This document shows, piece after piece, positions 1 to 64,000 of a DNA stretch of 64,000 bases (position 1 is its first letter; every line of letters starts with the position of its first letter). The stretch is taken from contig JBMNNJ010000002.1 of assembly GCA_050953885.1 (NCBI GenBank), positions 41,586-105,585 on the forward strand, in the 5' to 3' direction. The position numbers and the translations under genes were made by a program. Source of the stretch: Patescibacteria group bacterium. Lineage in GTDB: Bacteria; Patescibacteriota; Microgenomatia; 0-14-0-10-38-17. A model generated the notes under the pieces. It saw only the letters and a program-made list of their open reading frames with translations. It did not search any database and had not been told where the DNA came from.

Positions 1-8083: not shown

Positions 8084-9295
8084 TTAGGCAATTACCTTGG
8101 TAATTACCCCGGCGCCCACGGTTTTCCCGCCTTCACGCACGGCAAAACGCAACCCTTCTTCTAAAGCCACCGGCGTGATTAATTTCACCTGACCGGCAAT
8201 ATTATCACCCGGCATCACCATCTCCACTCCCTTCGGCAAGGTTACCTCGCCGGTAACATCGGTGGTGCGAATATAAAATTGCGGCCGATAGCCGGTGAAG
8301 AAAGGCGTGTGCCGCCCTCCTTCCTCCTTAGTTAAAACATAAAGCTGGGCTTCAAATTCGGTGTGGGGAGTAACCGTTCCCGGCTTGGCAATCACCTGCC
8401 CCCGCTGGACTTCGTCTTTTTCTACTCCCCGCAAAAGCAAACCCACATTGTCGCCCGCCATTGCCTCATCCAGACTTTTTCTAAACATCTCAATGCCGGT
8501 AACCACTGTTTTCTTCGTTTTCTCGGAAAGACCAACAATTTCCACTTCTTCGTTAACTTTAAGAACCCCTCTTGCCACCTTACCGGTTACCACGGTGCCC
8601 CGCCCTTTAATGGAGAAAACATCTTCCACCGGCATTAAAAAGGGTTTTTCCACATCCCGCTTGGGCAGAGGAATATACTCGTCTACTTTTTCCATTAACG
8701 TTAAAATCGGCCCACACCACTGGCATTCTTTTTTGCCGCAACCGCATTCCAGCGCCTTAAGGGCGGAACCGCGAACAACGGGGATATTCTTCCCGTCAAA
8801 TTCATACTTGGTTAAAAGCTCTCTTATTTCTTCCTCCACCAAATCCACTAGTTCCGGATCATCAACAGCGTCAACTTTATTCAAGAAAACCACCATCGCC
8901 GGCACATTCACCTGCTTGGCCAAAAGAAGATGTTCTCGAGTCTGGGGCATCGGGCCGTCGGCGGCGGAAACCACTAAAATCGCCCCGTCCATTTGCGCCG
9001 CGCCGGTGATCATGTTTTTCACGTAATCGGCATGACCGGGACAATCAATATGGGCGTAATGACGGTTAGCAGTTTCGTATTCTAAATGGGAGATGTCAAT
9101 CGTCACCCCGCGCTGTTTTTCCTCCGGGGCCTTGTCAATTTGGTCAAATGATATCGCTTGCGTGGGATTACCTGGTTGGGCAGAAAGCACTTTGGTAATC
9201 GCCGCGGTCAGGGTGGTTTTCCCGTGATCCACGTGACCAATCGTGCCAATATTCAAATGGGGTTTGGTGCGTTCAAATTTTTTGCTTTCGGCCAT
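8084..9295 (-). CDS. tuf: elongation factor Tu (with an unusual CxCx4CxxC insertion)
   Basis: The 403 aa ORF carries [23 protein letters not shown] and NKVD G-domain motifs. Residues 184-194 read [11 protein letters not shown]. Confidence 0.97.
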
Positions 9296-9328
9296 GTTAA
9301 TTATTTTATAACTTAAAAGACTGTCTTG

Positions 9329-9357
9329 ATTTTAACCATCATTATTATCTTTGTCAA
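9329..9357 (-). promoter_or_regulatory. sigma70-type promoter for tuf (TTGACA-N17-TAAAAT on the minus strand)
   Basis: The minus-strand reading is TCTTGACAaagataataatgatggtTAAAATcaag. It lies about 35-65 nt upstream of the tuf ATG, in the fusA-tuf spacer. Confidence 0.55.
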
Positions 9358-9366
9358 GAGGGAAAT

Positions 9367-11484
9367 TTAATTCTTTTCTTCCCCCCTTACTTTAGCCACT
9401 AATTGCTCCTGAAGATTCCTCGGCATCACCTCATAATGGGAAGGCTCCATGTAAAAAGTGGCCCGGCCGCCGGTTAAACTGCGCACTGCGGTGGCATAGC
9501 CGGAAAGCTCGGCCAAAGGTGCTAAGGCGGTAATAACCCGCACGTTCCCCCGCGAAGCCGTGCCGCTCACCTGACCCCGTCTTGAGGAAATATCACCAAT
9601 CACCTGCCCCATATATTCCTCCGGCGAGGTCACCTCCAGCTTCATAATCGGCTCCAAAATCACCGGTTCTCCTCTCTTAACCGCCTCCTGCAAGGCAATC
9701 GAGCCGGCAATTTTAAAAGCCATCTCGGAGGAATCAACCTCATGAAAAGAGCCATCATAAACGGCCACCTTTAAATCAACCAAGGGGAAACCGGCCAAAA
9801 CTCCCTTTTCTTTGGCCTCAATCACTCCTTTTTCAATCGCGGGAATAAATTCCTGCGGAATGCGGCCGCCCTTAATTTCGGAAACAAACTCAAACCCTTC
9901 TCCCCGGCCCTTAGGCTCCACCCGCAACCAACAATGGCCATACTGCCCCCGACCCCCCGACTGGCGGATATATTTCCCCTCGGCGGTGGCGGTTTTGCTC
10001 ACTGTTTCTTTATAAGCCACCTGCGGCGCCCCCACCGCCACCTGCACTCCAAATTCGCGGCGCAAACGATCCACCAAAACCTCCAAATGAAGCTCACCCA
10101 TACCGGAAATAATCGTCTGCCCTGTTTCCTGATTGGTTTTCACCTTAAAAGTGGGGTCTTCTTCCATTAAACGGCCCAAAGCCTCGGCCAACTTTTCCTG
10201 ATCCGCCCGGCTGGGGGGTTCCACCGCCAAAGAAATTACCGGCTCGGGAAAAGAAATTTTTTCCAAAAGAATGGGGGCGTTTTGCTGGCAAAGAGTGTCG
10301 CCGGTGGTGGTTTTCTCCAGGCCGATAGCGGCAACGATTTCCCCCGCATATGCCTCACGAATTTCTTCCCTTTTATCAGCATGCATTAAAAGCAGGCGGC
10401 CAATCCGTTCCGAGGAGGCGGCGGTGGCGTTATAAACAGTCGTGCCGGCGCTAATTTTCCCCGAATAAAGACGCAAATAGGTAATTTTCCCCACATGGGG
10501 ATCGGTTTGCACCTTAAAAGCCAAAGCGCAAAAGGGGGCTTCCGGGCTTGCTTCTCTTTTTTCCTCCTGCCCGGTTTTGGGATTAACCCCTTCCACCGGA
10601 GGCAAGTCCAAAGGAGAGGGAAGAAAATCAACAATGCCGTCCAAAACCGGCTGAACCCCTTTATTACGCAAAGACGAACCGCAGTAAACAGGCACCAGCT
10701 TATTGGCAATTACCGCTTTTCTTATTCCCAACTTTAACTCCTCAATACTTGGCGTTTCGTTATTAAGATACTTTTCCATCAGGGCATCGTCAAGGCCGCT
10801 CACTTTTTCAATCAATTCTTCCCGCGCCTTGCTTAATTCTTCTTTTAATTCCGCCGGCACCTCTCTTGTTTCAATTTTTACCCCCTCTTTATCCTGCCAG
10901 TAAAGGGCTTTCTCATCTAAAACCGAAACCACTCCCTGAAAGCTGTTCTCTTTGCCAATCGGCAGGGTTAAAAAAATCACCTCTGCCCCTAACCTTTCCT
11001 TAATTGTCCCCACCGCCTGATAAAAGTCCGCCCCCAACTTATCCATCTTATTAAGAAAACAAAGGCGGGGGACATGATAACGATCGGCCTGACGCCAGAC
11101 GGTTTCCGACTGCGCCTGCACGCCTTCCTCGGCATCAAAAACCATCACCGCGCCATCCAAAACCCGCAGGGCCCGCTCCACCTCGGCGGTAAAATCAACA
11201 TGGCCGGGGGTGTCAACAATATTAATCCGGTGGTCGCGCCAAAAAGTGGTCGTGGCCGCCGACTGGATGGTAATGCCCCGCTCCCGCTCCTGCACCATCC
11301 AGTCCATTTGGGTGGTCCCTTCGTCAATATCACCAATTTTATAGGTCCTACCGGTATAATAAAGAATTCGCTCTGTTGTCGTCGTTTTACCGGCATCAAT
11401 GTGGGCAATAATACCAATATTGCGAATTTTTTCCAACGAAACTACCCGGTTTTCGGTTAAGGTAATTTTTGCGCCGCTAGCCAT
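9367..11484 (-). CDS. fusA: elongation factor G
   Basis: The 705 aa ORF has AHIDAGKTTTTERIL, DTPGHVDF and NKMD motifs and the full EF-G domain set. Confidence 0.97.
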   Translation of the reverse strand: MASGAKITLTENRVVSLEKIRNIGIIAHIDAGKTTTTERILYYTGRTYKIGDIDEGTTQMDWMVQERERGITIQSAATTTFWRDHRINIVDTPGHVDFTAEVERALRVLDGAVMVFDAEEGVQAQSETVWRQADRYHVPRLCFLNKMDKLGADFYQAVGTIKERLGAEVIFLTLPIGKENSFQGVVSVLDEKALYWQDKEGVKIETREVPAELKEELSKAREELIEKVSGLDDALMEKYLNNETPSIEELKLGIRKAVIANKLVPVYCGSSLRNKGVQPVLDGIVDFLPSPLDLPPVEGVNPKTGQEEKREASPEAPFCALAFKVQTDPHVGKITYLRLYSGKISAGTTVYNATAASSERIGRLLLMHADKREEIREAYAGEIVAAIGLEKTTTGDTLCQQNAPILLEKISFPEPVISLAVEPPSRADQEKLAEALGRLMEEDPTFKVKTNQETGQTIISGMGELHLEVLVDRLRREFGVQVAVGAPQVAYKETVSKTATAEGKYIRQSGGRGQYGHCWLRVEPKGRGEGFEFVSEIKGGRIPQEFIPAIEKGVIEAKEKGVLAGFPLVDLKVAVYDGSFHEVDSSEMAFKIAGSIALQEAVKRGEPVILEPIMKLEVTSPEEYMGQVIGDISSRRGQVSGTASRGNVRVITALAPLAELSGYATAVRSLTGGRATFYMEPSHYEVMPRNLQEQLVAKVRGEEKN

Positions 11485-11549
11485 AGAAAAGAAAATTGTT
11501 AAATTGTTATATTGCTAAACTGCTATATCACTATATCGTTAATTAGAAG

Positions 11550-12026
11550 TTACCACCGGAAGTGGCTGAAAGCCTTATTTGCCTCGGCAACTTTCTCCAT
11601 TTCCTCCCGCCGCTTGACCGCCCCGCCGGTTTTATTGTAAGCGTCAATCAGCTCGGCGGCTAATTTTTCGGAGAAAGTGTGAAACTCTTTATTCGGACGG
11701 CTTCGGGCTCCTTCCACCAGCCAGCGAAGAGCCAGCGAGGTTTGCCGCCGCCGCGAAACCGGCATAGGAATTTGATAAGCCGCCCCGCCCACCCGCCGGG
11801 AACGCACTTCCATTTGCGGATAAACATTAGCCAAAGCTTTCTCAAAAACCACCATTGGTTTTTCTTTAAGGCTTTTTTCCACCCGCAAAAAAGCCTCATA
11901 AACCTCTTTTTGAGCCACGCTTTTCTTGCCGTCTTTCATCACATAGCCAATTAAGCGCGCCACCGCCTCGCTTTGATAGACCTGATCTGGTTTAACCGCC
12001 CGAATTTGGGCTTTTTTTCCACGCAC
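11550..12026 (-). CDS. rpsG: 30S ribosomal protein S7
   Basis: The 158 aa ORF has S7 motifs (KDGKKSVAQKEVYEAF..., EVRSRRVGGAAYQIPMPV). Confidence 0.95.
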   Translation of the reverse strand: MRGKKAQIRAVKPDQVYQSEAVARLIGYVMKDGKKSVAQKEVYEAFLRVEKSLKEKPMVVFEKALANVYPQMEVRSRRVGGAAYQIPMPVSRRRQTSLALRWLVEGARSRPNKEFHTFSEKLAAELIDAYNKTGGAVKRREEMEKVAEANKAFSHFRW

Positions 12027-12287
12027 AGTATAAATATAAATTTAAAATTTAAAATTCAAAATGCAAAATCAGTAATCCGTAATATGTAATAAAAAAGCGC
12101 AAAAAGCAAAACGCAAAGAGTAAAACCTAAATCAAAGCTCAAAAATATTTTTAACTTTTGGTTTTGGTCTTTGAGCTTGGTTTTGCACTTTGCTCTTTGC
12201 ACTTTAATCTTGTTTTCTCACGAGTTACTAACTTTTTACATTTTACATTACATTCAATCCGCCAGCTAGCGGGTTGACTTTTAAATT

Positions 12288-12704
12288 TTAACTTTTGACT
12301 TGCCTCTTTGTCCCGTATTTACTCCGCGAGCTTTTGCGATCCACTACCCCTTCAACATCATACTTACCCCGAACAAGATGATATTTAATTCCCGGCAGGT
12401 CTCTTACCCGGCCATAACGAACCAATACCCGGGCACGCTCCACCACATTATGCCCCTCACCAGGGATATAGGCCGTCACTTCCTGACGATTGGAAAGCCG
12501 CACCCGCGCCACCTTCCGCAGGGCCGAGTTGGGCCTTTTGGGAGTGACGGTTTTTACCAGCAAAACCACCCCCCGCTTTTGGGGGCTGGCGGTCTTAACA
12601 AAACGCCGCGTTAAGGAATTAAAAGAATTCTTTAACGCCGCCGCTTGGGTTGGTTTTTTCTTTTGCTGGCGGCCATGCCGCACCAGCTGATTGATGGTAG
12701 ACAC
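12288..12704 (-). CDS. rpsL: 30S ribosomal protein S12 (Arg at the position equivalent to E. coli Lys88)
   Basis: The 138 aa ORF reads [17 protein letters not shown]...[19 protein letters not shown]. Confidence 0.95.
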
Positions 12705-12750
12705 GAAATTTTATCTCTTAAATTATAAATAATTTTATCTAAACAATAAA

Positions 12751-12965
12751 TAAACTCAAATGTTAAATCGCAAAACGCAAAACTACATGTTAAAACTCAA
12801 ATCTACAACGCAAAACTTAAAAGACAAAAACAGAATTACAATTTAGAAATATAAATATTAAGCCCTAAAGTTTTTTAGTTTTAAGTTTTAACATGTAGTT
12901 TTGAGATTTGAGTTTTGCGTTTTGAGCTTTAACTTATACTTTTGACTTTTGAATTTTAAATTTCC
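12751..12965. repeat. long imperfect palindromic MITE-like element, family 1 (conserved loop gacaaaaacagaattacaatttagaaata.aaatattaagccctaaagttttttag)
   Basis: Arms built of caaaac/ctcaaa words (cgcaaaacgcaaaactacatgttaaaactcaaatc versus gatttgagttttgcgttttgagc) lie between rpsL and rpoC. Confidence 0.6.
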
Positions 12966-13015
12966 TAAATTAGCGCATGTCAATTATACCATGCCTTTCG
13001 TCTTAGTCTTTCGTC

Positions 13016-16000
13016 TTAAAATTCCAGCCGGTCTTCCTCTAAAACCACCTGCTCGGGAGAAACAGGGATTAAGCGGCCAATAATCACGTTTTCCTTCATC
13101 CCCACTAAATTATCCACCCGGCCCTCAAGCGACGCCTGCGTTAAAACATTGACCGTTTCCTGAAAAGAAGCCGCCGAAAGCCAAGAGTCGGTATAAAGCG
13201 CCACCTTGGTTAAGCCTAAAATTAACCGCTTCCCCCGGGCTGGTTTAATCTTTCTTTCTTTTGCTTTTTCGTTTACCTTGCGAAAACGGAGAAGATCAAC
13301 AAAACTGCCAACAATAAATTTCGTATCGCCGGCGTTAATAATTTGCACCTTGTCACTCATTCTCCTAATAATCACCTCAAAATGGCGGTCGTTAATGCCG
13401 ATATTTTGCGACTCGTAAACCCCCTGAATACTATCCAAAAGATACTCCTGCGCCGCCCGCAAGCCCCGAATTTTTAAAACTTCTTCCACATCTAGCGCTC
13501 CGGCGGCCAGTTGCGTTCCGGCCAAAACCTTCTCTTTGTCATGCACCAAAAGCTGATTTGCCGGCGGAACAAAATATTCTCTCTTTTCCTCCTTTCCTCT
13601 TATTTCCACCACCATGCCTCCGCCGCTTTCCTCTTTAATCCACACCTGGCCATCTATTTCCGCCAAGGGGGCCAAAGATTTGGGAAGACGAATTTCAAAA
13701 AGCTCTTCCACCCGCGGCAGGCCTTGGGTAACATCAACCCCTAAAACTCCACCGCTATGTTTGGTTTTCAGGGTTAATTGCGTTCCCGGTTCGCCAATTG
13801 ACTGGGCCGCTAAAATTCCTACCGGAGTGCCAATCTCGACTAACTTTTTGTTGGCAAAATTCCAGCCATAGCATCGCTGACAAACTCCGTAATGAGTCTT
13901 ACAGGTTAGAGGAGAACGAACCAAAACCGAGGTTATCTTCTCTTCTTTAACAATTAAGTCTACCTTATCGTCATCCAAAAGTTCTCCTTTCTTAAGAAGT
14001 GTTTTTCCTCCCACCTTAACATCGGCCGCTAAAAATCGCCCCAAAAGACGCTCGCCAAACTTTTCCGCCCGCGCCCCTTCTCTTTTAATCTCAATTCCCT
14101 TTTTGGTACCGCAATCTTCTTCGCGAACAATCATATCATGGGCGGCGTCAACCAAACGCCTCGTCAGATAACCAGCATCGGCTGTTTTTAGCGCCGTGTC
14201 GGTTAAGCCTTTCCGGGATCCCCGCGCCGAAGTGACATATTCGAAAACCGCCAGCCCCTCCCGAAAATTAGATTTTGTCGGCAGAGGGACAATGCGCCCC
14301 AGCGGATCAACCGACAGCCCCCGCATTGCCGAAAGCTGTTTCACGTTATCCCGCGACGCCCGGCCCACCTTAGCATCAATAATCAAGCGCACCGGCGAAT
14401 CAGGAGGGAAAAGCTCCCAAGTTTTATCCGCCAGCTCATCGGTAGTTTCAATCCAAATATTTTGGGTCAGCTCCCGCCGCTCGTTGGCGGTAATCAGGCC
14501 TTGATTAAAGCTTCGCTCAATTTCCAAAACCCGCTGCTCCGCCGCCTTAATAATCTTTTCCTTTTCCGGATGAATCACGTTATCGGCAATACCAAAAGAA
14601 AGCCCTGAGAGGGTTCCCGCCCAAAAACCTAGCGCCTTAACCGCATCAATTATTTCCACCATTTTCCCCTCCTCCACTTTAAACAAAATCTTGCTTAAAA
14701 GCGATTTTAAAACCTTGGAATCAATCGCTTCGTTCACAAAGCGAAATTCCGGCGGCAAAATTTGGTTAAAAATAATCCTTCCTATGGTTGTTTCCAAAAC
14801 TTTCCCTTCATAAAAAAAGTTAATTTTTTGCCTTAAATTAATTTTCCCCGCCTGATAGGCTAAAAATACCTCTTCTTCGCTCATTATTTCTTCCCGTTGA
14901 GGCAGGTCGGAATTAATCGTGGTCAGATAATAAATCCCCAAGGCCATCTCTTTTGAGGTGGGCACGGAAACCGGTGCCCCGTCCGCGGGTTTGAGCAAAT
15001 TCTTTTGGGGAAGCATAAAATTCTTCGCTTCTTCTTGTGCTTGTTGGGAAAGAGGCAAGTGCACCGCCATCTGGTCACCATCAAAATCGGCGTTAAAACC
15101 GGAGCAAACACAAGGATGAAGCTGAATCGCCAAACCATCCACCAAAACCGGATAAAAAGCCTGCAAAGAAAGTTTGTGAAGAGTAGGGGCGCGGTTCAAA
15201 ACCACCACCTTATCTTTAATAATCTCGTTAAGAATCCCATAAACTTCCGGGGGGCGTCGGTCCAGCGTTGCCTTGGCGGAACGAATGTTGGGAGCAACTC
15301 CTTCCAAAATCATTTGGTGTAAAAGATAGGGCTTAAAAATTTCCAGCGCCATTTCCTTTGGCAAACCACATTGATTAAGATTTAGTTTAGGACCAACCAC
15401 AATCACCGAACGTCCCGAATAATCAACCCTTTTTCCCAAAAGATTTTGGCGAAAACGGCCTTTCTTGCCCCGCAGTGATTCGGAAAGAGAGCGTAACTGC
15501 ATTCTTTTGGAAGCGCGCGGCCGCTTAATCTGGGAAGCGTCAATTAAATTATCCACCGCTTCCTGCAGCATCCGTTTCTCGTTTCTTAAAATAATCTCCG
15601 GCGCGCCGATCTCCATCAGGCTTTTCAAACGATTATTGCGATTTAAAACCCGGCGATACAAATCATTTAAATCAGAAGAAGCAAATTTCCCTCCCGAAAG
15701 CTGGACCATTGGCCGCAAATCGGGTGGCAAAACCGGTAAAACCTGCAAAATCATCCACGAGGGATCCACCCCCGACTCCAAAAGATTGGTCAAAAGCGCA
15801 ATTCGCTGATAAAGTTTTTTCCGTTTTGCCTCACTTTCGGTTAAGCCTACCCGGCGGCGCAACCGCGCCAATTCTTTGGAGAGATCAATTTTCCCCACCG
15901 CCTCAAGCACTGCCTCGCTTCCCATTTTCGCCTCAAAAAATGAATCGGCGCCATGCTGGGCAAAGGTAGTCATCTCGTTTCCCGAAATAAAAGAGCCAAA

Positions 16001-16720
16001 ACCAATTTTTTTAACCTTTAAAACTAACGAATGATAAAAACTTTTGAGCGTTTCCTCTTGTTTTTCCTTTTCCAAAATTGCCTGTTGGATTTTTCTCTTT
16101 AATTGCAACTCCCCTTCCCTTAAGGCCAAATCCCGGGCTTCTCCCGACTTAATTCTTTTCTTCACCCTTTCTTCTTCCTCCCGCGCCTCATCTTTAATTT
16201 TTTTCAAAAGCTGCTTTTTCTTCAGCTCCAGTTTTTCCCGCTCTTCTTTTTCTTCCCGGCCTAAATTAGCCAAAACTTTCCCCCTTTCTTTCTCGTCAAC
16301 GCTAATTACCAAATAATGGGTAAAGTAAATTACCCCCTGGAGATACTTATTGGAAACCCCCAAAAGAATAGAAAGAGGAGAGGCTGATCCTTTGAAATAC
16401 CAAACATGAGCGCAGGGAGCGGCTAGGTTAATATGGCCCATTCTTTCCCGCCGCACCCGGGAACGGGTAACCTCCACTCCACACTTATCACAAATTACCC
16501 CCTCGTAGCGGCGGCGCTTATACTTACCGCAGTAACATTCCCAGTCACGGGTGGGCCCAAAAATCCGCTCGCAAAAAAGACCGTCTTTCTCCGGCTTAAA
16601 AGTGCGGTAGTTAATTGTCTCCGATTTTAAAACCTCGCCACGCGACCAAGAAAGAATTTCCTCTGGCGAGGCCAGTCTTACTTGAAGAGCTTTAAAATCG
16701 TTAATTGGTTCGGAATCCAT
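13016..16720 (-). CDS. rpoC: DNA-directed RNA polymerase subunit beta-prime
   Basis: The 1234 aa ORF has the N-terminal zinc-binding CxxC motifs, NADFDGDQMAVHLP catalytic motif and trigger-loop region. It also has a lineage-specific charged coiled-coil insertion (KEEREKLELKKKQLLKKIKDEAREEEERVKKRIK). Confidence 0.97.
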   Translation of the reverse strand: MDSEPINDFKALQVRLASPEEILSWSRGEVLKSETINYRTFKPEKDGLFCERIFGPTRDWECYCGKYKRRRYEGVICDKCGVEVTRSRVRRERMGHINLAAPCAHVWYFKGSASPLSILLGVSNKYLQGVIYFTHYLVISVDEKERGKVLANLGREEKEEREKLELKKKQLLKKIKDEAREEEERVKKRIKSGEARDLALREGELQLKRKIQQAILEKEKQEETLKSFYHSLVLKVKKIGFGSFISGNEMTTFAQHGADSFFEAKMGSEAVLEAVGKIDLSKELARLRRRVGLTESEAKRKKLYQRIALLTNLLESGVDPSWMILQVLPVLPPDLRPMVQLSGGKFASSDLNDLYRRVLNRNNRLKSLMEIGAPEIILRNEKRMLQEAVDNLIDASQIKRPRASKRMQLRSLSESLRGKKGRFRQNLLGKRVDYSGRSVIVVGPKLNLNQCGLPKEMALEIFKPYLLHQMILEGVAPNIRSAKATLDRRPPEVYGILNEIIKDKVVVLNRAPTLHKLSLQAFYPVLVDGLAIQLHPCVCSGFNADFDGDQMAVHLPLSQQAQEEAKNFMLPQKNLLKPADGAPVSVPTSKEMALGIYYLTTINSDLPQREEIMSEEEVFLAYQAGKINLRQKINFFYEGKVLETTIGRIIFNQILPPEFRFVNEAIDSKVLKSLLSKILFKVEEGKMVEIIDAVKALGFWAGTLSGLSFGIADNVIHPEKEKIIKAAEQRVLEIERSFNQGLITANERRELTQNIWIETTDELADKTWELFPPDSPVRLIIDAKVGRASRDNVKQLSAMRGLSVDPLGRIVPLPTKSNFREGLAVFEYVTSARGSRKGLTDTALKTADAGYLTRRLVDAAHDMIVREEDCGTKKGIEIKREGARAEKFGERLLGRFLAADVKVGGKTLLKKGELLDDDKVDLIVKEEKITSVLVRSPLTCKTHYGVCQRCYGWNFANKKLVEIGTPVGILAAQSIGEPGTQLTLKTKHSGGVLGVDVTQGLPRVEELFEIRLPKSLAPLAEIDGQVWIKEESGGGMVVEIRGKEEKREYFVPPANQLLVHDKEKVLAGTQLAAGALDVEEVLKIRGLRAAQEYLLDSIQGVYESQNIGINDRHFEVIIRRMSDKVQIINAGDTKFIVGSFVDLLRFRKVNEKAKERKIKPARGKRLILGLTKVALYTDSWLSAASFQETVNVLTQASLEGRVDNLVGMKENVIIGRLIPVSPEQVVLEEDRLEF

Positions 16721-16868
16721 AAAAATATATTATTAAATTGTCGATAACAATTCGTAAATGTTATTCTGACGAAAGTCAGAACCTAAAATCCCCCCCCCTT
16801 ATTTTGCCAACCGGCAAATTAACTCGGCGCGGACTGCTTGCTTCTGGCAGAAATCCGCTCTCTGTCTT

Positions 16869-19800
16869 TTACCGCGCTGTGTCCATTATACTATTAATAT
16901 TATCTTTTTCAGCCCCTAATTGGTTGGCCTCATTATCTTTTGCCTCTAAAGGTTTTTCTTCTTCTGCGGGTTTTTCTTCCTCTGTTTTTACCTCCTCTTC
17001 TTTAGTAACCACCGCCAAGCCCAAGCTCTTAAGCTCGGAAAGCAAAACCTTAAACGACTCCGGCACTTTTGATTCCGGAATATCCGTGCCTTTAACAATC
17101 GCCTCAAACGCCTTGGCCCGACCCACCACATCGTCGCTTTTAATCGTCAACATTTCCTGCAACATATGCGCCGCCCGATGCGCCTCCAGTCCCCAAACCT
17201 CCATTTCTCCAAAACGCTGGCCACCCATTTGCGCCTTGCCTCCCAACGGTTGCTGGGTTACCAAAGAATATGGGCCAATGGAACGGGCGTGAACCTTATC
17301 CTCCACCATATGCAAAAGCTTTAAAATATAGGCCACACCAACAACCGCTCTCTCCTCTAACGGCTCGCCAGTGCGACCGTCATAAAGAACTGTTTTATAA
17401 TCTTTATCTAAACCTGCCTTTTCAAATTCCCCTTGTAAAAACTGCTCATCGAATTTCTCAAAAACCGGTACGGCCACCTTATAACCTAATTTTTGCGCCA
17501 CCAAACCCAGATGAGCTTCCAAAAGCTGGCCCAAATTCATCCGCGCCAAAACCGAAAGAGGAGAAATAATGATATCTACCGGCGTCCCGTCAGCAAGATA
17601 AGGCATATCCGCCGCGGGCACAATTTTAGAGATAACTCCCTTATTGCCATGCCGCCCTGCCAGTTTATCACCTTCGCGGATTTTTCTTGTTTGCGCCACC
17701 CAAACGGTAATCACTTTTATCACCCCGGGAGAAAATCCCTCTTCATCTTCTTGCCGGTCCAAAACCTCTACTCGCACCACCGTTCCTTCCACCCCGTGGG
17801 GAAGACGCAAAGAGGTATCCCGCACTTCCCGCGCTTTCTCGCCAAAAATAGCCCGCAAAAGCCTTTCCTCGGCCGTTAACTCCGTTTCTCCTTTGGGGGC
17901 GATTTTGCCCACCAGAATATCATTAGCCTGAACAAAAGACCCCACCGTAACCAAACCATCTTCACCCAAGTTTGCCAGCTCTTCTTCGGCCACATTGGGA
18001 ATATCCCGCGTTAGCTCCTCCGGCCCCAGTTTTGTCTCCGCCACCTCACAAGAAAATTCATGAATGGTTATCGACGTAAAGGTGTCTTCCTTAACTAACC
18101 GGTCGGAAATAACAATCGCGTCTTCAAAGCCCAAGCCTTCATACGAGCAGTAGGCAATTAAAAGGTTTTTCCCCAAGGCCAACTCACCACCATCGCAGGC
18201 TGGTCCGTCAATTAGCACCTCGCCCTTTTTTATTTCCTCGCCCGCCGCCACTTGAGGCTTTTGCGAATAACAAGTTCCATAAGGAGAAGTCCGCTTAAAT
18301 TTCTCCAGATAATAAATTTCCTTATCGCCTTCTATTTTAACCGTCGACACTCCCCTTTCTTCCTCTTCGGCATTAATCTCTTTGGGATTAATTTTAACCA
18401 CCACCTTACTGCTGTCGGCAAAAATTACCCGGCCGGAATGACGCGCCCGCGCCACCCAGCCCATTTGCTCCGGGACCACTGCCTCCATGCCCGTGCCTAC
18501 CACTGGAGCTTCGGTTTTCACCAAAGGCACCGCCTGACATTCCATGTGTGATCCCATCAACGCCCGCGCCGGCTCATCATGATCTAAAAAAGGAATCAAA
18601 GAAGCCGAAGCACCCACCACCTGCTGGGGGCAAATATCAATTAGCTGGACCTTTTCTACCGGCACCTCCAAAAATTCTCCCCCAAAACGCGCCGGCACTA
18701 AAGAGGGAATTAAAAAACCTTCTTCATCACGAGCAATATCGCCGCTGGTAATATAATATTTTTCTTCATCATCAGGGGGAAGATAAATAATCTCCTCCTC
18801 AATTTTCATTCGTGTTTTTCCATCTTTTTTAACCGGGGCTACCTTTTTATAAGGCGTCTCCAAGAAACCATATTCGTTAACGCGGGCATAGCAAGCAAGA
18901 TAGGTAACCAAGCCAATGTTTTGCCCTTCCGGACTTCTTACCGGACAAATACGGCCATATTGGGAAGAAGAAATATCCCGAATCGAGAAGGGCGCCCTTT
19001 CCCGCGTTAGCCCGCCCGGCCCCATTACCGATAAACGCCGCAAATTGTCAAGCTCCGACAGGGGATTGGTTTGATCCAAAATTGTCGAGAGCCGGTTAAC
19101 CCGGAAAAATTCATTAATTGAGGCAATCAATGGCTGGCTGTTCACCAAGAAAGAAAGGTTAACCGTTTTGGGGTCCAAAAGAGCCAAACGTTGCCGGAGC
19201 ATGCGTTCAAACCGCAACAAACCAAGCCGATAAGGAACTTGGGCCAAAAGTGTGCCAACACAACGGACATAACGATTAGCCAGATGATCAATATCATCGG
19301 TCTTGCCCCCTTCTCCCTTCTGAAGGGTAATTAAATACTTAAGAGTGGCCACTAAATCTTCCCGTTTTAAGGTCCAGTTTTTAGGCTCGTTGGGAATCTC
19401 CAAACCCAACCGTTTGTTAATTTTATAACGGCCTGTTTTATCCAAACTATAGCGCCGCGGGTCAAAAAAGAGGCTGTTAAAAAACTCCTGGGCTTTTTCT
19501 AAAATTACCGGCTCGCCGGGGCGCATCCGCCGATAAATTTCCATTATCGCCTCCTGACGGGTTTTCGTGTTATCGGCCTCAATCGTCGGCATGAGGAAAT
19601 CGGAAAATTCGTGAATCAGCTCTTCATCGCTTTCTATCCCCAGCCCCCGCAGAAGAAGGGTGACGGGCAGTTTGCGCCGTCGGTCAATTCGCATCCAAAT
19701 TGTTTCGTTGGGAGCCACCAAAAATTCCAGCCATGAACCAAAAAGGGGCCTAATTTCCGCCTGACTTAAAAGCCGGCTCGTCCGCTTATCTACCTCTTGG

Positions 19801-20240
19801 GTAAAATAAACACCCGGCGCGCGGGTGATTTGAGAAACAAGGCAACGCTCCACCCCGTTAATAATAAACGTTCCCCGCGCCGTCATTTGGGGCAGGTCAA
19901 AAAGATAAACTCTTTTTTGCCAACTCTGGTTTGTGGGTTTATAAAGCAAAGAGGCTTCTGTTTCCACCGCCACCGTGTAGGAGAGATTGCGCCGCCGCGC
20001 TTCTTTTTCCGAACGCAAGGGTTCGGAAATATAAACGTTATCAAAAGAAAGCTCCCAATTGCCGCTTTGATCAACCACCGGGGAAATATTTGCCAACCCA
20101 CGCGCTAAATCTTGCGCCAAAAATTTCTCCCAAGATTCTTTCTGCACCGCCAAAAGATCCAAGGGAGGAAGCCGGTGATAGTTTCTGCCTAAAAAAACGC
20201 GTTTGTTTTTCACTTTACGCCTAAGAAAAAATAGCCACAA
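16869..20240 (-). CDS. rpoB: DNA-directed RNA polymerase subunit beta (exact start codon uncertain; an internal GTG or ATG is possible)
   Basis: The 1123 aa ORF has the Rif-cluster region (LSELDNLRRLSVMGPGGLTRERA), GDKLAGRHGNKGVISKI and MPYLADGTPVDII motifs. Confidence 0.97.
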   Translation of the reverse strand: MWLFFLRRKVKNKRVFLGRNYHRLPPLDLLAVQKESWEKFLAQDLARGLANISPVVDQSGNWELSFDNVYISEPLRSEKEARRRNLSYTVAVETEASLLYKPTNQSWQKRVYLFDLPQMTARGTFIINGVERCLVSQITRAPGVYFTQEVDKRTSRLLSQAEIRPLFGSWLEFLVAPNETIWMRIDRRRKLPVTLLLRGLGIESDEELIHEFSDFLMPTIEADNTKTRQEAIMEIYRRMRPGEPVILEKAQEFFNSLFFDPRRYSLDKTGRYKINKRLGLEIPNEPKNWTLKREDLVATLKYLITLQKGEGGKTDDIDHLANRYVRCVGTLLAQVPYRLGLLRFERMLRQRLALLDPKTVNLSFLVNSQPLIASINEFFRVNRLSTILDQTNPLSELDNLRRLSVMGPGGLTRERAPFSIRDISSSQYGRICPVRSPEGQNIGLVTYLACYARVNEYGFLETPYKKVAPVKKDGKTRMKIEEEIIYLPPDDEEKYYITSGDIARDEEGFLIPSLVPARFGGEFLEVPVEKVQLIDICPQQVVGASASLIPFLDHDEPARALMGSHMECQAVPLVKTEAPVVGTGMEAVVPEQMGWVARARHSGRVIFADSSKVVVKINPKEINAEEEERGVSTVKIEGDKEIYYLEKFKRTSPYGTCYSQKPQVAAGEEIKKGEVLIDGPACDGGELALGKNLLIAYCSYEGLGFEDAIVISDRLVKEDTFTSITIHEFSCEVAETKLGPEELTRDIPNVAEEELANLGEDGLVTVGSFVQANDILVGKIAPKGETELTAEERLLRAIFGEKAREVRDTSLRLPHGVEGTVVRVEVLDRQEDEEGFSPGVIKVITVWVAQTRKIREGDKLAGRHGNKGVISKIVPAADMPYLADGTPVDIIISPLSVLARMNLGQLLEAHLGLVAQKLGYKVAVPVFEKFDEQFLQGEFEKAGLDKDYKTVLYDGRTGEPLEERAVVGVAYILKLLHMVEDKVHARSIGPYSLVTQQPLGGKAQMGGQRFGEMEVWGLEAHRAAHMLQEMLTIKSDDVVGRAKAFEAIVKGTDIPESKVPESFKVLLSELKSLGLAVVTKEEEVKTEEEKPAEEEKPLEAKDNEANQLGAEKDNINSIMDTAR

Positions 20241-20363
20241 AAAAATTCCCTTTTTTCAGGGAATATTTCTTCTGGCTATAGCTAATTTAATTTAAGGGAA
20301 ATCACGTAAGCCGTATTTTACTCGCCAATTTTCTTTCCGTCAAGGGGAAAAAAGTTATTTTCT

Positions 20364-20392
20364 ACTATATCACACTATTTTTGGTTTAGCAA
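20364..20392 (-). promoter_or_regulatory. candidate rpoB promoter, TTGCTA-N17-TGaTATAGT (extended -10) on the minus strand
   Basis: The minus-strand reading is gTTGCTAaaccaaaaatagtgTGaTATAGTag. It lies about 125-150 nt upstream of the rpoB start. Confidence 0.45.
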
Positions 20393-20595
20393 CTATCATT
20401 CTTGACTCTTTGCGCCTTCTATTTACACCTCTGGAAAAACCCAGCTCTTCCCGCTTACAGCAACGTGATAACGAATACTTTAGCTTTCCCTTTTTTAATA
20501 AATTGCTTATTATATAGTAATTTAGTTTTTTAAAAAGTTAACACCCGCTGGTAAATAATATTAATGCCGCCAATGTGTTTGACTTATACAAAAAA

Positions 20596-20624
20596 TTGAC
20601 ATTTCTTCTCAATCCTGCTATAAC
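20596..20624 (+). promoter_or_regulatory. near-consensus sigma70 promoter (TTGACA-N17-TATAAC) driving a plus-strand transcript
   Basis: TTGACA at 20596-20601, an exactly 17 nt spacer, and TATAAC at 20619-20624. About 400 nt downstream are ORF-free on both strands, then a small ORF with a strong SD. Confidence 0.55.
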
Positions 20625-20630
20625 TCCAAT

Positions 20631-21020
20631 TAATTTAGAATTAAGGAATCAACAGCGATTCCCCTAAGCTCTAATGGTTCTTTGAAATATTCAGTTGTTG
20701 CATGGGATAGTTGATCCATCTCAAAGGCGAGGTGGGGAAACTATAAACACCCTAAGAAGATCCTTGGAAGAGAATCTTTGGAAAGATTAAAGCCAAGAGT
20801 CCCTCTTTATTGCCAAAACAGGCGTTTCTGTCTTAACTGACAGCTAAGAGCCACTAACCCCAAAGGGGTTTAAAAAAAGGCAAGAAGGGCAACTTACCGC
20901 TGAAAATCTTAACAAGAGACTCTGACAAGCATCGAAGCCCGATTGGCGGGAAACTGATTAGGCAATCCAAAACAGCGGATTAAATCTAATCAGGCAAACC
21001 TTTTCTTCACTTGAAAGGAG
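20631..21020 (+). ncRNA. candidate structured 5-prime leader or independent small RNA (unclassified); ORF-free, with several local hairpins
   Basis: No ORF of 60 aa or more on either strand between the promoter and the ORF at 21027. Local stems include ggaatcAACAGCgattcc, ctgtcTTAACTgacag and ccccAAAgggg followed by TTT at about 20858-20871. This could be a cis-regulatory leader or a sRNA that terminates at about 20871. Confidence 0.3.
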
Positions 21021-21026
21021 TGAAAA

Positions 21027-21254
21027 ATGGCAGGACCGTTGGGCGGTGGGTTTGGGAGAAACCCCTTTGGGGATCCTTTCGGAAGTCCTCCTGGCTACCC
21101 CTCAATACAAGTAGGGGGCAGAACAATGTACCCCGATATCCAAGGAGAACTTCATAACACCAAGGCCGAGGCAATTCTCGCCAACCAACGCTTTGAAGAA
21201 AACTTCAATCACGTTACTGGCGGTAATTGCGGTCAAGATCCCGACAGGGCCTAG
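21027..21254 (+). CDS. small Gly/Pro-rich protein (75 aa), function unknown
   Basis: A strong Shine-Dalgarno (GAAAGGAG, 7 nt before the ATG). The product is MAGPLGGGFGRNPFGDPFGSPPGYPS..., with no signal peptide. It lies in an AT-rich island. Confidence 0.45.
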   Translation: MAGPLGGGFGRNPFGDPFGSPPGYPSIQVGGRTMYPDIQGELHNTKAEAILANQRFEENFNHVTGGNCGQDPDRA

Positions 21255-21372
21255 GGGTAGAAAAAGTTCCAATAACTGAATAAGTGGTAAAATAAGAAAG
21301 AAGATTGTCGCTAAAGCGATATCCATGTTACCACCATGGTAGGTAAAAAACCCAATCTTCTTTCTTTCTCTC

Positions 21373-22674
21373 TTACTTAAAAACTGAAATCGCCTTTTCA
21401 ATTTCATCTTTCTTTAAATTTCCCATCAAACCAATATTTATCTTTGAAAAATCAAAAATTTCTTGCACTAAACAGTCAATCTCTTCTTTTGATATTTTTT
21501 CAACTATCCTCATATATTCCTCCGGAAGTCGGATTTTCCTACCCGCAAGCTCCTCTCCTACCACCCAATCGGCAATTTGTAACGGCGTTTCAAAATTGAA
21601 ACAAACAATATTCCTTCGATATAAATTCTTTGCTTTTTGCGTTTCCTTCTTTTGGACGCCATTTTTCTTAATCTTTTCCAACTCTTTCTTAATTAATTGC
21701 ATTGAGAGAGAAAGATTTTCTTTAGCCACCGAACCACCGATAATAAATTCTCCCATAAAAGGAAAGTCTACGGTATCGCTACCAACAGAATAAACTAAAT
21801 TATTATTTTCTCTCAAAAGCTTTGCTAGCCTTGATGAAGGGCTATCGCCGACAATAAAACTTAAAAGCCCCAACCAAAGAAGCTTTCTCATTTTTACTTC
21901 CTTAAAGCCAAAGGTGGGAAAAGTGAGGAGAAATCTAATTTGGTTTGATTTTTCTTTCTGATAATAAGTTAAAAAATCAGAGTAAGTAATTTTTAAACGA
22001 GAAGGTTCTTCAATTTTTTCAGTGTTTTTCTTCTTACCAAAACTGTTTTTAATTTTCATCATTATTTTCCTTTGATTAAAATTACCCGCAACAGAAAGAA
22101 TCATATTAGCTGGTTGATAATATTTATTTTTCCAAGCTAAAAGTTTTTCCCTCGTAAACGATTGGATTGTTTCTGGTCTGCCCAAAGAATCATATTGATA
22201 AACGTTCTCGCCTCTCATTCTTCTTAAAAACATTTTTTGTTTAAATTTGTTCTGGGGTTCCGACCAGTAACCAAAATATTCGCTTAAAACAATTTTCTTA
22301 ACATGATTAAGCCGCGAGGCAGGCAGGGTAGGAAGGAAAACAAGCTCATATAAAAAATCAAGCGCCTTTTCTCCTTTCTCAGAAGGAGAGTCTACATAAT
22401 AAACAGTACTAAACCTACCAGATTGCGCATTTTGATACATTCCCTCAAATTCGATCGCTTCTGAAAGAAGTTCAAAGCTTTTATAATTTTTGGTCCCCTG
22501 ATGAATAAAATGCTCTAAAAAGTGAGAAATACCATTATTTTTTCTGTCTTCGTTAACGGTCCCAACCTTAACATACAGGCTGACATAAAAAGTTTTCACC
22601 GTTTTTATATTAACAAGAAACACCGTTAACCCATTGGGGAGGAGCAGTTTCCGGTAAGGAAGTTTCCTATTCAT
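21373..22674 (-). CDS. M16-family (pitrilysin/insulinase-like) zinc peptidase
   Basis: The 433 aa ORF has the inverted zinc-binding motif HxxEH (GISHFLEHFIHQGT) near its N-terminus. Its codons are visibly AT-richer than those of the ribosomal genes. Confidence 0.8.
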   Translation of the reverse strand: MNRKLPYRKLLLPNGLTVFLVNIKTVKTFYVSLYVKVGTVNEDRKNNGISHFLEHFIHQGTKNYKSFELLSEAIEFEGMYQNAQSGRFSTVYYVDSPSEKGEKALDFLYELVFLPTLPASRLNHVKKIVLSEYFGYWSEPQNKFKQKMFLRRMRGENVYQYDSLGRPETIQSFTREKLLAWKNKYYQPANMILSVAGNFNQRKIMMKIKNSFGKKKNTEKIEEPSRLKITYSDFLTYYQKEKSNQIRFLLTFPTFGFKEVKMRKLLWLGLLSFIVGDSPSSRLAKLLRENNNLVYSVGSDTVDFPFMGEFIIGGSVAKENLSLSMQLIKKELEKIKKNGVQKKETQKAKNLYRRNIVCFNFETPLQIADWVVGEELAGRKIRLPEEYMRIVEKISKEEIDCLVQEIFDFSKINIGLMGNLKKDEIEKAISVFK

Positions 22675-23006
22675 AGCACAATTTTAGCATATTCTCGCCG
22701 TATTTTCGTAACAGTGCAAGTTCTAAAAACAATGGCCACTCTCTAGACAGTTAAAACATTATAGTTACACCTTAGAGGTGAGTTTCTATTTACACCTCCG
22801 GTATTTTGCCTGCGTTTAGACCCTAGCAATCAGTAGACTATAATTACGGATACAAGAATAAAAAATAAAAGTAATTGCTCAGCTTTTACGGCAAAACTAG
22901 CCCTTAACTTATTCTGAAGTTATTCAACCCCTAAAGCTGACAAGCTTTCCAAAACCCAAAAACCTCGGGAAATCAACTAACTTTTAGCCCACGGCTTGCT
23001 TCGCCA

Positions 23007-24803
23007 TTACCAGCTACCGCCCCCTCCGCCGCCAAAACCACCACCAGATGAGCCGCCGGAGGAGCCGCCACCGGAAAACCCCGAACCCCCCGACCATGAA
23101 GATTTCCCTGACGGTGAAGAAGATAAAGCCGTGGTTGAGCTCTTGTAAAAACCGCGCCAGTCGCTATAAAAACTGGCCGCCACTGCCCCTTCAAAATAAT
23201 CGGGCGGCTTAACCCCTAAATCTGCCATCTCCTTAGCTAATTTCTCTACCACTCCCAAAGAAATGGCTAAAGGCAAGATTTCCTCTAAAAACAAATGCTT
23301 TTCGGCAATTTCTTCCCGCCATTTACTTTTATTAATATACCACTGAAGGCCTTCAATTTGGCGATAAAGAGAATATCCCCAAGCTGTCCGCCGCGGCATT
23401 GACTTCGCCATTAAAATCGTCGGCACCAAAAAGAGAAAAAACAAAACCAACGGAACGCTGCCGGCAAAAGAAATAAAAGAACTTAAGAGCAGAACAAAAT
23501 CTCCCAAAAGCATTATTATCGCTATCGTCAGCCATTTAGCCCTGACCGTCTCCGGATTACCAACAAAAATTTTCTCCTCGACTAAATTTTTATAAAGCTT
23601 TTTCTTAAATTCGGAAAGATATTTATAAAAATTATTTTTCAGATCAGACAAGGAAACTTCCTTGCTATGGGCAAATAAACTTAGCAAAAGATATTGCTGA
23701 TAATCTTTCAGCTTGTTCTTATCTTTTTCTTTCTTAATAAAAAGATAATCGGTTTTCTTGCCAATCAAACCCTTCTTTTCTGTCTTTTTAATATGCAAAT
23801 ATCCTAATCGCGCCATTTCCACAATTTCCGCCACCACATCCTGAATATCCACCTTCTCATCAATAATTGTCCCCGCTTGGGCAGGAGTCAGGTTATCAAG
23901 GGGAGAGTAAACTGTCGGTAAATAATCGCGATGAAAAAGGGGCACCGTCTCGGTTTTTTCCTCTTCGGGCTGATAATAAATATTATCGGTTAAGTATTTT
24001 TTATCACGACCTTTCTTATACCAAAAAGCAAATATTATCAAAAAAGGGGTAATCGCCGCTAAATAGCCCCAATTATCGGTTAAGAAATTAACCATTCTCT
24101 TAATTAACCCCGGAAATTTGAGCTGATTGTCTTTACTCAAGGCAACCACGATGGTAAAATCATCGCCCGGATTAAGAGAAACACTTGAAGTAAAAACCGC
24201 CTCTTGAGAGTTAAAATCACCCGTACACTGTTCTTCCTTGCTGCCAAAAGGCCCGCTAAAGCAGGCAATTTTAGTAATCGGGGCAAAGGGGGAAACAACT
24301 TTGGCGGAAGATTTTTTAATGATCGTGTCCCACTCATGACCGGTTACATTCCAATAAACCTCATCATGATCTTCATACGGCAGTAAAACTTCACTGATCG
24401 TGTATTTAATCACGTAAATATGGGGGCCGGTAATCGTTTCTTGCGGATCGCCAATTTTAAGATTAATACTTTGCCGATAGCGGCTTTCCTCATAATGATA
24501 ATCTTTGCCCATCTCGTCGGTTATGGAAACTACTTTTAAATTAGCGCGAATTGTTCTGCCGCCACTATTATAAATAACGGGGATAACCCGGAAAATCCCG
24601 TGTTTGGGAACAGAAAAATGGACACTAATTCTTTCTTCTACTGTTAAGGAAGTGTCCTGATTAACGGTAATCTCGCTGGAAAAATCCTCAATGGTATATT
24701 CCGACGATGCTACTGCCGCCGCTTCGGCAGGCAAAACTGCCAAGAAGAAAAAAGAAGAAAGAAGAAAGAAAAAAAGCAAAAAGAGTTTTTTCATCTTTAA
24801 CAA
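23007..24803 (-). CDS. DUF2207-like envelope membrane protein (signal peptide, extracellular domain, TM segments, Gly/Ser-rich C-terminal tail)
   Basis: The 598 aa ORF has a signal peptide (MKKLFLLFFFLLSSFFFLAVLPAEA), internal TM helices and a C-terminal tail SGGSGFSGGGSSGGSSGGGFGGGGGGSW, which is typical of DUF2207 proteins. Confidence 0.65.
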   Translation of the reverse strand: MLKMKKLFLLFFFLLSSFFFLAVLPAEAAAVASSEYTIEDFSSEITVNQDTSLTVEERISVHFSVPKHGIFRVIPVIYNSGGRTIRANLKVVSITDEMGKDYHYEESRYRQSINLKIGDPQETITGPHIYVIKYTISEVLLPYEDHDEVYWNVTGHEWDTIIKKSSAKVVSPFAPITKIACFSGPFGSKEEQCTGDFNSQEAVFTSSVSLNPGDDFTIVVALSKDNQLKFPGLIKRMVNFLTDNWGYLAAITPFLIIFAFWYKKGRDKKYLTDNIYYQPEEEKTETVPLFHRDYLPTVYSPLDNLTPAQAGTIIDEKVDIQDVVAEIVEMARLGYLHIKKTEKKGLIGKKTDYLFIKKEKDKNKLKDYQQYLLLSLFAHSKEVSLSDLKNNFYKYLSEFKKKLYKNLVEEKIFVGNPETVRAKWLTIAIIMLLGDFVLLLSSFISFAGSVPLVLFFLFLVPTILMAKSMPRRTAWGYSLYRQIEGLQWYINKSKWREEIAEKHLFLEEILPLAISLGVVEKLAKEMADLGVKPPDYFEGAVAASFYSDWRGFYKSSTTALSSSPSGKSSWSGGSGFSGGGSSGGSSGGGFGGGGGGSW

Positions 24804-24896
24804 CTATCATATCACGTCCAAACTTCCCTAAAAACTGCCAAATAAAACTTAATTTACTTATTCTAAAAAAGCAGTTATACCTTAGAGGTGGGTTTC

Positions 24897-24957
24897 CCCG
24901 CCACAGCGGGGTCCGCCTTTGGCGGTCCGCTCGGGGCGGATCCCGCCACGGCGGGAC
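24897..24957. repeat. 61 bp GC-rich multi-hairpin insertion (CCCGCC-N3-4-GGCGGG type) splitting an otherwise conserved promoter-proximal motif
   Basis: Copy 1 of the motif (22778-22802) is uninterrupted. Copy 2 has ccccgccacagcggggtccgcctttggcggtccgctcggggcggatcccgccacggcgggac inserted between ggtttc and tatttacacc. A related GC-hairpin block with gactatttac is found at 52822-52862. Confidence 0.6.
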
Positions 24958-25110
24958 TATTTACACCTCTGGTATTTACGCCTTTTGGTATCAGTAGACT
25001 ATATTACGGATACAAGAATAAAAATATTTTCCCGCTTTCCCCAATTCAGGGCATTTTAAAAAAGGGAAATTGCCTTTTAGCCCCTAATTTGCGACGGGGA
25101 GCAAGGTTAA

Positions 25111-26178
25111 TCAGCTTTGGGCGTTGTTTGGCGCCGACTTAAAAATTATTTCCAAAATTGCTTCCGGGGAAGTTGGCGAGGCAACAAAGTTTGTTGTTTT
25201 GCTAAAGGCCTCTATTGCCTGAAAAATTTCGGGGTTATCCCAATTAGCCTCATTTTTAGTTAATGGCTCATCTTTGCGCCAGCTAAACAAAACTGCCGCC
25301 TTAACTGGCCAATTTCTTAAAGATTCCAGACCTTCCCTAAACCAAAAATAAGGATTTTCCAAGGCAGTACCCACTTCGGCGATAATCATCGGTTTTTTAC
25401 CCTTAGTGAGCCTTTGTAATTCTTTAAAATCTGGCCCAAAAAGCTGTTTAAAAGAAAAATTGGGGTTGAAGTGACGGGGTTCCAGCAGGTGCTCGGCATC
25501 AATAAGATTAACTCGGTGTTTGTTATAACCGTCTAAACCAACAATGTCTACCCATTCGTCTCCGGGATAATAAGGGGCAATTGCCGCCGCCCCAACCGTA
25601 ACATTGGGAGAAAAAACAAATTTAACGTTGGGAGCATAATGGCGAAAAAGGCCAACCAGATAACGCCAACTTCCCACAAAGTCTTCGGCCGTATTTATTT
25701 TTGCTCCGTGAGCAAACCAATTACCATTCATTTCATAAAAAGGCCGAAGCAAAACTGGTCCCGGTAAATTAGCAAAATCCTTGGCCCTCTTGACTAAAGA
25801 GTCTTCAAACATCATTGTTTTTGACAAGAGAAACTCACCATTAAAACCTTGTGGAGTAAAAGAAAGCATCGGTAATTTTCCCATTTCCAAAATTTGCCCA
25901 AGACAAGCTAGCCCCCAAGAAGATTCTAAACCATCTTCAAAAATATTAACAATAGAAGAGCAAGCGGGCCTCAAAAGGCTTAAATCATTTCTATCAGGCG
26001 CCATCCCAAAGACTAAGGAATCTGGTTGCCGAAGTTCATAATTGGGTTCGCCCACTCTCCCCAAGCCCTCTAATCTACTTAGCATATCGGGGCCAAATTG
26101 GGCGGTTACTCCGATTGCGCTGGCTCCCAAGGTAAGCATTTTTAAAAATTCTCGTCGGGAGGCGCTTTGCTCTTTCAT
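25111..26178 (-). CDS. Tat-secreted glycoside hydrolase (GH26/mannanase-like fold suspected)
   Basis: The 355 aa ORF has a twin-arginine signal (SRREFLKMLTLGASAIGVTA). The RPFYEMNGNWF motif resembles the GH26 catalytic-acid region. Family assignment is tentative. Confidence 0.5.
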   Translation of the reverse strand: MKEQSASRREFLKMLTLGASAIGVTAQFGPDMLSRLEGLGRVGEPNYELRQPDSLVFGMAPDRNDLSLLRPACSSIVNIFEDGLESSWGLACLGQILEMGKLPMLSFTPQGFNGEFLLSKTMMFEDSLVKRAKDFANLPGPVLLRPFYEMNGNWFAHGAKINTAEDFVGSWRYLVGLFRHYAPNVKFVFSPNVTVGAAAIAPYYPGDEWVDIVGLDGYNKHRVNLIDAEHLLEPRHFNPNFSFKQLFGPDFKELQRLTKGKKPMIIAEVGTALENPYFWFREGLESLRNWPVKAAVLFSWRKDEPLTKNEANWDNPEIFQAIEAFSKTTNFVASPTSPEAILEIIFKSAPNNAQS

Positions 26179-26291
26179 AGGGAAATTTAAAAATCCCGGG
26201 GCTTAAAGCTATTCAACCCCAGCGTTGACGACCCTCCCACTTATTGGCAAATCGGAGAAATACCGAGGCGTTAAGCGGAAATTGCCAAAAA

Positions 26292-26498
26292 TTACACCTC
26301 TTCAAACAAAGCCCGGCGGTATTTCTTGGTTTTGGGGTCATAAATATAAATCCGACCGCACTTACAGCTCACCTTTTTTGTCCCATCCTGACGCGTTTCT
26401 TCCTTCCCGTCTTTTAAGGGATTGCCGCAACCAACACACCGGCCTTGCGATAAAAGCCAAGCCTGTACTGGAGCAATAATATTTTTAAACATTTTCAT
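26292..26498 (-). CDS. small zinc-ribbon protein (68 aa; CxxC...CxC)
   Basis: The ORF has two Cys pairs (CVGCGNP ... CKCGRIY). It is co-oriented with and overlaps the end of ruvX by 14 nt. Confidence 0.4.
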   Translation of the reverse strand: MKMFKNIIAPVQAWLLSQGRCVGCGNPLKDGKEETRQDGTKKVSCKCGRIYIYDPKTKKYRRALFEEV

Positions 26499-26874
26499 CT
26501 CCCTTTTTAACTAAAAACGAGGCTAAAATTTCCGCCGCGGCGGCGGCATCAGCCTCTTTTTTTCTTTTTTTTCTCCTGCTTCCTGTTTCGATCATTGTAG
26601 CAACTCCCGCCCGACTTGTCAAAGTTTCGTCTTCAAACTCAACCGGCAACCCCAGATTACTTTCAAGACTTTCTTTAAATGTTTTTATCTTTTTTCCTAA
26701 ATCTTCTGACCAACCCAAAACCAGCCGGTCAATCGCTTCTTTTTGGCAAATTTGGCCGATTTTTTCCGTTATTTCCTGATTATTTGGCAAAACTCCCCAG
26801 GGCCGCGTCAAACCTTTTTCGCCTAACGCCAAGCCAATCCTTTTCTCGCCATAATCAATGCCTAAGTAACGCAT
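26485..26874 (-). CDS. ruvX: Holliday-junction-resolvase-like nuclease YqgF/RuvX
   Basis: The 129 aa ORF starts MRYLGIDYGEKRIGLALGE, the RNase H-like YqgF signature. Confidence 0.85.
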   Translation of the reverse strand: MRYLGIDYGEKRIGLALGEKGLTRPWGVLPNNQEITEKIGQICQKEAIDRLVLGWSEDLGKKIKTFKESLESNLGLPVEFEDETLTSRAGVATMIETGSRRKKRKKEADAAAAAEILASFLVKKGDENV

Positions 26875-27083
26875 GAAAAATTAAACGGCTAAATTGTTAA
26901 ATTGCTAAATTGATAGAAAAGCATACTGGATACAACAGGATTTATAACAGGATTGAACGGGATCTTTTATCCTGTTTTACCCCGTAAACATCCTCTTTAA
27001 TCCCGTGTGCTTTGCCCCTTATTCGCTCATTCGTGTTTATTCGTTTCCCATTCGTGTCAATTCGCGTTTCAACAGTTTAACTG

Positions 27084-27797
27084 TTATTTTGCCAGTCTTG
27101 CCCGGACCACCAAACGGCGCAGATATGTTCCCGGCGGCACGCAAGTGACAAGGCTGATATAAGAGTCATCATAATGCTGTTCTAAAATCGCCAAATCATC
27201 AGGGGGAAGCTCAACCATTTCCGACACTAAGAACCGATAGCGCACGCCGTCAAAGTCAACCAAAATCTCATCGCCAATTTTTAAAGTCGGTAAGGTGGAA
27301 AAAATCGTCATATAATCTTTGGGGTTAAAAAACTGCGGCAAAACCGAATGGCCAAAAATAACCGCGTTACCGTAATTACCCGGATAAGCGGTTCCCCCAT
27401 ACTGGACTAAATTGCGGGAAAGATCCTCTCCGCCCACCTCCACCGTAGCATTAAAAACCCCAAGCTTGGGAATACTCAAATTGTAATAACGAATTTTGCC
27501 AACATTATTTTGCTGAAAGCCTACCGGCAACCAATTTTGAATTTCGGCCAAGTTTTGGTCGGCCACCCCCACCACGCCAAAAAGAGGCAAGCCTTTTAAA
27601 TCATTAGCATCCCTAAAATAAGGAGTGATAATTTTTTTCTCTCTAAATTGAGAAGCGGAGAGCTGATAGGAAATAATCGGCCAGCCGGCATAAGTAATAA
27701 TCATCAACCCTAGGGTAAAGATTAAAACCGGCAAGGTCCGCAAAATTTTTCCCAAGCGGCTGGGCCTTTTTGGTGGAGCTTTAAGATAAGAATACAT
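27084..27797 (-). CDS. sortase-family transpeptidase (the true start is probably the internal Met at about 27797; the ORF extends to 27863 through a repeat module)
   Basis: An N-terminal TM anchor (LPVLIFTLGLMIITYAGWPIISY), the catalytic His region (VIFGHS), the TLxTC motif (ISLVTCVPPGTYLRR) and a conserved Arg. Confidence 0.8.
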   Translation of the reverse strand: MYSYLKAPPKRPSRLGKILRTLPVLIFTLGLMIITYAGWPIISYQLSASQFREKKIITPYFRDANDLKGLPLFGVVGVADQNLAEIQNWLPVGFQQNNVGKIRYYNLSIPKLGVFNATVEVGGEDLSRNLVQYGGTAYPGNYGNAVIFGHSVLPQFFNPKDYMTIFSTLPTLKIGDEILVDFDGVRYRFLVSEMVELPPDDLAILEQHYDDSYISLVTCVPPGTYLRRLVVRARLAK

Positions 27798-28028
27798 GGT
27801 TAAGATACACGAATTTACACGAATGAGAAACGAATAGACACGAAAAATAAACTCAAAACGCAAATGGCAAAACTACATGGTAAATCTCAAACCACTTTAA
27901 AATGTAGTTTTTCAGATTTAAGTTTTGAGTTGTAGTTTTGATCCGCCAGCTGGCGGATTGCGATTTAACATTTGAGTTTATCTTTTGTCTCCTTGTATCT
28001 TAATATCTTAGTATCTTAGTATCTTTTC

Positions 28029-30152
28029 TCATTGCTTTGTCTTCACCTCTATCTTAATCCTTTCTTCCCGATGAGGCAAGGTTAAAAGGAAATCGGGCAT
28101 TTTGGGGCTTACTTTGATCTCACAGTCTTCTACCGAAGGCAAAAGCCCTAAATAATCTATCGCCGCCGCCGGCCGCTTGCCCTTTAATTTCTTTTTCACC
28201 TCTTCCTCGTCAATGTTGGGATAAAGACTGGCCCTAACTTTAGCCTCAAAAACTTGCCCCTCACCCTCGCTTTCCTGATAAGAAAAGTTAACTTCCCTCT
28301 CTTCTCCCAAAATAAATCCCGCCGGAATTTTTGGTTTTAAACGCTCCTCGATAAGCTTATTCAAATCTTCTTCCTTAAAAACAAGCCCCTTTAATTCCAG
28401 TTTAAGACTTAAAGAGGCCTCTTCGGCCTCATCGCCTACTTGATGGTCATAGTCTTCGGCAATAATCTCCTCTTCAATGCTTTCGTTAATCAATTTTTTT
28501 CCTTCGCCCAAAGTTTTTGCCAACTTTTCCCGGCCCTCTTTAAGCAACTCTTCCTTTAAAGACTCTTTCAAAGAAGTTAAGTCTTCTTCGGCCACCACCT
28601 TTACCTTGCGGCTGCTACCCCCGGAAAAATCGCTTTCATTCTTAGCGATAAAGTCTTTGTTGGAAAAATCATTAACCTTAAACTCTGTTTCTTTTGTTAA
28701 ATTATATTGAGGACCAATGTCGGCCGCTTTTACCTTGACCGTCTTTTTCCCTGGGATAAGCGTATAATCCGGCCCGGCGCTGGCGGAAGCCACCTTCACC
28801 TCTTCCTCTGTCTCAAACTCCAAGTCACCGGGGGCAATTAATTTTGTCCCTTTCTCCAAAGTTTCCTCCACCTCGGTACGGTTATAAATCGTTGCTTCTC
28901 CCGTGGCTTTTTCTCCTACCTCTTTCTCCCCGCTTGTCGCCGCGCTTTTTTCCCCCTCAACGGTAATGGCAACTTCTTCGCCAGGGATAATTCCTTCTTC
29001 AACACTCAATGCTGACCCCGGAACCACCTTAACGGTAAAACTTTCTTCCAAAAATTGAGGCGAAACCCGAAGAGTGACCGTTGCCTGCGGCCAAAACCAC
29101 CAAAGCAAACCCAAAATCGTCAGAAAAAGAAGCGGCAAAAGATATCGCCAGGAAAAGTGTTTTGGCCCTTTTTTTAATTTTGGTAAAAAGCCACCTATTT
29201 TAGCAAAAAAACTAAGAACTCTTTGTTTTTGAGAAGCAAAGTCTACTTTTCTTTTTTGGGAGACTACCTCTTCTTTCTCTCCTTCAGCAGAAAAATCCTC
29301 TAATTGCGCCACATCCTGATTCTTTAAGAATCCCGGCAGTGCTTCTTCTTGTAAAACTTCTTCCTCTTTTTGCTCCGCATCAAGATGGGCCAGGCCTCCT
29401 TTCTCCAAAAGATTACTCGCCGTTTCCTCAATTAAGGTCTCCAAAAGAAAAGAAGAAGGGAGAAGCTCTACTTTGGGAAGGTGCAAAAAAAGGCCTCCTT
29501 CCGGCTTAACCCAAGGATAGGAAAGAAGGCGTTGCCGCATTGCTTCCTGATCCCCAAAACCCCAAAGAAAAATTCGCGGCGGAAAAGGCTCTTCCCTCTC
29601 AAAAGAAAAGAGCCCCTCTTCCAAATCAGACACAAGATTATCGCTGCGCTCAATTTGATAAACTCCCTCCATTTTCCCTCTCCATAAAAGCGCCACCTCG
29701 ATCACTTCCTCGCCCACCCCCACCAAAACAAAATTAAGAAAAGCGCCTTCGCTTTTAGCAAGAGAGGCGCAAATAACTTTTTCCTGGGTCACAAAACCTA
29801 ATGGCGTACTTTCTAATTTTTGACAAATTTGCCGCAAAAGACTGGCCTTATCTTCCTCTAATGCCCCCTTGGCCCAGGAAACCGGCAGAGAAAAAATTAT
29901 CCCCTCAATTTTCCTTTTTCCCTCCCCAAGTGTTTTAAAAGCGCTTTCAAGGCTTTTTTGCGCCGCTTCCGGCAAGCCGGTGTCTTTTTGATAATACTCC
30001 CGACTGCCAAGAGCCAATAATTTTGCCCGCCGTTTCCCTCCCTCTTCTTCAATTGTCCAAAGGCCCCCCATTACCTCGTTAAGGCCAATAAAAAAGGCGG
30101 CAAAAATATGTTCGAACATAATAAAAAGAAATGAATTGTCACATTGCTTCAT
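28029..30152 (-). CDS. bitopic membrane protein: cytoplasmic N-terminal domain with a weak FtsA/PilM-like (actin-fold) resemblance, one TM helix, acidic extracellular C-terminal domain
   Basis: The 707 aa ORF has the N-terminal segment FIGLNEVMGGLW...LLALGSRE, which resembles actin-like ATPase phosphate-1 and connect motifs. Its TM helix is WRYLLPLLFLTILGLLWWFW. The C-terminal half is E/K-rich. Confidence 0.55.
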   Translation of the reverse strand: MKQCDNSFLFIMFEHIFAAFFIGLNEVMGGLWTIEEEGGKRRAKLLALGSREYYQKDTGLPEAAQKSLESAFKTLGEGKRKIEGIIFSLPVSWAKGALEEDKASLLRQICQKLESTPLGFVTQEKVICASLAKSEGAFLNFVLVGVGEEVIEVALLWRGKMEGVYQIERSDNLVSDLEEGLFSFEREEPFPPRIFLWGFGDQEAMRQRLLSYPWVKPEGGLFLHLPKVELLPSSFLLETLIEETASNLLEKGGLAHLDAEQKEEEVLQEEALPGFLKNQDVAQLEDFSAEGEKEEVVSQKRKVDFASQKQRVLSFFAKIGGFLPKLKKGPKHFSWRYLLPLLFLTILGLLWWFWPQATVTLRVSPQFLEESFTVKVVPGSALSVEEGIIPGEEVAITVEGEKSAATSGEKEVGEKATGEATIYNRTEVEETLEKGTKLIAPGDLEFETEEEVKVASASAGPDYTLIPGKKTVKVKAADIGPQYNLTKETEFKVNDFSNKDFIAKNESDFSGGSSRKVKVVAEEDLTSLKESLKEELLKEGREKLAKTLGEGKKLINESIEEEIIAEDYDHQVGDEAEEASLSLKLELKGLVFKEEDLNKLIEERLKPKIPAGFILGEEREVNFSYQESEGEGQVFEAKVRASLYPNIDEEEVKKKLKGKRPAAAIDYLGLLPSVEDCEIKVSPKMPDFLLTLPHREERIKIEVKTKQ

Positions 30153-30232
30153 TGCTTCATTGTTTCATTGTTGCCAGCTTTATGGTCACATTATCTCAAC
30201 AATGTAGCAATGTAACAATGAAACAATGTTTT
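30153..30232. repeat. mirrored array of CATTG(c/t)TT repeats at 8 bp spacing (cattgcttcattgcttcattgtttcattgtt ... aacaatgtagcaatgtaacaatgaaacaatg)
   Basis: Direct reading of the spacer between the 707 aa membrane-protein start and the alaS stop. Confidence 0.6.
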
Positions 30233-32053
30233 TTACTCTAATACCCCATAAATTCTTCTTTTCCCCGCCCCCACACTTTCTTCTTTAATAATTTTAAATT
30301 TCCCTAAAACCCCGGTACGCTCAACATGTGGCCCACCGCAAACTTCCCGCGAAAAAAAATCCGGCTCCCTGCCAATAGTATAAACTTTTACCGCCTCTTT
30401 GTCATATTTTCCCTCAAAAAAGGCTAAGGCGCCCATTTTTTTGGCCTCTTCCAGACTTACTTCCTGAAAGCTAACCGGTAAATTTTCCTTAATCTTCTCA
30501 TTAGCTAAGTTTTCCACTTTTTTAATCTGCTCCTCGGTTAACTTTTGGGGGTAGGGGAAATCAAAGCGCAGCCTTTCCGGAGTGATATTTGAGCCCGCCT
30601 GATAAACACTTTTCCCCAAAACTTGCCTTAACGCCTGGTGCAAAAGATGGGTGGCGGTATGAAGCTTGGTGACCGCCAGAGAATGGTCTTCCAAGCCCCC
30701 TTTAAATTTCCTCGCCGTTTTCGACTTTTCCTGATGAGCCTTAGCCGCCTTGGCAAATTCTTTTTCAAATCCAGGGCTGATACCCACCCCCGCCGCGGCA
30801 AATTCTTCCAAAACTAAATCTTGCGGTAAGCCAAAACTAGTTAAAAGATAAAAAGCCTCATCGCCGCCAAGAAGCGCTTTTTCTTTCTTCTTAAAAGAAA
30901 CCAAACGCCTAATTTCTTTCTGCCCCCGACGCAACGCTTCACCAAATTTTTTTTCTTCTTCTTGTAAAACATTTTCAATAAGCGGCCGCTTTTCCGCCAA
31001 AAAGGGATAACGTTTTTGATAAATTTCCTCGACCACCGTCGCCAATGAGGGCAAAAATGAAGACCCATTTTTTCCTTCTTCTAATAATTTTTGTTTTTGC
31101 CACGAAGCTCTTCTTATCAGCCGGCGTAAAACATAGCCTTGTTCCAAATTAGACGGCAAAACGCCGTCGGCAATAAGAAAAACCGCCGCCCGCAGATGAT
31201 CCGCCACCACCGCCATTGCTTTTCTTATCTCTCCGCCTTCTTCCCACTGGTGGCCACTTAATTGTTTAATTTTTAAAATTATTGGCCAAAGTAAATCGGT
31301 TTCAAAAACGCTTTCTTTTTTCTGCAAAACCATCGCCATTCTCTCCAGACCTGCCCCGGTATCAACACTTTTAATAGACAAATTCTGGTATTGGCCGGAA
31401 AGGGTGCGATTGTATTCCATAAAAACTCCGGCGTTCCAAATCTCCAAAAAACGGTCGCAATCGCATCCTGGCCGGCAATTAGCCTGACCGCAACCCCTTT
31501 CCTCTCCCTGATCAAGATAAACTTCGGTGCAAGGGCCGCAGGGACCGCTCTCGCCTACTTGCCAAAAGTTTTCCGCCGCCCCCAAACCAACAAGATGGTC
31601 TTTTCTCATCCCTACCGCTTGCCACGCTTTAGGCGTTTCGTGGTCGGGCGCAATTTGGGGCAAACTGGAATCACCGGCAAAATAAGTGGCCCAAAGCTTC
31701 TCGCGGGGCAACTTTAGCTCTTTGGTTAAAAACTCCCAGGCCAAAGCCACTGCTTCCTTCTTAAAATAATCGCCAATCGACCAGGAGCCCAACATTTCAA
31801 AAAAAGAAAGGGTGCGCCGATTTTCGCCCACCTTTTCCAAGTCGGTGGTTCGCAAACACCGCTGAATATTAACCAGCCGCTTTGCCGGTGGTTTCTTCTT
31901 GCCTAAAAAATAAGGCTTAAACTGCACCATGCCGGCACTGGTAAAAAGAAGCGTCGGGTCATTTTCCGGTACTAGAGAAATTTGAGGCACAACTTGATGC
32001 CGGTGACGAACAAAAAAGCTGATAAACTTCTGGATAATTTCTTCGCTTTTCAT
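30233..32053 (-). CDS. alaS: alanyl-tRNA synthetase, short form (catalytic and editing domains; no C-Ala domain)
   Basis: The 606 aa ORF has the AlaRS N-terminus (DPTLLFTSAGMVQFKPYFLG, FFEMLGSWSIGDYFK) and the editing motifs (HTATHLLHQAL, CGGPHV). Confidence 0.9.
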   Translation of the reverse strand: MKSEEIIQKFISFFVRHRHQVVPQISLVPENDPTLLFTSAGMVQFKPYFLGKKKPPAKRLVNIQRCLRTTDLEKVGENRRTLSFFEMLGSWSIGDYFKKEAVALAWEFLTKELKLPREKLWATYFAGDSSLPQIAPDHETPKAWQAVGMRKDHLVGLGAAENFWQVGESGPCGPCTEVYLDQGEERGCGQANCRPGCDCDRFLEIWNAGVFMEYNRTLSGQYQNLSIKSVDTGAGLERMAMVLQKKESVFETDLLWPIILKIKQLSGHQWEEGGEIRKAMAVVADHLRAAVFLIADGVLPSNLEQGYVLRRLIRRASWQKQKLLEEGKNGSSFLPSLATVVEEIYQKRYPFLAEKRPLIENVLQEEEKKFGEALRRGQKEIRRLVSFKKKEKALLGGDEAFYLLTSFGLPQDLVLEEFAAAGVGISPGFEKEFAKAAKAHQEKSKTARKFKGGLEDHSLAVTKLHTATHLLHQALRQVLGKSVYQAGSNITPERLRFDFPYPQKLTEEQIKKVENLANEKIKENLPVSFQEVSLEEAKKMGALAFFEGKYDKEAVKVYTIGREPDFFSREVCGGPHVERTGVLGKFKIIKEESVGAGKRRIYGVLE

Positions 32054-32459
32054 TTAAAACACGAATTTACACGAATAGGAAACGAATGAACGCGAACGAG
32101 CAAATAATATAAAAATAAATCAAATATCAAATATCAAAGCGCAAAACCAAGTTCAAAGACCAAAACCATAAACTCAATCCGCCAGCTGGCGGACAGAATC
32201 TAACTGATTCTGAATCAAGTTCAGAATGACACTAATCGTGACCGTCATTCTGACGAAAGTCAGAATCGAATAGCTAAAAGTTAAAATTCAAAAGTAAAAA
32301 TTAAAATTAAAAAGTAGAGCAAAAAAAACTTTTAACTTTTGACTTGCAATTTTGAATTTTGACTTTTTAATTTTGACTTTCCAAACCGATTTAGAAACGT
32401 ACACGTACCACCACCTATTTGGTATAAATTGCCACTGACGGACGATTCGTGAGCCTCCC

Positions 32460-32738
32460 CTATTTCAGCGGTCTGTTGCCCCGCTTAAAAACCCGGGGCT
32501 TATCGGCTGGTTTTGCTTTAACAACCACAGAAGAAGAGGGGGAAGAATTTTGAGGAAGAACCGTCTTGCCAAGCTCTTTAAAATCCCCGGCCGAAAGCTG
32601 GTGAATAATTTTCAAGATTTTTTCTTTTTTAACCTCTTCTTTATCTTCCAAAAAATAAGCCAACGCCCCTCCCAACAAAACTCCTAAGCCAAAACCGGAC
32701 CAAAACTGGTTTGTTTCAATCTTCTTTTTTTCCCCCAT
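32460..32738 (-). CDS. small membrane protein (92 aa), hypothetical
   Basis: One TM segment (FWSGFGLGVLLGGALAYF). Overlaps the next small ORF by 23 nt. Confidence 0.35.
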   Translation of the reverse strand: MGEKKKIETNQFWSGFGLGVLLGGALAYFLEDKEEVKKEKILKIIHQLSAGDFKELGKTVLPQNSSPSSSVVVKAKPADKPRVFKRGNRPLK

Positions 32739-33012
32739 TTTTCTTTTCTTCCTTTTTTTCTTGTTTTTTCTTCTCCCTGCCGGAAAAAATTTCCAAAAAA
32801 GAACCTAAGCCTTCAATAAAACCGCTTATGCCCAAAAATGGCCGGCTTAATTTTTGCGAAAAAACCAAAAAAGGGTTCAGCGCCTCATTAAGATTCTTAA
32901 TCGCCTTCTTAACTTCCTGAAGAATCTGGAAAACCTGCACCCCAATTACCGTTAAAAGAGCGGTTAAAATAACAATCACCACCACCAGTAGAACTTGCAA
33001 AGCGTTTTCCAT
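32716..33012 (-). CDS. small membrane protein (98 aa), hypothetical
   Basis: An N-terminal TM segment (LQVLLVVVIVILTALLTVIGV) and a Lys/Glu-rich tail. Confidence 0.4.
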   Translation of the reverse strand: MENALQVLLVVVIVILTALLTVIGVQVFQILQEVKKAIKNLNEALNPFLVFSQKLSRPFLGISGFIEGLGSFLEIFSGREKKKQEKKEEKKNGGKKED

Positions 33013-33349
33013 AAGAAACTAAATTGTTAAATTGCTATACTGTTATACTGTTAAATTGTTAAAACACGAATTCACGCGAATTGGAAACGAATTAACACGA
33101 AAAATAAACTTAAAACGCAAATGGCAAATGGCAAAACTATCCACCTAAAATGGCGGATCCGCCGTCTGAGGCGGACATGTTAAATCTTAAATCTTTCTTA
33201 GAGCTTAAAAGTGTTTTTCAGATTTGAGTTTTGAATTTTAGTTTTGCGTTTTGCGATTTAACATTTGAGTTTATCTTTTGTTTTTGAATTTTGATTTTTG
33301 CATTAATTTAGTGTCTTAATATCTTTATATCCTAATTTCTCCCTCTTTG

Positions 33350-33985
33350 TCAATCACCGCAATAAAAGCGTCTTTCCAACTGGCTTTTTTTGCCATGAGG
33401 ATTAGCCGCTTCCAATAAAACCAGATTTTCTCCCGACAAACATTCTCTTTCTTGTTGAAAAGAACCGTCCGAGCCAAGCGTTACCGGCTGGCCTTCAATA
33501 GTAACCACATCTCCCCCTTCTATTTTCCCCTGGATAACAACACGGTAGCCGCTAATTTTCTCCTCTTCACGCGGCGCCTCAAGAATAATTTTGGGAGCGC
33601 TAAAGCGAAAAAAAAGCTGGCGACCCAGAAAAAAAACCATCAATAAAATAAAAATTACCCCAAAAAAGGCGCCTATTTTCCCCGGCGTCACCTTTAATTT
33701 CTTTTTCGTCTCTATTCTCTTGGGCATTAATTCTTGAGAAGAGGCAGGGGGAATAAAATCGCGCCTGAAAACTGCCACCACTTTTTCCCCGTCCAGGCCC
33801 AAAATTTCCGCGTAAGAACGAATTAACCCTTGAATTACCGCCGGTCCGCCGGCAATTGCCTGATAACGATCTTCTTCCAGGAAAACCAAATACTCTTCCC
33901 TAATTTTAAGTTCCGTTGCCAGAGAGGAAATTTTTTTCCTCTTTTCTTCTCGCTTGCTTTTAAGAATTTGTCCCGCTGTCTTCAC
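33350..33985 (-). CDS. RodZ-like protein (HTH domain + TM + C-terminal domain)
   Basis: The 211 aa ORF has an N-terminal XRE-type HTH (ILKSKREEKRKKISSLATELKIREEYLVFLEED), one TM (IGAFFGVIFILLMVFFLG) and a periplasmic C-terminal domain. Confidence 0.6.
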   Translation of the reverse strand: MKTAGQILKSKREEKRKKISSLATELKIREEYLVFLEEDRYQAIAGGPAVIQGLIRSYAEILGLDGEKVVAVFRRDFIPPASSQELMPKRIETKKKLKVTPGKIGAFFGVIFILLMVFFLGRQLFFRFSAPKIILEAPREEEKISGYRVVIQGKIEGGDVVTIEGQPVTLGSDGSFQQERECLSGENLVLLEAANPHGKKSQLERRFYCGD

Positions 33986-36083
33986 TGTTTGGAAGAATTA
34001 ATTTTTCTTTACCGGCTAAAAGCTCCCGCGACTTTGAACCGTCGGGAGGTCCCACAATTCCCGCTTCCTCCATCTGGTCTAAAATCCGGGCCGCTCGATT
34101 ATAACCAATACGAAACCGACGCTGAAGCAGAGAAGAAGAGGCGCGATTTTCCTGACGGAAAAGCTCTACCGCCTCGTCGAAAAGCTCATCGCGCTCTCCT
34201 TCGGCGGTAATCACTGTGGCGCCCTTTTTCCCAATCGGCATTTCGACTACCTCTTGGGTGTAAACCGGCTCCACTCCCATATTTTTAACAAAATTGATTA
34301 AGTTTTTAATCTCGCGGTCGGAAACATAAGCGCCTTGAATTCTTAAGGGCTTAGCCCGATCCGGGGGAAGATAAAGCATGTCACCCCGCCCCAAAAGCTT
34401 TTCCGCTCCCGGCGTGTCCAAAATCACCCTCGAATCGGTCATTGAGGCGACAGCAAAAGAAATCCGGCAAGGAATATTAGCCTTAATTAAACCGGTTAAA
34501 ACATCTACTGACGGCCTTTGGGTGGCAATCACCAAATGAATTCCTGTTGCCCGCGCCATCTGCGCCAACCGGCAAATGGCGGTCTCCACCTCAGCGGGAG
34601 AAAAAAACATAATATCCGCCAGCTCATCAATGATAATTACCAAATAAGGAAGAGCGGCAAAACCGGCCTTCTCGTTATAATCATCAATGTTGCGCACTCC
34701 CGCCTCGGCAAAAAGTTTATAACGATTATCCATTTCTTTGGTGGCCCACTTTAGCGCTGAAACCACTTTAGGCGGGTCAACAATCACCGACGAAAGAAGA
34801 TGGGGAATCCCCTCATACTGGGTTAGCTCGACTCTTTTAGGGTCAATTAAGATCATTTTTACCTCCTCCGGGGTGGAGCGGAAAAGAAAAGTCGAAATCC
34901 AAGCGTTTAGTAAAACACTTTTCCCCGCTCCCGTCTGGCCGGCGATTAAAACATGAGGCATTTTGCCAATATCCGCCACCACCGCCTGACCGGAAACATC
35001 CAGGCCCAAACCTACCGTTAACTTTGATTTTGATTTTTTAAGAGCGGGCGAAGCCAACATCTGGCGTAAATTTACCACCCGCAGGGAAGAATTAGGTAAT
35101 TCAATCCCTGCCAAGGATCGCCCCACAATAGGAGCCTCAATTCGGATTTGCCCCGTTGGCGCCGCCAGCGCCAAAGCCAAATCATTGCTTAAGCTCAAAA
35201 TTTTGGAAAGCTTTGTTCCCGGCGCCACTCTAATAGCATATTGGGTTACTGCCGGCCCGGGGTTAACTTCAACCACTTTCGCCTTAATGCCAAAAGAATC
35301 TAATGTTTTCTCAATAATATCGGCATTTTTGTTAACTTCAGCCGCGGTTAACTGCTTTGTTGGCGGAGTAGGATCAAGCAAGCTTAAGGGAGGATAATGC
35401 CAAACTCCGGCTCGCGCTCCCGCCAAGGGTAGGCTTTCTTTTGGTTTTCCTTCCTGACCGACAAGAGGCACCTTGGCCAAGTCCGGCTTTTCCTCTCTTC
35501 CCTGACTTTCAAAATCTGAGGCAAGAGGGGTTAATCCGGAATCGGAAGGAAACTTAACCCCAATTTCCCTCTTTTCTTTAGGCGCAAAAATTTTCTTTAC
35601 CTTTCCCCAAAGCTCGGCTAAAAAATCGCCAATTTCCTTTAAAGAAACATCCCATAAAACCAAAAACCCTGCCAGAGAAAGAATAAAAAAAATAATCCCG
35701 CTGCCCACTCCTCCTAGAAAGGAAGCCGCTTTTTGAAAAAGAAAACGACCCACCTGACCGCCTTGAACTAACCCTAAAAAGGAGAAAAAAAATAAAAAAC
35801 TGCCCAAGAAAACATTAAGAGAAAGAAAACTTAAATTAAGACCGGAAAAAAGCAATCCCAAAAGAAGAGTCAGGAAGGGGAGAAGGAAAGCGCCTCCGCC
35901 AAAAAAAGCCAATAATTTTTCGTTTATCTGGGAAAGAAAGGGTGTTTGGCCAAAGAAAGAAATAATCAAAAAAGCGGTCAGCAAGAAAAAAAGGAGGGAA
36001 AAAACCGAAAAAAGGGTTTTTCTCCCCACCCCCATTCTTAAACCTTTCTTTTTTTTAGGCCGTCCCCGTTTTTTCTTAACCAT
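33960..36083 (-). CDS. ftsK: DNA translocase FtsK/SpoIIIE
   Basis: The 707 aa ORF has N-terminal TM helices, Walker A (GQTGAGKS), Walker B (VIIIDELAD) and a C-terminal winged-helix gamma domain. Confidence 0.9.
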   Translation of the reverse strand: MVKKKRGRPKKKKGLRMGVGRKTLFSVFSLLFFLLTAFLIISFFGQTPFLSQINEKLLAFFGGGAFLLPFLTLLLGLLFSGLNLSFLSLNVFLGSFLFFFSFLGLVQGGQVGRFLFQKAASFLGGVGSGIIFFILSLAGFLVLWDVSLKEIGDFLAELWGKVKKIFAPKEKREIGVKFPSDSGLTPLASDFESQGREEKPDLAKVPLVGQEGKPKESLPLAGARAGVWHYPPLSLLDPTPPTKQLTAAEVNKNADIIEKTLDSFGIKAKVVEVNPGPAVTQYAIRVAPGTKLSKILSLSNDLALALAAPTGQIRIEAPIVGRSLAGIELPNSSLRVVNLRQMLASPALKKSKSKLTVGLGLDVSGQAVVADIGKMPHVLIAGQTGAGKSVLLNAWISTFLFRSTPEEVKMILIDPKRVELTQYEGIPHLLSSVIVDPPKVVSALKWATKEMDNRYKLFAEAGVRNIDDYNEKAGFAALPYLVIIIDELADIMFFSPAEVETAICRLAQMARATGIHLVIATQRPSVDVLTGLIKANIPCRISFAVASMTDSRVILDTPGAEKLLGRGDMLYLPPDRAKPLRIQGAYVSDREIKNLINFVKNMGVEPVYTQEVVEMPIGKKGATVITAEGERDELFDEAVELFRQENRASSSLLQRRFRIGYNRAARILDQMEEAGIVGPPDGSKSRELLAGKEKLILPNSEDSGTNS

Positions 36084-36240
36084 AAGGTTGGATATTAAAC
36101 ATTTATTTTTATTTATTAAGTAAGCACACGGGATTAAACAGGATGTTTACAGGATAAAACAGGAAAAAAATCCCGTTCAATCCTGTAATAAATCCTGTTG
36201 TATCCTGTGTGCTTTGCGCCCACCATTCGCTCATTCGTGT

Positions 36241-37959
36241 TCATTCGTTTCCCATTCGTGTCAATTCGTGTTTCCATTCGCCTATCTTCCTCACCACTTC
36301 ATTATATTGTAGTATTTCTACTTTCTCTTTGTCTCTTTCTTTATACTCTATTGAATCGCCTGTTTTTGGGGAGACAATCAAACGAACAGGAATGCCGACT
36401 AAATCCGCGTCGGCAAATTTTTCCCCCGCCGAAACCTCCCGACGATCATCATAAAGAACTTCAATGCCATCTTTTAAAAAACGGTCAAAAATTGCTTCCG
36501 CTTTTTCAAAAGCGCCTTCTAAGGCGATCAGATGAACCTGATAAGGAGCAATACTCTTAGGCCAAATAATTCCCTTTTTATCATGATGAATTTCTACCAC
36601 CGTGGCCATTGTTCGTCCCAACCCAATACCATAACAACCCATATAGAAAGGCTTTTCTTTGCCCTTTTTATCAATAAAATTCGCTCCTTTCATAAGACGG
36701 GTATAGTGATAACCAAGCTCAAAAATATGGCCCACTTCAATCCCTTTAATTTCCTGAAGTTTTCCTTGACGACATTGGGGGCAAAAATCACCCTCTCGCG
36801 CGCAAGTAATATCCGCCAGTAAAGAGTAGGAAAAATCTCGGCCGTAATTAACATTAACCGTGTCGGTTTTGGCTTCTTTTTGGCCGCCAATAAAATTTTT
36901 TACCATTTTTAAACCTAAATCGCCTACATAAACCACTCCTTGATGTCCCCAGGAATGAACCCAACCATGTTTAGTGCCTATTTTCTCTAAATCTTCTGCC
37001 GTTGCCGGTTCAAGGCTTTCCACCCCCAAAACTCGCTTCAGCTTTGCTTCGTTTACTTCCTGATCACCGCGCAGGGAAGCAATAATTATTCTTCCTTTCT
37101 CGTCTTTATAAACAACATTTTTCAAAAATCGCCAAAGCGGTTGGCGGTAATGCTTTACATTATCCTCCATGGTGCAAACCCATTCCGGCTGGGGAATAAT
37201 TTCTAAAGGTTTTTCTTCTTCGTCAGGATTAAGGGGCGCAAGATAGGCTTGCGCTTTCTCCAAACTGGCCTGATAAGAACATTGGCGGCATTTTAAAACC
37301 GCATCTTCTCCATTTTTATCAGGAACCACAAATTCATGGCAACGCTCGCCGCCAATATAACCGCTGTCAGCTTCAACTACCAAAAAAGGCAACTCTAAGC
37401 TCTGGAAAATTTTTTCATAAGCTTGCCAAAAAAACCGGTAGGTTTCGGCAAAATCTTTCTTATTTTGGTCAAAAGAATAAGCGTCTTTCATGATAAATTC
37501 CCGCACCCGCAACAGCCCGCCCCGAAAACGCCGTTCGTCACGAAATTTGGTGGAAAATTGGTAAAGAAAAAAAGGCAAATCTTTATAGGAAAGCTTTTTC
37601 CGGCGCACCAGATCCACAAACATTTCCTCCGCCGTTCCTCCTAAGGCAAATTCCGCTCCTGACCGGCTCTTAACCTTCATCAACTCAAAAGAAACTGACG
37701 TTGTCCTTTTCGTTTCCTGCCATAAAGAAAGAGGGTGTAAAATCGGGGTGATCATCTCCTGCGCCCCAATCGCCTCCATTTCTCTTCTGATTACTTCTTC
37801 TATTTTTTGATGGACGCGCCAACCTAAGGGAAGAAAATAATATTCTCCGGCTGAACTTTCCTCAATAAAGCCGCCGCGCCGTAAAAGCTGGTGGCTTGCC
37901 ACCACTGCCTTTTTAAACGGCTCCTTGCTGGTTTTGCCAAAAAGTTTTGAATAACGCAT
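36241..37959 (-). CDS. proS: prolyl-tRNA synthetase (bacterial type); its last 15 codons read through an ATTCG repeat module
   Basis: The 572 aa ORF has class II motifs and a ProRS N-terminus (MRYSKLFGKT..., FRDERRFRGGLLRVREFIMKDAYSF). The C-terminus KIGEWKHELTRMGNE is encoded by the repeat ...ccattcgtgtcaattcgtgtttcc. Confidence 0.9.
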   Translation of the reverse strand: MRYSKLFGKTSKEPFKKAVVASHQLLRRGGFIEESSAGEYYFLPLGWRVHQKIEEVIRREMEAIGAQEMITPILHPLSLWQETKRTTSVSFELMKVKSRSGAEFALGGTAEEMFVDLVRRKKLSYKDLPFFLYQFSTKFRDERRFRGGLLRVREFIMKDAYSFDQNKKDFAETYRFFWQAYEKIFQSLELPFLVVEADSGYIGGERCHEFVVPDKNGEDAVLKCRQCSYQASLEKAQAYLAPLNPDEEEKPLEIIPQPEWVCTMEDNVKHYRQPLWRFLKNVVYKDEKGRIIIASLRGDQEVNEAKLKRVLGVESLEPATAEDLEKIGTKHGWVHSWGHQGVVYVGDLGLKMVKNFIGGQKEAKTDTVNVNYGRDFSYSLLADITCAREGDFCPQCRQGKLQEIKGIEVGHIFELGYHYTRLMKGANFIDKKGKEKPFYMGCYGIGLGRTMATVVEIHHDKKGIIWPKSIAPYQVHLIALEGAFEKAEAIFDRFLKDGIEVLYDDRREVSAGEKFADADLVGIPVRLIVSPKTGDSIEYKERDKEKVEILQYNEVVRKIGEWKHELTRMGNE

Positions 37960-38029
37960 GTTTAGATAAAATAACGATTTGGATCTTGTTGTGGATTAGC
38001 GCACTTTAGTGCGCGCCAATTCCCGCACA

Positions 38030-38175
38030 AAAGATAAACTCAAATGTTAAATCGCAAAACGCAAAACGACAACTCAAAACTCAAATCTAAAAAACAACTT
38101 TAAGCTTTAAAAAGTTTTAACATTTGCCATGTAGATTTGCCATTTGACATTTGCGTTTTGAGTTTATTTTTCGCG
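38030..38175. repeat. palindromic intergenic element, family 2 (core ctaaaaaacaactttaagctttaaaaagttttaacatttgccatgtag)
   Basis: It shares at least 60 nt of near-identity with the copies at 48196-48380 and, inverted, at 60500-60670. It is flanked by ATTCG modules. Confidence 0.6.
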
Positions 38176-38193
38176 TCCATTCGCGTCTCTACC

Positions 38194-39876
38194 CTACAGG
38201 CTAATATCTACCAAAAGCACCATCGGCCGCCGACCGGTAGTTTGGTAAAAAAGCTTTTCCAAAGAATCCTGAATAATCACCTTTAAATCTTGCCAGTCAA
38301 GCTTATTATTCTGAATTAAAATATTTTTAATCTCTTCCTTGGCACCGTTAAGAATTTCCCGACTGTCTTTTAGCTGTCCGTAAAGAAAGCCCCGACTCAC
38401 CAAAAGCGGTTCCATTAAAAGCGTTTTTTTAGTTTTATCTAAGGCCAAAATGGCCACCACCAAACCCTCGCGGGACAAAATTTCCCGATCGCGCAAAACC
38501 ACATTACCCACATCGCCCACTCCCAAACCGTCAACCAGCACTTCTCTAATCTCCATTTTGCCGTCAATTCTCGCCTGGCCGTCTTTTAGGCAAATAACAT
38601 CGTTTTCGTTTGGCAGAAGAACGCTTTGGGAGGAGTAACCCATTTTTTGGGCCAAAACCGCATATTGCTTCATTTGCCGGAAATTGCCGCCAATGGGAAG
38701 CAGGAATTTGGGCTTTACCAAATTAATAAGCAGGGCCAAATCGCCTTGGGCGCCATGGCCGGAAACATGCAAATCCTCGGAAATATCCATATAGGAAACC
38801 TCGGCTCCTTGTTTAATCAGATCGTCAATTAAAGCTTGAATCAGCGATTCATTGCCGGGAATATAATCGCTTGAGAAAACCACAAAGTCATTTTTCTCTA
38901 TCTTAAAATGAGGGTGCTGACCGGAAGTAATCCGATCCAGCGCCGAACCCACTTGAGCTTGGGAGCCGGCGACAATTAAGGTAAGGTTTTGGGGCAAAAA
39001 ATTCTTGGCCCGCTCCGGCTTAATTTCGCTTTCGGGAGGAAGATTAATGTAGCCAAACTGGCGGCCGATTTTCACCGCTTCCTTAACCGAGCGGCCCACC
39101 AAAACTATTTTGCGGCCAAATCGCCGCGAGGCATCAATGGCCGTTTTCAGACGGCTGATGTTGGAAGACATGGTGGTCACAATAAACCGCCCTTTGGCTT
39201 TTCTTATCTCCCGCTCAAAAATTTCCACCAAAGTTTGCTCCGAAGGGGTGTAGCCTTCTCTTTCCGCCCGCAAACAATCAGAAAGCATTAAATCCACCCC
39301 CAGGCGAGAAGCTTCCACCATTTTTTCTATCCCAATTTTGGTTTTGTCTACCGGTGTCCAGTCAAATTTAAAATCCGGACCATGATAAACATTGCCAAAA
39401 GGAGTTTTAATAAAAAGATGGCCCGCTTGGGGAATGGAGTGGGTAATGGGCAAAAGAGTAATTTTAAAATCACCCAAAATAATCTCTTTGCCAAAAGGCG
39501 CTTCCTGCAAATTAGCCGCCACCTCGGCCTCTTTCAGCTTTTCCCGCGCCAAGGCAAGCGTTAAAGGAGAACCAAAAACCGGCAAGTTAGGAAAATAGGG
39601 CAGAACATAGGGAAGCGCACCAATATGATCTTCATGGCCATGGGTAAGAAAAATACCTCTTATTTTATTCTTTTTTTTCTTAAGGTAGGTGATATCGGGA
39701 ATAATCAGGTCAATGCCAAACATTGTTTTCTCCGGAAAGCCAATGCCGCAGTCAACCACCAGAATATCCCGCGGGGTTTCGTAAACAAACATGTTCTGGG
39801 TAACCTTCCCAAACCCGCCTAAAGAAAAAATCCGCAGGCCTTCTCCCTTATTAGTATTATTTATAATATTGTTCAT
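38194..39876 (-). CDS. rnj: ribonuclease J (metallo-beta-lactamase/beta-CASP)
   Basis: The 560 aa ORF has the HGHEDH motif, beta-CASP motifs and a C-terminal domain typical of RNase J. Confidence 0.9.
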   Translation of the reverse strand: MNNIINNTNKGEGLRIFSLGGFGKVTQNMFVYETPRDILVVDCGIGFPEKTMFGIDLIIPDITYLKKKKNKIRGIFLTHGHEDHIGALPYVLPYFPNLPVFGSPLTLALAREKLKEAEVAANLQEAPFGKEIILGDFKITLLPITHSIPQAGHLFIKTPFGNVYHGPDFKFDWTPVDKTKIGIEKMVEASRLGVDLMLSDCLRAEREGYTPSEQTLVEIFEREIRKAKGRFIVTTMSSNISRLKTAIDASRRFGRKIVLVGRSVKEAVKIGRQFGYINLPPESEIKPERAKNFLPQNLTLIVAGSQAQVGSALDRITSGQHPHFKIEKNDFVVFSSDYIPGNESLIQALIDDLIKQGAEVSYMDISEDLHVSGHGAQGDLALLINLVKPKFLLPIGGNFRQMKQYAVLAQKMGYSSQSVLLPNENDVICLKDGQARIDGKMEIREVLVDGLGVGDVGNVVLRDREILSREGLVVAILALDKTKKTLLMEPLLVSRGFLYGQLKDSREILNGAKEEIKNILIQNNKLDWQDLKVIIQDSLEKLFYQTTGRRPMVLLVDISL

Positions 39877-39900
39877 AGTTAAAATAAACGAAAATAAATT

Positions 39901-39973
39901 TGTAGGGGCGATTCATGAATCGCCCGTCAATAATTTACACCAGCATGCGGGCGCATCGTGATGCGCCCCTACA
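39901..39973. repeat. second REP/REPIN-like doublet (same architecture, different stem sequences)
   Basis: tGTAGGGGCGATTCAtgAATCGCCCgtcaa...GCGGGCGCATCgtgATGCGCCCCTACa. It shares TGTAGGGGCG, CGCCCGTCAA and CCCCTACA with the 5767 copy. The stems differ but remain perfectly paired. Confidence 0.6.
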
Positions 39974-40012
39974 ATTCGCGTCCATTCGTTTCCCATTCAC
40001 GTTAATTCGTGT

Positions 40013-40660
40013 TTAAACCAACCTTAACTGCTCCTCTTTTCCTTCTTGCTTAACAGTTGCTTGATCCCGGCCAAGGCTTTCTTTTTCTCCGTTCATTTTT
40101 TTCAAAAACTCTCCCAAGCGCCGAAAATCTTCTTCCTCCTCCCTCATTATTTTACCATTACGCAAAGCGGCCGCCGGATGATACATCGGCACCAAAACTA
40201 ACTCCTTGCCGCCAAAATCAATCAATCGCGGCCGACCATGAACTTGAGTAATTGAGGCGTTGGGGAGGAATTTGCCTAAGGAAAACCGTCCCAAGCTCAC
40301 CACCATTTGAGGGTTAATAACCTCAATCTGGTGATCCAAAAAAAACTGGCAGGCTTCAATTTCTTGAGGCTGGGGATCGCGGTTTTGGGGCGGGCGGTGC
40401 TTTAAAATATTGGCAATAAAAACTTTCTCTCTTTTTAAGCCCGCCTGGGCCAAAAGTTTGTCTAATAATTTGCCGGCGGCGCCGCAAAAAGGAATCCCCT
40501 TCTGATCCTCCCAAAATCCCGGCGCTTCGCCAATAAACATCACCTGGGCGTCACTGCTGCCTTCTCCGGGCACGGCTTGGGTGGCTTTCTGCCCTAACGG
40601 ACAGCGCCGACATTTCTTAATCTCCTCGGCAATTTGTAATAAGGCTTCTTGTTTGGTCAT
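40013..40660 (-). CDS. uracil-DNA glycosylase, family 4 (Fe-S type)
   Basis: The 215 aa ORF has CRRCPL near its N-terminus, the GEAPG motif, HPAA and additional Cys residues. Confidence 0.8.
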   Translation of the reverse strand: MTKQEALLQIAEEIKKCRRCPLGQKATQAVPGEGSSDAQVMFIGEAPGFWEDQKGIPFCGAAGKLLDKLLAQAGLKREKVFIANILKHRPPQNRDPQPQEIEACQFFLDHQIEVINPQMVVSLGRFSLGKFLPNASITQVHGRPRLIDFGGKELVLVPMYHPAAALRNGKIMREEEEDFRRLGEFLKKMNGEKESLGRDQATVKQEGKEEQLRLV

Positions 40661-40918
40661 AAAAAATAAATTACAAGTATATTACTCTCCTCATTTATTA
40701 TTACAATCTGACTCCGCCGATATAAAACGCGAAAATTAAATCAAAGAGTAAAGATCAAAGTGTAAAACCAAGTTCAAAAACCAAAACCAGAAGCTTAACA
40801 TTTTTGAACTTTGATTTAGGTTTTGATCTTTGATATTTGATTTTTGATTTATTTTTATATTATTCGCTCATTCGCGTCTATTCGTTTTCCATTCGTGTCA
40901 ATTCGTGTCGGCAGTTTT

Positions 40919-41971
40919 TCACCACATCGGCAAATATTCCTTCACATTCTCGGTGGTGATCTCAAATCTTTCCCCCTCGCCGCTGACCACTTTCTTGGCA
41001 ATCTGGCGGCAAATGCCCTCAAGATTGCGTTTTAGCGTCCGCACCCCGGCGTCATAGCCCAAGGGGCGAACAATTTTTGGCCAAACATCAGGGGTAAAAA
41101 CCACCTGTTGAGGTTCCAAACCCGCCTCGGCAATTGCCTCCGGCAGAAGATAATTTTTACCAATAATAATTTTTTCCTCGTCAGAATAAGAGGGCATCGA
41201 GATAATCTCTAAACGATCTAGCACTGCTTGGGAAATATTGGTGGTATTGTTGCAGGTGGTAATAAAAAACGCCTCGGACAAATCAAAAGGATAATCAATA
41301 AAATAATCGGTAAAGGCGTTGTTTTGCTCCGGGTCTAAAAGCTCCACCAACACCCCCATAATGGAACTACGCGCCTCCTCGGCAATCCGGTCAATTTCAT
41401 CTAAAAGAATAATCGGGTTAGCCGCTTTTGCCTGCCGTAAACCCTTAATAATTTGCCCGGGCTGGGCTTGAGGAAAAACCCGCGACCGACCGCGCAAATA
41501 AAAGGGCTCTTCAATGCCGCCGAAAGGAATTCTCACCATTTTTCTTCCTAAGGCTTCGGCAATCGCCGTTGCCAACGTTGTTTTCCCCGTTCCCACCAAG
41601 CCCACCAAACAAAGAATCGGCGCTCGCGGCTTTTCTCCCTTATCCTTCTTTAGCTTCATCACCGCCAAATATTCCAAAACCCGTTCCTTAATTTCTTCCA
41701 AGCCATAATGATACTTATCCAAAACTCTTCGCGCCTCGCCAAGATCCAAATTATCCTCGGTTTTTTCCCGCCACGGTAAATTCACAATCCACTCCACATA
41801 ATGGCTAATCGCCTCATATTCTTGGGAAAACTGGCCAAATTGGAGGGAAAGGCGCAACCTTTCTATTGCCAAAAGCGTTCTTGAAGAAAGATCGGCCGGT
41901 AAGGGAGCTTCCTTAACCTGTTTGGCTAACTTTTCAATTTCCTGGTCAACTTTGGGCTCGGCAGTTTTCAT
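40919..41971 (-). CDS. Lon-like AAA+ ATPase lacking the protease domain (truncated Lon, or stand-alone AAA+)
   Basis: The 350 aa ORF aligns to the Lon segment from ...DHYGL.evKeRIlEYLAV through Walker A (GLVGTGKTT), Walker B (ILLDEIDRI) and the sensor regions (YTREAGVR-like GYDAGVRTL). It ends at ...KEYLPMW and is followed by repeat modules and then the UDG gene. Confidence 0.75.
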   Translation of the reverse strand: MKTAEPKVDQEIEKLAKQVKEAPLPADLSSRTLLAIERLRLSLQFGQFSQEYEAISHYVEWIVNLPWREKTEDNLDLGEARRVLDKYHYGLEEIKERVLEYLAVMKLKKDKGEKPRAPILCLVGLVGTGKTTLATAIAEALGRKMVRIPFGGIEEPFYLRGRSRVFPQAQPGQIIKGLRQAKAANPIILLDEIDRIAEEARSSIMGVLVELLDPEQNNAFTDYFIDYPFDLSEAFFITTCNNTTNISQAVLDRLEIISMPSYSDEEKIIIGKNYLLPEAIAEAGLEPQQVVFTPDVWPKIVRPLGYDAGVRTLKRNLEGICRQIAKKVVSGEGERFEITTENVKEYLPMW

Positions 41972-42002
41972 TCCTTTTCTATCTTAGCACAACGTCCTTT
42001 TT

Positions 42003-44174
42003 TTATCTCCTCACCCGGCGCGAAGCATCTCCCCGACTGGAGCGCTCATAGCGCCCTCGCGGGGAAGAAAAATGACTTAAGCGGGGACGTTCTTGATGCT
42101 CTTGAGGCTGGTTTGATCCATCTAAAATCATCGTTAAATTAATTCTTCCCTGATCATCAATTTCCCGCACCTTCACTTGTACCTTCTGGCCTTCATGAAC
42201 CACCTCGGCCGGATCTTTCACAAAATGAGTCGCCATTTGGGAAACATGAACTAAGCCCTCTTTTTGAGGCAGAATTTCCACAAACGCCCCAAAAGGCCGA
42301 ATCCGTTTTACCACTCCTTCAAAAATTTCCCCCGCTTTCACTTCCCGGGTTAGGTTTTTAACCCAGTTAACGGCGCGGTTAACTTCTTCCCCATTTGTGC
42401 CGGAAATGCTTACCTCGCCATTATCCTCCACATTAACCTCGCAACCCGTTTCTTCAATAATCTGGCGAATAATTTTCCCTCCCGGCCCGATTAAACCGCC
42501 AATTTTTTCCGGATCAATTTTCACCAAGGCCACCTTAGGCGCGTACTGGGAAACTTTTTCTCGCGCTTGCGGCAAAACGGCCAGCATTTTTGCCAAAATT
42601 TCCTCGCGGGCTTTCTTCGCTCTTGCCAAAACCTCATCAATGGCCGCTAAAACCAGCCCTTCATTTTTAACATCCATTTGAATGGCCGTCACCCCATTTT
42701 TCGTGCCCGTTACCTTAAAGTCCATCTCGCCGTTAAAATCCTCAATGCCGGCAATATCGGTTAAAATCGTCCATTTTTCTTGCTTACTGGCCATCCCCAA
42801 AGCAATTCCCGCCACCGGCTCCTTAATAGGCACCCCGGCATCCATCAGGGCCAAAGTTGAACCGCAAGTTGAAGCCATCGAAGTAGAGCCGTCAGATGAA
42901 AGCACCTCGGAAACCACCCGAATGGCATAAGGAAAAACATCCTTACCCGGCAAAACCGGTTCCAGGGCCTTTTCCGCCAATGCCCCGTGGCCAATTTCCC
43001 GCCTTTTGGGACCGGAGATAAAAGCGATTTCTCCCGAAGCAAAAGGAAGCATTGAATAATGATGCATATAACGTTTTGTTTCCTCGCCCTCCGGGCTTTC
43101 AATCCATTGTTCTAAGGAAAGGGGGCCTAAAGTCGCGATGGATAATACTTGCGTTTTCCCGCGGGTAAAAATAGCGCTGCCGTGAGTCCGTGGCAAAACT
43201 CCCACCTCTGCCGTAATGGGACGAATCTCATCAATTTTTCTTCCGTCCGGCCGCTCGCCTTCCAAAAGCTTTCCTCTTAACCATTTCTTAACCGCTTTCT
43301 CAAAAGCCAAACGGACCTTAATTTTGTCTTCCTCGGCAAAAGATGCCAAAACCGCTTCTTTAAGCGGGCTTAAGGCAAATTCCTCGCCCTTTCTTGCTTT
43401 CTCCCAAGCTTCTTCCAAATCTTTCTTAATTTTTTGGCTAATCTCTTTCTCAAGTTCAGGCGAAGCGTAAGAAACATAGGCCATTTTTTCCTTCCCTATC
43501 TCTTGACGCATTTTTTCGATAAAGTCAAGCAACCGTTGGGCCTCCTTAAAACCAAATTCAATTCCCGCCACCACTTTCTTTTCCTCTACCTGATTGCCTT
43601 TAGCCTCAATCATCACCACTTTTTCCCGGGTACAAGAAATTACCAAGTTAAGATCGGAAAATTCTTCGTCACCAGCCACCGGATTAATAAAATAAGTGTC
43701 CTCTTTCATCCCCACTTCCACTGTGGTTATGGGCCCCAAGAAGGGAATGTTGGAAAAAGAAAGCGCCGCCGCCGAGGCCAACGAGGCTAAAACCACCGGA
43801 TCATTCTCGCCGTCAACCGAAAGAACCGTCACCGTCACCTGAACTTCATTTAAAAACCCTTCGGGGAAAAGAGGGCGCAGAGAGCGATCAATCAACCGCC
43901 CCGCTAAAATTGCCTCATCAGTGGGCCGGCCTTCCCGCTTCACCCACCGGCTACCCTTAATCCGGCCGCCGGCATAAAGACGCTCCATATATTCAACATC
44001 AAGAGGAAAATAATCAAGATTGGTTGGATGAGGAGAGGCCACCACCGTGGCCAAAACCGCCGTCTGGCCATAAGTGGCCCACACCGCCGCGTTTGCCTGA
44101 CCAGCGAAATCACCTACTTCCAGTTTAAGCGTTCGCCCGCCGATTTCGATTTCCCGACTAATTTTTTTGGTCAT
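42003..44174 (-). CDS. pnp: polynucleotide phosphorylase
   Basis: The 723 aa ORF has two RNase PH domains, KH and S1 domains, and an Arg-rich C-terminal tail. Confidence 0.95.
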   Translation of the reverse strand: MTKKISREIEIGGRTLKLEVGDFAGQANAAVWATYGQTAVLATVVASPHPTNLDYFPLDVEYMERLYAGGRIKGSRWVKREGRPTDEAILAGRLIDRSLRPLFPEGFLNEVQVTVTVLSVDGENDPVVLASLASAAALSFSNIPFLGPITTVEVGMKEDTYFINPVAGDEEFSDLNLVISCTREKVVMIEAKGNQVEEKKVVAGIEFGFKEAQRLLDFIEKMRQEIGKEKMAYVSYASPELEKEISQKIKKDLEEAWEKARKGEEFALSPLKEAVLASFAEEDKIKVRLAFEKAVKKWLRGKLLEGERPDGRKIDEIRPITAEVGVLPRTHGSAIFTRGKTQVLSIATLGPLSLEQWIESPEGEETKRYMHHYSMLPFASGEIAFISGPKRREIGHGALAEKALEPVLPGKDVFPYAIRVVSEVLSSDGSTSMASTCGSTLALMDAGVPIKEPVAGIALGMASKQEKWTILTDIAGIEDFNGEMDFKVTGTKNGVTAIQMDVKNEGLVLAAIDEVLARAKKAREEILAKMLAVLPQAREKVSQYAPKVALVKIDPEKIGGLIGPGGKIIRQIIEETGCEVNVEDNGEVSISGTNGEEVNRAVNWVKNLTREVKAGEIFEGVVKRIRPFGAFVEILPQKEGLVHVSQMATHFVKDPAEVVHEGQKVQVKVREIDDQGRINLTMILDGSNQPQEHQERPRLSHFSSPRGRYERSSRGDASRRVRR

Positions 44175-44446
44175 TCTTTACTTTTTAAAGATAATTTACT
44201 TGTTAAAGCCTGATAGCGCTCTTTATCATTTTGCGCCAAATAATTAAGCAAGCGTCTTCTTTTGGAAACCAAAGAGAGAAGCCCTCGCCGCGAGTGAACA
44301 TCCTTAGGGTTTTCCCCCAAGTGAGCCGCCAGCTTATCAATTTGGGCGGAAAGCAAGGCCACCTGAACCTCCGGAGAACCGGTGTCTTCCTTGTCGTGAG
44401 AAAACTCTTTGATAATTTTTTCCTTTTCTTCTTTGGTTAGGGCCAT
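44171..44446 (-). CDS. rpsO: 30S ribosomal protein S15
   Basis: The 91 aa ORF has S15 motifs (GSPEVQVALLSAQIDKLAAHL..., HSRRGLL) and overlaps the pnp start, as in the canonical rpsO-pnp arrangement. Confidence 0.95.
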   Translation of the reverse strand: MALTKEEKEKIIKEFSHDKEDTGSPEVQVALLSAQIDKLAAHLGENPKDVHSRRGLLSLVSKRRRLLNYLAQNDKERYQALTSKLSLKSKE

Positions 44447-44449
44447 TCT

Positions 44450-45900
44450 GCGCGGTTAAAAAATGAAGCCTTCTTTTCTTTTAAGAAGCCCAATTTTTAC
44501 TCCTTATTTTTTAAGCTTTTCTAAGTTTAACCTAAAATTCCCCAAAAAACAAGAGGGAAATGTGCGGTGTCCAGGACATGCTATACACTTCATGAGGTTT
44601 GGGTATGAGGAATATGTAAGAAGAGTGTTAAAATTGGTGGGTGTTAATTTTGAGAGTGTAGTAAAGGGGGTGAAAAAGCATGAGTCCTGGAATCCATGGA
44701 ATCCGGATAGACTACAAGGAATTAAGAAAGATTAATCCAGAAGCAGCCAGACAAACAGTGATTGAGTATCTAAAGACTAATGGCCACAACATTGCTGATA
44801 CCGCCAGGGTTTTTAGGGTCAACAGGACAGTGGTTTATGACATCTTGGCAAAAAGCAAAGAGGGCAATCTTAAAGACAGACCCAAGATACCAAAACACCA
44901 GCCCAACAAGACACCAGCCAAGACAGAAGGTAAAGTCATTAAGGCCAAGAACAAAACCCACCTGGGGCCAAAAAGATTATCACGCTACCTTGAGAAACAT
45001 GAAGGGATTCTTGTTCCTCCAGGAACAATCAGGCACATTCTAAGGAGGAATAAAGACAGGCTTACTTACAAACTAAAATCAAACAAGAGAAGAAAACAAC
45101 CAAGGGAGTTTGTTGACTGGTATTCAGCTAAACCTTTTGAGATTGTCCAAATGGATATCAAATTCATTAGGGATCAGAAAGCCCTGACTAAAAAGCAAAT
45201 TATTCATCTTAACCAATATGATATTCCCAACTATCAATGGGGAGCCCTGGATGTTAACTCTAGGTTTAAACTAATTGCTTATTCCAAGGAAAAATCTTGG
45301 ACTAATGGTTTGTGTTTTTACCTTTGGACTATTTCCTGGTTAAGGTCTCATGGGGTTAAATCAGAGATTGCCTTTACTGTTGATAATGGTGAGGAATTTG
45401 GGGGTAGATCCTGGTTGAAGGTCAAAGAGTTAAGAAAACTGATCAGGGGTTTTGGCTGTAGATTAATCCAGAACCACAAAGGTCATCCTGAGGAGAATGC
45501 TCATTTGGAAAGAAGCCATAGAACCGATGACGAAGAGTTCTACATTCCCAGGGTCCTACAGATTAAGAGCAAAAAAGATCTCTTGAATGAGGCCCTGGGT
45601 TACATTTATTACTACAACAATGTCCGGGAACACTCATCCTTAGACTATCAAATACCCTACCAATATCTGAAAATGCAATTACCAGAGATTGATGATAACA
45701 TACGTTATGTACAACCGATTATCCTTGATGATGTCTCGGTAAAACTAGGCCCTTGGAGTGGATACAATGTCTTGGCACATCACCGAAAAAAGAAAGCAAA
45801 AGAAATTCTCAACCCTCGCTTACGCCTGAACCACGATAAATTTTGGGAGGATTAAAGTTTGTGGCCGTTGGGGCCTGAGAAAAAGAAGGGAAACGGCCTC
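44450..45900 (+). mobile_element. IS element insertion between rpsO and the DHH-like gene (ends not mapped)
   Basis: An intact transposase interrupts the conserved nusA-infB-(rbfA)-rpsO-pnp gene string. The 3-prime end of the transposase overlaps the stop region of the adjacent minus-strand gene by about 47 nt. Confidence 0.55.
44680..45855 (+). CDS. DDE (integrase-core, rve-type) transposase with N-terminal HTH; IS family uncertain (IS481/IS30-like single-ORF type)
   Basis: The 391 aa ORF has an HTH (TVIEYLKTNGHNIADTARVF), a DDE triad context (QMDIKF, ALDVNSR, ENAHLERSH) and a C-terminal NNVREHSSLDY motif. It is the only long plus-strand gene in a minus-strand operon. Confidence 0.85.
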   Translation: MSPGIHGIRIDYKELRKINPEAARQTVIEYLKTNGHNIADTARVFRVNRTVVYDILAKSKEGNLKDRPKIPKHQPNKTPAKTEGKVIKAKNKTHLGPKRLSRYLEKHEGILVPPGTIRHILRRNKDRLTYKLKSNKRRKQPREFVDWYSAKPFEIVQMDIKFIRDQKALTKKQIIHLNQYDIPNYQWGALDVNSRFKLIAYSKEKSWTNGLCFYLWTISWLRSHGVKSEIAFTVDNGEEFGGRSWLKVKELRKLIRGFGCRLIQNHKGHPEENAHLERSHRTDDEEFYIPRVLQIKSKKDLLNEALGYIYYYNNVREHSSLDYQIPYQYLKMQLPEIDDNIRYVQPIILDDVSVKLGPWSGYNVLAHHRKKKAKEILNPRLRLNHDKFWED

Positions 45901-46624
45901 CCCGGCGCAGACAAAAAGCGGCCGCCTCAAAAGCATCGGGAGAAGTTTTGGGATCAGAAAAAGAATCCGTGGCCACCTTAAGCCCCAAAAGTAAATTGCT
46001 CGCCTCCTCCTCGCCCAAAGGCAAGGAAAGTCCTTCAGCCAAGGCGGCCACGATTTCCGCATAAGAGGAAGCGCCGCCGTCAACCACCTTCAGCTGGCCA
46101 AAAGTGGCCATTTCGTTAAGATTAATATTTAAAATTTCTAATTTATTAAGATCGGGCGGGGTAGGTAACAATTGCCGTAGAACTTTTTCCAACTCATTAA
46201 GATTATCAAAACCAAAGGCAATTAAGTTTTGAAGCTCGCCGCCGCGATTGGCAAAAGAAACCATTTGGGGGGTAATTGTCGGGGCGCCTGCTTTTGGCTG
46301 AATTAAGAGGCTTACTTTTCTCTCCCGATCGTCCCAGGAAATTTTTTCAATATAATCTAAAGAATAGTCGATATTGACCACAAAAATTTTACCCTTAATT
46401 TCCTCGCTCACTTTATCTATCCCATAAATTTGGCTAAACTCTACCTTAAGAGGCTCGGGGCTGATAACCGGTGCCGCCTTGCCGGCTTTTGTTAATGCCG
46501 CGGAAAGAGCGCAAGCGGCCGCCACCTGATCAAGCTTCGGTTGCGACGGCAAAAAAATCGGCGTTTCTTCCGCCCGCGCTAACCAAACGTTAACTTCGGC
46601 AAAAGGATAATTTCTCTTATTCAT
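45809..46624 (-). CDS. NrnA-like DHH-family protein with a degenerate DHH motif (probably not catalytic)
   Basis: The 271 aa ORF has an N-terminal region (IFLPSQPKLDQVAAACALSAALTKAGK) that aligns to the DHH motif region (H..PDGDA.GS.LAL). The His/Asp residues are replaced. It occupies the rbfA/nrnA slot after infB. Confidence 0.45.
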   Translation of the reverse strand: MNKRNYPFAEVNVWLARAEETPIFLPSQPKLDQVAAACALSAALTKAGKAAPVISPEPLKVEFSQIYGIDKVSEEIKGKIFVVNIDYSLDYIEKISWDDRERKVSLLIQPKAGAPTITPQMVSFANRGGELQNLIAFGFDNLNELEKVLRQLLPTPPDLNKLEILNINLNEMATFGQLKVVDGGASSYAEIVAALAEGLSLPLGEEEASNLLLGLKVATDSFSDPKTSPDAFEAAAFCLRRGGRFPSFSQAPTATNFNPPKIYRGSGVSEG

Positions 46625-46629
46625 AAAGC

Positions 46630-48075
46630 CTATATATTTTTCTTGTATCTTATCACATCACCAACAGCAAAATCAAGACGGGGAGAAAAGACAGCGCCAA
46701 ACTCTTCTTTTGCCTTGGCTTTTTCAATGTCTTTTTTTCCTTCGCGAAGCGAGATAATTTTTGCTTCCCCCACCTTTTCCTTGCCTCGCCAAAGCTCAAC
46801 TTCTCCCCCTTTAACAATTTCTCCCCGCAAAACCTTGCCGCCCGCCACCATTTCTCCTTCCACATTGAATTTGGCCAAAATGCTTACCTCTCCCAAAATA
46901 TTTGCCTCCTCTTTTTGGGAAGAAAATCTTTTTATCTCTTCCTCTAAAGCCTCACTTAATTCGTAAATTAAATTAAAACGCTGAATCTTTACCCTCTCTA
47001 CCTCGGCTATCTCCTCGACCCCTTTCCCGCAAGAAACATTGAAGCCAAAAATTTTACCGCCAAAAGAAGACGCTAAAACCACATCCGACTCATTAATCTC
47101 TCCCACCCCCGAGTCTAAAATTGCTAATTTAGAAACGATCGGCAAGTTTAAAATTGCTTCCAAAACCCCTAAGGTGTCGGCCTTAAAAATTACCGCCAAT
47201 TTTCCCTCCGTTTCTTCAACCACTAATCTATCTTTTTGAAGACTCAATTTTTCTTCTAATTCCGCCACCTTCTTATTACTTAAAACCTTCTCTCCCACCG
47301 GCACCACGGCGGAAAAACCCAAAACTAAAACTGGCTGGCTTACTTGCGCCTTTACAATTGAACCCCCCCGATCATCAAAAATCGCCTTTACCTTTGCTTT
47401 TTGATTACCCGCCCACACTTCATCGTCTTTCTTTAGTTCTCCTTCTTGAACTAATAAACTCACCTCCGCTCCCCGCTGCGGATTAACCCCGCTTTCAATC
47501 ACCACCCCCGAAAAGGGAGCGTTAACAGGCGCCTTAAGATCATTCATCTTTGTTAAAAGCAAAATCATTTCCAAAAGGTCTTCTATCCCCGCGCCGGTTT
47601 TGGCCGAAACCGGCACCATTACCACCTCGCCCCCCCGCTCTTCAACCAAAACCCCTAAGGCCGTTAGCTGATTTTTCACTTTTTCCGGATCAGCCCCGGC
47701 AAGATCCATTTTATTTAAAGCAATTAAAAAGGGAACATTGGCTTCCTGAATATGCCGCAACGACTCTTCGGTTTGGGGCATCACCCCTTCGTTGGCGGCA
47801 ATCACCAACACCGCCAAATCGGTAACTTGGGCCCCACGAGATCGCATGTTAGCAAAGACTTCATGACCGGGAGTATCAATAAAAGTAATCTTTTCGCCCT
47901 GATATTCAATTTGATAAGCGCCAATTTTTTGGGTAATACCGCCAATTTCTTTTTGACTAATATTAGTTTGGCGAATTTTATCCAAAAGTGAAGTTTTCCC
48001 GTGATCAATATGACCTAAAAAGGCGACTACCGGCGGGCGAGGAGAAAACTGCGGGGAATAATTTTTGTCGACCAT
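46630..48075 (-). CDS. infB: translation initiation factor IF-2, short form that starts at the G domain
   Basis: The 481 aa ORF starts with the G domain (VVAFLGHIDHGKTSLLD, DTPGHEVF, NKMD). It has domain II and a C-terminal beta-barrel but no N-terminal extension. Confidence 0.9.
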   Translation of the reverse strand: MVDKNYSPQFSPRPPVVAFLGHIDHGKTSLLDKIRQTNISQKEIGGITQKIGAYQIEYQGEKITFIDTPGHEVFANMRSRGAQVTDLAVLVIAANEGVMPQTEESLRHIQEANVPFLIALNKMDLAGADPEKVKNQLTALGVLVEERGGEVVMVPVSAKTGAGIEDLLEMILLLTKMNDLKAPVNAPFSGVVIESGVNPQRGAEVSLLVQEGELKKDDEVWAGNQKAKVKAIFDDRGGSIVKAQVSQPVLVLGFSAVVPVGEKVLSNKKVAELEEKLSLQKDRLVVEETEGKLAVIFKADTLGVLEAILNLPIVSKLAILDSGVGEINESDVVLASSFGGKIFGFNVSCGKGVEEIAEVERVKIQRFNLIYELSEALEEEIKRFSSQKEEANILGEVSILAKFNVEGEMVAGGKVLRGEIVKGGEVELWRGKEKVGEAKIISLREGKKDIEKAKAKEEFGAVFSPRLDFAVGDVIRYKKNI

Positions 48076-48195
48076 ATATAAAAAGTATTAAAAAATATCC
48101 CGCCATAGGCAAAAAAAATTTTTCTGGCTATTTTGTTAAATCGCAGAATTCTTTAAAAAATTCAAAATTCAAAATTTAAAAGTCAAAGATAACGA

Positions 48196-48380
48196 ATAAA
48201 CTCAAATCTCAAATCGCAAAACTCAAAACTACAACTCAAAACTCAAATCTAAAAAACAACTTTAAGCTTTAAAAAGTTTTAACATTTACCATGTAGTTTT
48301 GCCATTTGCCATTTGCGTTTTGAGTTTATTTTTCGTGTTTATTCGTTTCCTATTCGTGTTAATTCGTGTATCTTAACAAT
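48196..48380. repeat. palindromic intergenic element, family 2, second copy (infB-nusA spacer)
   Basis: Near-identical core to the copy at 38030-38175. Confidence 0.6.
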
Positions 48381-48398
48381 TTAACAGCTTATCCCTTT

Positions 48399-49400
48399 CT
48401 ATTTCTCCTTCTTTTTCTTTCCCCCTTCTCCCTCAATATCAATCTCATAACCGGTTAATTCGGAAGCCAGGCGTACATTTTGGCCATTTTTACCAATCGC
48501 CAGAGAAAGTTGGTCCTCGGGCGCCAAAACTTTTGCCCGTTTTTCTTTTTCATCAATTTCAATTTTCAAGTTTTCGGCCGGCAGAAGAGCCGCCTCAATC
48601 ATCTCTTGGGGATTATTACTATATTGGATCACGTCAATTTTTTCTCCCCCCAAACTGTTAATCACTTGAGTAACCCGGACTCCTTTCTGACCTACACAAG
48701 CTCCCACCGGATCCACATTGCGGCGTTTAGAATAAACAGCAATTTTAGTTCGCACCCCCGGTTCCCGCGCTATTGCTCTAATCTCCACCGTTCCATTGGC
48801 AATCTCGGGCACTTCTCGCCGAAAAAGCGCTTCCACCAATTCCCTCGTGGCGCGCGAGAGAATAATTCGCCGCTCCTCTCCTTCGCCGCTAATTTCTTTA
48901 ATATAAAAATCAAATTTCACCCCCGGTAGATAATCTTCTCCTTTTAACTGCTCGCTTGGGGGCAAAAACCCGTAAGTGCGGCCAATATCAATAATCGCCT
49001 GCTTCTGATAATCATCAAAGCGGATTACTGTTCCCTGCACCACGGTGCCGATTTTCCCCTGATAATCGTCAATCACCGCCATTTTTTCCGCCTCTCTTAC
49101 TTTCTGGATAATCACCTGCTTGGCCACCTGGGTGGCAATCCGGCCAAAACCAGGCGGGGTCACCTCTTCCTTGCCTTTCTTGCCTTTAATAAAAACTTTT
49201 GCCTCACCCGTCTTCTCGTCGATAATCACCTCATAATCGCCTTCCGGGGCAACACCATTTTTTTCCTGATAATCTTTTTCAAAAGCGGCTAAGATCGCCT
49301 CAATAATTGCCTCAATAATTGCCTCGGCGTCAATGTGGCGCTCCCGAGCCAGTTCTTCCACGGCAGTGGCAAACTCAGTTCGTTGTAATGTTCTTGGCAT
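48399..49400 (-). CDS. nusA: transcription termination/antitermination factor NusA (S1 + KH domains only)
   Basis: The 333 aa ORF has the NusA N-terminal domain, S1 and two KH motifs (VGACVGQKGVRV, IGKNGQNVRLAS). Confidence 0.9.
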   Translation of the reverse strand: MPRTLQRTEFATAVEELARERHIDAEAIIEAIIEAILAAFEKDYQEKNGVAPEGDYEVIIDEKTGEAKVFIKGKKGKEEVTPPGFGRIATQVAKQVIIQKVREAEKMAVIDDYQGKIGTVVQGTVIRFDDYQKQAIIDIGRTYGFLPPSEQLKGEDYLPGVKFDFYIKEISGEGEERRIILSRATRELVEALFRREVPEIANGTVEIRAIAREPGVRTKIAVYSKRRNVDPVGACVGQKGVRVTQVINSLGGEKIDVIQYSNNPQEMIEAALLPAENLKIEIDEKEKRAKVLAPEDQLSLAIGKNGQNVRLASELTGYEIDIEGEGGKKKKEK

Positions 49401-49419
49401 AAAAAATTAAATTTAAATT

Positions 49420-49449
49420 AATATTAAAAAAGGTGGGTCGCCCCACCTT
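49420..49449 (-). terminator. rho-independent terminator-like hairpin on the minus strand, just upstream of nusA
   Basis: The minus strand reads aaggtgggGCGAcccacctt (8 bp GC-rich stem, 4 nt loop) followed by TTTTTaatat. Confidence 0.5.
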
Positions 49450-49509
49450 AAAACCTCCCTTTCTGCGAAAATTCTTTCCCTACTTTTCTTTCATCGTCCC
49501 CAAAAATTC

Positions 49510-49895
49510 TTAAGTTAAGATTGTTTTTAATTTAACACAACCACCCCTTAAAGTCAAACACTGTGTACTGGCTGACCACATCGGCCTGCCTGCCGGCAAG
49601 GCAGGTAACACTTTAAAGAATCTTTCTTGAGCATACCCTAAGGGTGTTTGGTAATCAAGGGCTTGATGAGGACGATGAGCACGGTCTTCAATAAACCATT
49701 TAGTTAAAAAAAGATTAGCCTGACTAATGTTATCAAGCCCTACCAGGCTTGGGGACAACCATTCTTCCTGAAGAGTCCGGTTGAATCTTTCTGAGGAAGC
49801 ATTATCCTTAGGCTGTCTTACCCAAGAAGAGACTGGGGTGATATTAAGATCTTGACAGGCTTTGGTAAAGTGTCCGGCAGGAAAGTTTCTTTGGC
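49510..49895 (-). pseudogene. 3-prime remnant of an IS481-like transposase (integrase-core C-terminus only)
   Basis: The minus-strand translation reads ...KACQDLNITPVSSWVRQPKDNASSERFNRTLQEEW...HRPHQALDYQTPL, the C-terminal rve region. There is no N-terminal HTH or first Asp. Confidence 0.6.
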
Positions 49896-50185
49896 CATTT
49901 TAAATTAGAAGCCGGAGGCCTAAATCGTTTTAAATTACTTGGAGAACTGATTGAATACATTTACCAACAAGGATATTATTAAATAAACGAATTCACTCAG
50001 TTCTTAAAATGACGCCAACAGAAAAAAGAAAGGGGATGACTGTCTAAAAAATTAGGTACTTGACATTTTTATGCCCTCTAATTCTTCTTTATCAAATATT
50101 CCCCACCCCTTCAAAACCAGCGGTGGCTTTAATTTTGAGTTTTTGTTTGAATTTATTCTATCCATTGTTTTATTTTTGGTAAAAC

Positions 50186-52714
50186 TTATAAAGAAATTAT
50201 AAGCGCATCAGGGGATAGTTCCGAAGGCAGTTTAGCAACTAACTCAATTTTTCCTACTTTAGAAAAATTCCTAATGTCATCTAAAAATGGTCTTAGAAGA
50301 TTCTGCGTCTCAGAATCGCAAATAATTAAAAGTAAAGGAAATGCCCCCCCCAATCTTATGTTTCTCTCTGTCTTGCCTTTTCTGATTTTTTCTAGTATAG
50401 AAAGAGCTGTCTCTGCCCCTTTCTTTATCTTATTATTGATCTTGGTCTTTTGGGCATCCAGAGAGAACCAAGAACAAAGATGAATACTTGAGACTCTTTC
50501 GTGTTGGTAAAAAAACCCTTTGTCTTTAGCGGACCTTAATCTTAAACCTGTGGGAGATTGTTCACAATAACTATGATACATCTCCTCTGTGATATGTGGC
50601 AAAAAGGGCGCCGCCATTTTAAGAACAGCTAGATATGCATGATATAAAGCATACTGGGCAGAGCGTCGACGTTCCTCGTCTTGTCCATAAATTCTCCCCT
50701 TAGCTATTTCTAAATAATCATCACAAAAATCTCTCCAGAAAAATTCCTCAAATATTTGTTTTGCCTTTCCAAATTCATATCTTTCAAATTCGCGTGCTAT
50801 CTTGGCAGTCGTTTCTTGAACTTTGGACAAGATCCAGCAATCAAAAGCCTCAAGAACTTCTTGGGCTATTTCCTCCTGGGGGTTAAAATCCTGTAAATTA
50901 GAAATGGCAAATTTCCCCGCGTTATATAATTTTGTCACTAATTTCTCACCCTTTTTTATTTCCTTTTCCTCAAAATAAACATCTTTGCCCAATGCTCCTC
51001 CAGACATGGCATAACGGATAGCGTCAGCTGAATATTGATCAATCAATTTTTCCGGGTCGTACTGGCCTCCCCCCGTTTTTTTACTTATTTTCTCCCCCTT
51101 TTTAGCCAATATATGACCGGAAATCATAATATCTTTCCAAGGAACTTCATTATGAAGTAGAAGCCCCATCAAAATAGTATAAGTCGCCCAGGTTCTAATA
51201 ATATCGTGAGCCTGAGGTCTCATTGACATAGGATACATCTTGCCGGTTAAAGAACCATTAAGAGGATGGTTGTTATTAATATCGGGTGTTAAAGCAGAAG
51301 TAAACCATGTGTCTAGAACACCCGTTTCTGGCTGGATATTCTTCGACCGACAGCGAGAGCAATTTCTTTCTTTTTTATCTAGTCGAGGATCAATTGGTAA
51401 CTCTTCGGGTTTCGGCAGTATAATTTCCTCGCAGTCTTGGCAATAAAAAAGAGGGATAGGAATACCGAAAAATCGCTGTCTTGAGATACACCAATCCCAT
51501 CCAAGTCCTTCAACCCAATTAAGATATCTTTTTTTCATATGCGGAGGATACCAATTAATTTGTTCAGCGGCGGTCAGAAGCTGAGGCTTCATTTCTAAAA
51601 TTTTAACAAACCATTGAGTAATAGGAATAATTTCAATCGGTTCTCCGCAGCGCTCATGAACACTAATTTCATGGGTGATGGGCTTTTCTTCTTTAATTAA
51701 TCCCTTTTTTCTCAACTCGCTTACTAATATCCTTCTTCCTTCCACAACAGATTTTCCTTCCATCCCGGAGATACCAACCTCGGTGGTAAACCTTCCTTTT
51801 TTATCAAGAATGATTCTTTCTGGAAGATCGTGAATTCTTGCCCAATAAACATCAGTGCTATCTCCATAGGTGCAACACATTACCGCTCCTGTTCCTTTTT
51901 CCATGGAAACTTTATCATCAGCAAGAACCTTAACTTTTGATCCCAAGGGCGTTTCTACTTCGGTTCCCACGATATCTTTGTATCTTTTGTCATCAGGATG
52001 GATAAAGACAGCCACGCAGGCAGGAAGAAGTTCAGGCCTCGTGGTAGCAATTATTAACTCGCCTCTACCGGGGTTTCTAAAAATTAAATCATAAAAAATC
52101 CCTGAGCACTCCTTATCTTCAACTTCTGCCTGGGCGACCGATGTTTGGCATTCAGGACAATATAGAGCTGGGGATTCTTTCTTGTAAATTAGCCCCTTTT
52201 CAAAAAGCTTTATAAAGTTCTCTTGAGATAATCTTTGTACTTCTGAAGAGATTGTAGAATATTCTAACCGTAGGTCCCATCTAAAACCAAGTTTTCGAAA
52301 CAAATCTTCGTATTTCGGTACGAAACGAGCAACAACTTTAAGACATCTTCGAGTAAATTCCTCCGTCCCAACCACAGAAGGATCTATATTCTCTTCCTTT
52401 TCAACTAATCTCTCGGTAGGAAGACCATTGTTATCAAGACCAAAGGGATAACGAACATTAAATCCCGCCATTCTTCGGTAAGCGGCTATAACCTCTGCCT
52501 GAGTGTAGGAAAAAACATGTCCCAAATGAAGCTTTCCGGAAATAGTTGGAGGCGGAGTATCAATAGTAAAAAGCGATCCAGAGGCTTCTGGATTAAAACG
52601 AAAAATTTCTTTCTGTCCCCAAAATTTTTGCCAATACGGTTCTTGAGAGTGATGGTTATATCTTTCGGAAAATTCTGTTCCTCTTCTCATAATTCTTTCT
52701 TCATCCATAATCAC
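50186..52714 (-). CDS. valS: valyl-tRNA synthetase, archaeal/eukaryotic-like type
   Basis: The 842 aa ORF reads IDTPPPTISGKLHLGHVFSYTQAEVIAAYRRMAGFNVRYPFGLDNNGLPTE, which matches the archaeal-type ValRS N-terminus. The WCISRQ motif and KISKK (a KMSKS variant) are also present. Its codons are strongly AT-rich compared with the flanking operons. Confidence 0.8.
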   Translation of the reverse strand: MIMDEERIMRRGTEFSERYNHHSQEPYWQKFWGQKEIFRFNPEASGSLFTIDTPPPTISGKLHLGHVFSYTQAEVIAAYRRMAGFNVRYPFGLDNNGLPTERLVEKEENIDPSVVGTEEFTRRCLKVVARFVPKYEDLFRKLGFRWDLRLEYSTISSEVQRLSQENFIKLFEKGLIYKKESPALYCPECQTSVAQAEVEDKECSGIFYDLIFRNPGRGELIIATTRPELLPACVAVFIHPDDKRYKDIVGTEVETPLGSKVKVLADDKVSMEKGTGAVMCCTYGDSTDVYWARIHDLPERIILDKKGRFTTEVGISGMEGKSVVEGRRILVSELRKKGLIKEEKPITHEISVHERCGEPIEIIPITQWFVKILEMKPQLLTAAEQINWYPPHMKKRYLNWVEGLGWDWCISRQRFFGIPIPLFYCQDCEEIILPKPEELPIDPRLDKKERNCSRCRSKNIQPETGVLDTWFTSALTPDINNNHPLNGSLTGKMYPMSMRPQAHDIIRTWATYTILMGLLLHNEVPWKDIMISGHILAKKGEKISKKTGGGQYDPEKLIDQYSADAIRYAMSGGALGKDVYFEEKEIKKGEKLVTKLYNAGKFAISNLQDFNPQEEIAQEVLEAFDCWILSKVQETTAKIAREFERYEFGKAKQIFEEFFWRDFCDDYLEIAKGRIYGQDEERRRSAQYALYHAYLAVLKMAAPFLPHITEEMYHSYCEQSPTGLRLRSAKDKGFFYQHERVSSIHLCSWFSLDAQKTKINNKIKKGAETALSILEKIRKGKTERNIRLGGAFPLLLIICDSETQNLLRPFLDDIRNFSKVGKIELVAKLPSELSPDALIISL

Positions 52715-52878
52715 AATTTAGGAATAGCATTTGGTAAATTTTATTATAATAGTCATTACATATCAAGAGAGTGTACTGGCTGACCACATCGGCCTGCCTG
52801 CCGGCGAGGCAGGCCGATGTATCTTGGCGCGGGCGCAAACCGCGCGGACTATTTACCCGCCGTAGGCGGGCCTGTTCC

Positions 52879-53715
52879 CTATTCAAAATTTATCTTGGCT
52901 AATTTCAAGCTAGGGTTTTGACTTTTACCCAAAAAAAACCTTACTAACGAAGGGTAAGGGGAATCTTTTTTCGTAAAATAAAGCTTGAGAGAACGTCCGC
53001 GGCTTAATTTTTTCTCCAAATCGTCATGCCTTTTAAAATAATCCCTCAATTTTTCAGCGACAATTTCTCCCTGAGTAATAATTCTTACTCCCGGCATTAA
53101 CGCTTCAATTTGGCGGGCAATTGAATTATAGTGAGTACAGCCTAAAACTAAAACGTCAACTTTTTCTTTTTTTAAAGGCGCCAAGGAAGCACTTAAAATT
53201 TTTTTAAAACCTTGACTTTTAAAATCTCCTTTTTCAATTCTCTCCACTAATCCCGGGCAATCTTTTTGACAAAAAATAAGTTCTTTTTGGGGAAAAACTT
53301 TCTTAAAATCATTATAAAAAATATTGGCCTTAATGGTATTCGTCGTCCCGATAAAACCAATTTTCCCAAAATGATGATCAGCCAAAAATTCGCTCGTCGG
53401 GCGAATAATCCCTAAAATTTTAATTTTTTTTCCGAATTCCTTCTGAATTGTCGGGAGGGCCACCGCCGTCACCGTATTGCAGGCAAAAATTACCAAAGCG
53501 CAGTCTTTCTTTATAAAAAAGGGGATAATTTTCCGCGCCCAAAAAATAATCTCCTTACAAGGGCGGTTACCGTAAGGAACATGAAGATTATCTCCTAAAT
53601 AAAGATAATCATAAAAAGGAAGCTCTTTTCTTAAGGCTTTTAGAATAGATAAACCCCCCAAGCCGGAATCAAAAACGCCAATTTTCATAAAAATAATTTT
53701 AACAAAAAAGCGCAA
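52879..53715 (-). CDS. murI: glutamate racemase (the true start is probably the internal Met at about 53688)
   Basis: The 278 aa ORF has IGVFDSGLGGLSIL, ACNT and GCTHY motifs. Confidence 0.85.
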   Translation of the reverse strand: MRFFVKIIFMKIGVFDSGLGGLSILKALRKELPFYDYLYLGDNLHVPYGNRPCKEIIFWARKIIPFFIKKDCALVIFACNTVTAVALPTIQKEFGKKIKILGIIRPTSEFLADHHFGKIGFIGTTNTIKANIFYNDFKKVFPQKELIFCQKDCPGLVERIEKGDFKSQGFKKILSASLAPLKKEKVDVLVLGCTHYNSIARQIEALMPGVRIITQGEIVAEKLRDYFKRHDDLEKKLSRGRSLKLYFTKKDSPYPSLVRFFLGKSQNPSLKLAKINFE

Positions 53716-53757
53716 TATTGCCCCAAAACAAAGAAAACTTTTTGCTATAATAAAGCT

Positions 53758-54162
53758 ATGTCTGAAAACGAACCAACAGAAACTATTCCCCCTTCTGAAA
53801 ATACCAAAGAAATGTCACTTTGCCCCCCAAAAACAGATTCTCTTAAAGAATGGGAAACTTATTTAAAAGAAATGGGCTTGGCAGTAGATCGGGGTGAAAA
53901 TCCCCAAGAAATTACCTTAAGCACTTTGGCTCGCTTCGGTGAAAAAAACCGCCCTCCCGATTATAATCATGAAAACGATCTATATATCGGTAATACTCCA
54001 GAACTCTACGATGAGGATGCGGTCCAATGCGACGCCAGAATTGGCGCCGATGCTGCCCGGCAAAAGCCGGAAGAATTTGAAAAATTTATCAAAAAATCGC
54101 TAGCAGGACAAAGCAAAAAAGGTAATAAAGAGAAAAATAACGTTAATGACGCCGGAGTCTAG
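53758..54162 (+). CDS. acidic hypothetical protein (134 aa)
   Basis: A TATAAT lies 7 nt upstream of the ATG, suggesting a leaderless or short-leader mRNA. The ORF overlaps the downstream methyltransferase gene by 17 nt. Confidence 0.4.
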   Translation: MSENEPTETIPPSENTKEMSLCPPKTDSLKEWETYLKEMGLAVDRGENPQEITLSTLARFGEKNRPPDYNHENDLYIGNTPELYDEDAVQCDARIGADAARQKPEEFEKFIKKSLAGQSKKGNKEKNNVNDAGV

Positions 54163-54973
54163 CGCCTATCATCAAGATGAAAATTTGACCAAATTAGCCC
54201 AGTTAGCACAAGGTGTCTTCCGGCTTTCCTCCCCCGAGAGAAATTGGATGTTTTACGATTCCGAGCATCCCAAGGAAAAGATATTCAATCTTTATCAAAT
54301 ATTTTCCCAAATTCGCACTAATTTTTCCCAAAAAAACGCCTCTTTTTTGGATTGCGGTAGCGGCAATGGTCTGGTTACTCTTATTGCCAACATCGCCGGA
54401 TTTGAAAAAGTTTACGGTATAGAAAAAAACCGGCCGTTATTTCTTGAAGCTCAAAATAATCTTTCTTACTGCCAAGAACAGAACTTACTTAAAAATGGTG
54501 TCGTCTATTTCTTCAACGCCTCTTATTACCAGCTTGTTAATCATCACGAAGACGTTGTTGCCTCTTGCCTTAGGGAACTTAATAATTTTTATGAGCAAGA
54601 CGGAATTTTTTATAGCTCAAGCCTCTTAGAATATGCTCGGGCCTTATTAGAAGAAAAAAATCATTCTCTTAAAAAAATGGTCGGAAACTACTTGTCCCCC
54701 CCTGATAGCAATAAAAATTTAAAAAATTCCTCGCTTTTAAGAGACGGCCAGCTAACTGCTGATTTTGTTTATATTTATCCCGCCGACTTATTTTTTAGCC
54801 GCGTCTTTTTGCCCCAAATAGCAAAACTTTTAAAAAAAGAGGCTTCTTTAGGAATTCTTTCTCCGGCTGATGATAAAAGCGAAATTGAAAAGGATTTACT
54901 TCAAAAAAAAGAAGAAATTAAACTCTCCGCCAAGCCTGTTTCGCTGGTTTTATCAATTTTTCAAAAGAGATAA
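54146..54973 (+). CDS. class I SAM-dependent methyltransferase, substrate unknown
   Basis: The 275 aa ORF has motif I (FLDCGSGNGLVTL) and the acidic post-I residue context. Confidence 0.55.
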   Translation: MTPESSAYHQDENLTKLAQLAQGVFRLSSPERNWMFYDSEHPKEKIFNLYQIFSQIRTNFSQKNASFLDCGSGNGLVTLIANIAGFEKVYGIEKNRPLFLEAQNNLSYCQEQNLLKNGVVYFFNASYYQLVNHHEDVVASCLRELNNFYEQDGIFYSSSLLEYARALLEEKNHSLKKMVGNYLSPPDSNKNLKNSSLLRDGQLTADFVYIYPADLFFSRVFLPQIAKLLKKEASLGILSPADDKSEIEKDLLQKKEEIKLSAKPVSLVLSIFQKR

Positions 54974-55043
54974 TTTCCCTAAAAATACCCAAACAGAAAC
55001 TTTACCCCTTGCCATTAGGGAAAAAATCAGTTAAAATATTTTT

Positions 55044-55736
55044 ATGATTGAAAAAAGCAAAGAAAAAACCGCCAAGAAAGCTTCCGGAAAAGTAAAAGCA
55101 AAAGTTAGCCAGCCAAAGACGATGAGTCAAGAAAAAACCCCGGCAGAAGAAAAATCTTTCAAAATTTCCGTCAAAAAGCTGATTATTTTCTTGGCGATTA
55201 TTATCATTGGTTTTCTCCTTTATCAAAATAAAGATTTATTTATCGTCGCCACTGTTAATAACCGCCCCATTAGCCGCCAACGTTTTAACCAGCAAATAGA
55301 ATCCCAATATGGCCAGCAGGTTTTGGAAACCATGATTAATGAGGAGCTGATTAAGCAGGCCGCCAAGGATCAAAACATTGTTATTGATCAGGAAAAAATT
55401 AACGAGGAAATGGCTAAAATTGAAAAAAGCCTGCCGGAGGGAATGAACCTTGACCAGGCTCTCCAAATGCAAGGAATGAGCCGGGAAAATCTGGAAGAGC
55501 AAATGCGGTTGCAACTGGCCATTGAGGAGATTTTGGCGCCTAAGATTCAAATTACCGATGAAGAATTAAAACAATATATTGAAGAAAATAAAGATTATTT
55601 CTCGGCAACACAAGAAGCGCAAATCAGGGAAGAGGCCCAAGAAGGCCTGCGCCAACAAAAATTAAACCAGAACTTCCAAGCATGGCTTCAGGAATTAACC
55701 GAGAAAGCCAATATTAACCGCTGGCTTAAGTTTTAA
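55044..55736 (+). CDS. membrane-anchored SurA-N/PrsA-like chaperone domain protein (no PPIase domain)
   Basis: The 230 aa ORF has an N-terminal TM segment ([14 protein letters not shown]) followed by a helical SurA N-terminal-like domain ([18 protein letters not shown]...). Confidence 0.5.
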
Positions 55737-56569
55737 AGCCCCCACGCCTTTAATTTTTCCTCCTGTTCACGAGTTAATTTTTGGGGCATTTTAAGTTTCA
55801 ACCTCACATATAAATCCCCCCGACCGCGACCGTTAAAACGAGGTACGCCTTGGCCACGCAAACGAATCATTATTCCCGGCGCTGTCCCCGGCCGAATTCG
55901 TAACTTTAAATTCTTCCCTTCAACCGTCGGCACTTCAATTTTATCTCCAAAAACCGCTTGGGTAAAACTTATTTCCTGCTCTACAATTAAATCATCACCC
56001 TGACGAATAAAGTGGGGGTCGGGCAAAACTTCAACCACCAGGTAAAAATCGGGAAATTTAATCCGCGAACCGTTATCTACCCCGGCGGGAATTTTAATTT
56101 TTCTCCGTTTTCCCTCGATTTCTACCTCTTTTTGTGTTCCCAAAATTGCTTCTCTCTGCGTTATCCTCACCTGATAAGTAGGAAGCCTTTGCTGACGATA
56201 GCCGGAGAAGGGGGAGCGTTGGCCAAAAAAACTTTCAAAAATCTCAAAGGGGTCGGAAAAGCCACCAAAAAGATCCTCTAAATCACCAAAGTTAACAGTA
56301 TAAGAAAATGGGCCTTCTTGCCCTCCCGCCCCGGGGAAACCCTGCCTAAACGCTTCATGGCCAAACTGATCATACGCTTGCCGCTTGGCCGGATCAGAAA
56401 GCACTTCGTAGGCCTCGTTAATCTCCTTAAATTTTTTTTCTGCCTCCGCATCCTTATTACGATCCGGGTGCCATTTTAGCGCCAAACGACGGTAAGCTTT
56501 TTTAATCTCCTCAACGCTAGCATCGCGGGAAACACCCAAAATCTCGTAAAAATCTTTATTATCGGCCAT
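55733..56569 (-). CDS. dnaJ: DnaJ-family co-chaperone lacking the zinc-finger domain (CbpA/type II-like)
   Basis: The J domain ([13 protein letters not shown]...HPDRN), a G/F region and C-terminal substrate-binding domains are present. There are no CxxCxGxG repeats. Confidence 0.85.
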
Positions 56570-56741
56570 AATATTTCAAACATTATGGAATAGCGCAGTT
56601 TACTGTGCACCAATTATTCGCTCATTCGTATCCATTCGTTTTTAATTCGTGTCAATTCGCGTTTTTTAATAATTTAGCAATTTGCTTATCATGCCTCATG
56701 AATAGGGGAAATTTGAAGCAAAGAATTTACCTTCGTCTTTC

Positions 56742-58673
56742 TTAGCTAACCACTTCGCCTTCTTCGGGCTCATCCTCTCCTTTTTTCTCATCCCCTTCGC
56801 CTTTATTTTCATCTTGAGGTTGGTTCGGGGTCTGCTCTGCACCGTTCTGTTGTGGGGCCTGATAAACCTCCTGACTTATTTTCTGAAGCTCTTCTAAAAG
56901 CTCGTTGGTTCTTCTTTCTACCTCCTCTTTCTCCGGTTTTTCTTGTTTCAAAAGCTCCTGAAGAGATTTTATTTTCTCTTCCACCGCCTCTTTCTCCGCC
57001 GGTTTTACTTTCTCGCCTAAATCCTTAATTGTTTTCTCCGCCGTATAAACAGCATTTTCGGCTTTATTTTTTGCCTCAATAAGTTCTTGCTGACGCCTGT
57101 CTTCCTCGGCGTGAGCCTCCGCTTCGGCCCGCATTCGCTCGACCTCTTCCTCGGAAAGCCCCGTCGCTCCCTTGATAACAATACTTTGCGACCGCCCTGT
57201 TGCCTTATCTTTGGCGGTGACGTTTAAAATGCCATTAGCATCGATATCAAAAGTAACCTCAATTTGGGGTATTCCTCGCGGCGCCGGCGGAATCCCGTCG
57301 AGGATAAATTCACCTAAAGATTTATTATCTTTAGCTAAGGGTCGTTCTCCTTGAATAACATGAACCTCCACCTGAGTTTGACTATCAGCCGCGGTGGTGA
57401 AAACCTGCGACCGCGAAACAGGAATAGTGGTATTTTTTTCAATTAAAGGCGCCACCACTCCCCCTAAAGTTTCCACTCCTAAGGTTAGGGGAGTAACATC
57501 AAGTAAAACCACATCTTTTACCTCTCCTGACAAAACTCCCCCCTGAATGGCCGCTCCTAAAGCCACCGCTTCGTCCGGATTAACCGACTGGTTAGGTTTT
57601 TTACCAAAAAACTCCTCCACAATCTGCTGCACCTTGGGCATTCGCGTCTGACCACCCACCAAAATCACCTCATTAATGTCAGAGGCTTTCATTTTCGCGT
57701 CTTTTAAGCAGGCTTCCACTGGCGGAGTTAAGCGCGCCAAAAGATCAGCAGTAAGTTGCTCTAATTTAGCCCGGCTTAACTTTACCGATAAATGAAGAGG
57801 GCCTTCTTTTCCTTGAGTGATAAAGGGAAGATTAATCTCTGTTTCGGCGGCAGTGGAAAGCTCAACTTTAGCCTTTTCCGCCGCATCTTTTATCCGTTGC
57901 ATTGCCTGACTGTCGGTGGCCAAATTTATCCCGTATTCTTTCTTAAATTCTCCCACCACATATTCCTCAATTTTCCGGTCCCAATCGTCTCCTCCCAAAT
58001 GGGTATCCCCATTGGTCGCCTTTACCTCATAAACCCCCTCCCCAAGCTCCAAAATAGAAATGTCAAACGTTCCCCCACCCAAATCAAAAACCGCTACCGT
58101 TTGCACTTCTTTCTTATCCAGACCATAAGCAAGCGCGGCCGCCGTAGGCTCATTAATAATCCGGGCCACTTTCAGACCGGCGATTTCCCCCGCTTCCTTG
58201 GTTGCCTGCCGTTGGGAATCGTCAAAATAAGCGGGGACAGTAATCACTGCCTGTTCTACTTTCTCGCCCAAATAAGCCTCAGCATCTTTTTTGGCTTTTT
58301 GCAAAATCTTGGCGGAAATTTCTTGAGGCGTAAATTGACGACCATCTTCTGTTTCCACCACCGCCAAATCATTTTTCCCTCTGACCACTTTATAGGGAAG
58401 CCATTTAATATCCTCCTGCACCAAAGGGTCGCTAAAACGGCGTCCCATTAACCGCTTCACCGAGAAAAAGGTGTTTTTGGGATTAATAACCATCTGCCGT
58501 TTAGCCGGCTCACCCACCAAGCCTTTAATTGGTTCCACCACCGACGGGATTAACCGCCCTCCCTCCGCGGTGGTGATAATTACCGGTTTACCGCCTTCCA
58601 TAATCGCCACCGCCGAGTTGGTGGTGCCCAAATCAATACCAATAATTTTGGTAGTTACTTTTTCGTTAGCCAT
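56742..58673 (-). CDS. dnaK: chaperone DnaK (Hsp70)
   Basis: The 643 aa ORF has [21 protein letters not shown] and the full NBD+SBD, with an acidic EEGEVVS C-terminus. Confidence 0.97.
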
Positions 58674-58775
58674 TTTTACTTTTAGCTTAATAAATAATAA
58701 AGGTTAAAAAACAAATTTTCAAGAGAGAAAACAAATAAACACGAACTGAACGAATTAAAAACGAATGGATACGAA

Positions 58776-59030
58776 AAATAAACGCAAATGTTAAATCGCA
58801 AAACTCAAAACTACAACGCAAAACTTAAAACTTGAAAGACAAAAACAGAATTACAATTTAGAAATACAAATATTAAGCCCTAAAGTTTTTTAGTTTTAAG
58901 TTTTAACATGTAGTTTTGAGATTTGAGTTTTAAGTTTTGAGTTTTAACATGTAGTTTTGCCATTTGACATTTGCGTTTTGAGTTTTTTATTGTTTTTGAA
59001 CTTTGATTTAGGTTTTAATCTTTGACATTT
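58776..59030. repeat. second copy of palindromic family 1 (between dnaK and grpE)
   Basis: The same conserved loop sequence and arm words as at 12751-12965. Confidence 0.6.
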
Positions 59031-59076
59031 TCACTTTGCGCTCATTTTTACGTATTACGCATTGCGTGTTACCCCT

Positions 59077-59559
59077 TTACTCTCCTTTTCCCACCTTCAC
59101 CCTTGCCGGCCGCAAGCATTTACCGCGGTATAAATATCCCGGAGAAACCTCCTCGACTACATAATTTTTCCTCCCCGGCGCTAATTCTAACGCGTCCATC
59201 AGGTGAGGATCAAAGATTTCTCCTTCAGTTTTAATTCTTTCTACTCCCTCCGAGCTCAAAACTTCCCAAAACTCATTTTTTATCATCGCCAAACCCCGGT
59301 CTTCCCTGACCCGACAGGCCCGTTCTAAATTATCAAAAACATTTAAAATTTTATCTAAAAGTCCTTCATTGGCAAAACGGATAAAATCTTGCTGCTCACG
59401 ATTAATTCTTTTTTCCAAGTTTTGATAATCGGCCAAAGCCCGTTTCCACTGTTTTTCCAATTCTTCCACCTTCTTCTCCAAATCCACTATCTTTTTATCT
59501 TCCAAAGAACTTTTTTTCTTCATCTTTTTAAAAACTAAATTCTGATAAAAGACGACCAA
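59077..59559 (-). CDS. grpE: nucleotide exchange factor GrpE (the start is probably the internal Met at about 59523)
   Basis: A coiled-coil N-terminus, a GrpE core and a C-terminal beta domain (RPARVKVGKG). Confidence 0.85.
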   Translation of the reverse strand: MVVFYQNLVFKKMKKKSSLEDKKIVDLEKKVEELEKQWKRALADYQNLEKRINREQQDFIRFANEGLLDKILNVFDNLERACRVREDRGLAMIKNEFWEVLSSEGVERIKTEGEIFDPHLMDALELAPGRKNYVVEEVSPGYLYRGKCLRPARVKVGKGE

Positions 59560-60250
59560 AAAAGTTTACCAACGGGATCACCCGACTATATTGTAAACGG
59601 CAGGGGCCTAAAACCCCAATCGCATAATCACGATTATTCCAATTAAAGCGGCTAAAAACAAAACCGCAGGAGGAAAGATAATCTCCTCCTAACTCCTCCC
59701 CCAAAAGAACATAAACCGGCATTTCCTCCCCCTTTTTGCTAATTACCCCCTGCCAAAAAGAATAGTTATCCAATACCGACAAAAGCGATTGGGTTAAGTC
59801 AATATCCCAAAATTCCGGAAAATTTAAAATATTCGCCAAACCGGCCAAATAAAATTCCTCGTCAGGTCCAATCACTAAAGAAAGAACCCCCGACCGCCGC
59901 GCTAATTCTATTGTTGCCTCCCTAATCAACCTTTCCTTTGCCTCTCGGTGCGGCCAAATCCGCTCCTTAATCCCCGCTTCATCTTTCACCGAAATCTCCT
60001 GGGGTTTTAAAAGATTATGAACATAAAACTTCAGCCCTAAAGGGGTGGGCACCCTGCCGGCAGAAATATGCGACTTTTGCAAATAGCCAGCTTCGGCCAA
60101 ATCGCTCATCTCGTTTCTAATCGTGGCCGGAGAAACACCTAAGCTATACTTTTTCTCAAGCCTGTCCGAGGAAACCGGCCGTGCTGTTTGTACATACTCA
60201 TCCACCACCGCTTTCAAAATGGCAATTTGTCTTTCTGTTAAAGTAGTCAT
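59528..60250 (-). CDS. hrcA: heat-inducible transcription repressor HrcA (short form)
   Basis: The N-terminus LTERQIAILKAVVDEYVQTARPVSSDRL...LGVSPATIRNEMSDLAEAGYL...SAGRVPT is the HrcA winged-helix signature. The gene heads the hrcA-grpE-dnaK-dnaJ operon. No canonical CIRCE was found upstream. Confidence 0.8.
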   Translation of the reverse strand: MTTLTERQIAILKAVVDEYVQTARPVSSDRLEKKYSLGVSPATIRNEMSDLAEAGYLQKSHISAGRVPTPLGLKFYVHNLLKPQEISVKDEAGIKERIWPHREAKERLIREATIELARRSGVLSLVIGPDEEFYLAGLANILNFPEFWDIDLTQSLLSVLDNYSFWQGVISKKGEEMPVYVLLGEELGGDYLSSCGFVFSRFNWNNRDYAIGVLGPCRLQYSRVIPLVNFFGRLLSEFSF

Positions 60251-60499
60251 CAGCTTTTCCTTTTAGCAAAAATATACCACGACTGCCAAAAATTGTCAAC
60301 CGGAATTTTTTCCAAAGGCGCTTTCTTAAAAAGTGGAGATAGAATCTTTAGCCTTGAGAAGCCAAATTTTACCAGAGGTGTAAACAGGGAACTACCTCTA
60401 AGGTGGTGTAATTTGCTGTATTTTTTTGCTTCTCTTTTAAGCCCCTTGGATGCTATACTTAAAAAAATAATGATACAAGGATACAAGGAAGCACGAGAA

Positions 60500-60670
60500 A
60501 TAAACTCAAAACGCAAATGGCAAATGTCAAATCTACATGGCAAATGTTAAAACTTTTTAAAACTTAAAGTTGTTTTTTTTAGATTTGAGTTTTGAGTTGT
60601 AGTTTTGAGTTTTGCGATTTAACATTTGAGTTTATTTATTATCTTTTAATTTTAACTTTTGAATTCCTTT
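60500..60670. repeat. palindromic intergenic element, family 2, inverted copy (hrcA-murJ spacer)
   Basis: ctacatggcaaatgttaaaactttttaaaacttaaagttgttttttttag is the reverse complement of the family-2 core. Confidence 0.6.
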
Positions 60671-60679
60671 TAACCATCC

Positions 60680-62311
60680 ATGTTGCTCACCCACTTCTGG
60701 CAAACCATCAAAAATGGCCGACAGGCGCTCTCCCGCCAGCAAACCAACATTTTTTCCGCCGCCGGCACGATTGCTTTGGCGATGCTTGCCTCAGCTCTCT
60801 TAGGCATCTTGCGCGATCGGCTTTTGTACGCCCGTTTCTTCGCCTCCTCTCCCCAAGAACTTGACGCTTATAACGCCGCCTTCAAAATCCCCGACATGCT
60901 TTTCCAGCTTCTAATTACCGGCTCTATCTCGGCCGCTTTTATCCCCCTTTTCTCCCAGGCGTTGGAGAAAAAAAATTTTCAAAAAGCACAAAAAATCGCC
61001 TCCTCGCTTTTTAGCTCCTTGCTTCTTTTGTTTACCATTTTGGCCCTCATCCTTTTCATTTTCGCCAAACCTCTTTCTCAGCTGATTACCTCGGGATTTT
61101 CCCCCCAACAGATTAATCTCATGGCCCAGCTAACTCGTTTCCTTTTGGTTGCCCAATTTTTTCTAATTATTTCTAACTTCTTAACCGCTGTTTTACATGC
61201 CCACCAATACTTTCTCCCCTCGGCTCTTTCTCCCATCTTTTATAACTTAGGAATAATTTTGGGAACGGTTTTCCTCACCCCCTTTTGGGGAATTTACGGC
61301 CCCACTGCCGGAGTTATTTTGGGAACCATTCTCCACTTTGCTGTTCAGCTCCCCCTTTTTAAACGCCTTAATTTTCCCCTTGCTCTTTCTTTTAAAAATC
61401 TTACCAGTCAGGAAAACAAAAAAACCATTTCTTTGATGATCCCCCGCAGCCTTGCCTTAGCTATCTCCGAATTTGAAGCCATTATCACTATTTATCTAGC
61501 CACGGCTTTAGGCGAGGGGGTTCTTTCCCTTTTCTATCTTGCCCAGCATTTGGCCCAACTGCCGGTGCGACTTTTAGGCGCCTCTGTTGGCCAGGCGGCC
61601 CTGCCCATTTTTTCCCGCCAAGCTTCCAGCCGCCAAGGCAAAATTTCCTTCGGCGCTCTGGCGAGTTCACTTTTGAGCCAAATAGTTTTTTTTACCCTTC
61701 CCCTTTGCGCTCTTTTTTTAATTTTAAGAATTCCTTTAGTTCGGCTTGCCTTTGGCGCCCGGGAATTTCCCTGGGAAGCCACTCTTTTGACCGGAAAAGT
61801 TTTAGCCATTCTCACCATTAGCATTTTTACCCAAACGATAAACGAAATTCTTCGCCGCTATTTTTATGTTTTTAAAGATACGAGAAGTGTTTTAAAAATT
61901 GACGGTTTGGCCACCCTGCTTTATCTTCTTTTTACCGCCGCGGCCATTACCAAAACTTCCTGGGGCATTTTGGGTTTAGCCGCCGGTCTTTCTCTAGCCA
62001 ACCTTTGCCGTTCCCTGATGTTTCTTTTTGCTTTAAACAGAAGAATTGGCCCTCTTTTCCCCAAAGAAAAAATCATTTCTTTTTCAAAAATGCTTTTAGC
62101 GGCCGCTTTTGCCGCCCTGACAGCTTGGGCGGCGATGCGTTTTTTAGACGCTTATGTTTTTGACACTTCAAGAGTAGTCCCCCTTATTGGCCTTACCATT
62201 GCGGCCGCCCTGATGGGAGGCTTGGCCTATCTTTTGGCGACCAAAATTTTAAAAGTAGAGGAATTCTCTTCTTTCAAGCTTATGCTCAAAAAGGGATTAA
62301 AGCTGTGGTAA
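60680..62311 (+). CDS. murJ: lipid II flippase MurJ/MviN
   Basis: The 543 aa polytopic membrane protein has the MurJ N-terminus (LSRQQTNIFSAAGTIALAMLASALLGILRDRLLYARFFASS...DAYNAAFKIPDMLF). Confidence 0.85.
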   Translation: MLLTHFWQTIKNGRQALSRQQTNIFSAAGTIALAMLASALLGILRDRLLYARFFASSPQELDAYNAAFKIPDMLFQLLITGSISAAFIPLFSQALEKKNFQKAQKIASSLFSSLLLLFTILALILFIFAKPLSQLITSGFSPQQINLMAQLTRFLLVAQFFLIISNFLTAVLHAHQYFLPSALSPIFYNLGIILGTVFLTPFWGIYGPTAGVILGTILHFAVQLPLFKRLNFPLALSFKNLTSQENKKTISLMIPRSLALAISEFEAIITIYLATALGEGVLSLFYLAQHLAQLPVRLLGASVGQAALPIFSRQASSRQGKISFGALASSLLSQIVFFTLPLCALFLILRIPLVRLAFGAREFPWEATLLTGKVLAILTISIFTQTINEILRRYFYVFKDTRSVLKIDGLATLLYLLFTAAAITKTSWGILGLAAGLSLANLCRSLMFLFALNRRIGPLFPKEKIISFSKMLLAAAFAALTAWAAMRFLDAYVFDTSRVVPLIGLTIAAALMGGLAYLLATKILKVEEFSSFKLMLKKGLKLW

Positions 62312-62336
62312 AATAAAGTTGGCTTCAAGTTTTTTT

Positions 62337-62411
62337 GGCCTGGTGCCCAAGTAGTAAGGGAACTGTCTGCAAAACAGTTATACGCGGGTGCAATTCCCGC
62401 CCAGGCCTCCC
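62337..62411 (+). tRNA. tRNA-Cys (anticodon GCA), CCA encoded; atypical D and T loops
   Basis: A 7 bp acceptor stem (GGCCTGG/CCAGGCC), discriminator U plus CCA (U73 is the tRNA-Cys identity element), a 5 bp anticodon stem (ACTGT/ACAGT) with loop cuGCAaa (U33, A37) and a 5 bp GC T-stem (GCGGG/CCCGC). The D-loop lacks the GG dinucleotide and the T-loop reads UGCAAUU. Confidence 0.6.
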
Positions 62412-62433
62412 AAAAAATTCCTCACCGGTATTA

Positions 62434-63264
62434 ATGAAAAAAAAGTGGTTTCTTGCCCCCATTATTATCCTTATCCTCGGCGCGATTTTTTATTTCTTCC
62501 GCCACCAAATTTTGGGAAAAACTGGTTTCTTGGAAGTTAACACCCAACCCCAAACGATTGTTTTTTTAAACGGGCAACAGGCAGGGGAAACCCCCTTTAA
62601 AAAAGAGCTAACCGTAGGAGAGGTGGAGGTAAAAATTTTTGCCAAAAACGGTGATTTTTCTGAGCCCCTTTGGGAAGAAAACCGGGTAAAGATTAACCCC
62701 AACACTCTCACTTTAATAAATTATAATTTTCAGGATGAGCCTGCCTATCAAGGCGGTGAAATGCTCACCCTAAGCCCTATTTCCCAAAAAGACAGCGCCG
62801 CCTTAAAAATTATTACCTATCCCAATCAGGCCATTGTCAACATTGATGGCCAAACTAAGGGATACACCCCTCTTTTTTTGGAAAAAATTGAAAGCGGACA
62901 GCATATTGTGGAAGTTACCAGCCCGGCCTACCAAAATTATGTTTTAAAACTTAATCTTAATGCTGGTTACGAGCTTGAGTGCCAAATAAAGCTGGCCGCC
63001 GAAAAAGAAGAAAAAAAGGCAGAGAAGACTCTTCCCGTCGCCACTTCCTCCCCCCAAGAAATGATAGAAATTTTAGCTACTCCCAATGGTTGGCTAAGGG
63101 TACGACAAGGACCGGGGACAAATTATCCAGAAATTACCAAAGTTAATAGCGGCGAAGAATTCCCTCTGCTTGAAGAAAAAGATAGCTGGTTCAAAATTAG
63201 GATAGAAGAAGGGCAGGAAGGTTGGATTTCAAGCCAGTATGCCCAAAAGGAAGAAAATTTTTGA
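62434..63264 (+). CDS. membrane-anchored PEGA-domain protein with a C-terminal SH3b-like domain
   Basis: The real start is the internal Met after the tRNA; the ORF-track N-terminus overlaps the tRNA. It has a TM segment (WFLAPIIILILGAIFYFF), two PEGA-like repeats (TQPQTIVFLNGQQAGETP; YPNQAIVNIDGQTKGYTP) and a C-terminal GWLRVRQGPGTNYPEI...SWFKI motif, which is SH3-like. Confidence 0.6.
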   Translation: MKKKWFLAPIIILILGAIFYFFRHQILGKTGFLEVNTQPQTIVFLNGQQAGETPFKKELTVGEVEVKIFAKNGDFSEPLWEENRVKINPNTLTLINYNFQDEPAYQGGEMLTLSPISQKDSAALKIITYPNQAIVNIDGQTKGYTPLFLEKIESGQHIVEVTSPAYQNYVLKLNLNAGYELECQIKLAAEKEEKKAEKTLPVATSSPQEMIEILATPNGWLRVRQGPGTNYPEITKVNSGEEFPLLEEKDSWFKIRIEEGQEGWISSQYAQKEENF

Positions 63265-63271
63265 AAAACTC

Positions 63272-64000
63272 TTAAGAGGGTTGACGGGGGAATAATTTTA
63301 GCCAAGCATAAAAAGCGGCTAAAATTAAAAAAACCAATAAAAACGCATAAAATTTCTGTTGAGAGTTAAGAAAAAGAGCGATTAGTCCTAAAATTAAAGA
63401 AAAAAACCAATAAAAAATCGCAATTTTGGGCTTTTCAAAACCCATATCAAGCAGGCGATGATGAAGATGGCCGCGGTCGCCCCAGACCGGAGAATGCCCT
63501 GAGGAGAGACGCCTTAAAACCGCCACAATCGCATCCGCCGTCGGCACCCCTAAAACTAAAATCGTCGTCGCCACCTTAGCGCCGGAAAGAATCGCTAAAA
63601 CCCCCAAAAAAAAACCCGCCAAACTTTTTCCCCCATAACCGGGCATAATTTTCTGTGGGTAAAAATTCCACGGCAAAAAGCCTAAATAAGCCCCGGCCAC
63701 GGCGGCAGCCAAAATAATCACCGGCCATTGGGTAATGTCAAAAGAATAACGCCCCCCTAAAGCGGCAATCACCAGAGAAGCAATCACCACAAATCCCGGC
63801 AGTTGACCATCTACCCCCGACGACCAACCAACAATATTCATATTCCAAATAAGCCAGAGAAGACCAAATAAAGAAGAAGCCACCCATATCTCGCGCGTTT
63901 GGCCTAAAAACTCAAAAATAATCCGCGGTTGGTCAAGATGAATCACGCCATCAAAAGGGTTACTAATAAAAGCAATGCCAATACCTGAGGCCACCACCAA
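63272..64000 (-). CDS. MraY/WecA-family polyprenyl-phosphate sugar-phosphate transferase, C-terminal part; the gene runs past the window end
   Basis: Multiple TM helices and the conserved HHH-type motif (GDRGHLHHRLLDMG) near the C-terminus. Confidence 0.65.
   Translation of the reverse strand: MVVASGIGIAFISNPFDGVIHLDQPRIIFEFLGQTREIWVASSLFGLLWLIWNMNIVGWSSGVDGQLPGFVVIASLVIAALGGRYSFDITQWPVIILAAAVAGAYLGFLPWNFYPQKIMPGYGGKSLAGFFLGVLAILSGAKVATTILVLGVPTADAIVAVLRRLSSGHSPVWGDRGHLHHRLLDMGFEKPKIAIFYWFFSLILGLIALFLNSQQKFYAFLLVFLILAAFYAWLKLFPRQPS

What the first reader, a model, noticed from the sequence alone, without database searches (positions are those of the whole stretch)
49510..52870. Archaeal-type, AT-rich valS flanked by roughly 50 bp GC-rich direct repeats and a transposase remnant: candidate horizontal acquisition
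The ValRS N-terminus (IDTPPPTISGKLHLGHVFSY...FGLDNNGLPTE) matches archaeal ValRS rather than bacterial ValRS. Its codon usage is conspicuously AT-rich compared with the flanking nusA and infB. The sequence gtgtactggctgaccacatcggcctgcctgccggc(a/g)aggcagg occurs on both sides (49562-49612 and 52775-52826) as a direct repeat. An IS481-like transposase 3-prime remnant lies at 49510-49895, and murI and the following genes are also AT-rich. It looks like a compositionally foreign segment delivered or rearranged by mobile DNA. Displacement of an essential synthetase by a xenolog is known elsewhere but is worth documenting here.
Basis: partly seen in the sequence, partly recalled or inferred. Interest (0 to 1): 0.65.

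Follow-up and report, generated by a model that had tools for sequence, protein, structure and literature searches.

The report
valS carried on decayed composite transposon
The repeats flanking this valyl-tRNA synthetase gene are the ends of two decayed copies of one insertion sequence, which moved the gene as a unit to a new site in a Shapirobacteria (CPR) genome; the synthetase is the normal type for this bacterial group, not a recent import from archaea.

Summary
The sequence observations hold. There is a 43-nt direct repeat (42/43 identical) on both sides of valS, a transposase 3' remnant, a non-classical ValRS, and the lowest GC3 in the window.

The repeats are terminal inverted repeats of an ~883-bp IS481-like insertion sequence. 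Full copies were recovered from metagenomes.
- Copy 1 (from 49564) belongs to a truncated IS that keeps the last 105 transposase codons.
- Copy 2 (52772-52837) is a 66-bp fusion of both IS ends.

A related strain (91% nt identity) has an empty site that joins window 52839 directly to 49561. Sister alleles carry a 6-bp target duplication (CGCGGT) at the two outer IS ends. So the whole 3,277-bp block, 49562-52838, is one IS-bounded insertion between murI and nusA.

Relatives with 65-97% identical ValRS have a nine-gene radical-SAM operon 20 nt after valS. The window keeps only the first 33 codons of that operon, so about 9 kb was deleted.

The ValRS is the NF009687 type, as in every CPR relative tested. 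All named close homologues are Patescibacteria. A recent archaeal transfer is therefore not supported, while relocation by mobile DNA is. An old transfer within the CPR, and a second valS elsewhere in the genome, cannot be excluded. Interest is modest.

The parts
49562..52838 (-). The whole inserted block: IS-bounded, composite-transposon-like unit carrying valS (3,277 bp)
   Evidence: Contig L055 (NusA 97% aa) aligns at 88.8% to window 53312-52839 and then directly at 91.4% to 49561-46876. Nothing of this block is present in it.
49564..49878 (-). Truncated IS481-like insertion sequence (right arm): terminal inverted repeat plus the last 105 codons of the transposase. Judged by target duplications, the strict IS terminus is CTGG at 49568.
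   Evidence: tblastn gives 87% identity to residues 155-259 of the L048 transposase. DNA homology to full IS copies L046/L047 stops at ~49877-49879. End alignment A1. rve_3 and IS481 hits.
49563..49605 (+). It is the IS terminal inverted repeat: outer part (TGTA)CTGGCTGACC, inner part ACATCGGCCTGCCTGCCGGCAAGGCAGG, continuing as TAACACTT into the IS.
49879..50065 (.). 187-nt filler of unknown origin at the deletion junction
   Evidence: No match to any fetched locus or to the rest of the window beyond chance 14-20-mers. It is conserved (93-100%) only in contigs that share the deletion.
50052..50165 (-). 37-codon ORF. Its first 33 codons (50066-50165) are the 5' stub of the radical SAM/SPASM gene that follows valS in relatives.
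   Evidence: Window MDRINSNKNSKLKPPLVLKGWGIFDKEELEGIK|MSST* against L001 MNRINSNKNSKLKPPPVLKGWGIFDKEELEDIK|KKKLLRH.... Nucleotide homology to L001/L002 ends at 50066.
50186..52708 (-). valS, valine--tRNA ligase, 840 aa, intact
   Evidence: NF009687 923 bits, full-length match 4-792/801. HLGH at residue 61, TTRPE at 222, KISKK at 540. Exactly this protein is found on 14 contigs.
52738..52766 (-). Promoter-like site for valS (TTGATA-17-TAAAAT), 5 nt inside the left IS arm
   Evidence: Homology to L001 and L002 begins exactly at this -35 box.
52772..52837 (+). 66-bp miniature IS (left arm): one inverted repeat fused to the last part of the other. The transposase gene has been deleted between the short direct repeats (GCCGGC.)AGGCAGG that lie inside the two inverted repeats.
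   Evidence: Alignment A1 aligns this element in both orientations with both ends of full IS copies. It contains a 14-bp perfect hairpin at 52786-52820, the only GC-rich hairpin with a stem of at least 9 bp in the window. DNA fold -19.7 kcal/mol, z = -2.7.
52771..52813 (+).
52839..52844 (-). Target-site copy CGCGGT (ACCGCG on the + strand) abutting the outer IS terminus on the murI side
   Evidence: The empty site L055 reads GTCCG-CGCGGT-GTTTGAC. Alleles L045/L016 read GTCCG-CGCGGT|TTGCGCC...CCAG|CGCGGT-GTTTGAC. L056 starts at GCGCGGTGTTTGAC.
49562..49567 (+). Window-specific junction variant on the nusA side. TGTGTA replaces the CGCG of the second target-site copy and extends the identity with copy 2 by 5 nt. 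I infer this reflects gene conversion between the two IS ends.
   Evidence: Comparison of the window with L045, L016, L055 and L056.

Best explanation
The window comes from a Candidatus Shapirobacteria (Microgenomates, CPR/Patescibacteria) genome. Its valS is the ordinary ValRS of this radiation.

In the ancestral arrangement of this clade, valS is followed 20 nt later by a nine-gene radical-SAM/aldolase/ligase/PLP operon. Two copies of an ~883-bp IS481-like insertion sequence came to bracket valS and this operon. The IS has ~50-bp inverted repeats, each containing a GC-rich stem-loop.

The bracketed unit was then inserted between murI and nusA and made a 6-bp target duplication (CGCGGT). This could have happened by transposition from the two outer IS ends. 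It could also have happened by recombination of an IS-flanked circle into an IS already sitting at that site.

The unit later decayed.
- The left IS lost its interior through recombination between short repeats inside its inverted repeats. That left a 66-bp fusion of the two ends.
- A deletion of about 9 kb removed the operon from codon 34 of its first gene, together with the first ~60% of the right-hand transposase gene. A 187-nt filler marks the junction.

valS and its promoter were spared, presumably because valS is needed.

Shown:
- the identity of the repeats as IS ends
- the empty site
- the target duplication in sister alleles
- the operon stub
- the CPR-wide ValRS type

Inferred:
- the order of events
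- that an L001-like structure at this same site was the direct precursor
- that this is the only valS in the genome
For: (1) Full IS copies in three unrelated contexts (L046-L048) share both termini with the window repeats, while the flanks beyond the termini are unrelated (alignment A1). The transposase is a rve/rve_3 DDE enzyme whose best model is IS481.

(2) The window remnant is 87% identical to residues 155-259 of that transposase.

(3) The empty site in L055 joins 52839 to 49561 with no IS sequence.

(4) CGCGGT occurs once in L055 and twice in L045/L016, directly abutting the outer IS termini. The single IS in L047 shows a comparable 6-7-bp duplication, GCTTTA/GCTTTTA. The miniature IS has no duplication of its own.

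(5) L001 (97.4% nt) and L002-L007 (92% nt) match the window only from 52766 to 50066, then continue into the operon. The 33-codon stub matches their first gene. L001 ends in the same IS, with its transposase-5' end facing the operon. That orientation leaves exactly the window's remnant after one deletion.

(6) Contig L015 stops exactly at the 50066 breakpoint, which suggests both variants coexist in that sample.

(7) The same architecture appears in independent assemblies L010-L012, L016 and L045.

(8) CPR origin of the protein. valS-operon linkage with SurA_N upstream in relatives at 65% identity.
Against: - The window's own nusA-side junction lacks the second target-site copy (TGTGTA instead of CGCG). 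The duplication is therefore seen only in sister alleles.
- Neither IS arm encodes a working transposase, and no movement of this exact unit to another site was seen.
- L001's flanks are unknown, because the contig ends in the repeats. That it sits at the same site is inference.
- The empty site rests on a single 3.2-kb contig from a lineage ~9-11% diverged.
- valS GC3 is 2 SD below the window mean. valS plus the operon is also AT-rich relative to its flanks in L049. That leaves room for an older foreign origin.
- Whether a second valS exists cannot be seen from 64 kb.
Confidence: 0.78

Rival explanations
1. Horizontal transfer within the CPR. On this view valS, with its radical-SAM operon, is a compositionally foreign island. 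It was acquired by this Shapirobacteria lineage from a lower-GC Patescibacteria donor, carried in by IS elements, and replaced the original valS.
For: - valS has the lowest GC3 of 52 ORFs (0.319, z = -2.05).
- valS plus the operon has GC3 of 0.22-0.35 in L001, L002 and L049. In L049 the flanking SurA_N and Metallophos genes are at 0.41-0.42.
- Loci of ValRS relatives are 34-37% GC. The window is 43.6% GC, and loci of NusA relatives are 40-42% GC.
- No ValRS hit in the 62-72% identity range comes from an NCBI Shapirobacteria MAG, whereas ProRS and NusA hits at similar depth do.
- The block is demonstrably mobile.
Against: - The identity ladder of ValRS parallels that of ProRS.
- valS differs by 8% in nucleotides from L002, similar to the 9-11% divergence of nusA/infB/murI from L055.
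- The SurA_N-valS neighbourhood is shared with relatives at 65% identity.
- Low GC3 also marks murI and two ORFs outside the mobile block.
- GC3 in this genome tracks expression class: EF-Tu, EF-G and ribosomal proteins are highest.
- Full-length 2.5-kb genes are under-represented in short contigs, so the counts of relatives are unreliable.
Confidence: 0.15
2. The repeats are copies of a host REP-like palindromic element that an IS targets. On this view the IS inserted into copy 1, and copy 2 is an intact target.
For: - Copy 2 contains a perfect 14-bp palindrome with both 'flank types'.
- Two independent IS junctions (window copy 1 and the L001 end) break the palindrome after AGGCAGG.
Against: - Full IS copies carry the 36-nt segment at both ends as an inverted repeat. 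The right ends always read CCTGCCT-T-GCCGGC, the reverse complement of the left ends. A simple insertion into a target cannot produce that.
- Target duplications lie outside the whole ~50-bp ends.
- The empty site L055 contains no palindrome at all.
- Only one such hairpin exists in 64 kb, and only four metagenome contigs hold the motif.
Confidence: 0.03
3. Recent inter-domain transfer: valS was acquired directly from an archaeon and displaced a bacterial-type valS.
For: The protein belongs to the NF009687 type rather than PRK05729 and lacks the bacterial C-terminal coiled coil. It is compositionally extreme.
Against: - All named close homologues are Patescibacteria from several classes, and they share the same model, motifs and length.
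- No archaeal name appears among the top 120 hits, which reach down to 52% identity.
- The operon linkage is conserved within the clade.
Confidence: 0.02

Closest known systems
Composite (compound) transposons built from two IS copies in direct orientation (for example Tn9 with IS1); own knowledge
   Same: - Two copies of one IS bracket unrelated cargo.
- A target duplication lies at the outer ends only.
- An empty-site allele exists.
- The arms can decay once the cargo is fixed.
   Different: - The cargo is an essential housekeeping aminoacyl-tRNA synthetase, originally with a biosynthetic-looking operon, rather than a resistance or catabolic gene.
- Both arms are now dead: one is a 66-bp fusion of ends and the other a 315-bp stump.
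- The host is a streamlined CPR bacterium.
- No second insertion site was observed.
IS481 family insertion sequences
   Same: - A single DDE (rve/rve_3) transposase with an N-terminal HTH region. Its best NCBIfam model is IS481.
- Terminal inverted repeats.
- A target duplication of about 6 bp.
- The reading frame runs into the inverted repeat.
   Different: - It scores below the family's curated cut-off (123 vs 224 bits).
- It is very small (883 bp, ~260 aa).
- It has unusually long (~50 bp) inverted repeats with an internal 7-bp-stem GC hairpin.
- The L048 copy needs a frame change near the start, which may mean it is degenerate.
Bacteria carrying the archaeal-like (type 2) ValRS, for example Rickettsia; own knowledge (Woese et al. 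2000), which I could not retrieve in the paper library
   Same: A non-classical ValRS subtype in a bacterium.
   Different: Here the subtype is shared by all CPR relatives examined. It is therefore a property of the radiation, not of this genome.
Aminoacyl-tRNA synthetase genes embedded in biosynthetic clusters as self-resistance copies (for example mupM/IleRS, borO/ThrRS); own knowledge
   Same: In relatives, valS sits 20 nt upstream of a conserved multi-enzyme operon, and the pair moves together.
   Different: - No product, inhibitor or second housekeeping valS is known.
- The window strain kept valS and lost the operon, which fits a housekeeping role better.
MITEs / solo inverted-repeat remnants of IS elements
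   Same: The 66-bp element consists only of the two IS ends and has no coding capacity.
   Different: It was seen at one locus only and has no target duplication of its own, so it is a decayed transposon arm rather than an amplified MITE.

Membership tests
Valine--tRNA ligase, NF009687/PRK13208 type | Whole-protein score above the curated cut-off of the equivalog model | tested here: met
   923 bits against a cut-off of 738, covering model positions 4-792 of 801.
Valine--tRNA ligase, NF009687/PRK13208 type | Class I catalytic motifs (HIGH-like, KMSKS-like) and the editing-domain TTRPE motif are intact | tested here: met
   HLGH at 61, KISKK at 540, TTRPE at 222. The same variants occur in 108 of 120 relatives.
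Classical bacterial ValRS (PRK05729 type with C-terminal coiled coil) | Score above the model cut-off, and a C-terminal coiled-coil domain | tested here: not met
   537 bits against a cut-off of 704. Pfam finds only tRNA-synt_1 and Anticodon_1. 327 bits to Thermus ValRS.
Recently acquired archaeal xenolog | Nearest relatives are archaeal, or the gene is absent from sister lineages of the host phylum | tested here: not met
   Every named hit among the top 120 is Patescibacteria. Seven relatives from Microgenomates and Parcubacteria hit the same model at 808-915 bits. A tree with archaeal sequences could not be built, because none were retrievable.
IS481 family IS | DDE transposase that reaches the family model cut-off | tested here: inconclusive
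   IS481 is the best model, but the score is 123 bits against a cut-off of 224 for the full copy and 51 bits for the window remnant. rve and rve_3 domains are present.
IS481 family IS | Terminal inverted repeats and short target-site duplications | tested here: met
   ~50-bp imperfect inverted repeats (alignment A1). 6-7-bp duplications in L047 and in L045/L016. No duplication is evident for L048.
Composite transposon | Cargo bracketed by two copies of the same IS | tested here: met
   Miniature IS at 52772-52837 and truncated IS at 49564-49878, in the same orientation.
Composite transposon | Target duplication at the outer ends of the whole unit, and an empty-site allele | tested here: met
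   CGCGGT occurs once in L055 and twice in L045/L016. In the window allele itself the nusA-side copy is replaced by TGTGTA.
Composite transposon | A functional transposase supplied by an arm, and evidence of movement to more than one site | tested here: not met
   Only 105 C-terminal codons remain. All long contigs with this exact ValRS show the same site.
Self-resistance aaRS in a biosynthetic gene cluster | A second, housekeeping copy of the same aaRS in the genome, and a cluster product that inhibits it | not testable with these tools
   There is no second valS in the 64 kb. The rest of the genome was not available. The operon proteins reach no curated family cut-off.

The most novel reading that the evidence does not exclude
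valS and the adjacent radical-SAM operon could form a mobile producer/immunity (or tRNA-dependent biosynthesis) module that hops between Shapirobacteria genomes on IS arms. On this reading the window's valS is an orphan immunity copy, kept after the biosynthetic genes were deleted, and a separate housekeeping valS sits elsewhere in the genome.
Probability: 0.08. Interest if true: 0.65.

Novelty: new member of a known kind. Interest (0 to 1): 0.33.

Why it matters
The case shows that an essential translation gene can be picked up and relocated by insertion sequences even in a very small, streamlined CPR genome. It also shows that such events leave recognisable scars: fused IS ends, gene stubs and filler DNA.

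It corrects a tempting misreading. The 'archaeal-looking' ValRS is a lineage-wide trait of Patescibacteria, not evidence of transfer into this genome.

It also flags an uncharacterised radical-SAM operon that stays linked to valS across a family-level clade and is polymorphic (present or deleted) between near-identical strains.

None of this changes a general principle. The mechanisms are textbook.

Tried and rejected
- **Genome scan.** I scanned GTDB genome contigs for the 20-nt hairpin core. It returned 28 single chance hits in unrelated GC-rich genomes and none in Patescibacteria.
- **Metagenome scan.** This was productive but found only four contigs, so the IS is rare in that collection.
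- **Rfam.** Searches of the window and of L002/L009/L055 found only tRNAs. The GC-rich repeat is not a known RNA.
- **REP-like target hypothesis.** I held it until the full IS copies showed the motif as an inverted repeat at both ends.
- **att sites of an integrated element.** No integrase is present, and the repeat is contiguous with the transposase remnant.
- **Other IS in the window.** The remnant is only 31% identical to the full IS481-like transposase at 44680-45855, so they are different elements. It is also unrelated to the rve transposases flanking valS in L002.
- **Filler 49879-50065.** No source was found.
- **Taxon names.** The listing of cluster members added only two uninformative taxon labels ('Patescibacteria group bacterium' and 'Candidatus Paceibacterota bacterium') and nothing in the second look-up. 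'Candidatus Paceibacterota' turned out to be a synonym for the whole phylum, so it does not separate Parcubacteria from Microgenomates.
- **Literature.** Searches for archaeal-type ValRS in CPR found nothing usable, and Woese et al. 2000 is not held.
- **Operon function.** None of the eight proteins scanned reaches a curated family cut-off.
Full report
**Setting**

The window is 43.6% GC and almost all of its genes are on the minus strand. Around the finding the order is as follows:
- pnp 42003-44174
- rpsO 44171-44446
- a full IS481-like transposase 44680-45855 (+ strand)
- a hypothetical gene
- infB 46630-48075
- nusA 48399-49400
- the region in question
- murI 52879-53715
- two hypothetical genes
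- a SurA_N-like gene
- dnaJ, dnaK, grpE, hrcA
- murJ

The ProRS of the window is 86% identical to a protein named Candidatus Shapirobacteria. The NusA relatives at 61-63% identity carry the same name. Shapirobacteria belong to the Microgenomates group of Patescibacteria.

**Checking the observation**

- The direct repeat exists. Window 49563-49605 and 52771-52813 match at 42 of 43 positions. There are two matches in the window against none in 100 shuffles.
- The transposase remnant exists.
- valS is intact: 840 aa, 50186-52708 (-). Its best model is NF009687/PRK13208, 923 bits against a cut-off of 738. It falls below the cut-off of PRK05729, has no C-terminal coiled-coil domain, and scores only 327 bits against Thermus ValRS.
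- valS GC3 is 0.319, the lowest of 52 ORFs (z = -2.05). murI and the next two ORFs are also low.

So the observations are largely correct.

**What the repeat is**

A metagenome scan for the hairpin core returned four contigs. One, L045, repeats the window architecture. The other three (L046-L048) hold the motif in unrelated contexts, each time as the end of an element of about 0.9 kb.

In L048 the element is 883 bp and carries a ~260-aa rve/rve_3 DDE transposase on the opposite strand. Its best family model is IS481, but the score is below the cut-off.

Aligning all the ends (A1) shows ~50-bp imperfect terminal inverted repeats.
- The outer parts differ: CTGGCTGACC against CTG(C/T)GCCGGCCAAGAT.
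- The inner 36 nt are shared: ACATCGGCC(T/C)GCCTGCCGGC(R)AGGCAGGTAACACTT. This segment itself contains a 7-bp stem-loop.
- Sequences outside the ends are unrelated between copies.

Window copy 1 is therefore the inverted repeat of a truncated IS. IS homology runs from 49564 to about 49878, and residues 155-259 of the transposase are retained at 87% identity.

Window copy 2 (52772-52837) aligns in both orientations with both kinds of end. It is one inverted repeat up to AGGCAGG, joined to the last 7 nt and the outer part of the other. That is the expected result if the interior was lost by recombination between the short direct repeats (GCCGGC.)AGGCAGG inside the two inverted repeats. The fusion creates the perfect 14-bp palindrome at 52786-52820. 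This is the only GC-rich hairpin of that size in the window.

I first thought the palindrome was a host REP-like target of the IS. The full copies refute that, because the segment is present at both IS ends in inverted orientation and the target duplications lie outside it.

**The block is an insertion**

Contig L055 comes from a strain whose NusA is 97% identical. It aligns to window 53312-52839 (murI end, 88.8%) and then without interruption to 49561-46876 (nusA and infB, 91.4%).

At the joint it reads GTCCG-CGCGGT-GTTTGAC, with no IS sequence. The 3,277 bp from 49562 to 52838 are simply absent.

In the sister alleles L045 and L016, CGCGGT is present on both sides and directly abuts the two outer IS termini. 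L056 begins at the same flank. A single IS in L047 has a comparable duplication, GCTTTA/GCTTTTA. The miniature IS has no duplication of its own.

The outer ends therefore derive from one insertion event, and the unit behaves as a composite transposon. An IS-flanked circle recombined into a resident IS would give the same result.

In the window allele the nusA-side copy of the duplication is replaced by TGTGTA. This lengthens the identity with copy 2 by five bases. I interpret it as gene conversion between the two ends, but that is inference.

**What was lost**

Contigs encoding ValRS at 97% (L001) and 88% (L002-L007) amino-acid identity match the window only from 52766 to 50066. 52766 is the -35 box of a promoter-like site, 5 nt inside the left arm.

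From there they continue into a co-oriented operon:
- radical SAM/SPASM
- nitroreductase
- RraA-like
- HMGL-like aldolase
- PaaK-like ligase
- radical SAM/SPASM
- a long PLP enzyme
- radical SAM

. No protein of this operon reaches a curated family cut-off.

The window's 37-codon ORF (50052-50165) is the first 33 codons of the first operon gene.

L001 ends in the same IS, with the transposase-5' end facing the operon. A single deletion from codon 34 of the first gene to the middle of that transposase gene would give exactly the window structure. The deletion would be about 8.5 kb of operon plus about 0.57 kb of IS. A 187-nt filler of unknown origin lies at the junction.

Contig L015 stops exactly at the 50066 breakpoint. 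That suggests both variants coexist in that sample.

The deleted architecture recurs in independent assemblies from several samples, so it is not an assembly artefact.

**Is valS foreign?**

The 120 best homologues are 52-98% identical. All named ones are Patescibacteria: Microgenomates group, Patescibacteria group, Uhrbacteria and Nealsonbacteria. Seven of them, tested individually, hit NF009687 at 808-915 bits and miss the PRK05729 cut-off. 108 of 120 share the HLGH and KISKK motifs. The non-classical type is thus a trait of the radiation, and a recent archaeal origin is not supported.

Within the clade:
- The valS-operon linkage persists to 65% identity (L049/L050). There the upstream neighbour is a SurA_N-like gene homologous to window 55044-55736.
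- The identity ladder of ValRS resembles that of ProRS.
- The 8% nucleotide divergence of valS from L002 is similar to the 9-11% divergence of the flanking genes from L055.

These points favour relocation of a native gene.

Against that:
- valS and the operon are AT-rich wherever they are found, including relative to their flanks in L049.
- No labelled Shapirobacteria ValRS appeared among the close hits.

An older transfer between CPR lineages therefore remains possible. I give it about 0.15.

No second valS lies in the 64 kb. The rest of the genome could not be examined.

**Wider context**

Three other Shapirobacteria (NusA 63-65%) have hrcA next to nusA: SurA_N, dnaJ, dnaK, grpE, hrcA | nusA, infB..., rpsO, pnp... 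ProRS.

In the window's genus that five-gene block is inverted, and hyp275, hyp134 and murI lie between it and nusA. L055 shows murI already adjacent to nusA before valS arrived.

The low-GC3 genes outside the mobile block therefore belong to an earlier rearrangement, not to the IS-bounded unit.

**Verdict**

- The archaeal-xenolog part is not supported.

The feature is a decayed composite transposon, built from a new small IS481-like element, that relocated an essential synthetase gene. This is a new member of a known kind and of modest interest.

Noticed in passing
window 1140-1310, 3255-3316, 4131-4275, 4481-4539, 5850-5937, 7602-7753, 11481-11536, 12035-12088, 12738-12973, 26871-27085, 27793-28011, 32059-32386, 33009-33309, 36225-36289, 38018-38188, 39966-40047, 40732-40926, 48148-48404, 56616-56697, 58738-59015, 60460-60670: Almost every intergenic region carries AT-rich repeat blocks of 50-250 bp. 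They are built from 7-8-nt sub-units (such as GCAAAAC/TCAAAAG, ACGAATG, TTGCTAAA) and occur in both orientations, with pairs up to 110 nt long at 83-95% identity. The valS block has none. This is a conspicuous genome-wide repeat family of unknown role.
   Followed up: no
window 44463-45855: A second, apparently intact IS481-like element (391-aa transposase, only 31% identical to the remnant) lies between rpsO and the gene after infB. Three other Shapirobacteria have no IS there.
   Followed up: partly
window 55044-60250, compared with L052-L054: The hrcA-grpE-dnaK-dnaJ-SurA_N block is inverted relative to three other Shapirobacteria, in which hrcA abuts nusA. hyp275, hyp134 and murI (52879-54973, all with low GC3) sit between it and nusA.
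   Followed up: partly
L001 2609-10985; L002 4225-13521; L049 12557-20894: An uncharacterised operon follows valS by 20-28 nt in relatives from 65% to 97% ValRS identity. It encodes three radical SAM enzymes (two with SPASM), a nitroreductase, an RraA-like protein, an HMGL-like aldolase, a PaaK-like ligase and a 558-aa PLP enzyme. No protein reaches a curated NCBIfam cut-off. In L002 it is bracketed and interrupted by two copies of yet another rve IS, 59% identical to each other.
   Followed up: partly
L009 1-606; L002 1-728: There are 600-700 nt of strongly GC-rich non-coding sequence in otherwise ~36% GC DNA. In L009 it lies upstream of valS, and in L002 upstream of the IS that precedes valS. 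The two stretches are not homologous to each other and have no Rfam match.
   Followed up: partly
window 49430-49449 (- strand) and 49529-49557 (- strand): Between the IS end and nusA there is a promoter-like site (TTGACT-17-TAAATT with TG), followed by a terminator-like hairpin (AAGGTGGGGCGACCCACCTT plus a T run) just upstream of the nusA start. This could be a leader or attenuator. Both are conserved in the empty-site strain L055.
   Followed up: no
L010, compared with the window: In JGI contig Ga0534105_01174, which encodes an identical ValRS, nusA, infB and pnp are called as truncated or split genes (123, 373, and 502+168 aa). In the window they are intact. This probably reflects frameshift errors in that assembly.
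   Followed up: no
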